Shown piece after piece: positions 1 to 64,000 of a stretch of 64,000 nt of DNA (position 1 is the first letter of the stretch; each line of letters opens with the position of its first letter). Source of the stretch: an uncultured Verrucomicrobiae bacterium. GTDB lineage: Bacteria > Chlamydiota > Chlamydiia > Chlamydiales > JAFEGQ01. Location: positions 10,356 through 74,355 of the forward strand of contig CAVUAA010000001.1 in NCBI GenBank assembly GCA_963739345.1. The letters run 5' to 3'. The position numbers were made by a program, and so were the translations under genes. The notes under the pieces are model-generated. The model did not search any database and had not been told where the DNA came from. It worked only from the letters and a program-made list of their open reading frames with translations.

Positions 1-329
1 GCCACCAAGGCGGCGCTGGAGTCGCTGGCGCGCACCTACGCCGCCGAGACCGTTTCGACGCCGATCCGCGTCAACCTGTTCGCGCCCGGCCCGACGCGCA
101 CCGGATGCGCGCCGCGGTCATGCCGGGCGAGGACCCGATGACGCTGCCTACGCCGGAGGAGGTCGCAGCGGCGATCGTGCCGCTTTGTCTGCCCGGTTTC
201 GCGGAGACTGGCAAGATCTACGACTTCCGCGCCGGCAAGCTGAACGTCGTTTCGTCCGCCGGCGTGACGGCCGCCGCGCCCCAGCGCGGTCGGATGGTTC
301 GTGCCACGCATGATGGGAGCGGCGCATGA
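1..329 (+). pseudogene. Short-chain dehydrogenase/reductase (SDR), C-terminal fragment entering from upstream; frame switch near nt ~100
   Basis: Frame 1 reads ATKAALESLARTYAAETVSTPIRVNLFAPGPTRT. ORF 105..329 continues MRAAVMPGEDPMTLPTPEEVAAAIVPLC..GKIYDF in a different frame. Confidence 0.55.
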
Positions 330-338
330 GCTGGCGAT

Positions 339-2030
339 GTGCTCAAGGATTTCACGTCACGCGGCCTGATGAGCGGCCTGCTCATCGTGCTGCTGCTGCT
401 CGGGCTGCCGGTCGCGGTCTGGCTCGACCTCACCAATCTCGCGGAGGCCAACCTGCGCCGCCAGGCGATCGACCTCAACTCCGTGATCAGCAGCGTGCGC
501 AGCTACTATGCCAGCAACGTTGTCGGCCGCGTGCTGTCGTCCAGGGCCGCACACCGAGGTGGCGCACAATTACGAAAACATCCCGGGCGCCATCCCGATC
601 CCGGCCACGCTGTCGCTCGAGCTCGGCCGCGTCATCAGCGAGCAGCAGCAGAACATCACCTACCGCTTCGTCTCGGATTATCCGTTCGCGAACCGCGCGC
701 CGCATGCGCTCGACGAATTCGAGAAGGCGGCGCTGGTTGCGCTGCGCGCACAGCCCGATCGGCAGATGATCAATCAATCGATCGGCGCCTGTTCACCGAC
801 ACGCGTGCGGCTGGTCGCGCCGGTGATCATGGGCGCGGCCTGCGTGAGCTGCCACAACACGCATCCGGAAAGCCCGAAGCGGGACTGGAAGGTCGGCGAC
901 GTCCGCGGCATCCAGGAGGTGACCATCACGCAGAGGATCGCCGTCGCAATATTTTCTCCTTCAAGTACCTGCTTGCCTATTTCGCCTTCATGGCGGTCGT
1001 CCGGCGTCACGCTTCATCGGCATCCAGCGGCGGCAGGCGGCAACGATCCGCGGCATGAACAGCGAGCTGGAGACCTCCAACGAATTCCTGGCCTCGCTGT
1101 CAATGAAAATCTCGCGCTATCTGTCGCCGCAGATCTACAAGAGCATCTTCAGCGGCCAGAAGGACGTCGTCATCCACACCGAGCGCAAGAAGCTCACCAT
1201 CTTCTTCTCCGACATCAAGGATTTCACCGCCACCACCGAGCGGCTTGCAGCCGGAAGCAGATCACGCCGCTGCTCAACGAGTATTTCACCGAAATGTCGA
1301 ACATCGCGCTGTTCCATGGCGGCACCATCGACAAGTTCGTCGGCGACGCCATGCTGATCTTCTTCGGCGACCCGGAAACCAAGGGCGAGGCGCGAGGACG
1401 CCAAGCTGTGCCTGCGCATGGCGCTCGACATGCAGCGCCGGCTGGCCGCAGCTCAATGTCAAATGGCGCGGCGCCGGCACCGAGCAGCCGTTCCGCGTCC
1501 GCATGGGCATCAACACCGGCTTCTGCAACGTCGGCAATTTCGGCAGCGCCGATCGCATGGACTACACGATCATCGGCGCCGAAGCCAATCTCGCCGCGCG
1601 GCTGCAATCGATCGCCGAGCCCGGCGAGCATCGTCATGAGCTACGAGACCTATGCGCTGGTGCGCGACATGCTGGTGGCGCAGCGCGCTGCCGCCGATCA
1701 CCATGAAGGGCATCAGCCGCGAGGTGATCCCTTATGTCGGTCAAGGGCGTGCTCGACGCCGCGGGCCACAGCGTCGAGATCTTCAGCGAGCACACCACCG
1801 GTCTCGATTTCTATCTTGATCCGAGCATGGTCGACGCCGGCCGCGCCGAACACGTTCGCCGGCTGCTGCAGAATGCGTTAAAGGCGCTGGAGAAGGCGCC
1901 CACTGTAGAGCGAGTGGCCGGTTGGGCGAGAGCTACGCTGCCGAACCGGGGCCGGCGGTGCGCGCCGGGCGAAAGTTTGACGAAATCGACGGCGCAGCAC
2001 ATGCGGTTGGACCCGCGCCATTGGCGGTAG
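339..2030 (+). pseudogene. Membrane-anchored adenylate/guanylate cyclase with N-terminal CxxCH (DUF3365-like) sensor domain; split over at least 5 frames
   Basis: TM start MLKDFTSRGLMSGLLIVLLLLGLPVAVWL. Sensor CVSCHNTHPESPKRDWKVGDVRGIQEV (ORF 508..1881). Cyclase core KKLTIFFSDIKDFTATTERL (1055..1357), GGTIDKFVGDAMLIFFGDPE, FRVRMGINTGFCNVGNFGSADRMDYTIIGAEANLAARLQS. The pieces lie in different frames. Confidence 0.75.
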
Positions 2031-2186
2031 TCAGCTTGCCAGCGCGGTGAGAAAGCATGCATTGTTTCGCACAACGGACGGCAGTCCAGCCGTACGCAAG
2101 GATCGTGCCATGCTCGAAGTTGACGACATCCGTTGTGCTAAATCGACCAAGCGAGTGGCGAAACATGAGATTTTCATGAAGCGATC

Positions 2187-2533
2187 GTGTCGGCTATTTT
2201 TGGCGGCGCCAAGTCTGCTGCGAGCGCCATCACCGGCGGTTCGTCAGCGCCGGCGGCGGCCAAGCCGATGAGCCGCGCCGAGGTGGAAGGCATGATCCAG
2301 AAACTGGCCGATCAGTCGAAGGAAATGCTGGACTCGGCAGCATTCGATCGTCGACCTGATGAAGCTGGCTCAAGCTCGACAGCAGCCTGAAGTCATCGCG
2401 AGCAGCTCGCCAAGGAGCATGGCTACACCGGTGCTCTGACACGGCTCGCTGCGGAGATGAACATCTGGCTCACAAGCAGGTCATGACCAAGCTCGAAGAG
2501 AGCGGCGGTGGTCGTGCCGGACAGCCTGAAATA
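2187..2533 (+). pseudogene. DUF3597-like small protein, frameshifted
   Basis: VSAIFGGAKSA...KPMSRAEVEGMIQKLADQSKEMLD (ORF 2187..2390). The later segments SIVDLMKL and [13 protein letters not shown], ending ..VVPDSLK*, are seen only in other frames. Confidence 0.45.
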
Positions 2534-3989
2534 GACAGACGGTACCGGCTGAGCGGTTGCCTTGTGCGACTCTGCCGGCGCTGGCCGAACCCATCCTGCG
2601 CCGGCCGAGGCTCTAGCGCCGGCGCGCGTCCGGCGTACGGGTTGGCCTTCTCGCGCAGCGTCAGCCGGATCGGCGTGCCGGGCAGGTCGAACGCCTCGCG
2701 CAGCGCGTTGACCAGATAGCGCCGGTAGGCCGCCGGCACGGCGTCGGCGCGGGCGCAGAACAGCACGAAGCTCGGCGGGCGGCTCTTGGGCTGCGTCACG
2801 TAGTTGAGCCGGATGCGCCGGCCCGACACCGCGGGCGGCGGGTGCGCGGCGAGTAACATCGGCGAGCCAGCGGTTGAGCTCATGGGTCGGAACGCGCCGG
2901 TTCCAGACCTGCGTGAATGTCGACGATCGCCTGCATCAGCCGGTCGAGCCCCTCGCCGGTCAGGCCCGAGACGCCGATCAGCGGCACGCCCTTGACCTGC
3001 GGCAGCGCGTCGGTCGGCCTGTCTCGCGCAGCTTGGCTGAGTCCGCCGCCTGCCGCGCTCGGCCAGCGTCCCATTTGCTGATGCCGATGACCAGCGCGCG
3101 GCCCTCGCGCTCGACCAGGTCGGCGATGCGCAGATCCTGCTCCTCGAACGGCTGCTCGACCTCCATCAGCAGCACCACCACCTCGGCGAAGCGGATGGCG
3201 TTGATGGCGTCGGCGACCGAAAGCTTTTCGAGCTTTTCCTGCACCTTCGGCGGCCGCCGCAGCCCGGCGGTGTCGTGCAGCCGAAACGTCCGGCCGCGCC
3301 AATCGCAGATCGACCGCGATGGCGTCGCGGGTGATGCCGGCCTCGGGACCGGTCAGCAGCCGCTCCTCGCCGATCAGCCGGTTGACCAGTGTCGACTTGC
3401 CGGAGTTCGGCCGCCCGACCACGGCGACGCGGATCGGCCGGTCGCTCGGCCTCGGTCGGTCGGCGTCCTAGCGCAGGCTGCGCGGTCGCCTCCGGCAGCG
3501 CCGCGCGCAGCGCCTCGAAGAGGTCCGCCAAGCCCTCGCCATGTTCGGCGGAGATCGCGACCGGCTCGCCAAGGCCGAGCGCGATAGGCTTCGACGACGC
3601 CGGACTGCGCCGGCTTTGCCCTCGGCCTTGTTGGCGACCACGATCGCGGGCTTGCCCGAGCGGCGCACCAGATCGGCGAATGCGCGATCGTCGGGCAACG
3701 GTCCGGTGCGCGCGTCGATCAGGAAGAACACCGCGTCGGCCTGCTCGATCGCGGCCTTGGTCTGCTCCAGCATGCGGCCGGCGAGGCTGTCGGCGTCGGC
3801 GTCTTCGAGTCCGGCGGTGTCGATGAGCGGTGAATTGCAGATCGCCGAGTCGGGCCTCGCCCTCGCGCCGGTCGCGGGTGACGCCGGGCCGATCGTCGAC
3901 CAGCGCCAAGCCGCCGTGCCGACCAGCCGGTTGAACAGGGTCGACTTGCCGACGTTCGGCCGGCCGACGATGGCGACGGTGAAGCTCAT
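2470..3989 (-). pseudogene. der: Ribosome-associated GTPase Der/EngA, split over three frames; 3' end uncertain (may stop near ~2610)
   Basis: ATG at 3989 followed by MSFTVAIVGRPNVGKSTLFNRLVG. Second G domain [33 protein letters not shown] (ORF 2880..3422). C-terminus [47 protein letters not shown] (ORF 2470..2883). Confidence 0.8.
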
Positions 3990-3992
3990 GTC

Positions 3993-4482
3993 GAGCCCGC
4001 TCGGGTCCGATGCCCGCAATGCGAGGCCTGACAGTGCGGCAGGCTGCGGCTGATCGCGCCTGCTGCGGCGATCCGGGTGGAGGTCTGCTGCGGCCAGGCG
4101 CGGCTCTTGTTCGGCGCGGCGTCGTGCGGCCGGCGTGCGGCCGGACTGTGCGAGCCGTTGCGGCGCACCTGCGGCGGCGGCTCGGCGATATCGCGGCTGG
4201 CGATGCGGGCGAAGCTGGCGCCGCGGCGCGCTGTCGCCCTCGGTCTCGACCGGCTCGACCGGGCGGCGGCGGCGGCTCCGGCGGCGGTTGATAGCCGCGA
4301 ACCAGTTCCGGCGGCACGCCCTGTGGAACGCCCGGCACGCCGTCCGGGAAAACCGCCTTGCGTTCGCCGGGCAGCGGCTTCTTGGTGTTGAACCAGCTTT
4401 CCGGATCGAAACTTTCGCAGCCGCCGAGCGCAAGGCCGAACGCCAGAGCAGCCATCGTGAGCAGCGTGCGAGGGCGGCGCAT
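3993..4482 (-). CDS. Small Pro-rich lipoprotein upstream of der (3' end approximate)
   Basis: N-terminus MRRPRTLLTMAALAFGLALGGCESFDPESWF has a lipobox (LGGC). The rest of ORF 3166..4482 is read-through into der out of frame. Confidence 0.4.
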
Positions 4483-4490
4483 CGGGTCCC

Positions 4491-5150
4491 TCAGCTCTTC
4501 TGCCGGAAGTCGGCGAGCGCCATCAGAATCTGAACCTGGTTGCGGGCGCCGGCCGGAGCATCTGCGTCGGCAAGGACCATGTCGGTCCAGCGCCGCATCG
4601 CACTGATGTCGTTGGCGCGCCAGGCGGCCAGCGCCAGCAGGCTGCGCGCGCTGTGGCGGAAGGTGCGGTCCGGCGCGGTCAGCGGTTCCAGCCGCTGGCG
4701 CAAGTCTTCATAGGTTGCGGTGTCGACCAGGATGAGCCCGGCACGCAACGCTGGCCAGGTCCTGCGAGAACCCGGCCGACGCTGTGGATCGGCGGCGAGC
4801 TAATCGTAGATGCGCGACGCGCTGCCTTGGGATCGCGCTTGGCGAGATCGGCCGCCTCGTTCAACTTGCCGAGCATGCGGTAGGTCGCCGTGCCATCTGC
4901 CGCGAGCTTGGCAAAGGCGGCTTCGGCCTCCTTGTGACTTGCCCTGCTCGCTCAAGGTCATGGCGGCCTCAAACGCCGCGCCGGCCTGCGCTGCCTGCTT
5001 GGCCTCGTACCATTGATAGGCCCGCCAGCCGCCGACCGCGACGACCAAGCAGGACGCCGCCGCAATCAGGTAGATGCCATAGCGCTCCCACAGCTTTTGA
5101 AACTGCTCCCGGCGTACTTCTTCGTCGACTTCGCGGAAGATATCGGACAC
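4491..5150 (-). pseudogene. TPR-like membrane protein (YfgM-like), frameshifted
   Basis: [63 protein letters not shown] (4800..5150) continues in ORF 4491..4748 (..RSLLALAAWRANDISAMRRWTDMVLADADAPAGARNQVQILMALADF). Confidence 0.5.
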
Positions 5151-5288
5151 GAACCGTTCCCCTGCCTGCCGGACCGTCGTCCCCGGCTAAGCCATGCGCA
5201 GCCGCGTAAAATAGTGATGTGGCGGCCCCAAGGCAAAGGTTCCGCGCCGCAGGCAGGACCGTTAGCAGCGGCTGCGACGCAAAGCCAA

Positions 5289-6111
5289 CTACTTCTTCTT
5301 CATGCCATAGACGTGGTCGGGCCCGGGAAAGGCGCGCGAGCGCACGTCGCTGGCGTAGCCCGCGACCGCCGCCTCGATGCCGGGACCGATGTCGCCATAG
5401 CGCTTGACGAATCTGGGCACGCGCGGCGACAGCCCGAGCATATCCTCCAGCACCAGGATCTGGCCGTCGCAGGCCGGGCTTGCTCCGATCCCGATGGTCG
5501 GAACCGCCACCTGTTCGGTGATGCGGCGGGCCAGCGGCTCGGCCACCGCCTCGATAACCAGCGAGAACGCGCCCGGCGTCGGCCACCGACTCGGCGTCAT
5601 CCTCGATCGGGCCCCAATCCTTCTCCTCGCGGCCCTGGGCGCGGAACGAACCGATGGTGTTGATCGCCTGCGGGGTGAGGCCGACATGGCCCATCACCGG
5701 TACGCCGCGCTCGGTCAGGAAAGCGACGGTTTCGGCCAGCCGCCGGCCGCCCTCGACCTTGATCGCGCCGCAGCCGGTTTCCTTCATGACTCGCGCGGCG
5801 TTCATGAAGGCCTGCTCCTTGGACGCCTCGTAGGAACCGAACGGCATGTCCACCACCACCAGCGCCTGCTTGGAGCCGCGCATCACGGCATGGCCCTGAA
5901 GGATCATCATGTCGAGCGTCACCGGCACCGTCGTCTCGAGCCCATGCATCACCATGCCAAGCGAGTCTCCGACCAGGATGACGTCGCAGTATTGATCCAC
6001 CAGCCGTGCGGTGTGGGCGTGATAGGAGGTCAGGCATACGATCGGCTCGCCGCCCTTGCGGGCGCGGATGTCCGGCGCGGTCATGCGCTTGATCTGTTCT
6101 TGAACCGACAT
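5289..6111 (-). pseudogene. panB: 3-methyl-2-oxobutanoate hydroxymethyltransferase, one frameshift near ~5580
   Basis: [67 protein letters not shown]. The C-terminal part [25 protein letters not shown] lies in ORF 5289..5687. Confidence 0.85.
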
Positions 6112-6114
6112 GCT

Positions 6115-6712
6115 TCAACCTGTGAAAGCGGGGACGCCGATCACGTAGGGATGGAAGTACAAACCGAGCAGAACATACACTACCGTGCCAACCAGCACCG
6201 CAATGATGTCGTTCCTGACGCCGCCGACCGGGATCGGCGGCGCACCCGGATCGGCGCGGTGCTTGAGCGAAATGCGATCGAACACCGCCCAGGCCAGGAT
6301 CGCACCGAACAGCACGATCGAGCCGAGGTCGCCGTTCGAGAGCAAGATGCGCCAGCGCCCAAAGCTTCACCCCGACCAGGAACGGATGTTTGAGCGTGGT
6401 CTTGATGCGGCCCGGGCTGTAGGCGGCAACGATGCAGACGATCGCCGGCCAGACCAACGCGACCGTGACGTGGCGCATCCAGATCGGCGGATACCAGACC
6501 TCGATCGGGCCGGCCGCCCGATAAAGCGCAAATCCATGACCGATCAGAACCAGCCCGATCAGCGATATGATCGAATAGACCGCCTTGTACGTGCCGGTTC
6601 CGACCCGCGCGATCAGGTCTGCCCTTGCGCTCCGGAAGGCGGTGACGGTATGCGGCGCCAGAAACACCACCAGCCCGAGCACGAGTATCGCAAGGCCCAT
6701 GACGCGCTCCAC
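6115..6712 (-). pseudogene. NnrU family membrane protein, one frameshift
   Basis: MGLAILVLGLVVFLAPHTVTAFRSARADLIARVGTGTYKAVYSIISLIGLVLIGHGF.. (ORF 5597..6712), then LSNGDLGSIVLFGAILAWAVFDRISLKHR (ORF 6115..6345). Confidence 0.6.
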
Positions 6713-6715
6713 GCC

Positions 6716-6879
6716 CTAGTGTCCCGCTTCCGAAGTTCGTCATACGTCGCAGCATTCGCTGACACGAACTTCGGAAGCCAAGGGGCACTGGCAAGTCTAT
6801 GATTCTAGTGCCGCTTTCGATTTGAAGTTCCTGAATACGATTGCGGCAGATGGTCGCAGGAACTTCAAATCGGCGGCAC
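6716..6879 (+). repeat. Twin-hairpin intergenic repeat, copy 1
   Basis: ctagtgtcccgcttccgaagttcgt..acgaacttcggaagccaaggggcac, followed by ctagtgccgctttcgatttgaagttcctg..caggaacttcaaatcggcggcac. Nearly identical to 9335..9499. Confidence 0.85.
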
Positions 6880-6969
6880 CAGCGGGCAACCGCAGTAGGC
6901 CATGGCCCGCCCGGAAGCAAGGCCGCCACCGAGCGCACGCGAATGCACGCTCACCGCCGCCGCGCTATC

Positions 6970-8336
6970 ATGGACACCATGGTCGACCATGACATCCGCG
7001 AACCGGAGCGCCGCTTGCCCGTGCGCGGCGAATACGACGTGGTCGTGCTGGGCGGCGGTCCGGCCGGCATTGCTGCTGCGGCCGCTGCCGGCGGACTCGG
7101 GCGCAAGACGCTGCTGGTCGAGCGCTACGGCTTTCTCGGCGGCATGGGCACCGCCGCCGGCGTCACCAACTTCTGCGGACTGCACGCCAACGTCCACGGC
7201 GACATCCGCCAGGTCGTGCATGGCGTCGCCGATGAATTGCTGGAGCGGATCGACCGGCTGGGCGGCCTCAATGCGCCGCATCTCGTGTTCGGCAAGACCA
7301 AGGCGCAGGCCTACGACACCGCGGCCTACAAATGCGCGGCCGACGACCTGCTGCTCGGCCACGGCGTGGACATGCTGTTCCACGCTCTGGGCGCCGGCGT
7401 CGTGATGGACCCCGACGACACCATCCGCGCGCTGATCCTGGAGACCAAGTCGGGGCGCGCGGCCGTCGTCGCCGCATATTCATCGACTGCTCCGGCGACG
7501 GCGACCTTGCCGCCTTCGCCGGCGCGCCGTTCGAACGCGGCGACGGCCAAGGCTCGATGCTCTACCCGACCATGATGTTCCGCCTGAACGGCGTCGATCC
7601 CGAGGCCGCGGGCGAAGCCTGGAAGACGATCCCCGACCTGATGGACGACGCCGAGCGGCGCGGCGGGCAGTTTCCCGCGCAAGGGCGCGATCGTGCGTCC
7701 GCAGAAAAATCCGATCGAGTGGCGCGTCAACGTCACGCAGATGAAACGGCCGGATGGCAGCGCGCTCGACGGCACCAACGCCGACGAGCTCACTGCCGGT
7801 GAAATCGAGGGCCGCCGGCAGGCCATGGCGTTCTTTCGAATTCCTCAAGCGTGAGGCGCCGGGTTTCGCCAACGCCTATATCGTCGATATGCCGCCGCAG
7901 ATCGGCATCCGCGAGACGCGCCGCTGGCCGGCGCTATCAACTCACCGCCGAGGATGTGATCTCGCTGCGCGAGATTTTCCGGACACCATCGGCGTCAACG
8001 GCTGGCCGATCGAAAAGCATGTGGCCGGCGATGTCGAATGGCGAGTGGCCGGCCGATTCCGCAGTCGCGCGGCTTCAACCACCTGCCCTACCGGATGCTG
8101 GTGCCACGGAAGCGTGCGCAACCTGCTGGTGGCGGGCCGCTGCGCCTCGATGACGCACGAGGGTCAGTCGGCCGCACGGGTCAGCGGAGCCTGTTTCGTC
8201 ATGGGCGAAGGCCGCCGGCTACCGCCGCCCATCTGGCGCTTGCCGGCAATTCCGGCGTTGGCTGAGATTCCGGTTGAAGCGCTGCAGGCGTTTGCTTGAG
8301 AACGACGGCGCCTATCTCGGGCGTGACATCCGATGA
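6970..8336 (+). pseudogene. FAD-dependent oxidoreductase, multiple frameshifts
   Basis: MDTMVDHD..EYDVVVLGGGPAGIAAAAAAGGLGRKTLLVERYGFLGGMGT (dinucleotide-binding GxGxxG). Later segments FIDCSGDGDLAAFAGAPFE, FLKREAPGFANAYIVDMPPQIGIRETRR and LLVAGRCASMTHEGQSAARVSGACFVMGE lie in other frames. Confidence 0.65.
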
Positions 8337-8365
8337 CGCAGCCCGGCCCGGAGGAGAGGCAGACG

Positions 8366-9338
8366 ATGATGAGACGCTTGACTACTGGCGCTTGCACTGG
8401 TGGCTTGTCTGCTGGCGGCGCATGCCTGTCGGCTGCGCAGGATTGGCCGACCAAGCCGGTGCGGATCATCGTGCCGTTCGGCGCCGGCTCGACGCCCGAC
8501 GTGGTTGCCCGCCTGATCGCCGATCATCTGCAGAAGAAGCTCGGCCAGCCGTTCGTGATCGAGAACAAGCCGGGCGCCAGCGGCAACACCGGCACCGATG
8601 CGGTCGCCAAGGCCGCGCCCGACGGCTGCGACCATCGGCATCAGCATCGGCGGGCCGCTTGCCATCAACACGCTGCTGTTCTCGAAGCTGCCCTACAACC
8701 CCAGACCGACATCGCCCCGATTACCCAACTGGTGACCCAGCCGAGCGCGCTTGCGGTTAATTCCGACGTTATGGTTAACAGCGTCGCCGAACTGGTCGCG
8801 CTTTTGAAGCGCGAACCGGGCAAATACAACTTCGGATCGATCGGCAACGGCTCGCTTTCGCACCTGGCCATGGAGGCGATCGCGCTCAAGAGCGGCACCC
8901 AGATGGTGCATATCCCCTACCCGTCCTCGCCCGCGGCGATGACCGCGATCATCCGCGGCGACGTGCAAATGGGCTGTCTGCCTGCGATCTCGGTGACCCC
9001 GCATGCCGAGGCCGGCAAGGTCAAGATCCTCGCGGTCTCGACCGCGAAGCGTTCGCCCTATTTGCCGCAGATTCCGACGCTGAAAGAGGCCGGAATCGAC
9101 GTCGAAGCCGACGCCTGGATGGGCATGATCGCGCCCGGCGCACACGCCGGAGGCCATCGTTGCGAAAATTCAGCGCGAGGTGGTAGAAGCGATTGGGACG
9201 GCGGCGATCCGCGACAAGCTTGCGGCGCAGTTGATGGAGCCGGTCGGCAATACGCCGGCCGAGTTCCGGGCGCGCATCGACGGCGAGATCGCCCGCTGGG
9301 CGCCGGTGATCAAGGCCGCGAACGTCAAGGTTAACTAG
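8366..9338 (+). pseudogene. Bug/TctC-family tripartite tricarboxylate transporter substrate-binding protein, frameshifted
   Basis: WPTKPVRIIVPFGAGSTPDVVARLIADHLQKKLGQPFVIENKPGASGNTGTDAVAKAAPDG..YNFGSIGNGSLSHLAMEA. The end ..PVIKAANVKVN* is in another frame. Confidence 0.75.
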
Positions 9339-9499
9339 TGCCCCGCTTCCGAAGTTCGTGAGACATGGCAGCACTCTCTCACACGAACTTCGGAAGCAAA
9401 GGGGCACTGGCAAGTCGATGATTCTAGTGCCGCTTTCGATTTGGAAGTTCCTGAATGTGTATTGCGGCAAATGGTGCAGGAACTTCAAATCGGCGGCAC
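9335..9499 (+). repeat. Twin-hairpin intergenic repeat, copy 2
   Basis: Same two-hairpin architecture and near-identical sequence as 6716..6879, in the same orientation. Confidence 0.85.
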
Positions 9500-9540
9500 G
9501 AGGTCGGGGTCGCGCGTACGGGTAGCGTGGGAGCAAGGCG

Positions 9541-9944
9541 ATGAGTGCCGATCAATATCCCGAGGTCAGCGATGACGATGCGGGCATCGTCCCGCCGCAG
9601 GGTGGGCGTGGAGCGGAATGGCCGAAGAAAATTCGGACGCTGACGGCGGCGGAGCTTGATCGCCTGACGATCGACGCCGGCGGGCGGTTTTACTGGGACG
9701 GCCGCCTCGTCAACTATGAGCCCCCGCACCGCCCAAGCCTGCGGTCGAGGAGAAACCGGCCGAAGACCCGTCGGTTGACGCGCTCGACCGGTCGGCGATG
9801 GACCTGCTCGATCGCGCGGCACTCGAACTGACGGATCGAACGCCGGTCGAGCCGCTTGACGGCCGCGACGAGCAGGCCATGGCGGACCGGCTCGCGGCAG
9901 ACCACCCCGCTGCGACCGGCGACGAGGTCACAGCCGAACGTCAT
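9541..9944 (+). CDS. Hypothetical protein, frameshifted and apparently cut at the block boundary
   Basis: ORF 9541..9831 (MSADQYPEVSDDDAGIVPP..LTIDAGGRFYWDGRLVNYEPP) continues in ORF 9798..10148 up to about 9944. No family recognised. Confidence 0.3.
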
Positions 9945-10158
9945 ACGCGGGACAGGTCGCGGACGCGCTTGACCTCGACCTGGTCGATGACCGCGTTGAA
10001 GATCTTCTCGCGCGGGAGTGCTGGTAGCCGATCGTCACCAGCACGCAGTCGTTCTTGCGGTACTTGTGCGACTGTCGCCGCAGGCGGATTGTGGCCGTCT
10101 TGCGACCGCGCCGAAGCTGATCGGCGAACACCGACGAGTAGAAGTTGAGGACGCGCAC
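9941..10158 (-). pseudogene. ASCH-domain protein, 3'-truncated at the block boundary and frameshifted
   Basis: MRVLNFYSSVFADQLRRGRKTATIRL..KYRKNDCVLVTIGYQHS (9928..10158), then PREKIFNAVIDQVEVKRVRDLS (9941..10198). The expected distal part is absent. Confidence 0.5.
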
Positions 10159-10219
10159 GGGCGCTCAGCCTACCGATCTGATGACAAGCGCGCGACAACG
10201 CGCGCGAACGATTTCCCGC

Positions 10220-10600
10220 TCACCGGCGTAGGTCGAGTTCCCGAGCGGCCTGCTCCGAGGCATCCAGCGTGCATCCTCGATCTCGTGATCGTGGTCCTCG
10301 AGGCTCCCGATCGGTATTCGAACAGGTAGAACGCCACCCGCTTGTTCCGCCTGCGGCCCCGTCGCTCGTAGCTGTACTCGACGTCGCCGAGCTTTCGATC
10401 AGCTCGGCGATGCACGCCGGTCTCGGCGACCTCGCGGTCGCCGCCGCCTCCTCGGTCTCACCTTCGTCGAGATGTCCCTTGGGCAGCACGAGGACACGGC
10501 GGTGCTGGGCGTCGCGCTTGACCGGCACGACGACGATCACATCGCCGTCGTGAACGACAGCGCCACCGGCCGACAGCTCGATTGTCCCTCGACCACAGTA
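10220..10600 (-). pseudogene. NUDIX hydrolase, frameshifted (5' end approximate)
   Basis: ELSAGGAVVHDGDVIVVVPVKRDAQHRRVLVLPKGHLDEGETEEAAA, then REVAETGV.. (Nudix box GHxExGE..EAA.RE..EE/TG) spread over ORFs 10220..10540 and 10170..10415. Confidence 0.6.
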
Positions 10601-11316
10601 GACGTACCGTCCGAGCGCCTCTGCGTCATGAACGGTCAGCCTTCCGTCCCTGAGTAATTATTCCTGCGCGCTCGAGCACGGCCAGGAACCGGCTGGCCGA
10701 CTCGCGGCGAGGATCCGGCCAGCTGCGCGACCTCGGCCTGCGTGGTGGTGATCGTGACGTCACCCTCCTCCGGCGCCGTCCTGTCCGCGCGAGCCGCCTC
10801 ACCAGCTGAGCGAGGCACGGCGGCCACGCGGCTCTGCACGGTCTGGAACGACTGGCGCGGCCAGCCGCTCGTTGGTGTCGCGCAGTCGCGCCCGAGGGCC
10901 GCGATCAGCTTCACCGGAGATGTCGGGGTGCTCACGCAGCAGCCGGTGCATGTCGGCGCTGAGGATCGCGATCGCCTCGGTCTCCTCGGTCGTCTCCACC
11001 GTCGCCGACCGGCGCTCGCCGTCGAACATGGCCATCTCGCCGAAGATGTCGCCGGGCGCGAAATGCGCGAGCGGGTGATCGACCGCCCGTCGGGATGCTC
11101 GCGGATCGCGCGCGCCCGGCCCGAGCGGACGATGTAGCACGTAGTGCCCTCGTCGCCCTCCTTGAACACCACCTCCCCGGCCTCGAACCGCCGCGGCACC
11201 ACCAACTGTGCCACCTGCTCGAGCTCCTCGGGCGACAGCGCCGAGAAGACCGGAACCCGCCCGAGCAGCTCGACCGTGTCCTGGCCGTTCGCCGACATCG
11301 CCAATGCATACCACAC
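10600..11316 (-). pseudogene. Crp/Fnr-family transcriptional regulator, frameshifted (3' end approximate)
   Basis: cNMP-binding part LLGRVPVFSALSPEELEQVAQLVVPRRFEAGEVVFKEGDEGTTCYIVRSGRARAI, then GDIFGEMAMFDGERRSATVETTEETEAIAILSADMHRLLREHPD (ORF 10799..11419). The HTH part is in further frames. Confidence 0.7.
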
Positions 11317-11361
11317 GCGCTCCCGCGGCGGACGGACTCACGACCGGGCGCGACCCCGGGG

Positions 11362-12621
11362 TCAGGCCGCGTCGAGCGCCTGCTCGCGGCGCCGGCGCCG
11401 GACCGCCGGAGCCGACCACCAGAGCAGGGCGGCGACGAGAGCGACCGGGATGAGCGCGGCGAGCGCGATCAGCGCGACCCCGGCCGCCACGGTCAGCACG
11501 CGCCCGGCGTCGTGCGCAGCCTTGCCGATGCCGAACCCGCCGCTGACCGTGCGAGACGGGCAGCCGGCACGGACCGGGCGTTGATCTCCAGCGAGAGCTG
11601 GCTGAAGCCGACCTGGCGGTCCAGCCGATTCAGCGTCGCCTGGTCGCTCGAGATCGACGCCTCGGCGTCGCGGATCTGCGCCTTCAGGCTGTCGATTTGC
11701 TCGGTCGTCGTGGCGCGGCGAGCTGCTTGAGCAGCGACGTCCGCAGCGCCCGGCGCATCGGCCGAGCGCCCGCTGGGCCGCGCCGTACTGGTCGGTGATG
11801 TCCTGGCTCGAGTCCGTGCGTGAGACCACCTGCGCGCCGTTCAGCGAGGACAGACGGCTCATCGCCTGCCCGAGCGACGCGCTCGGGACGCTGAGCTGGA
11901 AACTCGGCGTACCTGGCCCGATCCGGCCTTGGGTCACGCGTCGAGTTCACGACGATTCCCGTTCACCGCGCCGATCACGTTGTAGACCTGCTCGGCACGT
12001 CGTCGATCCGGTTGGCGCAGCGGCCAGGTTGAGCTGGGCCGCGACTGGACGACCTTGCGGCCGGTGGTCGGCGGCTGCAGCGTCGGCGCCGCGACGACGA
12101 CGCGTCCGGTGCCGACGGCGCGGAACCGCTGCGCGGCGACGCGCTGTCGACGCGCGCTCGACGCGGCGCCGGCGACGTGCCGCCGATCGTCGCCTGGATG
12201 CCGACCGAGCGGCCTGACCCCGAAGCCGCCACCGAGCCGGCGCGACTCGACGACGACGATGACGATGACGATGACGACGAGGACCGACGGCCGCTGCTCG
12301 CCACGAGCACGATCGCCCGACCAGCGCCGCGACGGGCCGCCAGCCCGCCCGTCGCCTGCCAGAACCCGTGAACACCGGCGCCGGCGCCGGCTCGACCGCC
12401 GCCGGCGCCGGCACGTGGGGAACCGCCGCGCCACGCGCTCATCCATCGACCGGGCAAACTCCGGCGGGCATGGCCGGGCGCTCGGCGGACAGAAGCAGCG
12501 CGATCTCGGCCAGATCGGCGTAGCCGGCGTCGACCGGCTCGCCGGCGAGCACGGCGTCGATCGCGTCGAGCGAAGCGGCGATCTCGGGATCGATCGGTTC
12601 GTCGTGGTCAAGCAGTCGCAT
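11362..12621 (-). pseudogene. Anti-sigma-like N-terminus fused to DUF4349-type domain, frameshifted; contains a GAC/GAT triplet run
   Basis: MRLLDHDEPIDPEIAASLDAIDAVLAGEPVDAGYADLAEIALLLSAERPAMP (12439..12621). Distal FQLSVPSASLGQAMSRLSSLNGAQVVSRTDSSQDITDQYGAAQ (11362..11937). The start overlaps the stop of the upstream ECF sigma gene. Confidence 0.5.
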
Positions 12622-13164
12622 TGCAGGCCTTCCTGAGCTTCTCCATCGTGCGGTACAGCAGCGTGCCGGCGTTCGATTCGCTGATCCCGAGCACGCGGGC
12701 CAGCTCGGCGTTGGACAGCCCGGCGTGGAACTTCAGCGCGACGATCTCGCGCTCGCGGGCAGGCAGAGCAGCCAGCGCCGTCTGAACCGCGGTGCGGCGC
12801 AGAGCGACCTCGCCCGCATCTGGATCCGACAGCGATCGGCCTCCGCGGGCTCGGTCACCAGCGCCGCCACCCTCCGACGGCGGCGCAGCTCATCGAGCGC
12901 CGCGTTGCGAGCGATCCCGAACAGCCACGCGCGCTCCTCGCCGCGCCGGCGGTCGAACGTCCGCCGGCGCCGATAGGCGCGCTCGAACGCGAGCGCGGTC
13001 ACGTCCTCGGCCGCGGCCGGATCGCGCAGCAGGGTCATCACGTACGCGTACACGTCGTCGCGGCTCGAGCGGTACAGCGCCTCGAACCGTTCCCACGAGC
13101 CCGGAGCGGACGGCGGCGCGGTCAGCGTCTCGGTCACACCCTCGACTACGCACGAGGGCATCAT
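12604..13164 (-). pseudogene. ECF (sigma-70 family) RNA polymerase sigma factor, one frameshift
   Basis: WERFEALYRSSRDDVYAYVMTLLRDPAAAEDVTALAFERAYRRRRTFDRRRGEERAWLFGIARNAALDELRRRRR (region 2). Region 4 LPAREREIVALKFHAGLSNAELARVLGISESNAGTLLYRTMEKLRKA is in another frame. Confidence 0.75.
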
Positions 13165-13172
13165 CCATCACG

Positions 13173-13890
13173 TCACGAGTTGCTGCAAACAGCCTCGGGT
13201 CGTTGGTGATCACTCCGGTCACGCCAAGCGCCTCGAGCGCGCGCAGTCGAGGCAGCTCGTCGACCGTCCACACGTAGATCTCCCCTCCGGCCCCGAGCAC
13301 GGCCGCACGAGGCGCGGCGTGACCAGCCGCCAGTGCGACCATCAGCGCATCGCAACGCCGCGTCCCGGATCGCCCGCTGCCGCGCGAGCCGGGAGCAGCG
13401 CCGGAACACGTGCAGCGCGACGAACGCCGGCACCCGCGTGGCGCGCGAGCGAAACGGGTCGCGCTTGAGCTTGGGCACCGACCAGCCGAGCCTGACGCCC
13501 GGCTCGGCCGAGCGCAGCAGCGCGAGGCTCTCCTCGTACTGGGTCGAGATCAGGGCTCGGTCGAGCAACCCGTGCTCCCGCAGGGCTTCGAGCACCCGCA
13601 ACTCGTATCCGGGCAGCTTGAGGTCGACGTCGAGGTCGACCCGGCGAACGGCTCGGAGGCGAGGTAGGCCAGCGCCTCCTCCAGCGTGTGCGGCGTCGCG
13701 GGGCGCAGCGTCGACCCAGTCGTGGGCCAGGATCAAGCCCATCGCCGTACTCCTCCCGCAGCACATCGAACTCGATCATGTCGACGCCCGCCGCCACCGC
13801 CGCGTCGAAGCTCGCGAACGTGTTGCCCGGGGCGATCAGGTCGGCGCCCTTGTGCCCGACGCGCCGCAGACCGAGCGCTGCTCACTTCTG
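13173..13890 (-). pseudogene. Glycerophosphodiester phosphodiesterase family protein, frameshifted
   Basis: GVDMIEFDVLREEYGDG, LILAHDW, DLKLPGYELRVLEALREHGLLDRALISTQYEESL, and EIYVWTVDELPRLRALEALGVTGVITNDPRLF, in three frames. Confidence 0.6.
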
Positions 13891-14659
13891 ACATCCGGGG
13901 CACCAGTACGTCGTGCGGTTGGCGTCGCCCTGTCCCCGGGCCGCGATCCTCGTGCCGCACCGCGGGCACGGACGGCCTGCGAATCCGTACACCGCGGCTG
14001 GATCGCCCGGTGTCCGACCGTGGCCGAGCGCATCATCCGCGGGCGCATGGCATCGATGATCGCCATCGCCTGGAGATCGGAAACATCGGCCACGTGACCG
14101 CCACGGGTCGATCGCGGCCTCCCAGCACCCCTCGGCCTTCCAGATGTTCCCGATTCCCGCGACGTTGCGCTGATCGAGCAGGGCATCGCCGAGATGACGC
14201 GTCTGATCGTCCGCCTCGCAGCCGCGCGAGGAACCGCTCCGGTCGAACTCGCGCGCCAGCACGTCGGGCCCGAGCGCGGCGAGGCGCTGATCGAACCGTG
14301 TCCGGCCCTCGGTCATCAACTCGAGCAGCGGCCCGTCGAACTCCACCACTTCGTGCCCGCCGCAGCGGAGCACGATCCAGGCGCGCCGGGCCCGAGCGCC
14401 CCACCGGCGTCCGGCCGATAGACGCCCCACACGCCGGTCATCCCGAGGTGCGAGTGCAGGACCAGATCGCCCTCAAAGCGCAGGAACAGATGCTTGCCGT
14501 GGGTGTCGACGCTGCATGACCGCCCTGCCCAGCGAGCCGATCGGGCCAGCGGTCGAGCGCGTGCCGGGGCTGCGGCGTCAGGATCTCATCGGGCACGCGG
14601 CCTTCGAGCACCGGGCGGATGCGAACCGCGGCGTAGGCGATCGTGTCGCCCTCTGGCAT
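13882..14659 (-). pseudogene. Fpg/Nei-family DNA glycosylase, frameshifted
   Basis: N-terminal catalytic MPEGDTIAYAA (14438..14659). LLDQRNVAGIGNIWKAEGCWEAAIDPW and the zinc finger GRPCPRCGTRIAARGQGDANRTTYWCPGCQK (13882..14430). Confidence 0.75.
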
Positions 14660-16235
14660 TACGCGCTGAGGGTAGCCGCCGCGGACCCTGCTGGAAACCG
14701 AGCGCCACGAGCGCCGGCCCGACGGGCGAGGACAGCGCCGGTTCGCCGTCGACCTTCTCGAGCGCGAGCCGCCTGATCGCGCCCGCCCGAACCTCCTCGA
14801 CCAGCGCGCGCCAGCGCCGGCTCGATCCGGGGGTCATCCGACGCAACGAGCGTCTGCAGCCCGCGCCCGCCGCGCTCGACGTACAGCACGGGCTCGCCTC
14901 CGGCCAGCACCACGTACGCGCCCGGGACCCGGGTCGGGCGCGCGGCTCTCGTCGTCCGGGCCGGCCAGGCCAGCGCCGCACCGTACGGCTGCGCAGGATC
15001 GACCGCGGCGAGCACGACCGGCGGGTCCTCGTCTGCCCCGCCCGACCGCAGCCGCTCGACCGCGCCCGGAGGGCGAACTGCGCGCCGCCCAAGCCCTTCG
15101 ACGAAGTACCCGCGCCGCGCCACGCCCAGCGTCTCCAGCTGCGACAGCTCCGGGATATAGAGCCGAGAACCCGCCGGGCACCCCCTCGGCGCGCACCGTC
15201 TCGCGGGTCAGGATCCCGTAGCGCTCGAGCAGCAACTCGGCGATCGCCCGCCGGCGCGCCGACGGATCGGCCGTCGGCGGGAACAGCGACCCGGTCAGCG
15301 ACCAGCGACCCTGGACCTGCGCCGACGCGCCCGCGCCGCGACGCCGGCGACGCGAACCGGCCGGGTCGGGCGGCTCCTCGCAACCGGTCGCGCTGGGCCC
15401 GGGCCAGGGTCAGCCGCGGCGCGCGCAGCGGCGCGAACGCGTCGTTCGTCGCCTCGCCGGCCCAGGCCAGGTCCCACAGCGCCTCCTGCAACTCCTCGGG
15501 GGCCAGGTCGACGTCGACCAGCAGGTCGGTGAAGAAGCACGCGCCGGCGCCGAGCCGCGCGCGCACCGCCTCGTGCGCCGGCGAGTCGAGCGGCGCGCCA
15601 CTGCCTCTGGGCGGGGGCGCCAATCAGATCGCAGATCTTCGCGGAAGTACAGGGCGACCCGGCCGGAATTCCGCCCAGCGCACCGGCGCCGATCCACACG
15701 ATCTCGCCCGCAGCGCACAGCTGATCGATCCACGCCGGCGAATACGCGCCGACGCGTCGCGGGAGGACGTCGCGCTCCCACACCTCGGCCGGCACGGCCA
15801 GCCCCTGGAGCGGCACCAGCACCTCGCGCAGGCGGTCGACCCCGGCGCCGGTCGCCGGATGGCGGTCGACGCCCTGCCAGGCGGGGAGGAAGCGCGCCAG
15901 CGCGCGGTCGTCGACCGGCTCTACCTCCTTGCGCAGAACGGCCAGCGAGGCCCGGCGCAAGCGCCGCAGCACCTCGGGGTCGCACCATTCGCGCGTCGAC
16001 CCGCCAGGTCGCAGCTCACCCCGGACGAGGTCTCCGGATTCGTTCGAGCCCGGCCAGTACCGCGGACACGTCAACGCCATACCGCGCGCGAACATCGTCC
16101 ACGGTGAACGGTCCGTGGGTCGCGGCGTATCGACGCGCCAACCGGGTCAGCGCGTCCGGCACGTCCTCCAGGAACGCCGCCGGCAGGCCGCCGGGCGGTG
16201 CCGCGCCGAGCCCGTCGCGGTGAAGCGGATGCAGA
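14659..16235 (-). pseudogene. C-terminal part of an Lhr-type ATP-dependent helicase; 5'-truncated at the block boundary and frameshifted
   Basis: FLEDVPDALTRLARRYAATHGPFTVDDV (16016..16333), EWCDPEVLRRLRRASLAVLRKEVEPVDDRALARFLPAWQGV (15295..16095), ACFFTDLLVDVDLAPEELQEALWDLAWAGEATNDAFAPLR, YFVEGLG..VLAAVDPAQPYGAALAWP. The stop overlaps the nei start (TAATG). Confidence 0.6.
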
Positions 16236-16588
16236 GCTACTGCAAATATCGGAGTGCGCTCACCGCAGTGCTCGATGGGGAGGTGGTGGGGATCGCCTAC
16301 CTCAACCTCCACCCTTATCGAAAGATCGCGCATCAGGCGCTTTTCACCATCATCGTGGATGAGAAGGTGCGCGGCAAGGGAATTGGACGCGCTTTGTTAG
16401 AGGGGCTTGAGAAGCTAGCACGCGATGGCTTCAAGCTCGAGTCACTCCACTTAGAAGTGTATGAGGGTAATCCCGCCATCCGCCTCTACCGGCGGATGGG
16501 CTATCATGAGTTTGGCTTCCAAGGCCACTGGATCAAAGAAGGACCTGGCGACTACCGGGGCAAAATCTACATGGAGAAGTGGTTCTGA
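16236..16588 (+). CDS. GNAT-family N-acetyltransferase, 5'-truncated at the block boundary
   Basis: ..LDGEVVGIAYLNLHPYRKIAHQALFTIIVDEKVRGKGIGRALLEGLEKLARDGFKLESLHLEVYEGNPAIRLYRRMGYHEFG (acetyl-CoA motif RGKGIG). About 40 N-terminal residues seen in the downstream paralogue are missing. Confidence 0.6.
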
Positions 16589-17085
16589 ACTCCCTAGAGA
16601 TCCGACCAAGTATTACTGAGGATATTCCTCATCTTCAAGCGTGGCTTTCGGAGCCGCGTACAGAGCCTTTCTTTCCGACGGGCGATCCGCCGGAGATTGA
16701 GGATGCGGCGAAGCGATGGATTGAGATGACTATCGAGCAGGGGGCCGGTTTCACCGCCACCCTCGACGGCAAGCCTGCCGGCTTCGGGATGCTTTTCCTT
16801 CAGACTTATGAGAAGCTTGTCCATCAAGCTGTTCAAATCCTCGTCGTCGGCCAGGACCACCGCCGCCAAGGAGTTGGTTCCGCTCTCCTCACCGGCCTGG
16901 AGACGCTTGGCCAAGAAAAGGGTATAGAGCTGATCCACGTCGAAGTGTACGACGATCCGGGGGTGGAGCGATTCTATAAATTCCTTGGGTACCGCGAATA
17001 TGCCCGTCAGCTTGGTTGGTCCAAAGACGCTAAACAAGACCCACCGCTTTACCGCGCCCGCGTCTGCCTCGAAAAATTCATATAA
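16579..17085 (+). CDS. GNAT-family N-acetyltransferase (paralogue of the preceding gene)
   Basis: LEIRPSITEDIPHLQAWL..ILVVGQDHRRQGVGSALLTGLETLGQEKGIELIHVEVYDDPGVERFYKFLGYREY. Confidence 0.8.
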   Translation: MVLNSLEIRPSITEDIPHLQAWLSEPRTEPFFPTGDPPEIEDAAKRWIEMTIEQGAGFTATLDGKPAGFGMLFLQTYEKLVHQAVQILVVGQDHRRQGVGSALLTGLETLGQEKGIELIHVEVYDDPGVERFYKFLGYREYARQLGWSKDAKQDPPLYRARVCLEKFI

Positions 17086-17130
17086 CCTAACCAGTCGTTT
17101 TCTCCACTGATACGACACACCGACTCCTTG

Positions 17131-17186
17131 AGTTGTCATGTTTTCATGTCTGACACGATCGTGTCAGACATGAAAACATGACAACT
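17131..17186. repeat. Perfect 56-bp palindrome (28-bp arms, no spacer)
   Basis: agttgtcatgttttcatgtctgacacga|tcgtgtcagacatgaaaacatgacaact, centred on cgatcg. Lies between the GNAT stop and the SprT-like start. Confidence 0.9.
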
Positions 17187-17221
17187 GGCCAGTGAGTTGC
17201 CACAACTAGCCGGTTTGAGCT

Positions 17222-17923
17222 ATGATGGTACTCATCAATGAGCGGAAAATTGCACGTATGAAATTGTTGAGATCGGCGGGGTTGTTACAGCAAGAGTTGG
17301 AGATTCTCTCGGGCAAGCGGCTCGAGATGAAGATCAATCGGAACCGGGTGTCGCTCCTTCGGAAGACGGAGGTGGGGCGCAAGCGGGTTCGCTTGTCAAT
17401 TCATGAGGCTTTTTTGAGTGCGCCGCTTGAGGTGATCGAGGTGGTGGGCGACTGGATCGGTGGGATCGATACGGATGAGGGCGATATTGTTCTGCGCCAG
17501 TTCATCAACGGGATTGAGCTCAAGCGGCCACCACCTGCACGGCTGCAGACCAAAGGGAGTGTGTACGATCTAGGGGAGATCTATCACAAGCTCAATGGGC
17601 AATATTTCGGTGGGAAGTTAGATCTGAAGTGTACGTGGTATCAGCCCAAAAATCAGAGACGGCGGGCGCGCTCAAGGACTCTTGGGACCTATTGCGATGA
17701 TCGAGAGCTGGTCCGGATCAACACCATTCTCGACAATCCAAAGGTGATCCCTGAGTTTGTTGAGTTTGTCGTCTATCATGAAATGGTCCATCATGTCGTC
17801 CCCGCATATAGAGACAGGGCTGGTCGGCGGATTGTGCACAGCCGCCGCTTTCGAGAGGTGGAGCGGCAGTTTGAGCACTACGAGCTGGCCCACGAATGGG
17901 AAAAGAAAAATGGCTGGTCATAG
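17222..17923 (+). CDS. SprT-like zinc metallopeptidase-domain protein
   Basis: HExxH in EFVVYHEMVHHVVPAYRDRAGRRIVHSRRFREVERQF, preceded by WYQPKNQRRRARSRTLGTYCDDRELVRINTIL (SprT-like layout). Confidence 0.5.
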   Translation: MMVLINERKIARMKLLRSAGLLQQELEILSGKRLEMKINRNRVSLLRKTEVGRKRVRLSIHEAFLSAPLEVIEVVGDWIGGIDTDEGDIVLRQFINGIELKRPPPARLQTKGSVYDLGEIYHKLNGQYFGGKLDLKCTWYQPKNQRRRARSRTLGTYCDDRELVRINTILDNPKVIPEFVEFVVYHEMVHHVVPAYRDRAGRRIVHSRRFREVERQFEHYELAHEWEKKNGWS

Positions 17924-18629
17924 TAAATGGGCGAACATCAAGCACCGCAAAGAGCGGGCTGATGCGAAGAAGGGAAAGGCGTTCTCACGCGCGGCGAAGG
18001 AGATCATCAGTGCAGTGAAGGCAGGGGGGACCGATCCCGATGCTAATCCGCGACTCCGATTGGCCATTCAGAAAGCGAAGGCGGTCAATTTCCCTAACGA
18101 CAGCATCGATCGAAACATAAAGAAAGCGAGTAGCGCCGATCAGGCCGACTATTTTGAGCTCACCTACGAAGTGTATGGACATGGCGGGGTAGGTCTGCTG
18201 GTTGAAATCCTGACCGACAACAAAAATCGGATTGCGGGCGACATGCGGATCGCCACCAACAAGCGGGGAGGGACGATCGCCAACCCAGGTGCGGTCGCCT
18301 ACCAGTTTGATCGAAAAGGAGTGATCCAAGTTTCAAAAGAGGGGACCACCGAGGATGACCTTTTCCTGCTGGTCACCGAAGCTGGTGCTGAGGAGTTCGA
18401 CGTGGAGGAGGAGCTCTACATCGTGGTTACGCCCCCCGATGAGCTGATGGCGGTCAAAGAGGTGATCGATGGGGCTGGCGTGGAGGTACTAGAGGCTGAG
18501 CTCCGGATGATTCCGAAGATGCTCGTTGCGGTTGACGAAGAAACTGCCGATGCCAATCAGTCGCTCATCGATTGGCTAGAAGAGCTCGACGACGTCGATG
18601 CTGTCTACCACAACATGGATATAGATTAG
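17910..18629 (+). CDS. YebC/PmpR-family transcriptional regulator
   Basis: MAGHSKWANIKHRKERADAKKGKAFSRAAKEIISAVKAGGTDPDANPRLRLAIQKAK.. Overlaps the preceding stop by 14 nt. Confidence 0.9.
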   Translation: MAGHSKWANIKHRKERADAKKGKAFSRAAKEIISAVKAGGTDPDANPRLRLAIQKAKAVNFPNDSIDRNIKKASSADQADYFELTYEVYGHGGVGLLVEILTDNKNRIAGDMRIATNKRGGTIANPGAVAYQFDRKGVIQVSKEGTTEDDLFLLVTEAGAEEFDVEEELYIVVTPPDELMAVKEVIDGAGVEVLEAELRMIPKMLVAVDEETADANQSLIDWLEELDDVDAVYHNMDID

Positions 18630-19270
18630 TCGTCTTCCTGACGCACTCGTTGCAGCTTGCACTGCCCACCAAATTGGCGGATGCGGATCAGCGCCGTGAG
18701 AGTGACCAATCCGATGAAAGCGGTGGCGAGGGGAGCGAAGATAGAGGGCAGCAAGATCATTCCCAAAAAGAAGAGAAATGCCTCTGACCGCTCGATGAGA
18801 CCAGGGCTGTAGTGGAAGCTATCTGCTGAGTCATTTTCGCTGAAGATGCCCACCACGAGAAATGAGCTGATGCAGAGGAGGATGCTGGTGAGCATCAGTA
18901 GACAGAAGAGGGCGCGATCGGGAGCGACGAGGAAGAGGCCAATCACCACAGCCGATTCGACCACCCGATCAGCGCAAATGTCGAGGACGGTGCCCCAAGG
19001 AGAGCTCTCTCGTCTGAGTCTTGCGATGGTTCCATCAAGGATGTCGAGGTAGCCAGAGAGGATGAGGGCAGAGGCTGCGGCAATCGGAAGGCCAAAGGCG
19101 AGGAGGGGGATGACCGCAATGCCCAGTAGGCAGCTGATGGAGGTGACGATGTTGGCCGGCACGCGGACCAGCTTTCTGGCGATGGGATCGATCAGCAGTT
19201 TCTGAAAGGGGGAGCGGAAGTAAGAATCAATCATGCTTGTTTTTCCTGTTTCGGATCCGGCGGATCGCAA
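18626..19270 (-). CDS. CDP-alcohol phosphatidyltransferase family protein (alternative start 19234)
   Basis: Motif DILDGTIARLRRESSPWGTVLDICADRV (DG..AR..G...D...D), multiple TM segments. Confidence 0.8.
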   Translation of the reverse strand: MRSAGSETGKTSMIDSYFRSPFQKLLIDPIARKLVRVPANIVTSISCLLGIAVIPLLAFGLPIAAASALILSGYLDILDGTIARLRRESSPWGTVLDICADRVVESAVVIGLFLVAPDRALFCLLMLTSILLCISSFLVVGIFSENDSADSFHYSPGLIERSEAFLFFLGMILLPSIFAPLATAFIGLVTLTALIRIRQFGGQCKLQRVRQEDD

Positions 19271-19937
19271 TGGGGAGGAGGGCGACGAGGGCGAGGGCGA
19301 TGAGGGCGATTCTCATATCGGTGTTGAGGATCCCTTCAATGGTAAATCCTTCATCCGAGTCAAGGATGGCGCCAAGGCCTGTTCCCGCCTGCGCGAGGAC
19401 GAAGCTTCCTGGAATGATGCCGATGAAGGTGGTCCAGATGTAGGTCCAGAGCGCCACGCCAAAGAAGGCGGGGGCGATGTTGATCAGCCAGAAGGGGAAG
19501 AGAGGTGCTAGACGGAGGAAGAGCATGTAGCTCACCTGGTCTTTCTGAAAACCGCGCTCCATCTTCTTCAGGTGGGGACCCGCGCGCGCGCGCAGCACAT
19601 CTCCAAGAGCTGTCTTGGCCACCAAAAAGATGATCACCGCTCCCACTGTCGCCCCCAATACGACGTAGATCGTACTTCCAGGCTGCCCAAAGAGAAATCC
19701 GGCAACCAACGTGAGATAGGTCCCTCCGGGGATACTGAGCGCGGTCGAGACGAGATAGATTCCCATGAAAGCGAGGGGTGCAACGATGTAGCGATCGTCG
19801 ATCCAGCCCACAATCGCTTGCCGATGCTTTTGCAGCACCTCAAAGCTAAGGTAGTCGGTGAGATCGAAGATGTAGGCGACCACCATCAGGGCAACAATCA
19901 CCAGAAGGGGAATTAGTCGCCACAGCCATCTACGCAT
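19227..19937 (-). CDS. TVP38/TMEM64 (DedA-related) family membrane protein
   Basis: YLTLVAGFLFGQPGSTIYVVLGATVGAVIIFLVAKT..MLFLRLAPLFPFWLINIAPAFF. 8-nt overlaps with both neighbours. Confidence 0.75.
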   Translation of the reverse strand: MRRWLWRLIPLLVIVALMVVAYIFDLTDYLSFEVLQKHRQAIVGWIDDRYIVAPLAFMGIYLVSTALSIPGGTYLTLVAGFLFGQPGSTIYVVLGATVGAVIIFLVAKTALGDVLRARAGPHLKKMERGFQKDQVSYMLFLRLAPLFPFWLINIAPAFFGVALWTYIWTTFIGIIPGSFVLAQAGTGLGAILDSDEGFTIEGILNTDMRIALIALALVALLPIAIRRIRNRKNKHD

Positions 19938-27442: not shown

Positions 27443-30217
27443 TCATACGGGTAAGATGTCGAGGTTCTTGCCTTCCTTTTCAAGCAGCTCTTTTCCTGCA
27501 AAGGCGACCACTGTTGCTCCTTCCATCTTTGGAGCGAGATGTTGCTCGACGGCGCGGGCGACATCGCCGCTCTCTACTGAGAGCAACTGTTCCCGATAGG
27601 CTTGCCGACGCTCGGGCGTCCGCCCGTCGCGCAACCGGGCCCACGCGACAGAAGCGCGGGAGCCTGGAGAGACTGGGCTGTCGAGCTTTTGCACCACTGT
27701 GAGCTTTGCCTCTTCGAGGTTGCGCGCAGAAAAGTTGCCAGCGATTACGTTATCGACTGCTCGGTCCATCGCCGCCAGCGATGAGGCGAGATGGGGATCG
27801 CGATAGCAGGTGAATGAGAAGCTTCCTGTTGCCGAGTTGAATCTAGCGTTGGCCCCATAGGCGCCGCCCTCCTCCCGAATTGCTTTGTGAAGAGTGTTGT
27901 GCTCGAAAAGCCGAGAGGCGACGTCGAGTGCTGGGGCATCGGGGTGAGTGTAGGGAACTGTTGTGGTCACCCTTGCGGTGAATGCAACAGGGGATGCGAT
28001 GATTCGCCCTTGTGAGATGGCCTCTGGAATTTCTGGTGGCACAAACGGAGTCGATGGCTTTTCTGGCCACGTTGGCAACATGCCCAAAATCTCCGACTTC
28101 ATCTCCGAGTCGCAGCCGAGTACGAGTTCTGCCCGACCTGCGCCAAGCAGCTGGTCAGCTAGAGCCACTAGCCTTTCAATCGTCCCGTCGACATTCTTTG
28201 CAGCTTTGCGCATTGCCTTAAGGTAGTCGAGTCCATACCACTGGCTGTAGATGGCTCCCGCCGCTGAGATCCCTCGACCCGCCTGGTTGATCGCATAGCG
28301 CATCGCATTGTGGACGAGTCCATTCTCCAAGCTTGAGAGGTGTTGCATCAGCAGCTCCTCCATTCGCGTCCGATCTGTTAAATGGGGCGAGGAGACCATG
28401 TCGTTAAAGAGGGGAAAGAGGTGATCCATGTTCCGCTTGAGCGCCTTCCCCTCAATCATCAGCGCCGGCCGGAGTCGATCGGGGTTGTCCGCTTGCGGGT
28501 GGAGACCCACACCAGCCCCCACATCTGCTGTGTAGAGCAACATGTGGTCAAGTGTATCCGCATAGCTCCGCCCTCCACATCCCACTTCCGGCAACACCGC
28601 TGCCAGCAGACGGGCGTAGGGGAGATCTTCTGCAGCGATATTCCCTAAATCAAAGACCAGGCTGGCGTCGACCACCTGATTGGTGAAGCAGGAGTGGGTG
28701 AAAATATTCCCCTGATCGACCTCCAAAGGAAATTCCCATCCCTTCTTGGGGACGTCGTCGAGTGTCACCTTCGGCAATACCTCAACGTCCCCCTCGTCGC
28801 CAAGTTTCTCAGGTCCCTCGGGAGGTCTCAGCGCCGCTTCTTCACGCGCGGCCCTCTCGGGGTCGGGACTCATCGTCAGTCGACACCAGTGGGGGTTGTT
28901 GAGCAAATATTTCCGGATGCAGGCGCTCACATCAAAACGACTTCTCAGCTCATCAAACAGCGCATGAATGTGGAGGCCATCTTCCGCCTCCCCACCGTGT
29001 AAAAGAAGAGGAGCAGTCCGTCGAAACAGTGTCAGTCCAAAGGGGGAGCTGTCGCCCAAAATCTCTGTCCGCCCAAATTCGATCTGGTGAATGGCGCCAT
29101 CGACTTGATCCTGCGTCAGTCCCGCTTCGGCAATTTTTTCCAACGTCTCCATGATCAGCTTCTCAAGCTCGTCAACTCTCTCTTCATCGCACCCCTTCAT
29201 CATCAGGATGAACGGCACATCGGCCGTCTCCGGGTCGACGAAGGCGTAGGCCTCCTTGCACAGCCCCGACTTGAGCAGCGCCAACTTCAGTGGGGAGGCG
29301 TCAGATCCCGTCAATGCCACATCGAGCACCACCAGCTCCAACGACTCGAGCGGCTCTAGTGGCGTCGTGCAGAGCCAGGAAATCAGCACATTGGTCCGCT
29401 CCTCTAGCTCATCGCCCGGCGCCACTGGATAGGTGTCGGCCACCCGAACTGGCTCCGTCCACCGCTTCTGATGAGCAATCGCCGGCAACGGCTCCAATCG
29501 AGCAGCATCCTTTAGCAGCCGCTCTTCCAAATAGTCCAAATGCTGCTGGAGGGGCAGATTGCCGTAGAAGTAGAAGAGGCAGCGGCTCGGCGCATAGTTT
29601 TCTCGATGAAATTCGCGTAGTCCTTCCCAGGTCAAATCGGGGATCTCACTCGGATCACCCCCTGAGTTGAATCGGTAGTTGGTGTCCGGATAGAGCAGCT
29701 CGCTCAACCGGTGCCACCCTCTAGCATCGGCCGACGCCAACGCCCCTTTCATCTCATTGAAGACGATCTTCCGCTCCTGCAGAAAGCTCCCCTCTTCCAA
29801 CTTAGGAAAAAACACAGCATCCACATAGACATCGAGCAGGTTGTAGAAGTCCTTTTCCACCTGCGACGCCGCCGGATAGAAGGTCATGTCGTCGCCCGTC
29901 ATCGCATTCATGAATGTGTTCAGAGACCGCCGAATCATGCTAAAAAACGGATCGCGCACCGGATACTTCTTCGACCCGCACAGCACCGTGTGTTCCAGAA
30001 TATGTGGAACGCCATCCGAGCTCTCCGGCACCGTCCGGAACCCCAGACAGAACACATTCTCCGGATCATCATTTCCAATGTGCAATACTTGCGCGCCGCT
30101 TCCCACGTGCCTCAACTGCGTCATCACGCAGTCCAGCTCCCCGATCTCAACCCGCTTTTCAACTTCAAATACCATACGGGCAATGATAGGGGATGGATCT
30201 ATCTTCGTCCAGCTCAT
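27443..30217 (-). CDS. M16C insulinase-family metalloprotease (PreP-like, 924 aa)
   Basis: Inverted zinc motif HILEHTVLCGSKKYPVRDPFF (HxxEH). Length and layout of presequence-protease-like enzymes. Confidence 0.85.
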   Translation of the reverse strand: MSWTKIDPSPIIARMVFEVEKRVEIGELDCVMTQLRHVGSGAQVLHIGNDDPENVFCLGFRTVPESSDGVPHILEHTVLCGSKKYPVRDPFFSMIRRSLNTFMNAMTGDDMTFYPAASQVEKDFYNLLDVYVDAVFFPKLEEGSFLQERKIVFNEMKGALASADARGWHRLSELLYPDTNYRFNSGGDPSEIPDLTWEGLREFHRENYAPSRCLFYFYGNLPLQQHLDYLEERLLKDAARLEPLPAIAHQKRWTEPVRVADTYPVAPGDELEERTNVLISWLCTTPLEPLESLELVVLDVALTGSDASPLKLALLKSGLCKEAYAFVDPETADVPFILMMKGCDEERVDELEKLIMETLEKIAEAGLTQDQVDGAIHQIEFGRTEILGDSSPFGLTLFRRTAPLLLHGGEAEDGLHIHALFDELRSRFDVSACIRKYLLNNPHWCRLTMSPDPERAAREEAALRPPEGPEKLGDEGDVEVLPKVTLDDVPKKGWEFPLEVDQGNIFTHSCFTNQVVDASLVFDLGNIAAEDLPYARLLAAVLPEVGCGGRSYADTLDHMLLYTADVGAGVGLHPQADNPDRLRPALMIEGKALKRNMDHLFPLFNDMVSSPHLTDRTRMEELLMQHLSSLENGLVHNAMRYAINQAGRGISAAGAIYSQWYGLDYLKAMRKAAKNVDGTIERLVALADQLLGAGRAELVLGCDSEMKSEILGMLPTWPEKPSTPFVPPEIPEAISQGRIIASPVAFTARVTTTVPYTHPDAPALDVASRLFEHNTLHKAIREEGGAYGANARFNSATGSFSFTCYRDPHLASSLAAMDRAVDNVIAGNFSARNLEEAKLTVVQKLDSPVSPGSRASVAWARLRDGRTPERRQAYREQLLSVESGDVARAVEQHLAPKMEGATVVAFAGKELLEKEGKNLDILPV

Positions 30218-30432
30218 TGGGAGGGGTCGTGAACCGAAACGAAGCGACCCTTGCCGTAGGCAAGCAGCAGTCGGTCGGCTGGATCCCCGTGTCCATTGTC
30301 GGGTAACCGGGTGTTCTGAATCGCAATTCGGGGTGAGATCGGGGCGAGGGTGATCCCCGGAGCCCGGAGCATCTTCTCGACCCAGTCCAGTGGATCCATT
30401 GCGAGCTCAATCCGCTTTTTTTCGGATAGCAT
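30214..30432 (-). pseudogene. C-terminal remnant of a PIN-domain (VapC-like) toxin
   Basis: ..GITLAPISPRIAIQNTRLPDNGHGDPADRLLLAYGKGR resembles the LPxHHxDPFDRxLIAQA end of PIN toxins. The N-terminal ~55 aa are missing. An in-frame stop lies upstream at 30457..30459. The stop overlaps the PreP start (ATGA). Confidence 0.4.
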
Positions 30433-30845
30433 CCCAACTTCCCATGTAAACAGGGGTCAGGCCTGACATTTGGACATTAGCCAATGCGACTTTTCACAAT
30501 TTGGGGCCTGGCCCTGAGCATTACCCACATCTCACAAGCTTGTTGAATATTTCTGCGCCTAATACCATGTCCTGCAATCGGTTATAACCTTCCCAAATCG
30601 TTAGCCAACCAGGGTCCCCATCCCCTTTTCGAGCGAGAAAACCCCCAAGCCTAGCCACGCAAACCCAAAACTCTCGAAGAGTCGGATTTTTGAGGCGGTA
30701 GTAGGCTGAAACTAGCTGTAGCATCCGACTATCCACTCGCTCAATTGCAGGTACGTTAGGCTCCAACCGTGCCCACTGCCGCAGGGCCAATAGCTGTGTC
30801 GCAATCACTCCTAGAAAACCAAGAAGAACTAGAATCCGGCCTGCG

Positions 30846-32003
30846 ACCCAGATTGCTACCCTGACTCGGCTTAAGGGCTAGCGAAGTGGTTCAGATACGA
30901 CCGGAACGCCGACGGCAAGGGTACTCCCTTGCCGAGAAGTTCCGGGAAGTAGATGGGCCGCTGCAGCAGCCCTTAAGCCGAGCCAATTTTCTTAAGTGAC
31001 TCGAGAGAGACTGTAGGCCAGGATAGCACTCATGATCCGGATGGAAAATCCAAGTGCAGTGGAGGCTCGAATGCTACGAGGTAGCAGTCCCGTGATGCAG
31101 CTAAACGCTGTCTCCACGATTTGTCTTCGACTACTAATCGCCTTCTCTGCCTCTTCCGTTCGCTTTCTTGTCGAATTCGGATGCTTTCTTCTGGCGAGAA
31201 GCTCGATGGAAGAATCCTCTGCAAGAACGTCTTCGAGGTCATAGCAATTGTAGGCTCCGTCAGCATAGAGCTTCGATTGTGGTGGGAGATCAAGCTCCAT
31301 CTTCCATAAGACAGCAACGTCATTTCTGCATGCTGGCTCCATCGCCACCTCAACTGGTTCTCCCGCACATGTCACAACCATATGAACCTTAATGCCGCAG
31401 AAATATTTCTGTTTCGACGGAGCGTAGCCGATGTATTCCTTGCCGAGGAAGAACTTCCGTCGATCAATCCGCTGCTTCTTGCAGCACTCCACTGGAAAAC
31501 TGTCCACAGCGTACTCAGACGAGGAGTTAGTCTTCCTGAATATCAGAGCTAGAAAGCGAAATACTGCCGTCCATATTGGCCATGGAATTTTGTGCAGACG
31601 ACGATTGAGCCGGCTCTCACTCAAAAGATTGGGGAAGTAGCGAGATTGGCGGCAAAACCAGCAGGTTTTGCGATGGTTCCCACCAAATAGTTGCCCGGAC
31701 ATGATCGAGAACGTGATGATTTCAGCTGTGCTCATTCGAGCTTGCCGGTCATCTTCAAATCCCATAGCTTTAATGACTTCATCGCAAACGACGTAGGTGA
31801 TAATGATTTGCATGTCCATGTGCCTTCTCCTTTTTGGGGCATTCAAAAAGAAAAAATATACACGGTTTACCACAGGACTTCAGTGTTGCACTCATCTGCC
31901 ACGTATCAGCTCTTGGCAAGGGAGTACCCTTGCCGGCGAGCTGCTACGCGACATCTAAGCACAACACTGAAGTCCTGTGGCAAATCAGGGTAGCAATCTG
32001 GGT
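30846..32003 (-). mobile_element. IS982-family insertion sequence with 5-bp target-site duplication
   Basis: Terminal IRs acccagattgctaccctga (30846..30864) and tcagggtagcaatctgggt (31985..32003). Direct repeat ctgcg at 30841..30845 and 32004..32008. Confidence 0.85.
30992..31819 (-). CDS. IS982-family transposase
   Basis: MDMQIIITYVVCDEVIK..LLSESRLNRRLHKI..AVDSFPVECCKKQRIDRRKF..GYAPSKQKYFCGIKVHMVV..LYADGAYNCYDLE (DDE layout, SR(F/L)NRRLH motif). Confidence 0.8.
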   Translation of the reverse strand: MDMQIIITYVVCDEVIKAMGFEDDRQARMSTAEIITFSIMSGQLFGGNHRKTCWFCRQSRYFPNLLSESRLNRRLHKIPWPIWTAVFRFLALIFRKTNSSSEYAVDSFPVECCKKQRIDRRKFFLGKEYIGYAPSKQKYFCGIKVHMVVTCAGEPVEVAMEPACRNDVAVLWKMELDLPPQSKLYADGAYNCYDLEDVLAEDSSIELLARRKHPNSTRKRTEEAEKAISSRRQIVETAFSCITGLLPRSIRASTALGFSIRIMSAILAYSLSRVT

Positions 32004-33321
32004 CTGCGTATTTCAGCTGACTTTCTTCGATCCTGCATCCGGTTTTCAGCGCTTTGTGATAGTCCTCTATCAGCCAACGGCGACGGTATATTTCCATGAT
32101 GCGGAGCGCATCGTCTGCCGATTCAATCGGCAGACTAGTAGTGACTATCCATTCAAGTTTGGGCCTTTTTGGGCAGTGCACGCGAACAAAAGAAAAACAG
32201 GCTGTCTCCTTGGTACGCGCGGTAGCTGGCGGTGGGATTGCTGCGTTTCCCCAAGACAAAACTAGCTCCGCTTCTCCAGAGAATTCCTCGGCATTTCGTG
32301 CTCGTAAGTACATCGTGGTCGATCCGCCGGCTGTTAGCCGGCGGATCCAGTCAAATAGCCTATCGCGCTTGCCATCGACTACGATGTGACGGTTGTACTT
32401 CGCTCTCACGACAAAATCCCATCCTAGCTCCTTCGCTCCACACATAAAGTCATGGATGTCACTTCCCCGATCACCCACTGTGATCCATTCCGACTTCGGT
32501 GGTGGACTCCCGATTTTTTTGAGAGTTTCGAGCCACACGTGCGACTCATTCCTCTTCTTTTTCGACGCCTCGTCTCTGACCCATACCGTCTGAGACGCCA
32601 ATCCCAATACATCTGTCTGTCCCTGATCAAAACGAACAGCTAGGCAAGTGTGCATCATGAGCCCTTGACCCGACGCGTCTGCGGTCGGGCCAAGGCCATT
32701 GATGCAGGGCTGAGAGTTATACAGGAGCTCAGAGCCATCCTGGACGAACAGAACCGCATCTTCGCCTTTCTTAGCCTGTTTGATTACCTCTTCGTAGTGC
32801 GGTTTCTGAATGTCTTGGTGAGATGCATTTTCAGAAGCACAGAGTCGGTAAGCAGCCTTCACCCCCGACCACTCATCGAACGCTCTAGCAATAGGTCGAC
32901 GAGGATTTCTCGCTAGCGCCTTTGCCACTCTGATAGCGCGTTTGTTTAGACGGACATCTCCGAGATTGATGTTATGCCACTGACGTTTGACCCATGCTGT
33001 ATCCATTGATTCCTCCCTAGCAGTGTTGGTGGAGCAACAAGGATATGTCAACTTTCTAGTTGTCTGCACATCCGTAAGGCTTTCGAGAAAACCTTCACTA
33101 GAAAAGATCTCTTAGGTTGTTGGTTGCTAACGCATTACGTCGGTTTTCGAAAAAGATGTGGGTAATGCTCAGGGCCTGGCCCCAAATTGTGAAAAGTCGA
33201 CAAGTCAGCGTTCCAATCCTCCGCGATAGAAGCGGTTAGGTCGCTTCATGGTTCCGACGAGAGTTGGGGGCTGCTCCTCCGTCATGAAACGGGCTGGAGG
33301 AACTGTGTTGCAGAACTAGAT

Positions 33322-33621
33322 TCAGATTTCATGGGTGAGCACTATGTAGGGAGGATCAGCGAGATACTCCTCGAAAATTGCATTGGCTTCGTAGTGTTTA
33401 GGGTGATTCATGAAGATGTCTAGCGCGCTTCTATCTTCAAAAATCATCTCAATACCGACGCTGGATATGTCTTCTGGGACGTATCTGCTGTCATTCGGAA
33501 AGACTTGATAGCTGACGATTCCGGGAATCTGATCCAAAAGAGGCCTGATGCCCTCTAAAAGAGCAGGGTAGTCGTCGTGGAGAGTTTTTTGAAAATAGAG
33601 GATGATAATGTGTCGTATCAT
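33322..33621 (-). CDS. Dabb (stress-responsive alpha/beta-barrel) domain protein
   Basis: MIRHIIILYFQKTLHDDYPALLEGIRPLLDQIPGIVSYQVFPNDSRY..FEDRSALDIFMNHPKHYEA. Confidence 0.7.
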   Translation of the reverse strand: MIRHIIILYFQKTLHDDYPALLEGIRPLLDQIPGIVSYQVFPNDSRYVPEDISSVGIEMIFEDRSALDIFMNHPKHYEANAIFEEYLADPPYIVLTHEI

Positions 33622-33629
33622 GAAGTTCT

Positions 33630-36600
33630 CTAGCGGAGGGTAATGGTGCAGGGGTCGCCGTTCACTTCCCAATCGTCCCCTGAGTTGGGGGCGAAAGTGA
33701 CCGAAGTGGCGAGTAGCTCGTTTTGGATGTAATCGGCGTGTGCGTCGAAGGCGGCGCGGACGCGGTCGGTGGTGTCGATGGTGAGGGCGATGCGGGCGGT
33801 GTAGTCGAGGCCTGCTTCTTTTCGCATGGTGCTCACTCGGTTGACGAGCTCCCGTGCTATCCCTTCTAGAAGGAGTGCGTCGGTGATTTGGGTGTCGAGG
33901 ATGACGGTGATCGCCCCCTCGTTGGCCGCTTGGAGACCTTCTCGCACTTCTCTTTCTACTTCGACATCTTCTGAGGTGAGCTCGATGGTTTCGCCTTGAA
34001 CGGTGATGGTGACTGTTTGGCCCGATTGAAGAGCAGAGAGTTTGGCAGCGTCAAAGGTGGCGATTTCTTGTTGGACGGGGCGCATCAGTTTGCCCACCTT
34101 TTTGCCAAGGATCCGGAAGTTGGGTTTGGCGATCAGTTGGACGAACTGGGTCTCATCGGAGGTGAACTTCACCTCCTTGACGTTGAGTTCGGTGGCGATG
34201 AGGTGGGCCTGGGCGGAGAGGTCGATCTCACTTGCAATATGCACGGCAGGGAGTGGCTGGCGCACCTTCATTTTATGCTGCTTGCGCAAGCCGTGACCGA
34301 GGCGGGTGACTGTTTGCACAGCTTCCATTTGTGTTTCGAGGGTGGTGTCGCGGAGCGAAGCGTCAGAGGTGGGAAAGTTGGCGAGGTGGACCGATTCTGG
34401 ATTTCCAAGGCGGCGGTAGATCGCATCGGAGAGGAAGGGGATGAAGGGGGCGGCCACCTTGAGAAGAGCGACGAGGGTGGTGTGGAGGGTCCAGAAGGCT
34501 GCAGAGTCCTCTTCCCAGAAGCGGCGCCGGTTGAGGCGGATGTACCAGTTGGTCAGCTGGTCAATGATGCCAACAAACGGATCGACGGCGGCGTAGAGGT
34601 CGTAGTTGTCCATCCCTGTTTCTACGTCGTGGATTAGCTTTTGGAGGCGGGAGAGCATCCACCGATCGATCTCGGAGAGTTTGGGTTGGGGGCCCGGTTC
34701 CCACTTGGCGATGTTGGCGTAGGTGGTGAAGAAGGTGTAGGCGTTCCAGAGGGGGAGGAGAACCTGTCGCATGACTGTTTCAACACCAGCTTCGGAGAAG
34801 CGGATGTCGTCTGCCTTCACCGCTCCTGAGTGGAGGAGGTAGAGGCGGATCGCGTCGGCCCCATATTTGCCCACTACTTCCATCGGATCAGGGTAGTTGC
34901 GGAGCCGCTTGGACATTTTCACGCCATCTTTGGCCAGGACGATTCCGTTGACGATGATGTTCTTAAAGGCGGGCTCTTTGAACAGAAGGGTGGAGAGGAC
35001 AGTGAGTGTGTAGAACCACGCCCGCGTCTGATCGAGCCCTTCTGCAATGAAGTCGGCCGGATGGATCTTGTCGACTAGCTTTTGGTTCTCGAATGGATAG
35101 TGGTTTTGCGCGTAGGGCATGGAGCCCGACTCAAACCAGCAGTCGAGCACTTGCGGGATGCGGCGGAACGTTTTGCCATCCTTTTCAAACGTGAGGTGAT
35201 CGATGTGGTGGCGGTGGATGTCGGTCACCTTTTCGCCCGTCAGCTTTTCCAGTTCCGCGATCGATCCGAGGCAGATGAGTTCGCCGTCGTCGGAGCGCCA
35301 GATGGGGATTGGCGTTCCCCAGAATCGATTGCGTGAGACGTTCCAGTCGCGCGCTTGAGCTAGCCACTTTCCAAAACGGCCATGCTTGATGTGGGCGGGC
35401 GTCCAATGAATTTTCTCATTTGCTTCGAGCAGTTGATCACGGATCCCTTCCACCTTGATCAGCCAGGAGCTGACCGCTTTGTAGATGAGCGGCGTCTCGG
35501 TGCGGGGGCAGAACGGGTAGCGGTGATTAATGGTCGCCTGCTTATAGAGCTGACCCATTCCTTTGATCCGTTTGGCGATGTCCCGGTCGGTCTCTTTGAC
35601 GTGCTGTCCCGCATAGTCGGGCACCTCTGTGGTGAAGAGGCCGTTGTCGTCGACCGGGCAGACTAGATCGATCCCTGCCTCTTTTGCGGCGAAGAAGTCC
35701 ACCTCCCCAAATGCAGGCGCTGTGTGGACGATTCCCGTTCCGTCGCTTGTTGAAACATGGTCGCCTGCAATCACTCTGAAGGCGTCGTGGTCGGCAAAAT
35801 AGTCGAAGAGAGGACGATATTTTTTCCCAACCAGCGTTTCACCTTTGAACCGCTCGAGAATCTCAAACTCGCCGTAGGCGTGCAATCGCTCTTCGGCCAA
35901 AATAACCAGTCGCCCATCGTGGTCACGTACCTTGACGTAGTCCATTTCAGGACCCACCATCGCCGCTAAGTTGGAAACAAGCGTCCACGGCGTCGTCGTC
36001 CAGATGAGCAACGAAACATCGGGTTCATCAACGAGTGGCAACATCACGGTGAGCGACGGGTCGTCCACTTGCTTGTAGTTTTCGCCCGCCTCGAAATTGG
36101 AGAGGGGAGTGCCGAGTGCTGTCGAAAACGGCATCACGCGGAATCCCTCGTAGACCATCTTCCGGTCGAACAGCTCCTTAAACGCCCACCAGACACTCTC
36201 CATGAATGGCGTGTCCATCGTGTGGTAGGTGTGATCGAAATCAACCCAGCGACCCATCCGCCCCACCACCTTCCGCCACTCTTCCGTGTAGCGGAGGACG
36301 ATCGTCCGGCACTCCTCGTTGAACTTCGCAATTCCAAACGCCTCAATGCTGGCGTTCCCACTCAAGTGAAGCCGCTTCTGTGTCTCATGCTCGATCGGAA
36401 TCCCGTGCGTGTCCCACCCAAAACGTCTAGGAGCGTAGAACCCCTTCATCGTTTTGTAGCGAGGGACCACGTCCTTGATCGTCCCCGCCAGTAAGTGCCC
36501 ATAATGGGGCAAACCGGTTGCAAACGGCGGCCCATCATAAACAGAGAAGTAGAGTCCTTCCTGTCGCTGCTCGAGCGACTTCTGGAAAACCCCTTCTTTC

Positions 36601-36665
36601 TCCCACTCTGCAAGGGTCTCCTCTTCGAGCTCCGGGAACTTAATCTTAGGCACTTCGGCAAACAT
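33630..36665 (-). CDS. ileS: Isoleucine--tRNA ligase, long eukaryote-like (type 2) form
   Basis: 1011 aa. PFATGLPHYGHLL (HIGH), GVKMSKRLRNYPDP (KMSKS), WFESGSMPYAQ. Confidence 0.95.
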   Translation of the reverse strand: MFAEVPKIKFPELEEETLAEWEKEGVFQKSLEQRQEGLYFSVYDGPPFATGLPHYGHLLAGTIKDVVPRYKTMKGFYAPRRFGWDTHGIPIEHETQKRLHLSGNASIEAFGIAKFNEECRTIVLRYTEEWRKVVGRMGRWVDFDHTYHTMDTPFMESVWWAFKELFDRKMVYEGFRVMPFSTALGTPLSNFEAGENYKQVDDPSLTVMLPLVDEPDVSLLIWTTTPWTLVSNLAAMVGPEMDYVKVRDHDGRLVILAEERLHAYGEFEILERFKGETLVGKKYRPLFDYFADHDAFRVIAGDHVSTSDGTGIVHTAPAFGEVDFFAAKEAGIDLVCPVDDNGLFTTEVPDYAGQHVKETDRDIAKRIKGMGQLYKQATINHRYPFCPRTETPLIYKAVSSWLIKVEGIRDQLLEANEKIHWTPAHIKHGRFGKWLAQARDWNVSRNRFWGTPIPIWRSDDGELICLGSIAELEKLTGEKVTDIHRHHIDHLTFEKDGKTFRRIPQVLDCWFESGSMPYAQNHYPFENQKLVDKIHPADFIAEGLDQTRAWFYTLTVLSTLLFKEPAFKNIIVNGIVLAKDGVKMSKRLRNYPDPMEVVGKYGADAIRLYLLHSGAVKADDIRFSEAGVETVMRQVLLPLWNAYTFFTTYANIAKWEPGPQPKLSEIDRWMLSRLQKLIHDVETGMDNYDLYAAVDPFVGIIDQLTNWYIRLNRRRFWEEDSAAFWTLHTTLVALLKVAAPFIPFLSDAIYRRLGNPESVHLANFPTSDASLRDTTLETQMEAVQTVTRLGHGLRKQHKMKVRQPLPAVHIASEIDLSAQAHLIATELNVKEVKFTSDETQFVQLIAKPNFRILGKKVGKLMRPVQQEIATFDAAKLSALQSGQTVTITVQGETIELTSEDVEVEREVREGLQAANEGAITVILDTQITDALLLEGIARELVNRVSTMRKEAGLDYTARIALTIDTTDRVRAAFDAHADYIQNELLATSVTFAPNSGDDWEVNGDPCTITLR

Positions 36666-36769
36666 GCCTCCTATTCTAGTCTCCTAACCCCTTCCCGTCC
36701 AGTGGCATATTCACCACTTGAATAAAATATTTTTTTAAGTTATAATTAATCTCAAAAGAGGAGAATCCC

Positions 36770-37288
36770 ATGATTAGAAAACTCATCACACTGGCTATAA
36801 GTCTCACAACCACAGTTTTTGCCATGCATGGCACTATGACTGACGACACCTATACCTCGCCTCGCGACCGCTTCACCGTTCAAGTTCCTTTCAGCGACCT
36901 CAAGGTTCAGGATGGGGATCGTGCTCCTGGCCTTGGCCACGATTCAGCCACCTTCACCCACACCTCTAAGCGTGGTGTTGGTCACCGGATTGAGTACATT
37001 GGCGCCCCCTTCTCTAGCGACGCCGAGTTCTTCACTCGCATGTCTGAGAATGCCGATTCACACACAGGCTCTGAGGCCAACAGTTCCGTTCAGTCGCGCG
37101 AGCGCCTTCATATCAATGGCCATGCTGCGTATCGCGTTACCATGAGTGGCGATCACGAGTCGGGCAAGATCACCGTCGTTGCCACGTATCTCCTCACAGA
37201 GGATGGCATGATCGCCACCTCCTCCTGGGCCCCCCAAGGCCAGGATCTCCTTCCCGAGCACGATGCTCTCCTCAGCACCCTGTCCTGA
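36770..37288 (+). CDS. Hypothetical secreted protein
   Basis: Signal-like MIRKLITLAISLTTTVFA. RBS aaagaggag upstream. No family recognised. Confidence 0.45.
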   Translation: MIRKLITLAISLTTTVFAMHGTMTDDTYTSPRDRFTVQVPFSDLKVQDGDRAPGLGHDSATFTHTSKRGVGHRIEYIGAPFSSDAEFFTRMSENADSHTGSEANSSVQSRERLHINGHAAYRVTMSGDHESGKITVVATYLLTEDGMIATSSWAPQGQDLLPEHDALLSTLS

Positions 37289-37330
37289 CTGTACCGATTG
37301 GGGCCAGGCCCCAATCGGTACAGTCTCTTG

Positions 37331-37359
37331 AAAAAAAAGGACGTTCCCGGAGGAACGCC
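37331..37359 (-). terminator. Rho-independent terminator of tmRNA
   Basis: On the minus strand, ggcgttcctccgggaacgtcc followed by T8. Confidence 0.7.
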
Positions 37360-37364
37360 CTGAA

Positions 37365-37783
37365 TGGTGGAGGTGGGGAGGATCGAACTCCCGTCCTAGG
37401 TAAGGTCAGTCAAAGACCTCTACATGCATAGTGTCTCGATAATAGTTGGCAACGTCGTGAGACACACCGCTGAAACCAACTTGCCCCATTTAAGCTCGGA
37501 CCCATCCCCTAGGAGCGGCGGAGATCAAGCCCATACCAAGTAAATAACGATCGTCCAAAGACCCCTGGTCCAATCCCTGGCGATCGAGGTACCTAAGGGT
37601 TTAGCTTAGGCAGCCATTGCCCACTCAGCTTCAGCCTCAGCGCGAGCGCCTCGGAAATCTACTGCGTGGATTTTGTTAGTCGTTTTAGCAACTAAACGGT
37701 TTTGTCGGTTTTTTTAGGAGGCCCACCGACGTCCTCCGCATGCCATCAGTGCATCACTTCCCAGTCGAAGCCATTACACCCCC
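37365..37783 (-). ncRNA. ssrA: tmRNA (SsrA)
   Basis: 5' GGGGGTGTAATGGCTTCGACTGGG..GCATGCGGAGGACGTCGGTGGGCCTCCTAAAAAAACCGACAAAA. 3' GGACGGGAGTTCGATCCTCCCCACCTCCACCA. Tag ORF from GCT at 37689. Confidence 0.85.
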
Positions 37784-37918
37784 AATTTTGTGTTGACCCT
37801 CAACATGCGACTCCGGCGCATCGCTTGCGCAGGCGCGGCGCGCCGCATCCGGATTCCCATGTTGAGAATCAACACTAGAAGCCTCTAGCTTCCTACGTAG
37901 AGTGTAACATAGACTGGA

Positions 37919-38623
37919 TTAGCTCTGCAAGACGGCCTTGATGTGGGCGCAGTTCTTCTCACCACAAGTACAGCCAATTGGCTCGCCAAGATAGACGGAA
38001 TACTTCTCTGTGCCATCTAGGGGATTGGTGACGGTAAAGAGGTTGTCGTCGGTCTGGGTGATGTCCCACTCACGGAAAGAAAGGTCTTCTGGCGAGACCT
38101 CTTCGTCGGTGACAAGCTCTTCATCTTCAGTGTCTTGTACGGCGCGGGCGATCTGGCAATGGAAGCAGTTACAGTCGGCCTCGGGGACGGGAAGGGAGGC
38201 GACGTTTTCTGCGCCGAGGACAGAGGAGATGCCGGCAATTTTTTCTAAGATCTCGGAAGGGAGATCGGGAGCGTTGGCCTGCGCAGGATCGTGGTTCATG
38301 GCGGCATCAAGCCCTTCCATGCCATCTGGACCAAAACGGAGCGGGAAGCCGATCACCTGACCGCCCCCTGGAAAGGGGCTTGGGAAGGGGGTGCCAAAAG
38401 ATCCCTGAGGCAGGTCAGAGAAGTCTTGCTGTGACTCGAGGTGCTGGCTGTGTGCGGCAAATACCTCAGAGAGTTGGGGCGGTGCAAGGTTTGGCACACG
38501 CACCTCAGCTCCGTCGCGGAGGGAGATCAAAAGCTCTTCGTTCTCAAGTCGTAGGGTACTGACGTCGCCCCAGGAGACCGAAATATAGGGTGGGATGCTG
38601 AGTACTTTCTTAGAGATTTGCAT
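37919..38623 (-). CDS. Hypothetical acidic protein with C-terminal SWIM-like CxC..CxH zinc motif
   Basis: DCNCFHCQIARAV and GCTCGEKNCAHIKAVL. Confidence 0.45.
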   Translation of the reverse strand: MQISKKVLSIPPYISVSWGDVSTLRLENEELLISLRDGAEVRVPNLAPPQLSEVFAAHSQHLESQQDFSDLPQGSFGTPFPSPFPGGGQVIGFPLRFGPDGMEGLDAAMNHDPAQANAPDLPSEILEKIAGISSVLGAENVASLPVPEADCNCFHCQIARAVQDTEDEELVTDEEVSPEDLSFREWDITQTDDNLFTVTNPLDGTEKYSVYLGEPIGCTCGEKNCAHIKAVLQS

Positions 38624-38815
38624 GTCGTGTCCCCCTCAAGCGAAACATTAATTTGACCCTAGCATATCTGATTAGAGAGTTCCAAGCAAGCGTTTTTAGC
38701 AGTCTAGGACGAGGAATGCTGAATATGCGCATATGCGATTGAACAAGAAGTGGTTACGGAATATTCTTGATTAGGTGGAGGCGCCAGACTAAGGTTGGAA
38801 AAAATTGGAGGGCCT

Positions 38816-40132
38816 ATGACTGACAAGAAAGTTTTTGTGATCGACACCAACGTTTTCCTGCATGACCCAGAGGCAGCACGCAAGTTTGAGGGGCATGATA
38901 TTGTGGTGCCTGTGACGGTTCTCGAGGAGCTCGACACGATGAAACGGTTCCGGGATGAGCTGGGCCGGAACGCTCGTGCTACGATCCGCTTCTTTGATTC
39001 CCTCCGCGTCCTCAACACAGGCAATTTGCACTCTGGAGTGAGGACGGAGTCGGGTTCGACGATTCGCATTCAGCTGGAGGTGAAGGGGGCGGCGGCAACG
39101 CTCGGTCTCGATCCGAAGATCGCCGATAACCGGATCATCATCGCCGCCCTCATCGTGAAGCAGCAGAACGATCAAGTGGTGTTTGTCTCGAAGGATTTTG
39201 GAGCGCGGGTGAAGGCGGAGGCGGTTGGCCTCGAGGCGCAAGACTATGAAGAGTTGAAGGTCGAGTTCGATACGATGTATCGGGGGTTGCGCCATGTGGA
39301 GGCAACCAAGCATGAGATCGATCTATTCTTTAAGGATGGGGGGATCACGCTCGAGGCGATCGGGGAGGAGAATTGTCGCCCCAATGAGTATGTGCTGATT
39401 CACGGGCCGGAGCGGTCGTCGGCGGTGGGCAAATATAATGCGAAGACGGAAAGGGTGGAGTCGCTGATTCAGCTCTCTCGTGATATTTGGGGCATTCAGC
39501 CGCTCAATGTGGAGCAGCGGTGTGCGATTGATCTTCTTTTACGCGACGATGTCAACCTTGTCTCGTTGATGGGCCCCGCCGGCACAGGAAAGACCCTCAT
39601 GGCGTTGGCTAGTGGGCTGCGGAAGGTATTCGATGAGAATGTCTATTCACGCATCTTAGTCAGCCGTCCAATCATGCCGCTTGGCAAGGACATTGGCTAC
39701 CTTCCGGGGACGAAGGAGGAGAAGCTCTCCCACTGGATGCAGCCAATTTCAGATAACCTCGAATATCTGTGTGAGTCTAATGGGACAGAGCCGACCGATA
39801 CGTTGCGTTGGGTGATGGATAGCAACAAGATTGAGATGGAGGCGGTCACCTACATCCGGGGCCGTTCCCTTCCAAAGTGCTACATGATCATTGACGAGGC
39901 GCAAAATCTCACTCCTCACGAAATTAAGACGATCATTTCACGAGCGGGAAAGGGGACTAAGGTGGTTCTCACAGGCGACCCCACCCAGATTGACAACCCC
40001 TACTTGGATAAAGATTCGAACGGCCTCACCTTCACGATCAATCGTTTTCAGGATTACAGCCTCTTTGGACACATGTTCCTCGAGAAAACTGAACGGAGTG
40101 ACTTGGCTGCCCTGGCTGCTGAGATAATGTGA
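38816..40132 (+). CDS. PIN-domain/PhoH-family ATPase (PhoH2/YlaK-like); alternative start 38795
   Basis: VFVIDTNVFLHDPEAARKFEGHDIVVPVTVLEELD (PIN), LMGPAGTGKTLMALA (Walker A), MIIDEAQNLTPHEIKTIISRAGKGTKVVLTGDPTQID. Confidence 0.85.
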   Translation: MTDKKVFVIDTNVFLHDPEAARKFEGHDIVVPVTVLEELDTMKRFRDELGRNARATIRFFDSLRVLNTGNLHSGVRTESGSTIRIQLEVKGAAATLGLDPKIADNRIIIAALIVKQQNDQVVFVSKDFGARVKAEAVGLEAQDYEELKVEFDTMYRGLRHVEATKHEIDLFFKDGGITLEAIGEENCRPNEYVLIHGPERSSAVGKYNAKTERVESLIQLSRDIWGIQPLNVEQRCAIDLLLRDDVNLVSLMGPAGTGKTLMALASGLRKVFDENVYSRILVSRPIMPLGKDIGYLPGTKEEKLSHWMQPISDNLEYLCESNGTEPTDTLRWVMDSNKIEMEAVTYIRGRSLPKCYMIIDEAQNLTPHEIKTIISRAGKGTKVVLTGDPTQIDNPYLDKDSNGLTFTINRFQDYSLFGHMFLEKTERSDLAALAAEIM

Positions 40133-40204
40133 TTCGGGCTTGGCCCAAAATGGTGGCGGCGGGTAAGATCTGGGGAAAGTTGTCCACTCGAAGGAGTTCC
40201 TGCA

Positions 40205-41530
40205 ATGAGACGTTTAGTTGTCGCACTTTCACTGTTAGCTGTCCCCGTATTCGCCGATGGTTCGCCTGAAGAGGAGATCGTTGAGGCGGCACCTACTGTG
40301 TCGCACAAAGAGGGGAGGTTCCAGCCTTTCACCGGACGAGTGAAGGGAGCAAGGGTGCGGATGCGTACACAGCCCGATCTTGAAGGACACATTGTTCGTG
40401 AACTTGGCAAAGACGATCTGCTGGTTGTAGTGGGTGAGGCGCACGACTATTTTGCGGTGCAGCCTCCTCAGGATATGAAAGCGTATGTCTATCGCACCTA
40501 TGTGTTGGATGGCGAGGTGCAAGGAAGTCATGTGAATGTGCGGCTTGCACCCGACGTTGAAGCGCCGATCATCGGTCAGCTCAATACGGGTGACAGGGTA
40601 CTGGGCGAAGTGGTGATGGAGAGCAACCGATGGTTACAAGTTGCACCTCCGGAGGGAGCGTGCTTCTTTGTTGCTAAGGAGTTTTTACTAGAAGCTGGCG
40701 GCCCCGACATGATTGCCTCCCATCAGCGGAGATCTAAAGAGGTGGGCCATTTGCTCAACTCTGCTTATCTGACGAGTCAGGCGGAGCTGCGCAAGCCGTT
40801 CCAAGAGATCGATATGGAAAAGGTGACTGCCGGTTTTAACCGAGTGGTTTCTGAGTATAGCGAGTTTGAAGACTATGTAGCGAAGGCGGAGAAGGTGAGT
40901 GGACTGGCTCAAGAGCTCTACCTGCAGAAGAAGATTGCCTTCTTGGAGGCGCATGCCGACGAGTCGACCGTCTCTTGGGATGGGCGGGGCACTGCGTTGA
41001 CCGCTGATCTTGAAGAGTATCACCGACGGTTGAAGGGGTTTGAAGAGGAGCTTGAGCTCGAGGCGCTTGTCGCCGCGGAGCCCACCATTGAGGTGATTGA
41101 GGCGACAGAGCTCAACTATACTTTTGAAGAGGCTGATGTGCTGACGACAGCCATCCCAGACCTCGGCCAGCCAAAGCTACTCGAGCAGCCGGCTGACCTG
41201 CCGGCTAAGATGGCCCTCTGGGCCCCCGTCGAAGAGTCGCTCTACCACCTGTGGGCGATGGAAAATGGTGAGCGCTCCATGCCTGAGTTCTACGCCGAGC
41301 AGGAGATTCGGTCCAAGGTGCTTGAGGGGATTGTGGAGGCGTATGGCCGCCCGGTCCAAAACCGTCCTGGCGACTTCATGCTTCGCGTGAACAACCGCCC
41401 TGTGGCGTTCCTCTACAGCACCAAGGTGGACTTGGCTAGCCTAGTCGGTGAGAAGGTGAAGGTGAAGGCGGTCGAACGCCCTAACAACAACTTTGCCTTC
41501 CCTGCCTACTATGTAGTGTCAATAGGCTAG
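40205..41530 (+). CDS. Secreted protein with two bacterial SH3-like domains
   Basis: Signal MRRLVVALSLLAVPVFA. GARVRMRTQPDLEGHIVRELGKDDLLVVVGEAHDYFAV and SHVNVRLAPDVEAPIIGQLNTGDRVLGEVVMESNRWLQV. Confidence 0.55.
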   Translation: MRRLVVALSLLAVPVFADGSPEEEIVEAAPTVSHKEGRFQPFTGRVKGARVRMRTQPDLEGHIVRELGKDDLLVVVGEAHDYFAVQPPQDMKAYVYRTYVLDGEVQGSHVNVRLAPDVEAPIIGQLNTGDRVLGEVVMESNRWLQVAPPEGACFFVAKEFLLEAGGPDMIASHQRRSKEVGHLLNSAYLTSQAELRKPFQEIDMEKVTAGFNRVVSEYSEFEDYVAKAEKVSGLAQELYLQKKIAFLEAHADESTVSWDGRGTALTADLEEYHRRLKGFEEELELEALVAAEPTIEVIEATELNYTFEEADVLTTAIPDLGQPKLLEQPADLPAKMALWAPVEESLYHLWAMENGERSMPEFYAEQEIRSKVLEGIVEAYGRPVQNRPGDFMLRVNNRPVAFLYSTKVDLASLVGEKVKVKAVERPNNNFAFPAYYVVSIG

Positions 41531-41552
41531 GTCTTACCGATCCCAACCTTCC

Positions 41553-41611
41553 AAGGCCAGCACCCGCGTGCTGGCCTTTTTCTATTCAACCCGCTGCTAT
41601 TCAGCGGGTTG
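41553..41611 (+). terminator. Two consecutive hairpin terminators
   Basis: aaggccagcacccgcgtgctggcctt+tttt, then caacccgctgctattcagcgggttg+atctattttt. Confidence 0.65.
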
Positions 41612-41704
41612 ATCTATTTTTATATCTAAACACGATTAGACACCAATATTAATATTATACGCTATAAATAAGTTATAGTTTATTCAGACAGGAGAATTGT
41701 TAAT

Positions 41705-42103
41705 ATGGTCGAAAATACTAATAGACTCGGAAATTCCACGGTTAAACTTAACGTGAGGAGGGACGCTCCGCCGAAGCCGAATCCGGTCCGCAAGCTTTCC
41801 AATATCACCAGTCGCTTTCTGAACTTGGCTAAGCAGAAGGGTATGATTCTCAACCGAGCCTATAGCGGTCGTCTCCTTGAAGTGGACAGCTACCTATTAC
41901 ACAAGATTGATGCGGCGCGCCACTTGAAGTTACCCCGCGATCTGCATGGCCTGGCCAAGCAGACGTTTCTGAAGGGCACCGGAAAGCAGTTGTGGAGCCT
42001 GATCAAGTCTTCTAAGAATCTTACTGAAGCGCTCGCGGCACGGCAGAAAGGCGATGCGAATCTCATCGCCGATATCCTAACCATGATTCATCAAAATAGC
42101 TAA
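41705..42103 (+). CDS. Hypothetical basic 132-aa protein behind an AT-rich leader
   Basis: ORF with RBS caggagaa upstream. No family recognised. Confidence 0.4.
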   Translation: MVENTNRLGNSTVKLNVRRDAPPKPNPVRKLSNITSRFLNLAKQKGMILNRAYSGRLLEVDSYLLHKIDAARHLKLPRDLHGLAKQTFLKGTGKQLWSLIKSSKNLTEALAARQKGDANLIADILTMIHQNS

Positions 42104-42125
42104 AGCCCGCCGACCTCAATCTTCT

Positions 42126-42154
42126 AAGGCCAGCACGCAGGTGCTGGCCTTTTG
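42126..42154. terminator. Hairpin terminator between convergent genes, near-duplicate of 41553..41581
   Basis: aaggccagcacgcaggtgctggcctt+ttg. Confidence 0.6.
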
Positions 42155-42198
42155 ACAAGCTGACGGCAACTGGATCTTAGCGGCCGGGAGAGGCGTGT

Positions 42199-43245
42199 CT
42201 ATAGCCATCTTCGACGGCGGAACCAGTAGAGCATGCCAAGGCCAATGCAGATCATGAAGCCGATGACGGCGGGGTAGCCGTAGCGCCATTCAAGCTCGGG
42301 CATGTGGACGAAGTTCATCCCATAGATACCGGTGATGAGGGTGAGGGGGATAAAGATGGAGGCGATCATGGTAAGGGTCTTCATGATCTGATTCATGTGG
42401 TGGCTCATGGTGGAGAGGTAGAGGTCGAGGATCCCCTTGGTCATGTCGCGGTAGACGTCCAGAAGTTCTGCCACCTGAAAGATGTTGTCCTGTAGATCTT
42501 TGAGATAGACTTTGATCCCTGCGTCAAAGAGGGGAGATTCGAGTTGGGATAGGGTGGCAATCACCTCGCGGAGGGGCCAGACCGACTTGCGGAGGACAAT
42601 GATCTCCTGACGGAGTCGGTGGACTTCGTGGGTGGTTTTGCTCTCTGGGCGGTCGGGCAGCTCGGTCTCTATGGTTTCAATCTGGTCCTCCATCCTCTCA
42701 AGAGAGAGAAAGTAGCCGTCAACGATGGTGTCGAGGAGGACGTAGGCGAGGTAGTCGCTGCCGAGGCGGCGAATCCGATTCCGTTCATGGTGCATTCGAG
42801 TGAGGATGGGGGAGCGGGGGCTTCGGATCCGTTCACGGATGGAGACGACGGTGGTGGGGAGGAGGAGGATGGAGACCTGTTCGAGCTGCCCCATCTCTCC
42901 AGGAGTGGGACTTTGAAGGACGATGTACATGTAGTGCTCGAACTCTTCAACCTTTGGCCGTTGATCGCCGTTGACGATATCCTCAAGGGTGAGAGCGTGA
43001 ATGCCGAACATTTCGCCAAGACGTTGGATTGCAGCAACCGGTTGGCCGCAGACGTCGATCCAGGTGGGGGTGGGATCGTCTGTGAGAGGGAGGAGCTCCT
43101 CAACACTCTCCACCGTGCGTTGATCCACTCGGTCTGCAAGATATTCGTAGACGGTGAAGGTGGGTTCGGCCATCGCCGTTGGGGCCGGAGCCTCACTGCC
43201 TCGTCGAATTAGCTTTTGTCTCAGAAGGCGCCGCATGGTTTTCAC
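42199..43245 (-). CDS. corA: CorA magnesium/cobalt transporter
   Basis: C-terminal ITGIYGMNFVHMPELEWRYGYP (GMN motif) with two TM helices. Confidence 0.9.
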   Translation of the reverse strand: MKTMRRLLRQKLIRRGSEAPAPTAMAEPTFTVYEYLADRVDQRTVESVEELLPLTDDPTPTWIDVCGQPVAAIQRLGEMFGIHALTLEDIVNGDQRPKVEEFEHYMYIVLQSPTPGEMGQLEQVSILLLPTTVVSIRERIRSPRSPILTRMHHERNRIRRLGSDYLAYVLLDTIVDGYFLSLERMEDQIETIETELPDRPESKTTHEVHRLRQEIIVLRKSVWPLREVIATLSQLESPLFDAGIKVYLKDLQDNIFQVAELLDVYRDMTKGILDLYLSTMSHHMNQIMKTLTMIASIFIPLTLITGIYGMNFVHMPELEWRYGYPAVIGFMICIGLGMLYWFRRRRWL

Positions 43246-44435
43246 TATACCTCTGCAGCGGCTTCCGTGTCGAGCTCAGGAGCTTGGAGAGGGCGAGGGG
43301 TTTGATCGACAGTGGGGAGGACGTCGAGGGTAGAGGAGCCACGGTCGAGGTGTTGGAACTCGCGCGCCTTGGGGAGGACCCGCCGCTCTAGGGAGCCGAC
43401 GGCCTCGTTATACGCCTTGTTTGCGCTCTCGAGAGATTTACCGACGCGGGCGAAGTGGGTGCCGACGGAGCAGAGTCGTTTGTAGAGCTCGCGACCCATC
43501 TCAGAAATGCGGTGGGCGTCTCGAGAGATAGCCTCCTGCTTCCAGCCGTGGAAAACGGCGCGGAGGATGGCGATGAGGGTGGTGGGGGTGGCGATGATGA
43601 CCCCTTGCTCGGCCCCCGCCTCGATGAGGGTGGGGTCTTGGGATAGGGCGGCGGAGAAGAAGATCTCGCCGGGGAGGAATAGAATAACGAATTCGGGCGT
43701 TTCCTCGAAGTGGTCGGTGTAGGCGCGAGAGGCCAGAGCGCGGACATGCAGGCGGATTTGGTTGGCGTGCTTGCGGAGGAGTTCTGTACGCACCTCTTCG
43801 TCGTCGGTGTCAGATGCCTCGAGATAGGCATCAAGAGGCACCTTGGCGTCGACGATGATTTGCCGGCCAGCAGGGAGGCGAACGATCATGTCGGGTCGCT
43901 TTCGACCGCCGTCGGCAGTCTGCTGTTCGAAGAAGTCGCAGTGGTTGAGCATGCCGGCCAGCTCGACCACTCGTCGAAGCTGGATCTCTCCCCACCGGCC
44001 TCGCACGGTGGTTGACTTGAGGGCAGAGGAGAGCTTGGTGGTTTCCTTTTGCAGCTGCTGCTGTAGGCCCATCAGGGAGGAGAGTTGTTGGCGGAGGGAG
44101 GCGTGCGATTCAGTCCGCGCCTTCTCAAGGTGAGAGATTTTGCTCTCAAACTTCTCTAGCGAGGCGTGGACAGGTTTGACCAGCTGGTCGATGCTAGCCT
44201 GCCGTCTCTCTAGATCTGCGCGGGCGCTCTCCTGAAACTTCTCGAGATTGGTTTGGGCAAGATCGAGAAAGCTCTGATTGTTTTGGGCGAGAGCTTCGGA
44301 GGAGAGGGCCCGAAACGTGTCTGTGAGTTGTTGCTTCTGCCTGTGCATCACCACCCAGGTGAGAACAACGCCAACGGACAATCCAACGAGAACGGCTACG
44401 ACTTCCATGCACATGATTATCACTGATGTTTCCAT
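43245..44435 (-). CDS. rmuC: DNA recombination protein RmuC
   Basis: N-terminal TM, coiled-coil, then RGRWGEIQLRRVVELAGMLNHCDFFEQ..RPDMIVRLPAGRQIIVDAKVPL..FVILFLPGE. Confidence 0.85.
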   Translation of the reverse strand: METSVIIMCMEVVAVLVGLSVGVVLTWVVMHRQKQQLTDTFRALSSEALAQNNQSFLDLAQTNLEKFQESARADLERRQASIDQLVKPVHASLEKFESKISHLEKARTESHASLRQQLSSLMGLQQQLQKETTKLSSALKSTTVRGRWGEIQLRRVVELAGMLNHCDFFEQQTADGGRKRPDMIVRLPAGRQIIVDAKVPLDAYLEASDTDDEEVRTELLRKHANQIRLHVRALASRAYTDHFEETPEFVILFLPGEIFFSAALSQDPTLIEAGAEQGVIIATPTTLIAILRAVFHGWKQEAISRDAHRISEMGRELYKRLCSVGTHFARVGKSLESANKAYNEAVGSLERRVLPKAREFQHLDRGSSTLDVLPTVDQTPRPLQAPELDTEAAAEV

Positions 44436-44453
44436 TGATGCAAAGTTTCATCC

Positions 44454-44484
44454 TTGACTTTCGAACATTGCTTCATGCTATCTT
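44454..44484 (+). promoter_or_regulatory. Candidate lexA promoter with an imperfect GAAC..(G/C)TTC dyad between the -35 and -10 elements
   Basis: TTGACT (44454..44459), cgaacattgcttc (44462..44474), tgcTATCTT (44476..44484). The 19-nt spacing is longer than ideal. Confidence 0.25.
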
Positions 44485-44515
44485 AACTCCGCAGCGTAAC
44501 AGTGGGAGAGCGCAC

Positions 44516-45136
44516 ATGAAAGGCATGACCAAACGTCAGAGAGAGATCGTCGACTACATCCAAGGGTACATCTCAGAACGTGGATACTCACCCAGCTATC
44601 GGGAGATCATGCGCCATTTTGGTTTCTCCTCCCTTGGTTCGGTCTACAAGCACATCAGCGTCCTGAAGCGGCGAGGCATTCTCAACGCTGAAAAGAACAG
44701 CGCTCGCTCGGTTGTCCTCGCGGCGCCCCCTGATGCCCCCACTGCGGGCAGTGTGGTTGAGCTACCTTTCCTCGGCATCATTGCAGCCGGCATTCCTATC
44801 GAGACCTTCCCTCAGGCGGGCAGCATCACCATTCCTAGCGGCATGGTTGCCAACCCTAAGAAGAGCTATGTTCTCCAGGTTCGCGGTGAGTCGATGATCG
44901 ACTACCACATCTGCGATGGCGACTTGATCATTGTGGAGGCGACCTCTCAGGCGCGCAAGGGAGAGACCGTCGTCGCCCTCATTAACAACACAGAGACCAC
45001 CCTCAAGCGCTACCATCCTGAGGGCGATTTTGTCCGTCTAGTCGCTGGCAACGCGGCGTTTAAAGACATCACCGTTCCCAAGGATGCACTGCAAGTTCAG
45101 GGTCGTTTCATCGGTCTCGTCCGCCGCGCTGCGTAA
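44516..45136 (+). CDS. lexA: LexA repressor (S24 peptidase)
   Basis: MTKRQREIVDYIQGYISERGYSPSYREIMRHFGFSSLGSVYKHISVLKRRGIL (LexA DNA-binding domain), IAAGIPIE (Ala-Gly site), VRGESMIDYHICDGDLIIV, TLKRY (Ser/Lys dyad). Confidence 0.85.
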   Translation: MKGMTKRQREIVDYIQGYISERGYSPSYREIMRHFGFSSLGSVYKHISVLKRRGILNAEKNSARSVVLAAPPDAPTAGSVVELPFLGIIAAGIPIETFPQAGSITIPSGMVANPKKSYVLQVRGESMIDYHICDGDLIIVEATSQARKGETVVALINNTETTLKRYHPEGDFVRLVAGNAAFKDITVPKDALQVQGRFIGLVRRAA

Positions 45137-45139
45137 ACG

Positions 45140-46201
45140 ATGGAACTCTGCGGCGCCCGTCGCCGGGTGATCCGGACGGCCGAGCCGGTCGGACGCGGTC
45201 GACTCTCACGTCGGGGACGTGAGCTCGTCGATTTCTCAAGCAACGACTATCTAGGATTGGCCGGCGATTCTCGCCTAGCGGCCGCGAGCTGTGAGGCGAT
45301 TGAGCGGTGGGGCGTCGGCGCCCGCGCCTCCCGGCTAATCAGTGGTTCTCATCCGCTCTATGAAAAGGTCGAGGAACGGCTGGCAGAGTTACTTGGAGCG
45401 GAACGGGTTCTGATTTTTAACAGCGGTTTTCAGGCCAACTGCACTGTCCTTCCTGTGCTGGTTGAAAAGGGCGGGGTGCTCCTGCTCGACAGAGCCGTTC
45501 ACAGGAGTTTAGTGGAAGGAGCTCGTTCGAGCGGTGCGCGGTTGTTCCGCTTCCGAGACGAGGCGCATCTTGAGAGGCTTCTCGAACAGCACCGGGGGGC
45601 CAAACTGTGGGTAGTCACTGAGTCGATTTTTAGCACCGACGGACGGCGACCAGATTTGGCCGCACTTCGTCGACTGGCCGATCGGGCGGGGGCCCGTCTG
45701 CTGGTCGACGAGGCACACGCGTTTGGGATGACTGGCGAGCAGGGACTGGGCCTTTGCCGGGACGCCGATGTGACTGTGGGGACCTTTGGCAAAGCGGTCG
45801 GTGTTTTCGGCGCCTTTGTGGCTACCTCTGCGGAGCTTGCCGACCGTCTGGTCAATCACTGTGCGGGCTTGATCTACTCGACCGCACTGCCGCCGGCAGT
45901 GTTGGGCGCGGTCGACCGGGCGCTCGAACTCATCCCGGAGATGGAGGCGGAGCGGCAGGCCGTCCGTGCTCTGGCCTCCGTTTTGGGAGCCAACTCCCAC
46001 ATCATCCCCATTGAAATAGGAACTGATGCCGACGCGCTTGCTGCAGGAGAGCAGCTGGAGAGGGAGGGGTTTGCGGTGGGTGTGCTGCGCCCCCCAACCG
46101 TTCCAGGAGGGCGTGCGTCATTGAGAATCACCTTGTCGGCCCTACATCACCTCGACGATGTGGAGCGGCTAAGAGAGAGAATTGAGCGGTGGTCGAACTA
46201 A
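45140..46201 (+). CDS. bioF: 8-amino-7-oxononanoate synthase
   Basis: VDFSSNDYLGLAGD..RLISGSHPLYEKVEERLAELLGAERVLIFNSGFQAN..LLVDEAHAFG..TFGKAVG. Starts 4 nt after the lexA stop. Confidence 0.85.
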   Translation: MELCGARRRVIRTAEPVGRGRLSRRGRELVDFSSNDYLGLAGDSRLAAASCEAIERWGVGARASRLISGSHPLYEKVEERLAELLGAERVLIFNSGFQANCTVLPVLVEKGGVLLLDRAVHRSLVEGARSSGARLFRFRDEAHLERLLEQHRGAKLWVVTESIFSTDGRRPDLAALRRLADRAGARLLVDEAHAFGMTGEQGLGLCRDADVTVGTFGKAVGVFGAFVATSAELADRLVNHCAGLIYSTALPPAVLGAVDRALELIPEMEAERQAVRALASVLGANSHIIPIEIGTDADALAAGEQLEREGFAVGVLRPPTVPGGRASLRITLSALHHLDDVERLRERIERWSN

Positions 46202-46794
46202 TTTTGCAACACGGATGGAGCTTTGGCTCTGAGTTTTGGCGTCCATGGGAAGGGGAGCGATGGACGCGTGTCACTGCTCTGAATCGGGGATACTGTGGAG
46301 AGGCTGCTACATCGGTTCCCTCGCGGCTCCCAGGCTGCCGCCGGGTTGTCGTCGCGCACTCTTTTGGTGGTCACTTGGTGGCCGCTGACTTGCTGGCGAC
46401 AGCAGACCGTCTCGTTCTGATCTCCAGTTTTGAGGGGCCTCTTCCGGAGGCGATGCTTGGACAGCTCATTGCCGGGATGGAACAGGATTCCCCAGGTGAG
46501 CTGGCCAGGTTTGATGGGCTGTGTGATCTCGATCCCCAGGTTCGCACCGGGTTGAATCAGGAGTTGCTGCTGAAGGATCTGTGTGCGATGCGTACGTCTA
46601 CCCTCGACCTTGAGCGACTCAAGGCCATTCCGGAGATTGTCGTGGTTGCGGGTAGTCGCGACCGAGTGATCCCATCGGCGCTGAGCAAGCGGCTGCATCG
46701 GCGCTTGCCCGGTTCCCGACTGCTTGTTGTCAAAGATGCCGGACATGGCTTACCCTCTCTTGACCCCGACACTTGCTGGGAGGTGTGTCAATGA
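46189..46794 (+). CDS. Short alpha/beta-hydrolase, candidate pimeloyl-ACP methyl ester esterase (BioH/BioG-type by position)
   Basis: LILQHGWSFGSEFW, nucleophile elbow VVAHSFGGHLV, VKDAGHGLP. Sits between bioF and bioC with overlapping stop/start codons. Confidence 0.55.
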   Translation: MVELILQHGWSFGSEFWRPWEGERWTRVTALNRGYCGEAATSVPSRLPGCRRVVVAHSFGGHLVAADLLATADRLVLISSFEGPLPEAMLGQLIAGMEQDSPGELARFDGLCDLDPQVRTGLNQELLLKDLCAMRTSTLDLERLKAIPEIVVVAGSRDRVIPSALSKRLHRRLPGSRLLVVKDAGHGLPSLDPDTCWEVCQ

Positions 46795-47519
46795 AAACGG
46801 CTCAGGTGATGGAACACTTTTCGTCCGCTGCGAAGACCTACGACGACTGCGCCAACCTGCAACGTCGTGTCGCAGCTCAGCTCGCTCAGCGGTTGCCCGA
46901 TATCCCTCGGGGGGAGGTGCTGGAGATCGGTTGCGGCACTGGCCTGTTCACCGACCATCTCTGCCGCCGCTATCCGGATCGTTGGTTGACGATCACTGAT
47001 GTTTCCCCGGCAATGGTTTCTCGCTGTTGGGGTAAACTCTATCAACAGCTTCCAGAGCGAGCTCGGTTTCAAGTGTTAGATGGGCAGGAGGTCAGCTTGG
47101 ACCGTTCCTTTGCTCTCATCGTCGGTAGCCTTGTGTTTCAGTGGTACGACCATCCCCTGATGGGATTGACCCACGCCTATCGGGCGTTGAAGCCGGGTGG
47201 CTGGTTGGTTGGTGCTATTCCTGTCGATGGATCGTTTGTTGAATGGCGCGATGCTTGCCAGCGGCTCGGCCTCTCTTACACCGGTCTCCCTCTCCTCTCC
47301 ACAGAGGAGATTGCCGGTCACTTCGATATCGACCCCGAAGTGGTCACAGTCACCGACCCCTATCCATCAGCGCTCGCATTTTTCCGCAATCTTAAGGGGA
47401 TTGGGGCGCACGCTTCGGCGCGCAGCCTTGGCCACCAGTTGATACAATTGGTGCGGCAGTGGGAAGGGCCGGTCGAGGTGACGTATAAGGTCCTATTGTT
47501 GAGGGTGCAGAAGCCATGA
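46791..47519 (+). CDS. bioC: Malonyl-ACP O-methyltransferase
   Basis: FSSAAKTYDDCANLQRRVA..VLEIGCGTGLFTDHL (SAM motif I). ATGA overlaps on both sides. Confidence 0.75.
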   Translation: MKTAQVMEHFSSAAKTYDDCANLQRRVAAQLAQRLPDIPRGEVLEIGCGTGLFTDHLCRRYPDRWLTITDVSPAMVSRCWGKLYQQLPERARFQVLDGQEVSLDRSFALIVGSLVFQWYDHPLMGLTHAYRALKPGGWLVGAIPVDGSFVEWRDACQRLGLSYTGLPLLSTEEIAGHFDIDPEVVTVTDPYPSALAFFRNLKGIGAHASARSLGHQLIQLVRQWEGPVEVTYKVLLLRVQKP

Positions 47520-48145
47520 CGGATTGGCCGGATCAGTTTGTCGTCACAGGGACCGACACCGACGTCGGGAAGAGTGTCGTAGCGGCCATGTTGACCCTCG
47601 GCCTTGGAGCTCACTACTGGAAGCCGGTTCAGGCGGGACATCCGACCGACACCCAGTGGATCCAGCAGGTGACCGAGCTTCCTGAAGAGAGATTCTGTCC
47701 CGAAGCGCACTGCTTTGCGCGAGCGGCCAGTCCCCACCTCTCAGGTGATGTGGACCTCTCCGAGGTGGTGACTCCACGAAGGGAACGCCTGGTGATCGAA
47801 GGAGCGGGCGGACTTCTTGTGCCGATCAACCGGCGGGAGACGATGGTCGATCTGTTTGCCGCCCTCGCCCTGCCCGTCCTGGTCGTCGCCCGCTCAACTC
47901 TCGGGACAATCAACCACACCTTAATGACGCTTGAGGCCCTCCGAGCCGGCCGCCTTGAGGTGGTCGGAGTGATCCTCAATGGTCCGATTGATCGCGAAAA
48001 TGGGGAAGCGATCGCCCACTACGGATCGGTTTCGATCGTCGGTGGCGTCGCACCGATGAATCCAGTTAATCGTCCCAATTTGGAGAGAGCCTATGCCCAT
48101 CTGGAGACCGCTTACACAGGCCAAGCATGCACCGCCGCCCCTTGA
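47516..48145 (+). CDS. bioD: Dethiobiotin synthase
   Basis: FVVTGTDTDVGKSVVAAML..YWKPVQAG..LVIEGAGGLLVPI. Confidence 0.85.
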   Translation: MTDWPDQFVVTGTDTDVGKSVVAAMLTLGLGAHYWKPVQAGHPTDTQWIQQVTELPEERFCPEAHCFARAASPHLSGDVDLSEVVTPRRERLVIEGAGGLLVPINRRETMVDLFAALALPVLVVARSTLGTINHTLMTLEALRAGRLEVVGVILNGPIDRENGEAIAHYGSVSIVGGVAPMNPVNRPNLERAYAHLETAYTGQACTAAP

Positions 48146-49331
48146 AGTTACAGCTGCTCGGGGCCCGTATCTCATTCTGAAAGATGGCCAGAAGGTGCTC
48201 AACTGTATCTCCAGTTGGTGGTTCAACACCGTTGGCCACGCCCATCCCAGCATCGCCGAGGCGGTCTATCAGCAGATGCAAGCGGTTGAGCATGTCAATT
48301 TCGCCGACTTCACGCACGAGCCGGCTGAGCGACTGTGCGAGCGGGTGATCGAGTTGGCGCCAGGTGATCTCACCTACGCTTTTTTCTCCGACAACGGCTC
48401 GACGGCTGTCGAGGTGGCCCTCAAAATGGCACTGCAGTACTGGCACAATTTGGGAGAGACTCAGAGGAACCTGATCGTCCGATTTGAAGGGGGCTATCAC
48501 GGCGACACCTTTGGCGGCATGGCTGTGGGCGTCGATTCACCCTACTATCGTCCCTTTTCCAAGCTGCTCTTCGATGTGGCCACTGTCCCCTTCCCCGGCC
48601 ATCCTGACAAGGAAGTCGAGGCGTTGGAGGCCCTCGAGCGGACGCTGGATGAACGGTGTGCCGCTATCGTGATCGAGCCCCTGATTCAAGGGGCTGCGGG
48701 GATGCGCATCTGCCGCCCCGTATTTCTCCAAGCGCTTGAGCGTTTGGCGCGCGAGCGGCAAGTTTTGACCATCTACGACGAGGTGATGACAGGTTTTGGA
48801 CGGACGGGCGACTGGTTTGCCGCAACGCGAGCCGGCACCCACCCCGATCTCCTCTGCCTCTCGAAGGGCTTAAGCGGAGGCTACCTTCCCATCGCCCTCA
48901 CGCTGGCTACGCCTACTATCTATGACGCGTTTCTCAGCGACGACCCCTACCAGACGTTCGCTCACAGTCACTCTTTCGGGGGAAGTGCATTGGGGTGTGC
49001 CGCGGCGCTAGCGGCGCTAGATCTACTCGCTGACGAGCCATTCCGGCCCTTTGAAGGGTGGCACCAGGAGGAGATGGTCGAGCTTGCCAAACATCCAGCA
49101 GTGAGCAATCCCCGCGTGTGTGGCACGTGCGCTGCGTTTGAAGTGGTGACTGATCAGCCGAGTGGCTACTACAACCAGGTAGGGAAAGTACTCAAGGCGC
49201 GCCTATTGGAGCGCGGGTTCTACTTCCGCCCGCTGGGCGACACCTTCTTCTTCCTTCCCCCCTATTGCCTTACACGTGGGCAGCTTGCCGATGCCTACGC
49301 CGCTGTCCGGGTCGAGCTCGATCGCCTCTAG
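48093..49331 (+). CDS. bioA: Adenosylmethionine-8-amino-7-oxononanoate aminotransferase
   Basis: [70 protein letters not shown]. Confidence 0.9.
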
Positions 49332-50272
49332 TCCGAGAGCGTCGAAAAGCTGCGCGTCGTCGTCGGCTTGGCAATTTTGCGTCGTCAACAGTTTGTCGCT
49401 CACCCAAATCGAATTGGCTCCGGCCAAAAAGCAGAGGGTCTGTTCTGCCGCTGTCAATTGGTTGCGTCCAGCTGAGAGGCGGATCATCGCCGCCGGCATC
49501 AAGATTCGAGCGGTCGCAATCATCCGCATCCGATCGGCCACCGACACTTTTTCTTTCTGGCCGCCGAGAGGTGTCCCTTCAATGGGAACCAATGTGTTGA
49601 TTGGAACCGATTCGGGGTGTTTGGGCAACGTCGCCAGTGTGTGGAGCAGATCGATCCGATCGTCGTGCCCTTCGCCCAAACCTAAGATGGCTCCGCAGCA
49701 GACGGTCAGGCCGGAATCGCGCACGTTTTTGAGGGTCTCCAAACGGTCTGCGTAGGAACGGGTGGTGATCACTCTGGGTAGAATTTCTCCGACGTGTCGA
49801 GGTTGTGATTGTAGGCGTAGAGCCCTGCCTCCTTGAGCCGCTTCGCCTGCTCAGGCGTCACCATCCCCAGGGTGCAGCAGACTTGTAGCCCCATCCCATC
49901 CACAGTGCGCACCATCTCCAGCACCTGTTCGAACTGGCGGCTGTCGCGCACCCCTCGCCACGCTGCTCCCATGCAGAAGCGGGAGGCCCCCTTTGCTTTC
50001 GCCGCCCTAGCCGCACGCACGACATCTTCCAACGGAGCGATCCTCTCCGCCTCCACACCTGTCTGATAGCGGCTCGACTGCGAGCAGTACTTGCAGTCCT
50101 CAGAACAGCCCCCCGTCTTTACGCTGAGGAGCGAACACGTTTGGATCTTGGTTGCGTCGTGGTGTTTTCGATGGACCGTAGCTCCCTGATAGATCAGATC
50201 AATCAGCGGTCGCCAGTAGATCGCCGCCACCTCTTGCCGGGTCCAGTCATTGCGAATCTCACTCATTGGCAA
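49203..50272 (-). pseudogene. bioB: Biotin synthase, split by a 1-nt frameshift at ~49770
   Basis: 5' ORF 49769..50272 SVKTGGCSEDCKYCSQS (radical-SAM CxxxCxxC)..[14 protein letters not shown]. 3' ORF 49203..49772 (V)[33 protein letters not shown]. The junction reads gag tga tca where gag gtg atc is expected. Confidence 0.85.
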
Positions 50273-50397
50273 GCAGTCTACCCCGTCTCGACGATTTTCG
50301 TCGACTCGAGCTCAGCCCAACTGATTGGGGTGGCTTGGTTGATCGTAGAACCGGCGACCTACATGAATTGAGCTAATCGGTCCGTCTTTCCTCTCGT

Positions 50398-50425
50398 CAG
50401 CTGTTCACTTTATAGTGAACAGCTG
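50398..50425 (+). promoter_or_regulatory. 12-bp-arm palindrome followed by a T-run in the bioB / abiEi divergent intergenic region
   Basis: cagctgttcact ttat agtgaacagctg ctcttttt. Confidence 0.4.
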
Positions 50426-50530
50426 CTCTTTTTGCTGATATTCAGTGGATTAACGTCGCGCGCTGCCGAGGATAAATCCGCATATAGTGCGCTAGTTAAA
50501 CGTTAACTGCGCAAATGATATAAGGAGGGG

Positions 50531-51271
50531 GTGATTGATAGGGGGACGGTGTGTGCGGTGTTAGAGGTGACGTCGTTGCAAGCGAATGCTATGTTGAGCC
50601 AGTGGTCGCGAGCGGGGTGGATCTGTCGTGTCAGCCGGGGGGTCTATGTTCCGGTTCCTTTGGAAACGGAGTTTGCCGATGAGGGGGAAGAAGATCCGTG
50701 GCTGATTGCAAGCCATCTCTTTTCACCTTGCTACCTTGGGGGGTGGTCCGCAGCAGAGATGTGGCACCTGACCGATCAGATTTTTCAGACAGTGGTGGTC
50801 TTCACTACGCACTACTTTAGGACGAAGAATCGGCGCATTGGATCGACGGAGTATCTCCTGAAGAAGGTGACAGAAGAGGGAATGGTGGGGCTGTCGACCG
50901 TTTGGCGTGAGCGTGGCAGTGTGAAGGTTTCGGATCCTAGCAAAACGATCCCTGACATCTTCACGTATCCGTCGCTGGGTGGAGGCATCCTGCACTGCAT
51001 TGACATCTTTCGTGCCTACCTCCGTTCGGAGCATCGTGATCTAAATCGTATCGCCGAGTATATTGGCCGCATGCCCAACAGGGTGGCATTTAAAAGGTTG
51101 GGGTTCGTGGCCGAGCATCTCTGTTCCGAGGAGGTCGACTTTATTTCGGTTTACGCTGACGGGATCACTCGAGGGTATTCTTTGTTGGATTCGCGACTAA
51201 AGGGAGGTCGGCATGTGAGCCGGTGGCAGCTAAAGGTCCCGTTGGATCTGCTGGAAGGCCGATTTGCTTGA
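50531..51271 (+). CDS. AbiEi-family type IV toxin-antitoxin antitoxin / transcriptional regulator
   Basis: ..LSQWSRAGWICRVSRGVYVPVPLE..PWLIASHLFSPCYLGGWSAAEMWHLTDQ..VKVSDPSKTIPDIF. RBS aaggaggggg upstream. Paired with the downstream AbiEii gene. Confidence 0.7.
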   Translation: MIDRGTVCAVLEVTSLQANAMLSQWSRAGWICRVSRGVYVPVPLETEFADEGEEDPWLIASHLFSPCYLGGWSAAEMWHLTDQIFQTVVVFTTHYFRTKNRRIGSTEYLLKKVTEEGMVGLSTVWRERGSVKVSDPSKTIPDIFTYPSLGGGILHCIDIFRAYLRSEHRDLNRIAEYIGRMPNRVAFKRLGFVAEHLCSEEVDFISVYADGITRGYSLLDSRLKGGRHVSRWQLKVPLDLLEGRFA

Positions 51272-52258
51272 GAAGCTGGTGATCTTGCGTCGGGCAAAAA
51301 ACCTTGGATTGTCACCGACAACAGTGGAGAAAGACTACGTTCTAAGTTGGGTCCTAGCGGGAGTAGCAGCGCATCCGGTCACGCGTAGTGGATTTTCAAG
51401 GGCGGGACCTGCCTGAAGAAGTGCTATTTTGCTGACTACCGTTTTTCGGAAGATCTGGATTTCAGCGTTTCTGGATCTCTGGAATGGTCCGTCGATGAAC
51501 TGGAAGGGATCTTCAGGACAATAGGACGATGGGTTCGGGAGCAGACCAATATCGAAGTCATTGATCGCTCTGTTCGGTTCAATGTCTACCGCAATCCCCG
51601 TGGCGGGATGTCGGCTCAAGGAAGACTCAATTATCGTGGGCCGCTCCGTCACAAGACAAACTACCCGGGTTTGAAGATTGATCTGACCGCTGATGAGATG
51701 GTGGTTCATTCGCCTGTCAAACGGCAAATCCTGCACGGCTACCTAGTACTCCATCCAGAAAGTTCTGGGAAGTTGAGAAGGCGCGACCCCCAGAGGCAAG
51801 GCGCGCGATGGAGGCGATGTGTTCATCGCCGAAGCAGCGCAACGAAGCATCTGGGAGGTCAGCCGCGCTCAACTTGTCAGAACTTTCTGGATGGAGTACT
51901 AGATGGTCCATTGTCGCAGGAGGCGCGGTGCTACTCGTTCGAAGAACTCTTTGCCGAAAAACTTATGGCGTTAACGGATCGGGCTCGTCCGCGGGATCTC
52001 TACGATGTGGTGGAGCTGCACCAGCAGCAACAGTACGCGTTGGACAGCGGCCGCATCGAGAGGGCGCTAGCGAGAAAATGTGAGCACCGCGCCATTCCCC
52101 AACCATTGCTCGCAGCTGCGAACAACCCAGAAAAACGGGAACGGCTGATCCAGTCGTGGGCGACGATGCTTAGGCATCAGTTGCCCGACCTGCCGTCAGC
52201 TGCTGTCTATCTTGACGCACTTCCCGCCGTGTTCGATAAGCTAGGCCTCGGGATCTAG
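51264..52258 (+). pseudogene. AbiEii/DUF1814 nucleotidyltransferase toxin, with a frameshift at ~51388 and an in-frame 156-nt insertion
   Basis: LEKLVILRRAKNLGLSPTTVEKDYVLSWVLAGVAAHP (frame a), then WIFKGGTCLKKCYFADYRFSEDLDFS..LKIDLTADE..CYSFEELFAEKLMALTDRARPRDLYDVVEL (frame b). Confidence 0.75.
51744..51901. mobile_element. TA-flanked palindromic miniature element inserted in frame in abiEii
   Basis: Perfect terminal IRs gtactccatccagaaagttctg (51746..51767) and cagaactttctggatggagtac (51878..51899), flanked by TA at 51744..51745 and 51900..51901. Further sub-terminal complementarity aagttgag/ctcaactt. Confidence 0.75.
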
Positions 52259-53026
52259 CGTTTCGTCCGTGGGGCGGTGGGTGACCAAGCGCCAGGTGGC
52301 GAGGGTGAGGCCGAGCGTGAGGTAGCCCCAGGCGCCGGCAGCAAAGACGAGGGGGAAATAGCGGAGGATCCCGTAGAAGAAGACGACGGCAAGGCCGGTG
52401 GTGAGGAAGATAAGGTTTTGAGAGGAGAGGCGAGCGTGGAGGATGTTGAGGGCGGGGAAGCGGACGCGACTCACCATGAGGTAGCCGAGGGCGACCATGG
52501 CGGCGCCGAGGATGAGGCCGCGGATGTGGTCAGAGAAGACGAAGGGGAATTGGGGGGCAGAGAGGAGAAGGGTGAGCGAGACGAGCCCGGCTGCTGCTGC
52601 GGGAATGGGGAGGCCAACAAAGTGGTGGCGGGAGCCTGTGGGGGGGTTGACGCTGTAGCGGACAAGGCGGAGGACGCCGCAAATAGCAAAGAGCATGGCG
52701 GCAAGAGAGAGGATAATGCCGACGTCGGCCTCTGAATCTAGGGTAAAGCTCTTGAGGGTGAGAACGGCAGGCGCGACGCCAAAAGTGACGCCGTCGGCAA
52801 GTGAGTCGAAGATCTGTCCAAAGTCGCTCTCAGCTCGGATGAGGCGGGCGGTGAGGCCATCTAGCATGTCAGCAAAACCGGCGATGATGAGAAGGACGGC
52901 GGCAGCCTTGAGAACAGGGTAGGGAGGAGCTTCGGGCGTGACAAGACTCATCTTAAAGATGACAAACAGGCCGCAGGCGAGGCCAAAGGCGGTGATTAAA
53001 TTGGGCAGCAGTCGTACACGTCTCAT
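52241..53026 (-). CDS. pssA: CDP-diacylglycerol--serine O-phosphatidyltransferase
   Basis: MRRVRLLPNLITAFGLACG..ADMLDGLTARLIRAESDFGQIFDSLADGV. The upstream part of ORF 52241..53272 is non-coding read-through. Confidence 0.8.
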   Translation of the reverse strand: MRRVRLLPNLITAFGLACGLFVIFKMSLVTPEAPPYPVLKAAAVLLIIAGFADMLDGLTARLIRAESDFGQIFDSLADGVTFGVAPAVLTLKSFTLDSEADVGIILSLAAMLFAICGVLRLVRYSVNPPTGSRHHFVGLPIPAAAAGLVSLTLLLSAPQFPFVFSDHIRGLILGAAMVALGYLMVSRVRFPALNILHARLSSQNLIFLTTGLAVVFFYGILRYFPLVFAAGAWGYLTLGLTLATWRLVTHRPTDETLDPEA

Positions 53027-53275
53027 AAGTGGGGAGTATAGCACAGTGAGGGGTTCTGGACGAGGCAGCTTTATGAAATATTTTCGGGAAATATTTTTGT
53101 GGCGGAAGGAGCTCACAGTCAACGGGTTGTGGCTAAGAGGGAAACGGATGTAAAATCTTGAGGGTGAGCGCGTTGTGAATGAGTTTTTGATGAGATAAGG
53201 GTATAGACAGAAAGCGTGTCGGGTCGCTATAAGCTGGCGATTAACAGACCAAAAACCTGACAGGAGATTCACCCC

Positions 53276-56200
53276 ATGACAACCGTTGCAACCGAGCCCG
53301 TGGCACCTAAGAAAAGAGACCTACAGAAGCTGGCACAAGGGTGTACGGTGGTGAAACGGGGTGGGATGATGGTTCCGTTTCGCCGCGAGCGGATTTTTGT
53401 TGCGATCGAGGCAGCGTTCCGGGAGACGAAGAGAATTCCACGGTCGGAGCCGTTGCAGCAGGAGACCTATAACATGGTACAGCAGATCACTGATCTGGTG
53501 GTTGAAGATGGGCTGACGGCGGCTCAGAAAGGGGCCTGCTTGACGGTCGAGGGGATTCAGGATCTGGTTGAAGTGAAGCTGATGGAAACGGGCCATCATG
53601 ATGTGGCGCGTGATTACATCGTCTATCGCGATCACCATAAATCGCTCCGCGACGACTCACCACGCAACCTGAAAATTTTTAGACGGGATGGAGTGGAGGT
53701 TCGATTCAATCCGATGAAGATCGCCCGCTCAATCGAGCGGTCATTCCGGAAAGTGTTCGCGGTGGAGGGGCCAACCCCTCCTGAGGTGATCACGGCGGTC
53801 AACTTGTTGACTAACAAGGTGGTTAACCGGGCTGTGCTGTTGGCGAAGGGGGAGATTCCTCTAGATGTATCGATGATCGAAGTGGAAGTTGAGCGGCAGA
53901 TGATGGCGGAGGGCTACTTTGATGTGGCCAAGGCGACCATTCTCCACCGCGCTCACAAAGTGATGGAACCGGAGGCGCTGGCGGTCGAGGTGAAACCTGC
54001 GAAGAAGAAGAAGGCGGGCCGCTCATTTAAGATGAAGTTGGCAGATGGCTCTGAAGGGAAGGTGACAGAAGGGGAGCTGCACGCTCGGATTGAGTATGCG
54101 GCGCAAGGATTCAAGACGATTAACCCCGAAGAGGTGCTCGAGCTTTCGATCTCTAATTTCTACGATGGTATTCGCGAAGATGAGGTAGAGGCGTCCAACA
54201 TCATGGCGGCGAAGGTGAAGATCGAGGTAGAGCCCGACTACTCCTTTGTGGCGGCGAGACTTCTTCTCGACAAGCTTTACCGAGAGACGATGGGAGAGGA
54301 GGCGTCGAGTCGTAAGCTCAATCAGCGGCACGCAGCTTACTTTAAGGAGTATTTGCAGACGGGGATCGAGCAGGAGCACCTCTCACCAGCTCTCTTAGAT
54401 TTCGACACTGACAAGCTGGCGGCTGCAATGGATTTGGAGAACGATCTCCTTTTCACCTATCTTGGCTTGCAGACGCTCTACGACCGCTATTTCATCCACC
54501 ACGAGGAGAAGGTCCTCGAAACGCCGCAGATTTTCTGGATGCGGGTGGCGATGGGTCTTGCGGTCAACGAGGGGGAGAAGAAGAACGAGCGGGCGATTGA
54601 GTTCTACACGGTCCTCTCCCGCTTCCTCTATGTTTCGAGCACGCCGACGCTGTTCAATGCAGGAACGCCGCATCAGCAGCTCTCATCGTGCTACCTACTG
54701 ACGATTTCTGACGATCTCGATCACATTTTTAAGACTGTCAAAGACAATGCGCTCCTCTCCAAATGGGCTGGTGGCATTGGCGATGATTGGACCAATGTTC
54801 GAGCCACCGGTTCGCGCATCAAAGGGACTAACGGTAGATCTCAGGGAGTAATTCCCTTTCTCAAGGTGGCCAACGACACCGCCGTCGCAGTCAATCAAGG
54901 AGGCAAGCGTAAGGGGGCAATGTGCGCCTACCTAGAGACGTGGCACCTCGACATTGAGGACTTCTTAGAGCTGCGGAAGAACACGGGAGATGAGCGGCGC
55001 CGAACGCACGACATGAACACCGCCAACTGGATTCCAGATCTTTTTATGAAGCGTGTCGCTCGAAAAGAGTCATGGACACTGCTCAGTCCAAGCGATGCTC
55101 CGGACTTGCACGACCTCTATGGGATGGCGTTTGAGAATCGCTATGTTGAGTATGAGAAGATGTGTGAGGCGGGGGAGATCACCCACTTTAAGAAGATCGA
55201 GGCGGTGCAGCTGTGGCGGAAGATGCTCAGCATGCTCTTTGAGACGGGCCATCCGTGGATCACGTTCAAGGACCCCTCGAACATTCGCTCGCCCCAAGAC
55301 CACGTCGGTGTGGTGCATAGCTCGAACCTTTGCACAGAGATTTTGCTCAACACGTCGGCGACGGAGACTGCGGTGTGTAACCTTGGATCGATCAACCTCC
55401 CCAAGCATACGACTGAAGAGGGGCTTGACGAGGAGCTGGTACAGCGGACTGTTGCGACAGCGCTCCGCATGCTCGACAACGTGATCGACATCAACTTCTA
55501 CCCGACGGCGGAGGCGGAGGCGGCCAACGGACGGCACCGTCCAGTAGGGCTTGGTCTGATGGGCTTCCAAGATGCTCTCTACAAGCAGAACATTAGCTAC
55601 GCAAGCCATGAGGCGGTGCTGTTTGCTGACAAGAGCATGGAGGTGATCAGTTACTATGCAATTTTGGCCTCCACCGAGCTAGCCAAGGAGCGGGGCGCCT
55701 ACTCCACCTATAAGGGATCGAAGTGGGACCGGGGCATTTTGCCCATTGACTCACTCCAGCTGCTCGCTGAAGAGAGGGGAGAGGAGTATGTCGAGGTGGA
55801 CAATAGCACGACCATGGACTGGGGGGTGGTTCGGGCTGCCATCGAGAAGTACGGGATGCGCAATAGCAACACGATGGCCATCGCACCGACTGCCACGATT
55901 TCGAATATTGCCGGCTGCACCCAGTCGATTGAGCCGATGTATAAGCACCTGTTCGTCAAGTCGAATCTCTCTGGCGAGTTCACCATCTCCAATGTCTTTT
56001 TGGTCGAGCGGCTGAAGGAGTTGGGGCTGTGGGATCATGAGATGCTTGACGACCTCAAGTATTTCGACGGATCGCTCATGGAAATTGAGCGGATCCCAGA
56101 AGATGTCCGTCGCACCTTTCTCACCGCCTTTGAGATCGAGCCCGAGTGGCTGATCGCGTGTGCCGCCAGGAGACAGAAGTGGATTGATATGGGACAATCG

Positions 56201-64000: not shown

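Follow-up and report, generated by a model that had tools for sequence, protein, structure and literature searches.

A blunt and very probably artificial join of alphaproteobacterial and Solirubrobacterales DNA within a 1.25-Mb Chlamydiota-like contig

The 64,000-nucleotide stretch of DNA analysed here, which we refer to as the window, contains three pieces from three unrelated sources, and the two junctions at which these pieces meet are both sharp and both lie inside genes (Table 1). At the first junction (9938/9945), the gene content switches from PanB, NnrU, FAD oxidoreductase, TctC and hypothetical genes on the left to ASCH, NUDIX, cNMP-binding, DUF4349, ECF sigma, GDPD, Fpg and Lhr genes on the right; a preliminary description of the window had proposed a switch in gene content at this position. 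The two genes that face each other there, one on the plus strand and one on the minus strand, are both incomplete.

Table 1. Coordinates of the three pieces of the window, of their junctions and of selected features
Feature	Coordinates	Strand	Description
Piece 1	1..9938		Nitrobacteraceae/Xanthobacteraceae-like chromosome block with Der, PanB, NnrU, FAD oxidoreductase, TctC and a hypothetical gene; GC 0.666
TctC/Bug-family solute receptor gene	8333..9335	+	Pfam TctC, E = 3.5e-49; broken by frameshifts
Twin-hairpin repeat element	9339..9497		157 nt; second copy at 6723-6877
Conserved alphaproteobacterial hypothetical gene, 5' part	9541..9938	+	residues 1 to about 133 of 205-240; cut by the junction
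Breakpoint	9939-9944		CGTCAT, 6 nt, attributable to the source of neither flank (blastn and base-level alignment)
Junction sequence	across 9938/9945		AGGTCACAGCCGAACGTCATACGCGGGACAGGTCGC
Piece 2	9945..16221		6,277 bp, Solirubrobacterales-like (Actinomycetota), with ASCH, NUDIX, cNMP-binding, DUF4349, ECF sigma, GDPD, Fpg and partial Lhr; GC 0.724
ASCH-domain gene, 5' two-thirds	9945..10158	-	residues 1 to about 71; start at 10158; cut by the junction
NUDIX hydrolase gene	10180..10560	-	Pfam NUDIX, E = 2.2e-15 on the repaired translation; at least 2-4 frameshifts
Lhr helicase gene, 3' part	14661..16225	-	cut at the second junction
Second blunt break	16221/16222		Lhr (minus strand) and GNAT (plus strand) both cut mid-ORF
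Piece 3	16222..64000		Chlamydiota-like, with intact genes; GC 0.554
GNAT acetyltransferase gene	16223..16588	+	first gene of piece 3; about 45 N-terminal residues missing
Perfect palindrome	17131-17186		56 nt, with 28-nt arms and no spacer; intergenic, flanked in piece 3 by the SprT-like and second GNAT genes
tmRNA gene	37365-37783	-	Rfam RF00023, 140.9 bits

An exact-sequence look-up found ORFs from all three pieces recorded on one and the same contig of 1,252,598 bp (NCBI and ENA). These were the ORF at 8333-9334 in piece 1 (333 aa), that at 13173-13742 in piece 2 (189 aa, matched as a variant with an internal ATG start) and five ORFs in piece 3. The ORFs at 9798-10148 (+), 9928-10158 (-) and 15929-16588 (+) were absent from the protein collection; those that cross a junction are probably missing from it because the gene caller chose other ORFs. 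Six ORFs of the window with GTG or TTG starts, re-queried with M as the first residue, likewise returned no entry in the protein collection. The shared 1,252,598-bp record in the protein index indicates, albeit indirectly, that the junction sits inside a single deposited contig. We also considered that separate contigs of a metagenome or bin had been placed end to end and that 9938/9945 marks their boundary. The breaks are indeed sharp, mid-gene and without filler, the adjoining pieces are taxonomically unrelated, and a 36-mer spanning the junction had no match in either of two public collections, the GTDB representative genomes and the JGI metagenomes. Three separate contigs would, however, differ in size, and pieces of about 6.3 kb and about 10 kb cannot be 1.25 Mb long, which leaves this reading extremely unlikely. 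Since ORFs of all three pieces share the 1,252,598-bp contig, the window is better described as a chimera within a contig than as a concatenation of records.

Through the pair of genes cut at the junction we located the closest public relative of each side, namely L001 (ENA ERZ25039545 contig_55236, 126.7 kb) for piece 1 and L002 (ENA/NCBI ERZ25039595 contig_10920, 604 kb) for piece 2. Piece 1 was colinear with L001 at 87-89% nucleotide identity, and the blastn match of the left flank stopped at 9938 (E = 7e-165). Piece 2 was colinear with positions 984-10215 of L002, in reverse orientation and at 68-73% identity, and the blastn match of the right flank began at 9945 (E = 0). In base-level alignments, the final codon common to the left side and its relatives was the GAA at 9936-9938. 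The preliminary description had placed a junction between two GC-rich sources at about 9945; the split of the alignments, together with the truncation of two genes described below, confirms that position to within 7 nt.

Both L001 and L002 extend for about 10 kb beyond the point at which their match to the window ends, and in each the remainder of the cut gene is followed by the locus's own conserved neighbours. Neither continuation was found in the window. The gene order of L002 (Lhr, Fpg, GDPD, ECF sigma, DUF4349, cNMP-binding, ASCH) matches that of piece 2; after the ASCH gene, L002 carries DUF192 and GroES/GroEL, both of which are absent from the window. On the left side, the alphaproteobacterial relatives share conserved DNA downstream of their hypothetical gene, and this too is absent from the window.

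A scan of the GTDB representative genomes returned 25 loci that are syntenic with the left side and share some or all of its genes, and the sequence to the right of 9938 was matched by none of these 25. The loci were labelled Alphaproteobacteria, Xanthobacteraceae or Rhodoplanes, except for two, whose labels were Pseudomonadota in one case and Actinomycetota in the other. Rhodoplanes is placed in the Nitrobacteraceae, the former Bradyrhizobiaceae, and the set of relatives (Alphaproteobacteria, Xanthobacteraceae and Rhodoplanes MAGs) agrees with the Bradyrhizobiaceae-like source that had first been suggested for the left side. The actinobacterium-like source suggested for the right side was borne out by the relatives of the ASCH gene, which belong to Baekduia, Solirubrobacteraceae and Thermoleophilaceae, all of them Actinomycetota. 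A single lineage with synteny running across the position was not seen, as all 27 of the 27 related loci lost their match at the break.

The twin-hairpin element that precedes the hypothetical gene is present in two copies that are 90% identical. Because it is absent from the loci L001-L027, the element looks like a strain-specific insertion of the MITE or REP type.

The gene that starts at 9541 on the plus strand is a member of a conserved family without a Pfam entry, which comprises 490 homologues at E <= 0.001 and whose members are about 205-240 aa long. The family is represented in the Alphaproteobacteria, Xanthobacteraceae and Rhodoplanes MAG loci that were retrieved. The family begins with EWPKKIRTLTAAELDRLTID..GRFYWDG.LVNY, and its C-terminus consists of a transmembrane helix and then DWGC...YCPPP...DIPA. 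Homologues of the copy in the window reached E values as low as 4.6e-64, and the named ones came from Hyphomicrobiales and Alphaproteobacteria MAGs. This copy had been described as ending without a recognisable terminus, and alignment to the homologues supported that description: the match to the family extended only to about residue 133, and the C-terminal transmembrane segment and the DWGC...CPPP...DIPA end were lacking.

The ASCH-domain gene on the other side of the junction is 92% identical to the protein P0121 and 81-91% identical to Baekduia and Solirubrobacteraceae proteins. It scored 26.5 bits against the Pfam ASCH profile (PF04266; cut-off 21.2), with only profile positions 6-62 of 103 covered. 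The distal third of this gene had been thought to be lost at the switch, and this proved to be so, since the match to homologues ended at residue 70-71 in '...VEVKRVRDLS', with the tblastn match ending at 9950. The homologues (104-126 aa) continue with PRDIEHDNPEF... where the copy in the window stops. The missing ends of the hypothetical gene and of the ASCH gene were not found elsewhere in the window.

We then asked whether anything is shared across the break. Similarity to the sequence beyond the break did not rise above that of shuffled sequence in either direction, as 311 of 500 and 441 of 500 shuffles reached the observed score. One tblastn alignment had extended the ASCH similarity across the break as far as 9875; it was not significant against shuffles and was rejected. 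A search for flanking direct or inverted repeats gave only weak, GC-rich chance pairs, and none of these was placed at both 9940 and 16221. No ONT adapter was present at the junction. Pfam scans of the ORFs on either side of the junction detected no integrase, transposase or other mobility family, the genes of piece 2 being the housekeeping set also present in L002, and no tRNA gene borders the junction; the sole tRNA-like gene, the tmRNA at 37365, lies about 21 kb off.

These results bear on the possibility of an assembler mis-join, in which metaFlye would have merged the paths of different genomes through a shared repeat with no chimeric read being involved. Graph mis-resolution of this kind is a known cause of misassemblies in long-read data (10.1101/2025.09.05.674543). 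At the break, however, the genomes have no sequence in common, and the points at which similarity to the one and to the other reference ends are no more than 6 nt apart. Overlap-based joins require hundreds to thousands of shared bases. A repeat-mediated mis-join is disfavoured because such sequence is absent, and we consider it very unlikely.

Composition had been said to hide the junction, and this was true only in part. The two pieces are similar, with a GC content of 0.666 (left) and 0.724 (right) and a tetranucleotide correlation of 0.925, but a sliding tetranucleotide comparison, which took non-overlapping parts of two reference genomes as its references, flipped at about 9-10 kb. Composition is a weak but not a blind indicator of this junction.

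The pieces also differ in the integrity of their reading frames. Using tblastn matches against ORFs from clean short-read MAGs, we counted at least 10 frame changes in about 7 kb of piece 1, or about 1.5 frameshifts per kb, distributed over the Der, PanB, NnrU, FAD oxidoreductase, TctC (at about 8610, 8702 and 9135) and hypothetical genes. Piece 2 contains at least 17 frame changes in 6.3 kb, or about 2.7 per kb. No frame change was found in seven genes of piece 3 (IleRS, RNR-alpha, DegP, dipeptidase, PhoH2, BioA and a MerA-like reductase), which total 12.9 kb and match NCBIfam models from end to end. Two frameshifts were examined individually, one in a run of C at about 9728 in the hypothetical gene and the other a 1-nt deletion at about 10016 in the ASCH gene, and both were single-base length errors. 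L001 and L002, which come from the same type of assembly, carry similarly broken genes, for example a PanB gene split in two and a GroEL gene split in three. A much higher figure of about 20 frameshifts per kb, obtained from runs of gaps in the blastn alignment to L001, was rejected as alignment noise between two sequences that both contain errors.

Substitutions specific to the window were counted in four genes of piece 1, where 33, 21 and 144 fell at codon positions 1, 2 and 3, respectively, and the two closest relatives showed the same pattern. Judged by codon position, the substitutions in piece 1 still reflect purifying selection. The frameshifts are technical in origin, and not evolutionary decay, because the substitutions retain this pattern.

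At 16221, the GC content falls from about 0.72 to 0.55 and the frameshift errors come to an end. The alignment of the Lhr gene ends there at L002 position 984, which lies within the 1484-aa Lhr gene of that contig. On the other side of the break, full-length GNAT-GNAT-SprT-YebC arrangements are found in the relatives L077 and L092. Relatives of piece 3 that run across 16221 in the JGI metagenomes were only distant (at most 46% identity), and two of them keep the order GNAT-SprT-YebC. The best named matches of the piece 3 IleRS were to Chlamydiia/Parachlamydia, at 61-63% identity, and the Chlamydiota-like piece 3 is presumably the true owner of the contig. Piece 3 also contains the perfect palindrome and the tmRNA gene listed in Table 1; for the latter, ARAGORN predicted an unusually long tag peptide, AKTTNKIHAVDFRGARAEAEAEWAMAA.

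Could the arrangement be biological? Under real horizontal transfer, a soil member of the Chlamydiota, or an alphaproteobacterium, would carry a recently acquired, mosaic foreign island that is decaying into pseudogenes. The location of the DNA inside a long contig and the disruption of all genes of pieces 1 and 2, which resemble pseudogenes, are in keeping with such an island. Several observations run against it. Four genes of housekeeping type are cut internally, one on either side of each junction, and the borders lack an integrase, a transposase, a tRNA gene and any direct or inverted repeat. The chromosomal gene order of the donors is kept right up to the cut, so that unameliorated blocks of two phyla stand side by side. 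Genes are broken in a similar way in the related contigs L001 and L002, and 73% of the lineage-specific substitutions fall at third codon positions, which would mean that selection acted while the genes were supposedly dead. The switch in error rate, moreover, coincides exactly with the taxonomic switch. Taken together, these points make real transfer extremely improbable. A special form of it, in which a divergent soil chlamydia had very recently acquired an alphaproteobacterial and actinobacterial patchwork by illegitimate end-joining and this had already become frameshifted, is likewise extremely improbable.

In known genomic islands and transferred blocks, the lineage of the best hits also changes abruptly, as does the GC content here at 16221. 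Unlike an island of this kind, the foreign stretch lacks integration machinery, association with a target site or tRNA, and intact cargo. Both junctions interrupt genes on either side, and each block is an unameliorated copy of a donor chromosome segment with its synteny preserved.

The closest relatives of the foreign pieces came from Microflora Danica long-read assemblies and MAGs, recognisable by their MFD labels and Flye-style 'contig_N' names, and, judging by these relatives, the window itself would belong to the same data set. In that project, libraries were prepared with the SQK-LSK114 ligation kit, and assembly with Flye 2.9.2 (--meta --nano-hq) was followed by one round of Medaka; the median read N50 was 6.1 kb (PMC12313526). 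The 6,277-bp middle piece is as long as the fragments typical of such libraries.

We consider it very probable that 9938/9945 is an artificial, blunt join of alphaproteobacterial and Solirubrobacterales DNA, created by chimeric Nanopore reads in a metaFlye assembly and now lying inside a 1.25-Mb contig that is Chlamydiota-like in this part. Fragments of an alphaproteobacterium and of a member of the Solirubrobacterales, both of low abundance, would have been ligated to one another and to a chlamydial fragment during library preparation with the ligation kit, and one or a few chimeric Nanopore reads would have brought in the foreign DNA. metaFlye may then have extended or bridged the chlamydial contig with these reads where supporting coverage was almost nil. 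At a depth close to that of a single read, indel errors would have survived the one round of Medaka for want of supporting coverage. Ligated reads that combine three fragments are uncommon, which counts against this explanation. A chimeric-read origin is nevertheless the best supported, because the junction bears neither a biological mark nor shared sequence, the project followed a ligation and Flye workflow, the middle piece resembles a read in size, and the failure mode is a known one. No biological function attaches to the junction.

For ONT data, chimeric reads composed of segments from distinct genomes have been described, together with the chimeric assemblies that they cause (myloasm preprint, 10.1101/2025.09.05.674543). 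The window resembles such inter-genome chimeric contigs in that distinct genomes are joined at a sharp break with no shared sequence and with a locally poor consensus. It differs from them in that genomes of three phyla are joined in a span of 16 kb, the middle one contributing a read-sized piece (6,277 bp), and in that the case is known from sequence alone. The chimerism of MAGs at the level of the bin, the target of GUNC and CheckM2, similarly places genes of a foreign lineage in a genome attributed to one organism, whereas here the foreign DNA lies within a single contig and makes up about 16 kb of 1.25 Mb. These tools are aimed at contigs that were wrongly binned together, and about 16 kb in 1.25 Mb is probably too little to be flagged through marker genes.

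Two further observations were made among the related loci. The one labelled 'uncultured Actinomycetota' (L024, MFD00392.bin.1.247 contig_18067, 438994-451230 of 466273) carries an alphaproteobacterial Der-PanB-FADox-TctC-hypothetical block that includes the conserved downstream genes and is 82-85% identical to the window at the nucleotide level. It may be another chimera of an alphaproteobacterium and an actinobacterium, or a mis-binned contig, from the same project; as a possible second case, it raises the prospect that the problem recurs there. In MFD02242.bin.2.266, two diverged TctC-hypothetical-gene blocks (L003 and L025) lie on separate contigs, and one block is located at the end of its contig. 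This suggests that the bin mixes strains or suffers from some other assembly problem.

A public, Chlamydiota-like contig of 1.25 Mb contains at least 16 kb of DNA that belongs to two other phyla. Accepted as it stands, this DNA would lead to false calls of gene transfer between phyla, would add spurious PanB, TctC, Fpg, Lhr and ECF sigma genes to the chlamydial repertoire and would place false pseudogenes in the annotation. Chimeras of this type can be recognised from their sequence by synteny that is lost at a single point, truncated genes on either side of it and an abrupt change in frameshift frequency at the taxonomic switch, a signature that may be useful for cleaning catalogues of long-read MAGs. 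The junction is almost certainly an artefact that holds no biological novelty, and its value lies in data curation and as an illustration of how a chimera is spotted in the sequence itself.

Follow-up and report, generated by a model that had tools for sequence, protein, structure and literature searches.

The break at 16218-16221 of the window, the stretch of 64,000 nucleotides analysed here, is very probably a non-biological join, judging from the window's own sequence and from colinear contigs of relatives on either side. The window is made up of three blocks of unrelated origin, Hyphomicrobiales-like (block A), Lhr/Nei-bearing and high in GC (block B), and Chlamydiota-like (block C), which meet at two sharp joins (Table 1). 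Chlamydiota-like DNA would have been abutted to an unrelated high-GC fragment of 6.3 kb, and this fragment would in turn have been abutted to at least 9.9 kb of alphaproteobacterial DNA.

The break is no biological feature, and its relevance is as a warning that a public record is contaminated or chimeric. The value is one of quality control, for a public Chlamydiota-like record of 1.25 Mb in which at least 16 kb are foreign, error-rich DNA from two other phyla. If overlooked, this DNA would be misread as gene transfer between phyla into a chlamydial genome, would distort contamination and pangenome statistics, and would send spurious proteins into the databases. The last has already happened with a 537-aa antisense ORF (14494-16107), a 119-aa "GNAT" and many gene fragments. 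If the join were true, it would be a striking acquisition of mosaic DNA by a likely host-associated bacterium; the sequence lends no support to that reading.

Table 1. Blocks, joins and genes of the window, with the basis or extent of each. L001 to L004 are contigs of relatives, identified in the text.
Feature	Position	Strand	Remarks
Block A, Hyphomicrobiales-like (alphaproteobacterial), GC 0.67	1-9938		Colinear with L004, 78-85% nucleotide identity
Genes of block A: adenylate cyclase-like ORF, Der/EngA, TPR_21, PanB, NnrU, FAD oxidoreductase, TctC	1-9938		Many frameshifts; Pfam
Hypothetical ORF of block A, cut mid-gene	9541-9938		End of L004 homology
Second join, block A/block B	9939-9945		L004 homology to 9938, L003 homology from 9946
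Block B, 6.3-kb fragment, GC 0.72	9946-16217	-	L003 alignment and Pfam
Genes of block B: Lhr C-terminal part, Nei, GDPD-like, ECF sigma factor, DUF4349, cNMP-binding regulator, ASCH-like		-	Dense 1-nt indels
Nei/Fpg-type DNA glycosylase	13882-14659	-	H2TH and Fapy_DNA_glyco domains (Pfam); downstream of Lhr; frameshifted
Lhr helicase, C-terminal third	14664-16219	-	About residues 979-1507 of M. smegmatis Lhr; frameshifted, helicase core absent
First join	16218-16221		L001 start 16218, L003 end 16221, GC change point 16220
GNAT1 acetyltransferase, 5'-truncated	16220-16588	+	About residues 56-177 of the 177-aa orthologue kept
GNAT2, intact tandem paralogue, 168 aa	16579-17085	+	Length equal to that of the L001 orthologue
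Block C, Chlamydiota-like (PVC) chromosome, GC 0.55, intact genes	16222-64000		Colinear with L001 (87% nucleotide identity) and L002 (77%)
Genes of block C (1): SprT-like, YebC, CDP-alcohol phosphatidyltransferase family protein, VTT/DedA-type membrane protein, Lpd-like pyridine nucleotide-disulphide oxidoreductase			
Genes of block C (2): HtrA, PreP-like M16 peptidase, IleRS, tmRNA, PhoH, CorA, RmuC, LexA, NrdAB, Legionella_OMP-like proteins			

Position and sharpness of the break

GC content in 1-kb bins is 0.63-0.76 across 1-16000, as against 0.49-0.63 across 17001-64000. At 100-nt resolution it drops from 0.73-0.76 to 0.54-0.61 between 16150 and 16350. A single change point fitted by maximum likelihood to 12000-20000 falls at base 16220, with GC 0.737 to the left and 0.553 to the right and a log-likelihood ratio of 149, which bears out the abrupt compositional break reported in the first-pass annotation. 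The shift persists on both sides of this single point. Across 16300-64000 the best change-point ratio is only 6.9, so that region holds no break comparable to the one at 16220. Tetranucleotide profiles left and right, which the same annotation had proposed to compare, do differ: the correlation is 0.94 when one half of the right side is set against the other, and 0.53-0.68 when either left block is set against the right side.

Independent relatives of the two sides locate the break to within a few nucleotides. Homology to L001, a Logan contig from SRR28415865 that represents a Chlamydia-like relative, begins at window position 16218 and runs rightwards. Homology to L003, contig_77752 of ENA ERZ25039517 (104 kb), from an Lhr-bearing relative, spans leftwards to 9946 and stops on the right at 16221. 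The join therefore lies at 16218-16221, and the GC change point falls within 2 nt of the ends of homology. The junction had been put at about 16235, inside a bracket of 16200-16260; the bracket stands, and the relatives' contigs move the exact point about 15 nt further left. Four nucleotides at the join, CGGT, are compatible with both flanks, and no bases are left unaccounted for. This overlap was considered as microhomology and given no weight, as by our own estimate it has about a 3% probability of arising by chance, and the reference contigs are only 83-87% identical to the window.

Genes cut at the first join

Two genes, Lhr and GNAT1, are cut at the first join, and neither has its other half nearby. 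On the left, minus-strand ORFs in 14662-16146 match the Pfam domains WH3_Lhr (E 9.8e-15) and WH4_Lhr (E 1.4e-9). The piece that adjoins the join aligns with residues 979-1161 of 7LHL_A, the 1508-residue Lhr chain of M. smegmatis (E 1.6e-43). Because the alignment begins at residue 979, about 978 N-terminal residues are missing, the helicase core included. Only the last 530 residues or so remain in the window, from 16219 down to about 14664, and the reading frame changes at least four times among them. The window has no superfamily 2 helicase core of Lhr (DEAD, Helicase_C), which L003 has upstream of the window's break point. There L003 carries on with about 2.7 kb of coding sequence for the Lhr N-terminus (DEAD, DEAD_assoc), at the place where the window turns to GNAT. 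The first reading of this flank, a GC-rich left side with the C-terminal part of Lhr on the minus strand and N-terminal helicase domains that should continue to the right and do not, thus agrees with Pfam, with the 7LHL_A alignment and with the content of L003.

The lhr-nei gene order of the window is also found in L003. The arrangement is like the mycobacterial-type lhr-nei operon (PDB 7LHL) in the WH3 and WH4 domains of Lhr and in the Nei-type glycosylase that follows Lhr in the same orientation. It is unlike that operon in that the Lhr of the window is a remnant of about 530 residues, lacking the core and with its frame broken several times.

On the right, the Acetyltransf_1 match in GNAT1 covers profile positions 23-116 of 116 and begins at about nucleotide 16235, so that the N-terminal part of the domain is missing. 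The C-terminal part is present, along with the segment that usually binds acetyl-CoA. Most of the full-length GNAT1 homologues listed (160-183 aa) align only from residue 39-55 or so, at window position 16217 or 16235. The gene had been described as beginning mid-domain, some 40 residues short of its paralogue at 16579-17085, which is a fair account: the gene lacks about 44 residues by comparison with that paralogue, and 45-55 by comparison with the orthologues P0002 and P0136 (167-177 aa). In the deposited record, GNAT1 is a 119-aa protein called from an internal ATG at 16229 (P0135). Named homologues of GNAT1 come from MAGs of Verrucomicrobia, Parachlamydiales, Chlamydiia and Rhabdochlamydiaceae. 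In a few of the homologues listed, the alignment reaches slightly further to the left, where identity is lower.

Both relatives of the right side, L001 and L002 (JGI 3300082211), have the gene order prfB, full-length GNAT1, GNAT2, SprT-like, YebC. Upstream of the equivalent of the break, L001 has the intact N-terminus of GNAT1 and the end of prfB. The window matches this neighbourhood from about codon 56 of GNAT1 onward, with protein lengths compared with those of L001. Unlike its relatives, it has foreign DNA in place of prfB and of the first 45-55 codons of GNAT1. A search of the window for prfB returned only a weak match, to a small RF-1-domain protein at 24024-24623. Neither prfB nor the N-terminus of GNAT1 is found in 1-16217, and the foreign DNA runs past the left end of the window.

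Three blocks and a second join

The first-pass annotation had unrelated lineages meeting at a single point. They do meet there, and the left side itself consists of two foreign blocks of separate lineages. The second join, 6.3 kb to the left of the first, is just as sharp; it cuts an alphaproteobacterial ORF and brings in a third lineage. To its left lies block A, colinear with contig_38285 of ENA ERZ25039560 (L004), and named homologues of this block come from Pseudolabrys, Bradyrhizobium and Microvirga MAGs. To its right, the ASCH-like gene of block B has its stop codon at 9941-9943.

Block B corresponds to L003 in one 6.4-kb alignment, with 82.8% identity and 167 gap openings, and L003 extends past both ends of it. 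The source of block B is probably a high-GC soil bacterium of the Actinomycetota. Block C is most likely a segment from a PVC bacterium of the Chlamydiota; L002, syntenic with it, carries SWIB and F-box genes. For each flank of the first join there are thus colinear contigs from an unrelated lineage, and their synteny runs on past the break.

Frameshifts and indels

In alignments with relatives of similar divergence, the left blocks show 11-26 gap openings per kb, mostly of 1 nt, and the right block 1.2-5; part of the left excess reflects errors in those relatives themselves. The load of indels and frameshifts differs about 5- to 10-fold between the two sides of the join, a contrast in consensus quality that serves as a proxy for coverage. 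Indels of the left blocks have a density of about 1%. Many homologues of block A switch from frame +1 to frame +3 at about 7471, and many Lhr homologues switch from frame -1 to frame -2 at about 16035-16040. Because dozens of independent homologues, including proteins that NCBI assigns to Microvirga and Ramlibacter MAGs, switch at the same points, the frameshifts belong to the window itself. Der is spread over three frames, and the FAD oxidoreductase domain over two, one of which encodes profile positions 1-139 and the other 211-388. The right block's genes, apart from GNAT1 at the cut, are full length, and their lengths equal those of their orthologues.

For blocks A and B, the closest relatives in the databases are likewise fragments of 100-290 aa, on long ENA contigs named in the style contig_NNNNN. 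Fragmentation of this kind would be what long-read metagenome assemblies with a high error rate typically show. A high GC content can by itself raise Nanopore error rates, whatever the coverage. A statistic of ORF length and coverage for each block was tried and set aside as uninformative, since high GC yields long spurious ORFs.

Mobility and adapter marks

ARAGORN and Rfam find no tRNA in the window; the only feature of this kind is the tmRNA at 37365-37783, 21 kb from the join. Pfam finds no integrase or transposase domain in 1-21900, and none within 14 kb of the first join. A repeat search across 9400-16600 finds no flanking direct or inverted repeats and no target-site duplication, only chance matches in low-complexity, GC-rich sequence. 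The marks by which genomic islands are recognized, namely an integrase or transposase at the border, a tRNA or att site, and flanking repeats, are thus absent from the left side and its joins, and the earlier statement that no tRNA, att-like repeat or integrase marks the junction is confirmed. The Oxford Nanopore ligation adapter has no match with three or fewer mismatches, and no adapter remnant lies at either join; the joins therefore carry no direct trace of a route through chimeric reads.

The join in the deposited record

By exact-sequence look-up, each of the three blocks has products on one and the same NCBI/ENA record, 1,252,598 bp long. The products are those of 6970-7572 (block A), 14494-16107 (block B), the GNAT at 16229-16588, the SprT-like gene and another six genes of the right side. 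The spurious 537-aa ORF, antisense, ends 110 nt to the left of the join, and the 119-aa GNAT starts 8 nt to its right. Since all three blocks share this record, the join was already part of the deposited sequence and does not come from extraction of the window. The protein collection lacks both of the ORFs that span the junction, 15929-16588 (+) and 16016-16333 (-). A 51-mer at the junction has no match in the genome or metagenome contig collections, nor has a 100-nt IUPAC union pattern that fits either flank and was validated on the window.

Origin of the join

An artefact is preferred to a natural insertion because three lineages stand in series, the joins fall mid-gene or at arbitrary points, donor composition and synteny are intact, prfB is missing, and the indel load shows its 5- to 10-fold contrast. 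The first-pass annotation had likewise read the junction as contig concatenation or a chimeric join and not as integration, and the synteny of the flanks, the cut genes, the lack of mobility marks and the indel contrast uphold it. The most likely route would be a chimeric contig of a long-read (Nanopore-type) metagenome assembly, in which chimeric reads or the assembler attached DNA of other community members, of low coverage and near-raw quality, to the end of a chlamydial contig with good coverage and polishing. We infer the sequencing technology, the difference in coverage, and an assembler rather than a depositor as the maker of the join.

Chimeric contigs, joins marked by clipped reads, and frameshift errors are known error classes of long-read metagenome assemblies, according to PMC13087279, which cites Trigodet et al., Nat Biotechnol 2026. 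The present case is like such chimeras in that a contig of more than 1 Mb contains more than one genome, with an abrupt join that bears no biological signature and with frameshift-type indels concentrated in the presumably poorly covered part. It differs in that those classes are defined by read clipping and coverage, whereas this join is known from sequence alone, and in that three lineages follow one another in a span of 16 kb.

A chimera within one contig is favoured over a later concatenation, on the grounds that all blocks share a single record and that their compositions are too different for co-binning. Concatenation after assembly would also be an artefact, a sub-case of the non-biological join, in which two small contaminant contigs and the long chlamydial contig of one bin were pasted together by the depositor without an N spacer. 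It is a possible but rather unlikely course of events. It accounts for the direct abutment of the blocks, which have neither intervening bases nor adapter between them, and for the same record length being returned for every product; block B, at only 6.3 kb and beginning just after a stop codon, is plausible as a small contig. The general picture, short fragments of unrelated taxa beside a main genome, with genes cut at the fragment ends, is that of contaminant contigs concatenated into a pseudo-molecule. Unlike in that picture, all blocks are on one record of 1,252,598 bp, and composition binning would rarely group contigs of GC 0.67 and 0.72 (r 0.53-0.68) with a genome of GC 0.55. The sizes of other NCBI/ENA contigs in the same tables vary as those of real long-read contigs do, and the right block continues for at least 47.8 kb without a further join. 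In INSDC submissions of metagenome-assembled genomes, each contig is normally a record of its own, which also counts against concatenation.

Genuine horizontal acquisition is highly improbable. It would require a chlamydial chromosome with a mosaic island of at least 16 kb, alphaproteobacterial and actinobacterial, that entered by illegitimate recombination, disrupted GNAT1, displaced prfB and is now decaying by frameshifts. The join does lie within a deposited record, the frameshifted genes could in principle be pseudogenes, and the right block has IS4-type transposases at 30992-33069. However, integrase, tRNA, att-like repeat and target-site duplication are all lacking, two unrelated donors meet at a mid-gene break, and the composition and gene order of the donors are unchanged. 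The indels, mostly of 1 nt at a density of about 1%, are matched by like fragmentation in the ENA relatives, and the break lacks prfB, the conserved neighbour. Least probable of all, to the point of being almost negligible, is a join that arose on extraction of the 64-kb window, from separate records of one assembly that were glued together: the failure of the junction 51-mer and its flanks to match the genome and metagenome collections would suit it, but products of all three blocks, including the 537-aa ORF and the 119-aa GNAT that bracket the join, are on the single 1,252,598-bp contig.

Other differences in block A

Differences between the window and L004 at 265-2630 and 6150-6993 were considered as extra joins and rejected. 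These regions hold a frameshifted class III cyclase-like ORF and a complete, frameshifted NnrU, and their composition is that of block A, which fits ordinary variation in gene content between relatives.

A second join and broken genes in the left blocks

Besides the join at 16218-16221, the window has another sharp join at 9939-9945, where an alphaproteobacterial block (1-9938) abuts the high-GC block that bears the Lhr fragment (9946-16217); a hypothetical ORF with its start at 9541 is cut there. Compared with L004, a related ENA contig, the alphaproteobacterial block is longer in two places, by about 1.6 kb at 265-2630, which contains a class III cyclase-like ORF, and by about 0.8 kb at 6150-6993, which contains the NnrU gene. 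Both regions were considered as further joins and rejected, since their composition is that of the block around them; these differences from L004 therefore look like ordinary gene-content variation.

Frameshifts of one nucleotide disrupt genes all along 1-16217, in both left blocks, among them those for Der, PanB, NnrU, an FAD oxidoreductase, Lhr and Nei. Spurious long antisense ORFs from this region, such as 14494-16107 (537 aa), have been taken up as gene products in the public protein collection. There, the Lhr fragment has close homologues that are nearly all fragments 100-216 aa long, located on long ENA contigs (for example, L003 7165-11728, on a 104-kb relative of the Lhr-bearing block). 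For this high-GC lineage, genes fragmented by frameshifts therefore seem to be widespread among public long-read assemblies.

Gene content of the right block

Features identified in the right block (16222-64000)
Feature	Position	Strand	Evidence
Small RF-1-domain protein, 199 aa, ArfB/ICT1-like	24024-24623	-	
Two adjoining DDE (IS4-type) transposase ORFs	30992-33069	-	
tmRNA, 419 nt	37365-37783	-	Rfam 140.9 bits
Four consecutive ORFs of similar sizes	58202-62860	+	Legionella_OMP family matches in the two scanned, the first and last

The prfB gene, expected upstream of the truncated GNAT gene at the join, was not found in the window, where the RF-1-domain protein is the sole release-factor-related sequence. 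L001, a Chlamydiota-like relative of the right block, carries an additional stretch of about 1.07 kb (2631-3700, against window 18629-18635) with a 281-aa gene, located between the YebC and CDP-alcohol phosphatidyltransferase genes, that is missing from the window. Apart from the transposase ORFs, the window has no mobile-element signal; these ORFs fall where the GC of the right block is lowest (0.49-0.52), about 15 kb away from the join. The tag peptide that ARAGORN predicts for the tmRNA is long: AKTTNKIHAVDFRGARAEAEAEWAMAA. Of the four consecutive ORFs, the first and last were scanned, and their family matches suggest that the run encodes outer-membrane porin-like proteins of one tandem family.

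Directly downstream of the intact tandem GNAT paralogue lies a perfect palindrome of 56 nt with arms of 28 nt (17131-17186). It is 98% conserved in L001 (1134-1186), whereas the flanking DNA shows only 87% identity. The palindrome could act as a bidirectional terminator or represent a small repeat element.

Follow-up and report, generated by a model that had tools for sequence, protein, structure and literature searches.

A low-copy family of palindromic miniature elements at CTAG sites, carried in frame by an AbiEii toxin gene and other accessory genes

A 154-bp palindromic element lying in frame inside an abiEii toxin gene is very likely a non-autonomous MITE with no gene of its own. It has the build of a non-autonomous cut-and-paste DNA transposon, and we favor the joint reading of a MITE probably mobilized by an IS630/Tc1-type transposase, with a probability of about 0.78. 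The evidence comprises the terminal repeats and target site of the element, its absence from homologues of the host gene, further copies in unrelated contexts, and a pair of filled and empty sites in a second gene.

The element and its host gene

The element was recognized in the window, the whole 64,000-nt stretch of DNA analyzed here, within a toxin-antitoxin cassette that has the following features.

50281–52288: whole abiE cassette, an accessory 2-kb segment that is not in the syntenic relative L038 (85% nucleotide identity)
50531–51271, plus strand: abiEi-like antitoxin gene, upstream of abiEii and overlapping it, with a weak AbiEi_4 match
51264–52258, plus strand: abiEii host gene (PF08843 nucleotidyltransferase toxin), with a 52-codon insertion and a 1-nt frameshift near 51384
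51743–51746: left CTAG junction, in which TA (51744–51745) is one copy of a putative target-site duplication
51746–51899, no strand: element proper, 154 bp, a near-full-length foldback, too short for a transposase gene and gapless against copies L001, L037 and L040
51746–51777, plus strand: left terminal inverted repeat, with the internal palindrome CCAGAA-AG-TTCTGG and, between copies, substitutions compensated in the right arm
51868–51899, minus strand: right terminal inverted repeat, with compensatory changes with the left arm across copies
51899–51902: right CTAG junction, in which TA (51900–51901) is the second putative duplication copy

An initial annotation had described perfect 22-bp terminal inverted repeats with further complementarity inside them and a TA on either side, and this description is borne out. 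The 22-mer GTACTCCATCCAGAAAGTTCTG occurs twice in the whole window, at 51746–51767 on the plus strand and at 51878–51899 on the minus strand, and was matched nowhere in shuffled sequences. The repeats are perfect over 22 nt, or over 25 nt when the flanking CTA is included, and a repeat finder lengthens each arm to 35 nt, with 94% of positions complementary (51743–51777 with 51868–51902). The TA on each side lies within CTAG. Two variants of the terminal repeat, GTACTCCATCCAGAAAGTTCTG and GTACCCAATCCAGAAGGTTCTG, are known. When folded, the full 160 nt from CTAG to CTAG is predicted to form one long hairpin, both as RNA (−109 kcal/mol, z = −13.1) and as DNA (−62 kcal/mol, z = −12.6).

Together with one TA, the element measures 156 nt, or 52 codons, with no stop in the abiEii frame. 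Conceptual excision of 51746–51901 (156 nt) leaves TAC CTA GAT GGT, which encodes Y L D G and restores ..HGY LDGPLS.. as the initial annotation had proposed; the opposite-strand ORF that it listed (51717–51911) is likewise present. Its statement that the abiEii frame stays open holds across the element, which is read through by ORF 51608–52258, but not for the gene as a whole. Against aligned homologues, abiEii is 1 nt short near 51384 (AGT TGG to AGTGG), and this deletion parts ORF 51264–51416 from ORF 51608–52258. The gene would therefore be either a pseudogene already or the subject of a sequencing error. The adjoining bioB displays a similar 1-nt loss (AA to A) relative to the 85%-identical L038. 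Whether these losses represent decay or consensus errors, the sequence as assembled does not establish an intact toxin gene.

Scans of the element for promoter- and terminator-like sites returned none. Three peptides encoded by the element gave no match at E ≤ 10 against Pfam or against NCBIfam, which includes a model of the RPE1 domain. Searches of Rfam 15 yielded zero matches at the gathering score; below threshold, generic hairpins were retrieved, such as miRNA precursor models scoring 23–25 bits with cutoffs of at least 100. BLAST of the element against plasmid and phage collections detected no similarity.

The 52 residues might in principle be a native, lineage-specific loop or domain of AbiEii in which the palindrome is incidental, a reading compatible with the open frame and with the position of the segment between two conserved blocks. 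Homologues speak against it. The segment occurs in none of 19 aligned AbiEii homologues (taken from 7661 matches in a search of a large protein collection), including the closest, P0006, which is about 60% identical. P0006 is encoded on contig L039, where the abiEi-like/abiEii pair is element-free and the site homologous to the insertion point reads CAC GAT TAT TCG GAC. After excision and frame correction, the window's AbiEii gives one continuous PF08843 match (residues 30–261 on profile positions 2–229 of 238, E = 1.4e-38). With the segment missing from all 19 homologues and the Pfam match continuous once it is removed, the sequence comparison identifies the segment as an insertion and not a native domain. 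In addition, the same 160 nt recur at 87.5–99% identity in a Fic gene, an ATPase gene and a spacer, and the encoded peptides lack a Pfam or NCBIfam family match.

Dispersed copies in one lineage

Searches for other copies brought the total to five, the window's included, of which four are known as DNA and one (P0002) as protein alone. Scanning one genome per GTDB species for an exact 20-mer retrieved a copy on the NCBI MAG contig L001 (1861–2020). This copy lies in the opposite orientation, is 98.8% identical to that of the window (2 of 160 positions differ), and has CTAG at both ends. It is in frame in a gene for a Fic-domain protein (ORF 1147–2580), and the Fic domain is split by it. P0245 emerged from an exhaustive HMMER search covering 1.84 billion representative proteins; it is the product of an ATPase_2/DUF234 gene that holds an 87.5% identical copy in frame (L040, 7436–7595). 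DUF234 becomes detectable in P0245 solely once the element is excised, and this ATPase gene lacks its N-terminal ~100 residues.

Three stop-free element peptides used as queries against 5.8 billion proteins found P0001, which is the window's own ORF, along with P0002 and P0003. The last of these marks an intergenic copy with CTAG at both ends on a JGI contig (L037, 4164–4496), which is broken by a nested, unrelated 165-bp inverted-repeat element with an 8-bp duplication, GTTAAGAA. P0002 is a 116-aa protein whose small ORF carries the element at its 3′ end; the reading follows the +2 frame of the element, shifts after a 1-nt indel, and stops at the element's TAG. Its junctions (across ACT AGT ACT.. 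at the start and ..TAC TAG at the end) are consistent with CTAG. The source of P0002 is a separate 469-kb NCBI/ENA contig, which may belong to the window's own assembly. The DNA copies, measured with both bordering CTAGs included, are all exactly 160 nt long and free of indels, and in all four (window, L001, L037 and L040) TA lies within CTAG at both ends.

These dispersed copies in unrelated contexts (AbiEii, Fic, ATPase_2/DUF234 and intergenic DNA) mark the element, as judged from sequence, as mobile. The copy number is low, with five copies among the collections searched, two of them (L037 and L040) on contigs from one JGI metagenome sample (3300082211). The exact 19- to 20-mer scan of GTDB genomes and JGI metagenomes yielded one true match. 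Because four of the five copies came from ORF-based searches or from this window, the sample is biased toward intragenic copies.

Several other matches were set aside. L002, from the GTDB 20-mer scan, is a chance match, as are 16 JGI metagenome 19-mer matches and 18 viral contig 17-mer matches, all of which involve a single arm when judged by BLAST and by eye. A 24-nt match in L015 falls within a phage tail-fibre-like ORF, and the partner arm is absent. From the representative protein library, P0246, P0247 and P0248 align over short stretches of the query at 33–50% identity and were not counted as copies; P0246 and P0248 are tandem-repeat proteins.

An assembly artefact, for instance a long-read foldback chimera, deserves mention since the window shows hints of faulty assembly, namely 16 kb of foreign composition and the loss of 1 nt from homopolymers in abiEii and in bioB. 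A chimera is contradicted by the identical length and junctions in three other independent records (L001, L037 and L040) and by the fifth copy, P0002, on a separate contig, albeit one perhaps of the window's own assembly. Both this explanation and the native AbiEii loop are refuted, by the independent copies and by the homologues together with the Fic pair described below.

All four further copies reside in relatives of one lineage of ~55–59% GC. The contigs L001, L037, L038, L039 and L040 have 55–59% GC, and L001, L037 and L038 correlate with the body of the window at 0.82–0.96 in tetranucleotide composition. Composition and a 96%-identical Fic gene place L001 with the window's lineage; this contig, filed under a Panacagrimonas MAG in GTDB, is probably mis-binned. 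Gene content (hrcA-grpE-dnaK, a Mip-like FKBP, a type-2 IleRS, nrdAB and a PhoH-PIN protein) is compatible with a chlamydia-like host, and the long tmRNA tag, AKTTNKIHAVDFRGARAEAEAEWAMAA, is one that we take to resemble the Parachlamydia tag.

Filled and empty Fic sites

Using the L001 Fic protein minus the element as the query retrieved both P0125 (472 aa), which is the L001 protein with its insert, and P0126 (420 aa), which is without it. The two are 96% identical, and P0126 is short of exactly the 52 residues. In an alignment, P0126 and five more distant Fic homologues all lack these residues, leaving ..NDGK-LD.. at the site. P0125 and P0126 at 96% identity, one filled and the other empty, constitute an empty/filled site pair. 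P0126 is encoded on a contig of 1,252,598 bp, equal in length to the one bearing the window's own AbiEii and NrdA proteins, and appears to be the Fic orthologue of the window's own genome with its site empty. The window genome would then have a filled AbiEii site and an empty Fic site, and its close relative a filled Fic site.

Structure predictions were obtained for both fusion proteins. The AlphaFold model of AbiEii displays the insert as a loop (residues 162–217, pLDDT < 50) between strands 153–156 and 221–224, with a confident fold outside the insert and a mean pLDDT of 79. In the Fic model, the insert is a low-confidence loop (residues 232–287) between two helices. As modeled, such loops are compatible with tolerance by the host fold, weakly so with two cases; low pLDDT is also expected of any segment that lacks alignment depth.

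Target site and candidate transposases

IS630/Tc1-mariner transposases characteristically duplicate a TA within CTAG, and this makes them the most likely mobilizers of the element. Table 1 of PMC2577343 and a passage of PMC2170065, both citing Tenzen & Ohtsubo 1991, list CTAG as the target motif of IS630 and 2 bp as the length of its duplication, and IS630-family elements insert into TA by a cut-and-paste route (PMC2170065). Under the favored reading, a transposase encoded elsewhere would bind both ~25–35-nt terminal inverted repeats and excise the element, which would then be pasted into the TA of a 5′-CTAG-3′ target with duplication of the TA. An intragenic insertion would usually add a 52-residue loop instead of causing truncation, since element plus TA amounts to 156 nt and three of four usable frames are stop-free. 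We infer the transposase identity, the 2-bp rather than 4-bp duplication, and that the fusion proteins would be made or work.

Neither the 64-kb window nor ~60 kb of related loci yielded a transposase, of the IS630 family or any other, whose ends match. Pfam gene lists of L037, L038, L039 and L040 contain no transposase family; L001 was scanned in its Fic ORF. The window itself has two transposases, a DDE_Tnp_1_3 IS at 30845–32004 and a Tn5-like ORF, and the ends of both are unrelated to the element. The IS at 30845–32004, with ends GACCCAGATTGCTACCC, was rejected as a partner for this reason, and an element-like patch within it, near 30910–30950, falls below significance.

The ends of the element are G...C, so a 2-bp TA duplication and a 4-bp CTAG duplication in the style of the IS5 group predict the same junctions, and the transposase family is not settled by them. 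In the ISfinder classification, the IS5 group makes 4-bp YTAR duplications. The mobilizer of the MITE might accordingly belong to the IS5 family (IS5 or IS427 group) and duplicate all 4 bp of CTAG, a version of YTAR, in which case the element would measure 152 bp and run from TACTCC to GGAGTA. This alternative accounts for the full CTAG, not TA alone, at both ends of every copy, and excision restores the same sequence in either model. It is nevertheless unlikely. The copies are all at CTAG and never at the CTAA or TTAG that a YTAR preference predicts, a weak argument with four to five copies. IS5-family ends typically begin with G, and those of the element would begin with TACTCC; nor was a partner with such ends found in the window and related loci.

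A second class of mechanism invokes single-strand transposition, with the element as an IS200/IS605-type palindrome or a REP/RAYT-type repeat targeting CTAG. The strong single-stranded DNA hairpin and the fixed border tetranucleotide would suit it. In IS200/IS605 and REP/RAYT elements the hairpins are subterminal, the ends are not symmetric and the target is not duplicated, whereas the inverted repeats here are symmetric, reach the very ends, and are flanked by a direct repeat. No TnpA(Y1) or RAYT gene was seen in the Pfam-scanned ORFs, and we regard this mechanism as highly improbable.

Assignment of the element to the IS630/Tc1 type, as the initial annotation had it, thus agrees with the TA/CTAG signature, but a cognate transposase was not found in the window and ~60 kb of related loci, and a 4-bp CTAG duplication predicts identical junctions. 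On the sequence evidence, a MITE specifically of IS630 type is moderately favored.

Reading frames and conservation of the foldback

That insertions are in frame follows automatically from 156 = 3 × 52; what carries information is that stop codons are absent. Among the four frame/orientation combinations open to a coding CTAG, three are stop-free (+0, +2 and −0) and one is closed (−2). Plain shuffling produced at least three open frames in 1.5% of cases, and shuffling that preserved the hairpin did so in 2.0%. The CTA|G phase is common to the three intragenic copies. The frame in use is the sole one still open in L040, and the −0 frame of L037 has gained a stop.

Complementarity of the arms is conserved as well. 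Across the four-copy alignment, 98% of foldback cells are paired, and at six pairs both partners have been substituted, of which five lie in the terminal repeat and one deeper in the element; no such double change appeared in slid controls. For the window/L037 comparison alone, a random-substitution simulation puts the probability of at least four compensatory pairs at 2e-5. Two double changes are specific to L040, which suggests that upkeep of arm complementarity is still ongoing. This upkeep could be due to recognition of both ends by the transposase, to hairpin formation, or to arm-to-arm correction.

Conserved foldback and open frames also bear on the proposal that the element is retained for a function of its foldback or peptide, either as an RNase III or translation barrier that would silence toxin-type genes or as a tolerated surface loop that would alter them. 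Stop-free, in-frame insertions into accessory genes of toxin/defence type (AbiEii, Fic and ATPase_2/DUF234) account for three of the five copies, and the length is a multiple of three with three of four usable frames open, as happens in 1.5–2% of shuffles. Moreover, six double changes keep the foldback, one of them beyond the terminal repeat, and both modeled insertions are in loops between secondary-structure elements. Set against this, the sample is ORF-biased, with most copies coming from protein searches, and the loss of frames in L040 and L037 resembles purifying selection on the host ORF, or survivorship, not selection on the element. Given the frameshift in abiEii and the missing N-terminal ~100 residues of the ATPase, two of the three host genes may already be defunct, and the low pLDDT of the insert is what any segment lacking alignment depth would receive. 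We therefore find retention for function, which would make the element a true analogue of the Rickettsia ‘protein-coding palindromes’, doubtful.

Comparison with known elements

The closest mechanistic parallel to a MITE of the favored type is RUP of Streptococcus pneumoniae, which is moved by IS630-Spn1 and is alike in its size of ~100–170 bp, its terminal inverted repeats, its insertion at TA with a TA duplication, putative in the present element, and its foldback. IS630 itself prefers TA within CTAG (PMC2229807, PMC2577343, PMC2170065). RUP differs in having ~100 copies, mostly intergenic, whereas the present element is apparently of very low copy number and its cognate IS was not found in the window and related loci.

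Rickettsia palindromic elements (RPE) offer the parallel in behavior. As described in passages of PMC10969869 and PMC2229807 that cite Ogata 2000 and 2002, these ~150-bp palindromes occur in frame in genes, where ~50 residues are gained in a fold-compatible manner. An RPE-like in-frame palindromic insertion, as the initial annotation had recognized in abiEii, is what the AbiEii, Fic and ATPase_2/DUF234 genes display. The element nevertheless belongs to another host lineage, and its sequence is unrelated, with peptides that lack an NCBIfam or Pfam match. Its inverted repeats are clear and every copy has the TA/CTAG duplication, whereas a TA motif is not in all RPEs (PMC2229807). RPEs number dozens of copies in conserved housekeeping hosts, in contrast to the handful here in accessory toxin-type hosts. 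As far as sequence comparison goes, the resemblance is in behavior only, not in sequence.

In-frame intragenic MITEs with open frames are known from RPE, ERIC, the 107-bp Correia element and YPAL (PMC2229807, PMC10969869), so such insertions are documented well outside Rickettsia, and the surprise attached to this one in the initial annotation was overstated. ERIC (127 bp), Correia/NEMIS (107 bp) and YPAL (168 bp), reviewed by Delihas, have proteobacterial hosts and high copy numbers, unlike the low-copy element described here. They also have documented RNA-level roles in RNase III processing and mRNA stability. Nothing specific emerged from our literature search on MITEs in Chlamydiae. The element is a new, low-copy MITE family of an already known kind, and no new mechanism is implied.

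Significance

One extension of the comparison is that the element represents an RPE-like family of ‘protein-coding palindromes’ outside Rickettsia, in a probably chlamydia-like intracellular lineage, whose length, stop-free frames and foldback have been selected for sitting inside genes. We consider this rather unlikely. If it were true, the family would persist preferentially in toxin/defence genes, attenuating them via a long RNA duplex or adding a surface loop, and selfish DNA compatible with translation would have evolved convergently in another clade of intracellular bacteria, the second such case.

With the MITE reading, the element provides a well-documented case of insertion into coding sequence without frame breakage, with filled and empty sites in close relatives. 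For annotation, it means that the 52 extra residues of AbiEii, Fic and the ATPase derive from a transposon and are no protein domain. The compensatory changes, and the repeated occurrence in genes of toxin type, give modest leads as to whether such palindromes are merely tolerated or may be used.

An insertion sequence and its probable miniature derivative

Besides the CTAG element, the 154-bp palindromic MITE inside the AbiEii toxin gene abiEii, the window contains an insertion sequence and further palindromes:

30845-32004: insertion sequence (IS) of 1160 bp; its inverted repeats, GACCCAGATTGCTACCCTGA, are perfect over 20 nt, and it encodes a DDE_Tnp_1_3 transposase of 292 aa
31906-33069: Tn5-like transposase ORF with Tnp_DNA_bind and DDE_Tnp_1 domains
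21864-22057: second palindromic element of ~190 bp, located in a spacer
17131-17186: perfect 56-nt palindrome, composed of AGTTGTCATGTTTTCATGTCTGACACGA and its complement

The Tn5-like transposase ORF is abutted or interrupted by the DDE_Tnp_1_3 IS. Comparison of the ends of this IS with those of the CTAG element revealed them to be unrelated. One end of the ~190-bp palindrome, GACCCAGATTGCTACCC, does match the IS and, judged from this terminal sequence, the palindrome is therefore probably a MITE derived from it. A fragment related to the same palindrome is present at 3389-3434 of L037, a JGI metagenome contig from a relative within the window's lineage.

Other small palindromes

The 56-nt palindrome occurs a second time, nearly unchanged, at a different locus in L038 (5647-5707), a syntenic relative of the window. 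This second site is the corA/rmuC spacer, and the same spacer is empty in the window. The palindrome may constitute a third small mobile palindrome. Further inverted repeats were observed in L037, the first of which is nested within the CTAG-element copy on that contig:

L037 4201-4365: inverted-repeat element of 165 bp, with ends CGAGCTCGGGATT and an 8-bp duplication GTTAAGAA
L037 4014-4032: solo palindrome TTAACCCGAGCTCGGGTTA

Gene content and sequence integrity

Approximately 2 kb (22100-24000) lack a long ORF and display short repeat-like coding pieces in series, interrupted by stops. A gene for a repeat protein may have decayed here. A tmRNA gene was also identified:

37365-37783 (-): tmRNA gene encoding an unusually long tag peptide, AKTTNKIHAVDFRGARAEAEAEWAMAA

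A biotin-synthesis gene block (45187-49015), comprised of a BioF-like aminotransferase, a methyltransferase, and a BioA-like class-III aminotransferase, is missing in L038. Both bioB (49203-50272) and abiEii (~51384) are split by the loss of one base in a two-base homopolymer; for bioB, the loss was confirmed by comparison with L038, where the orthologue is intact. These splits represent either consensus errors or true pseudogenes.

A block of divergent composition and a contig assignment

The first 16 kb of the window (1-16000) display a GC content of 65-75%, whereas the remainder spans 52-59%, and the tetranucleotide correlation between the two portions is only 0.58. TctC, PanB, NnrU, and a cNMP-binding regulator are encoded there, gene types usual in free-living proteobacteria, and many genes in this block overlap other ORFs or have truncated Pfam coverage. 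The block could be a foreign island or a chimeric assembly join.

The 5-kb contig L001 (JAJFJX010000291.1), which carries a CTAG-element copy in frame inside a Fic gene, is placed by GTDB under a Panacagrimonas MAG. Its GC content is 56.6%, its tetranucleotide profile is that of the window lineage, and its Fic gene is 96% identical to that of the window genome. L001 was likely mis-binned in the Panacagrimonas MAG.
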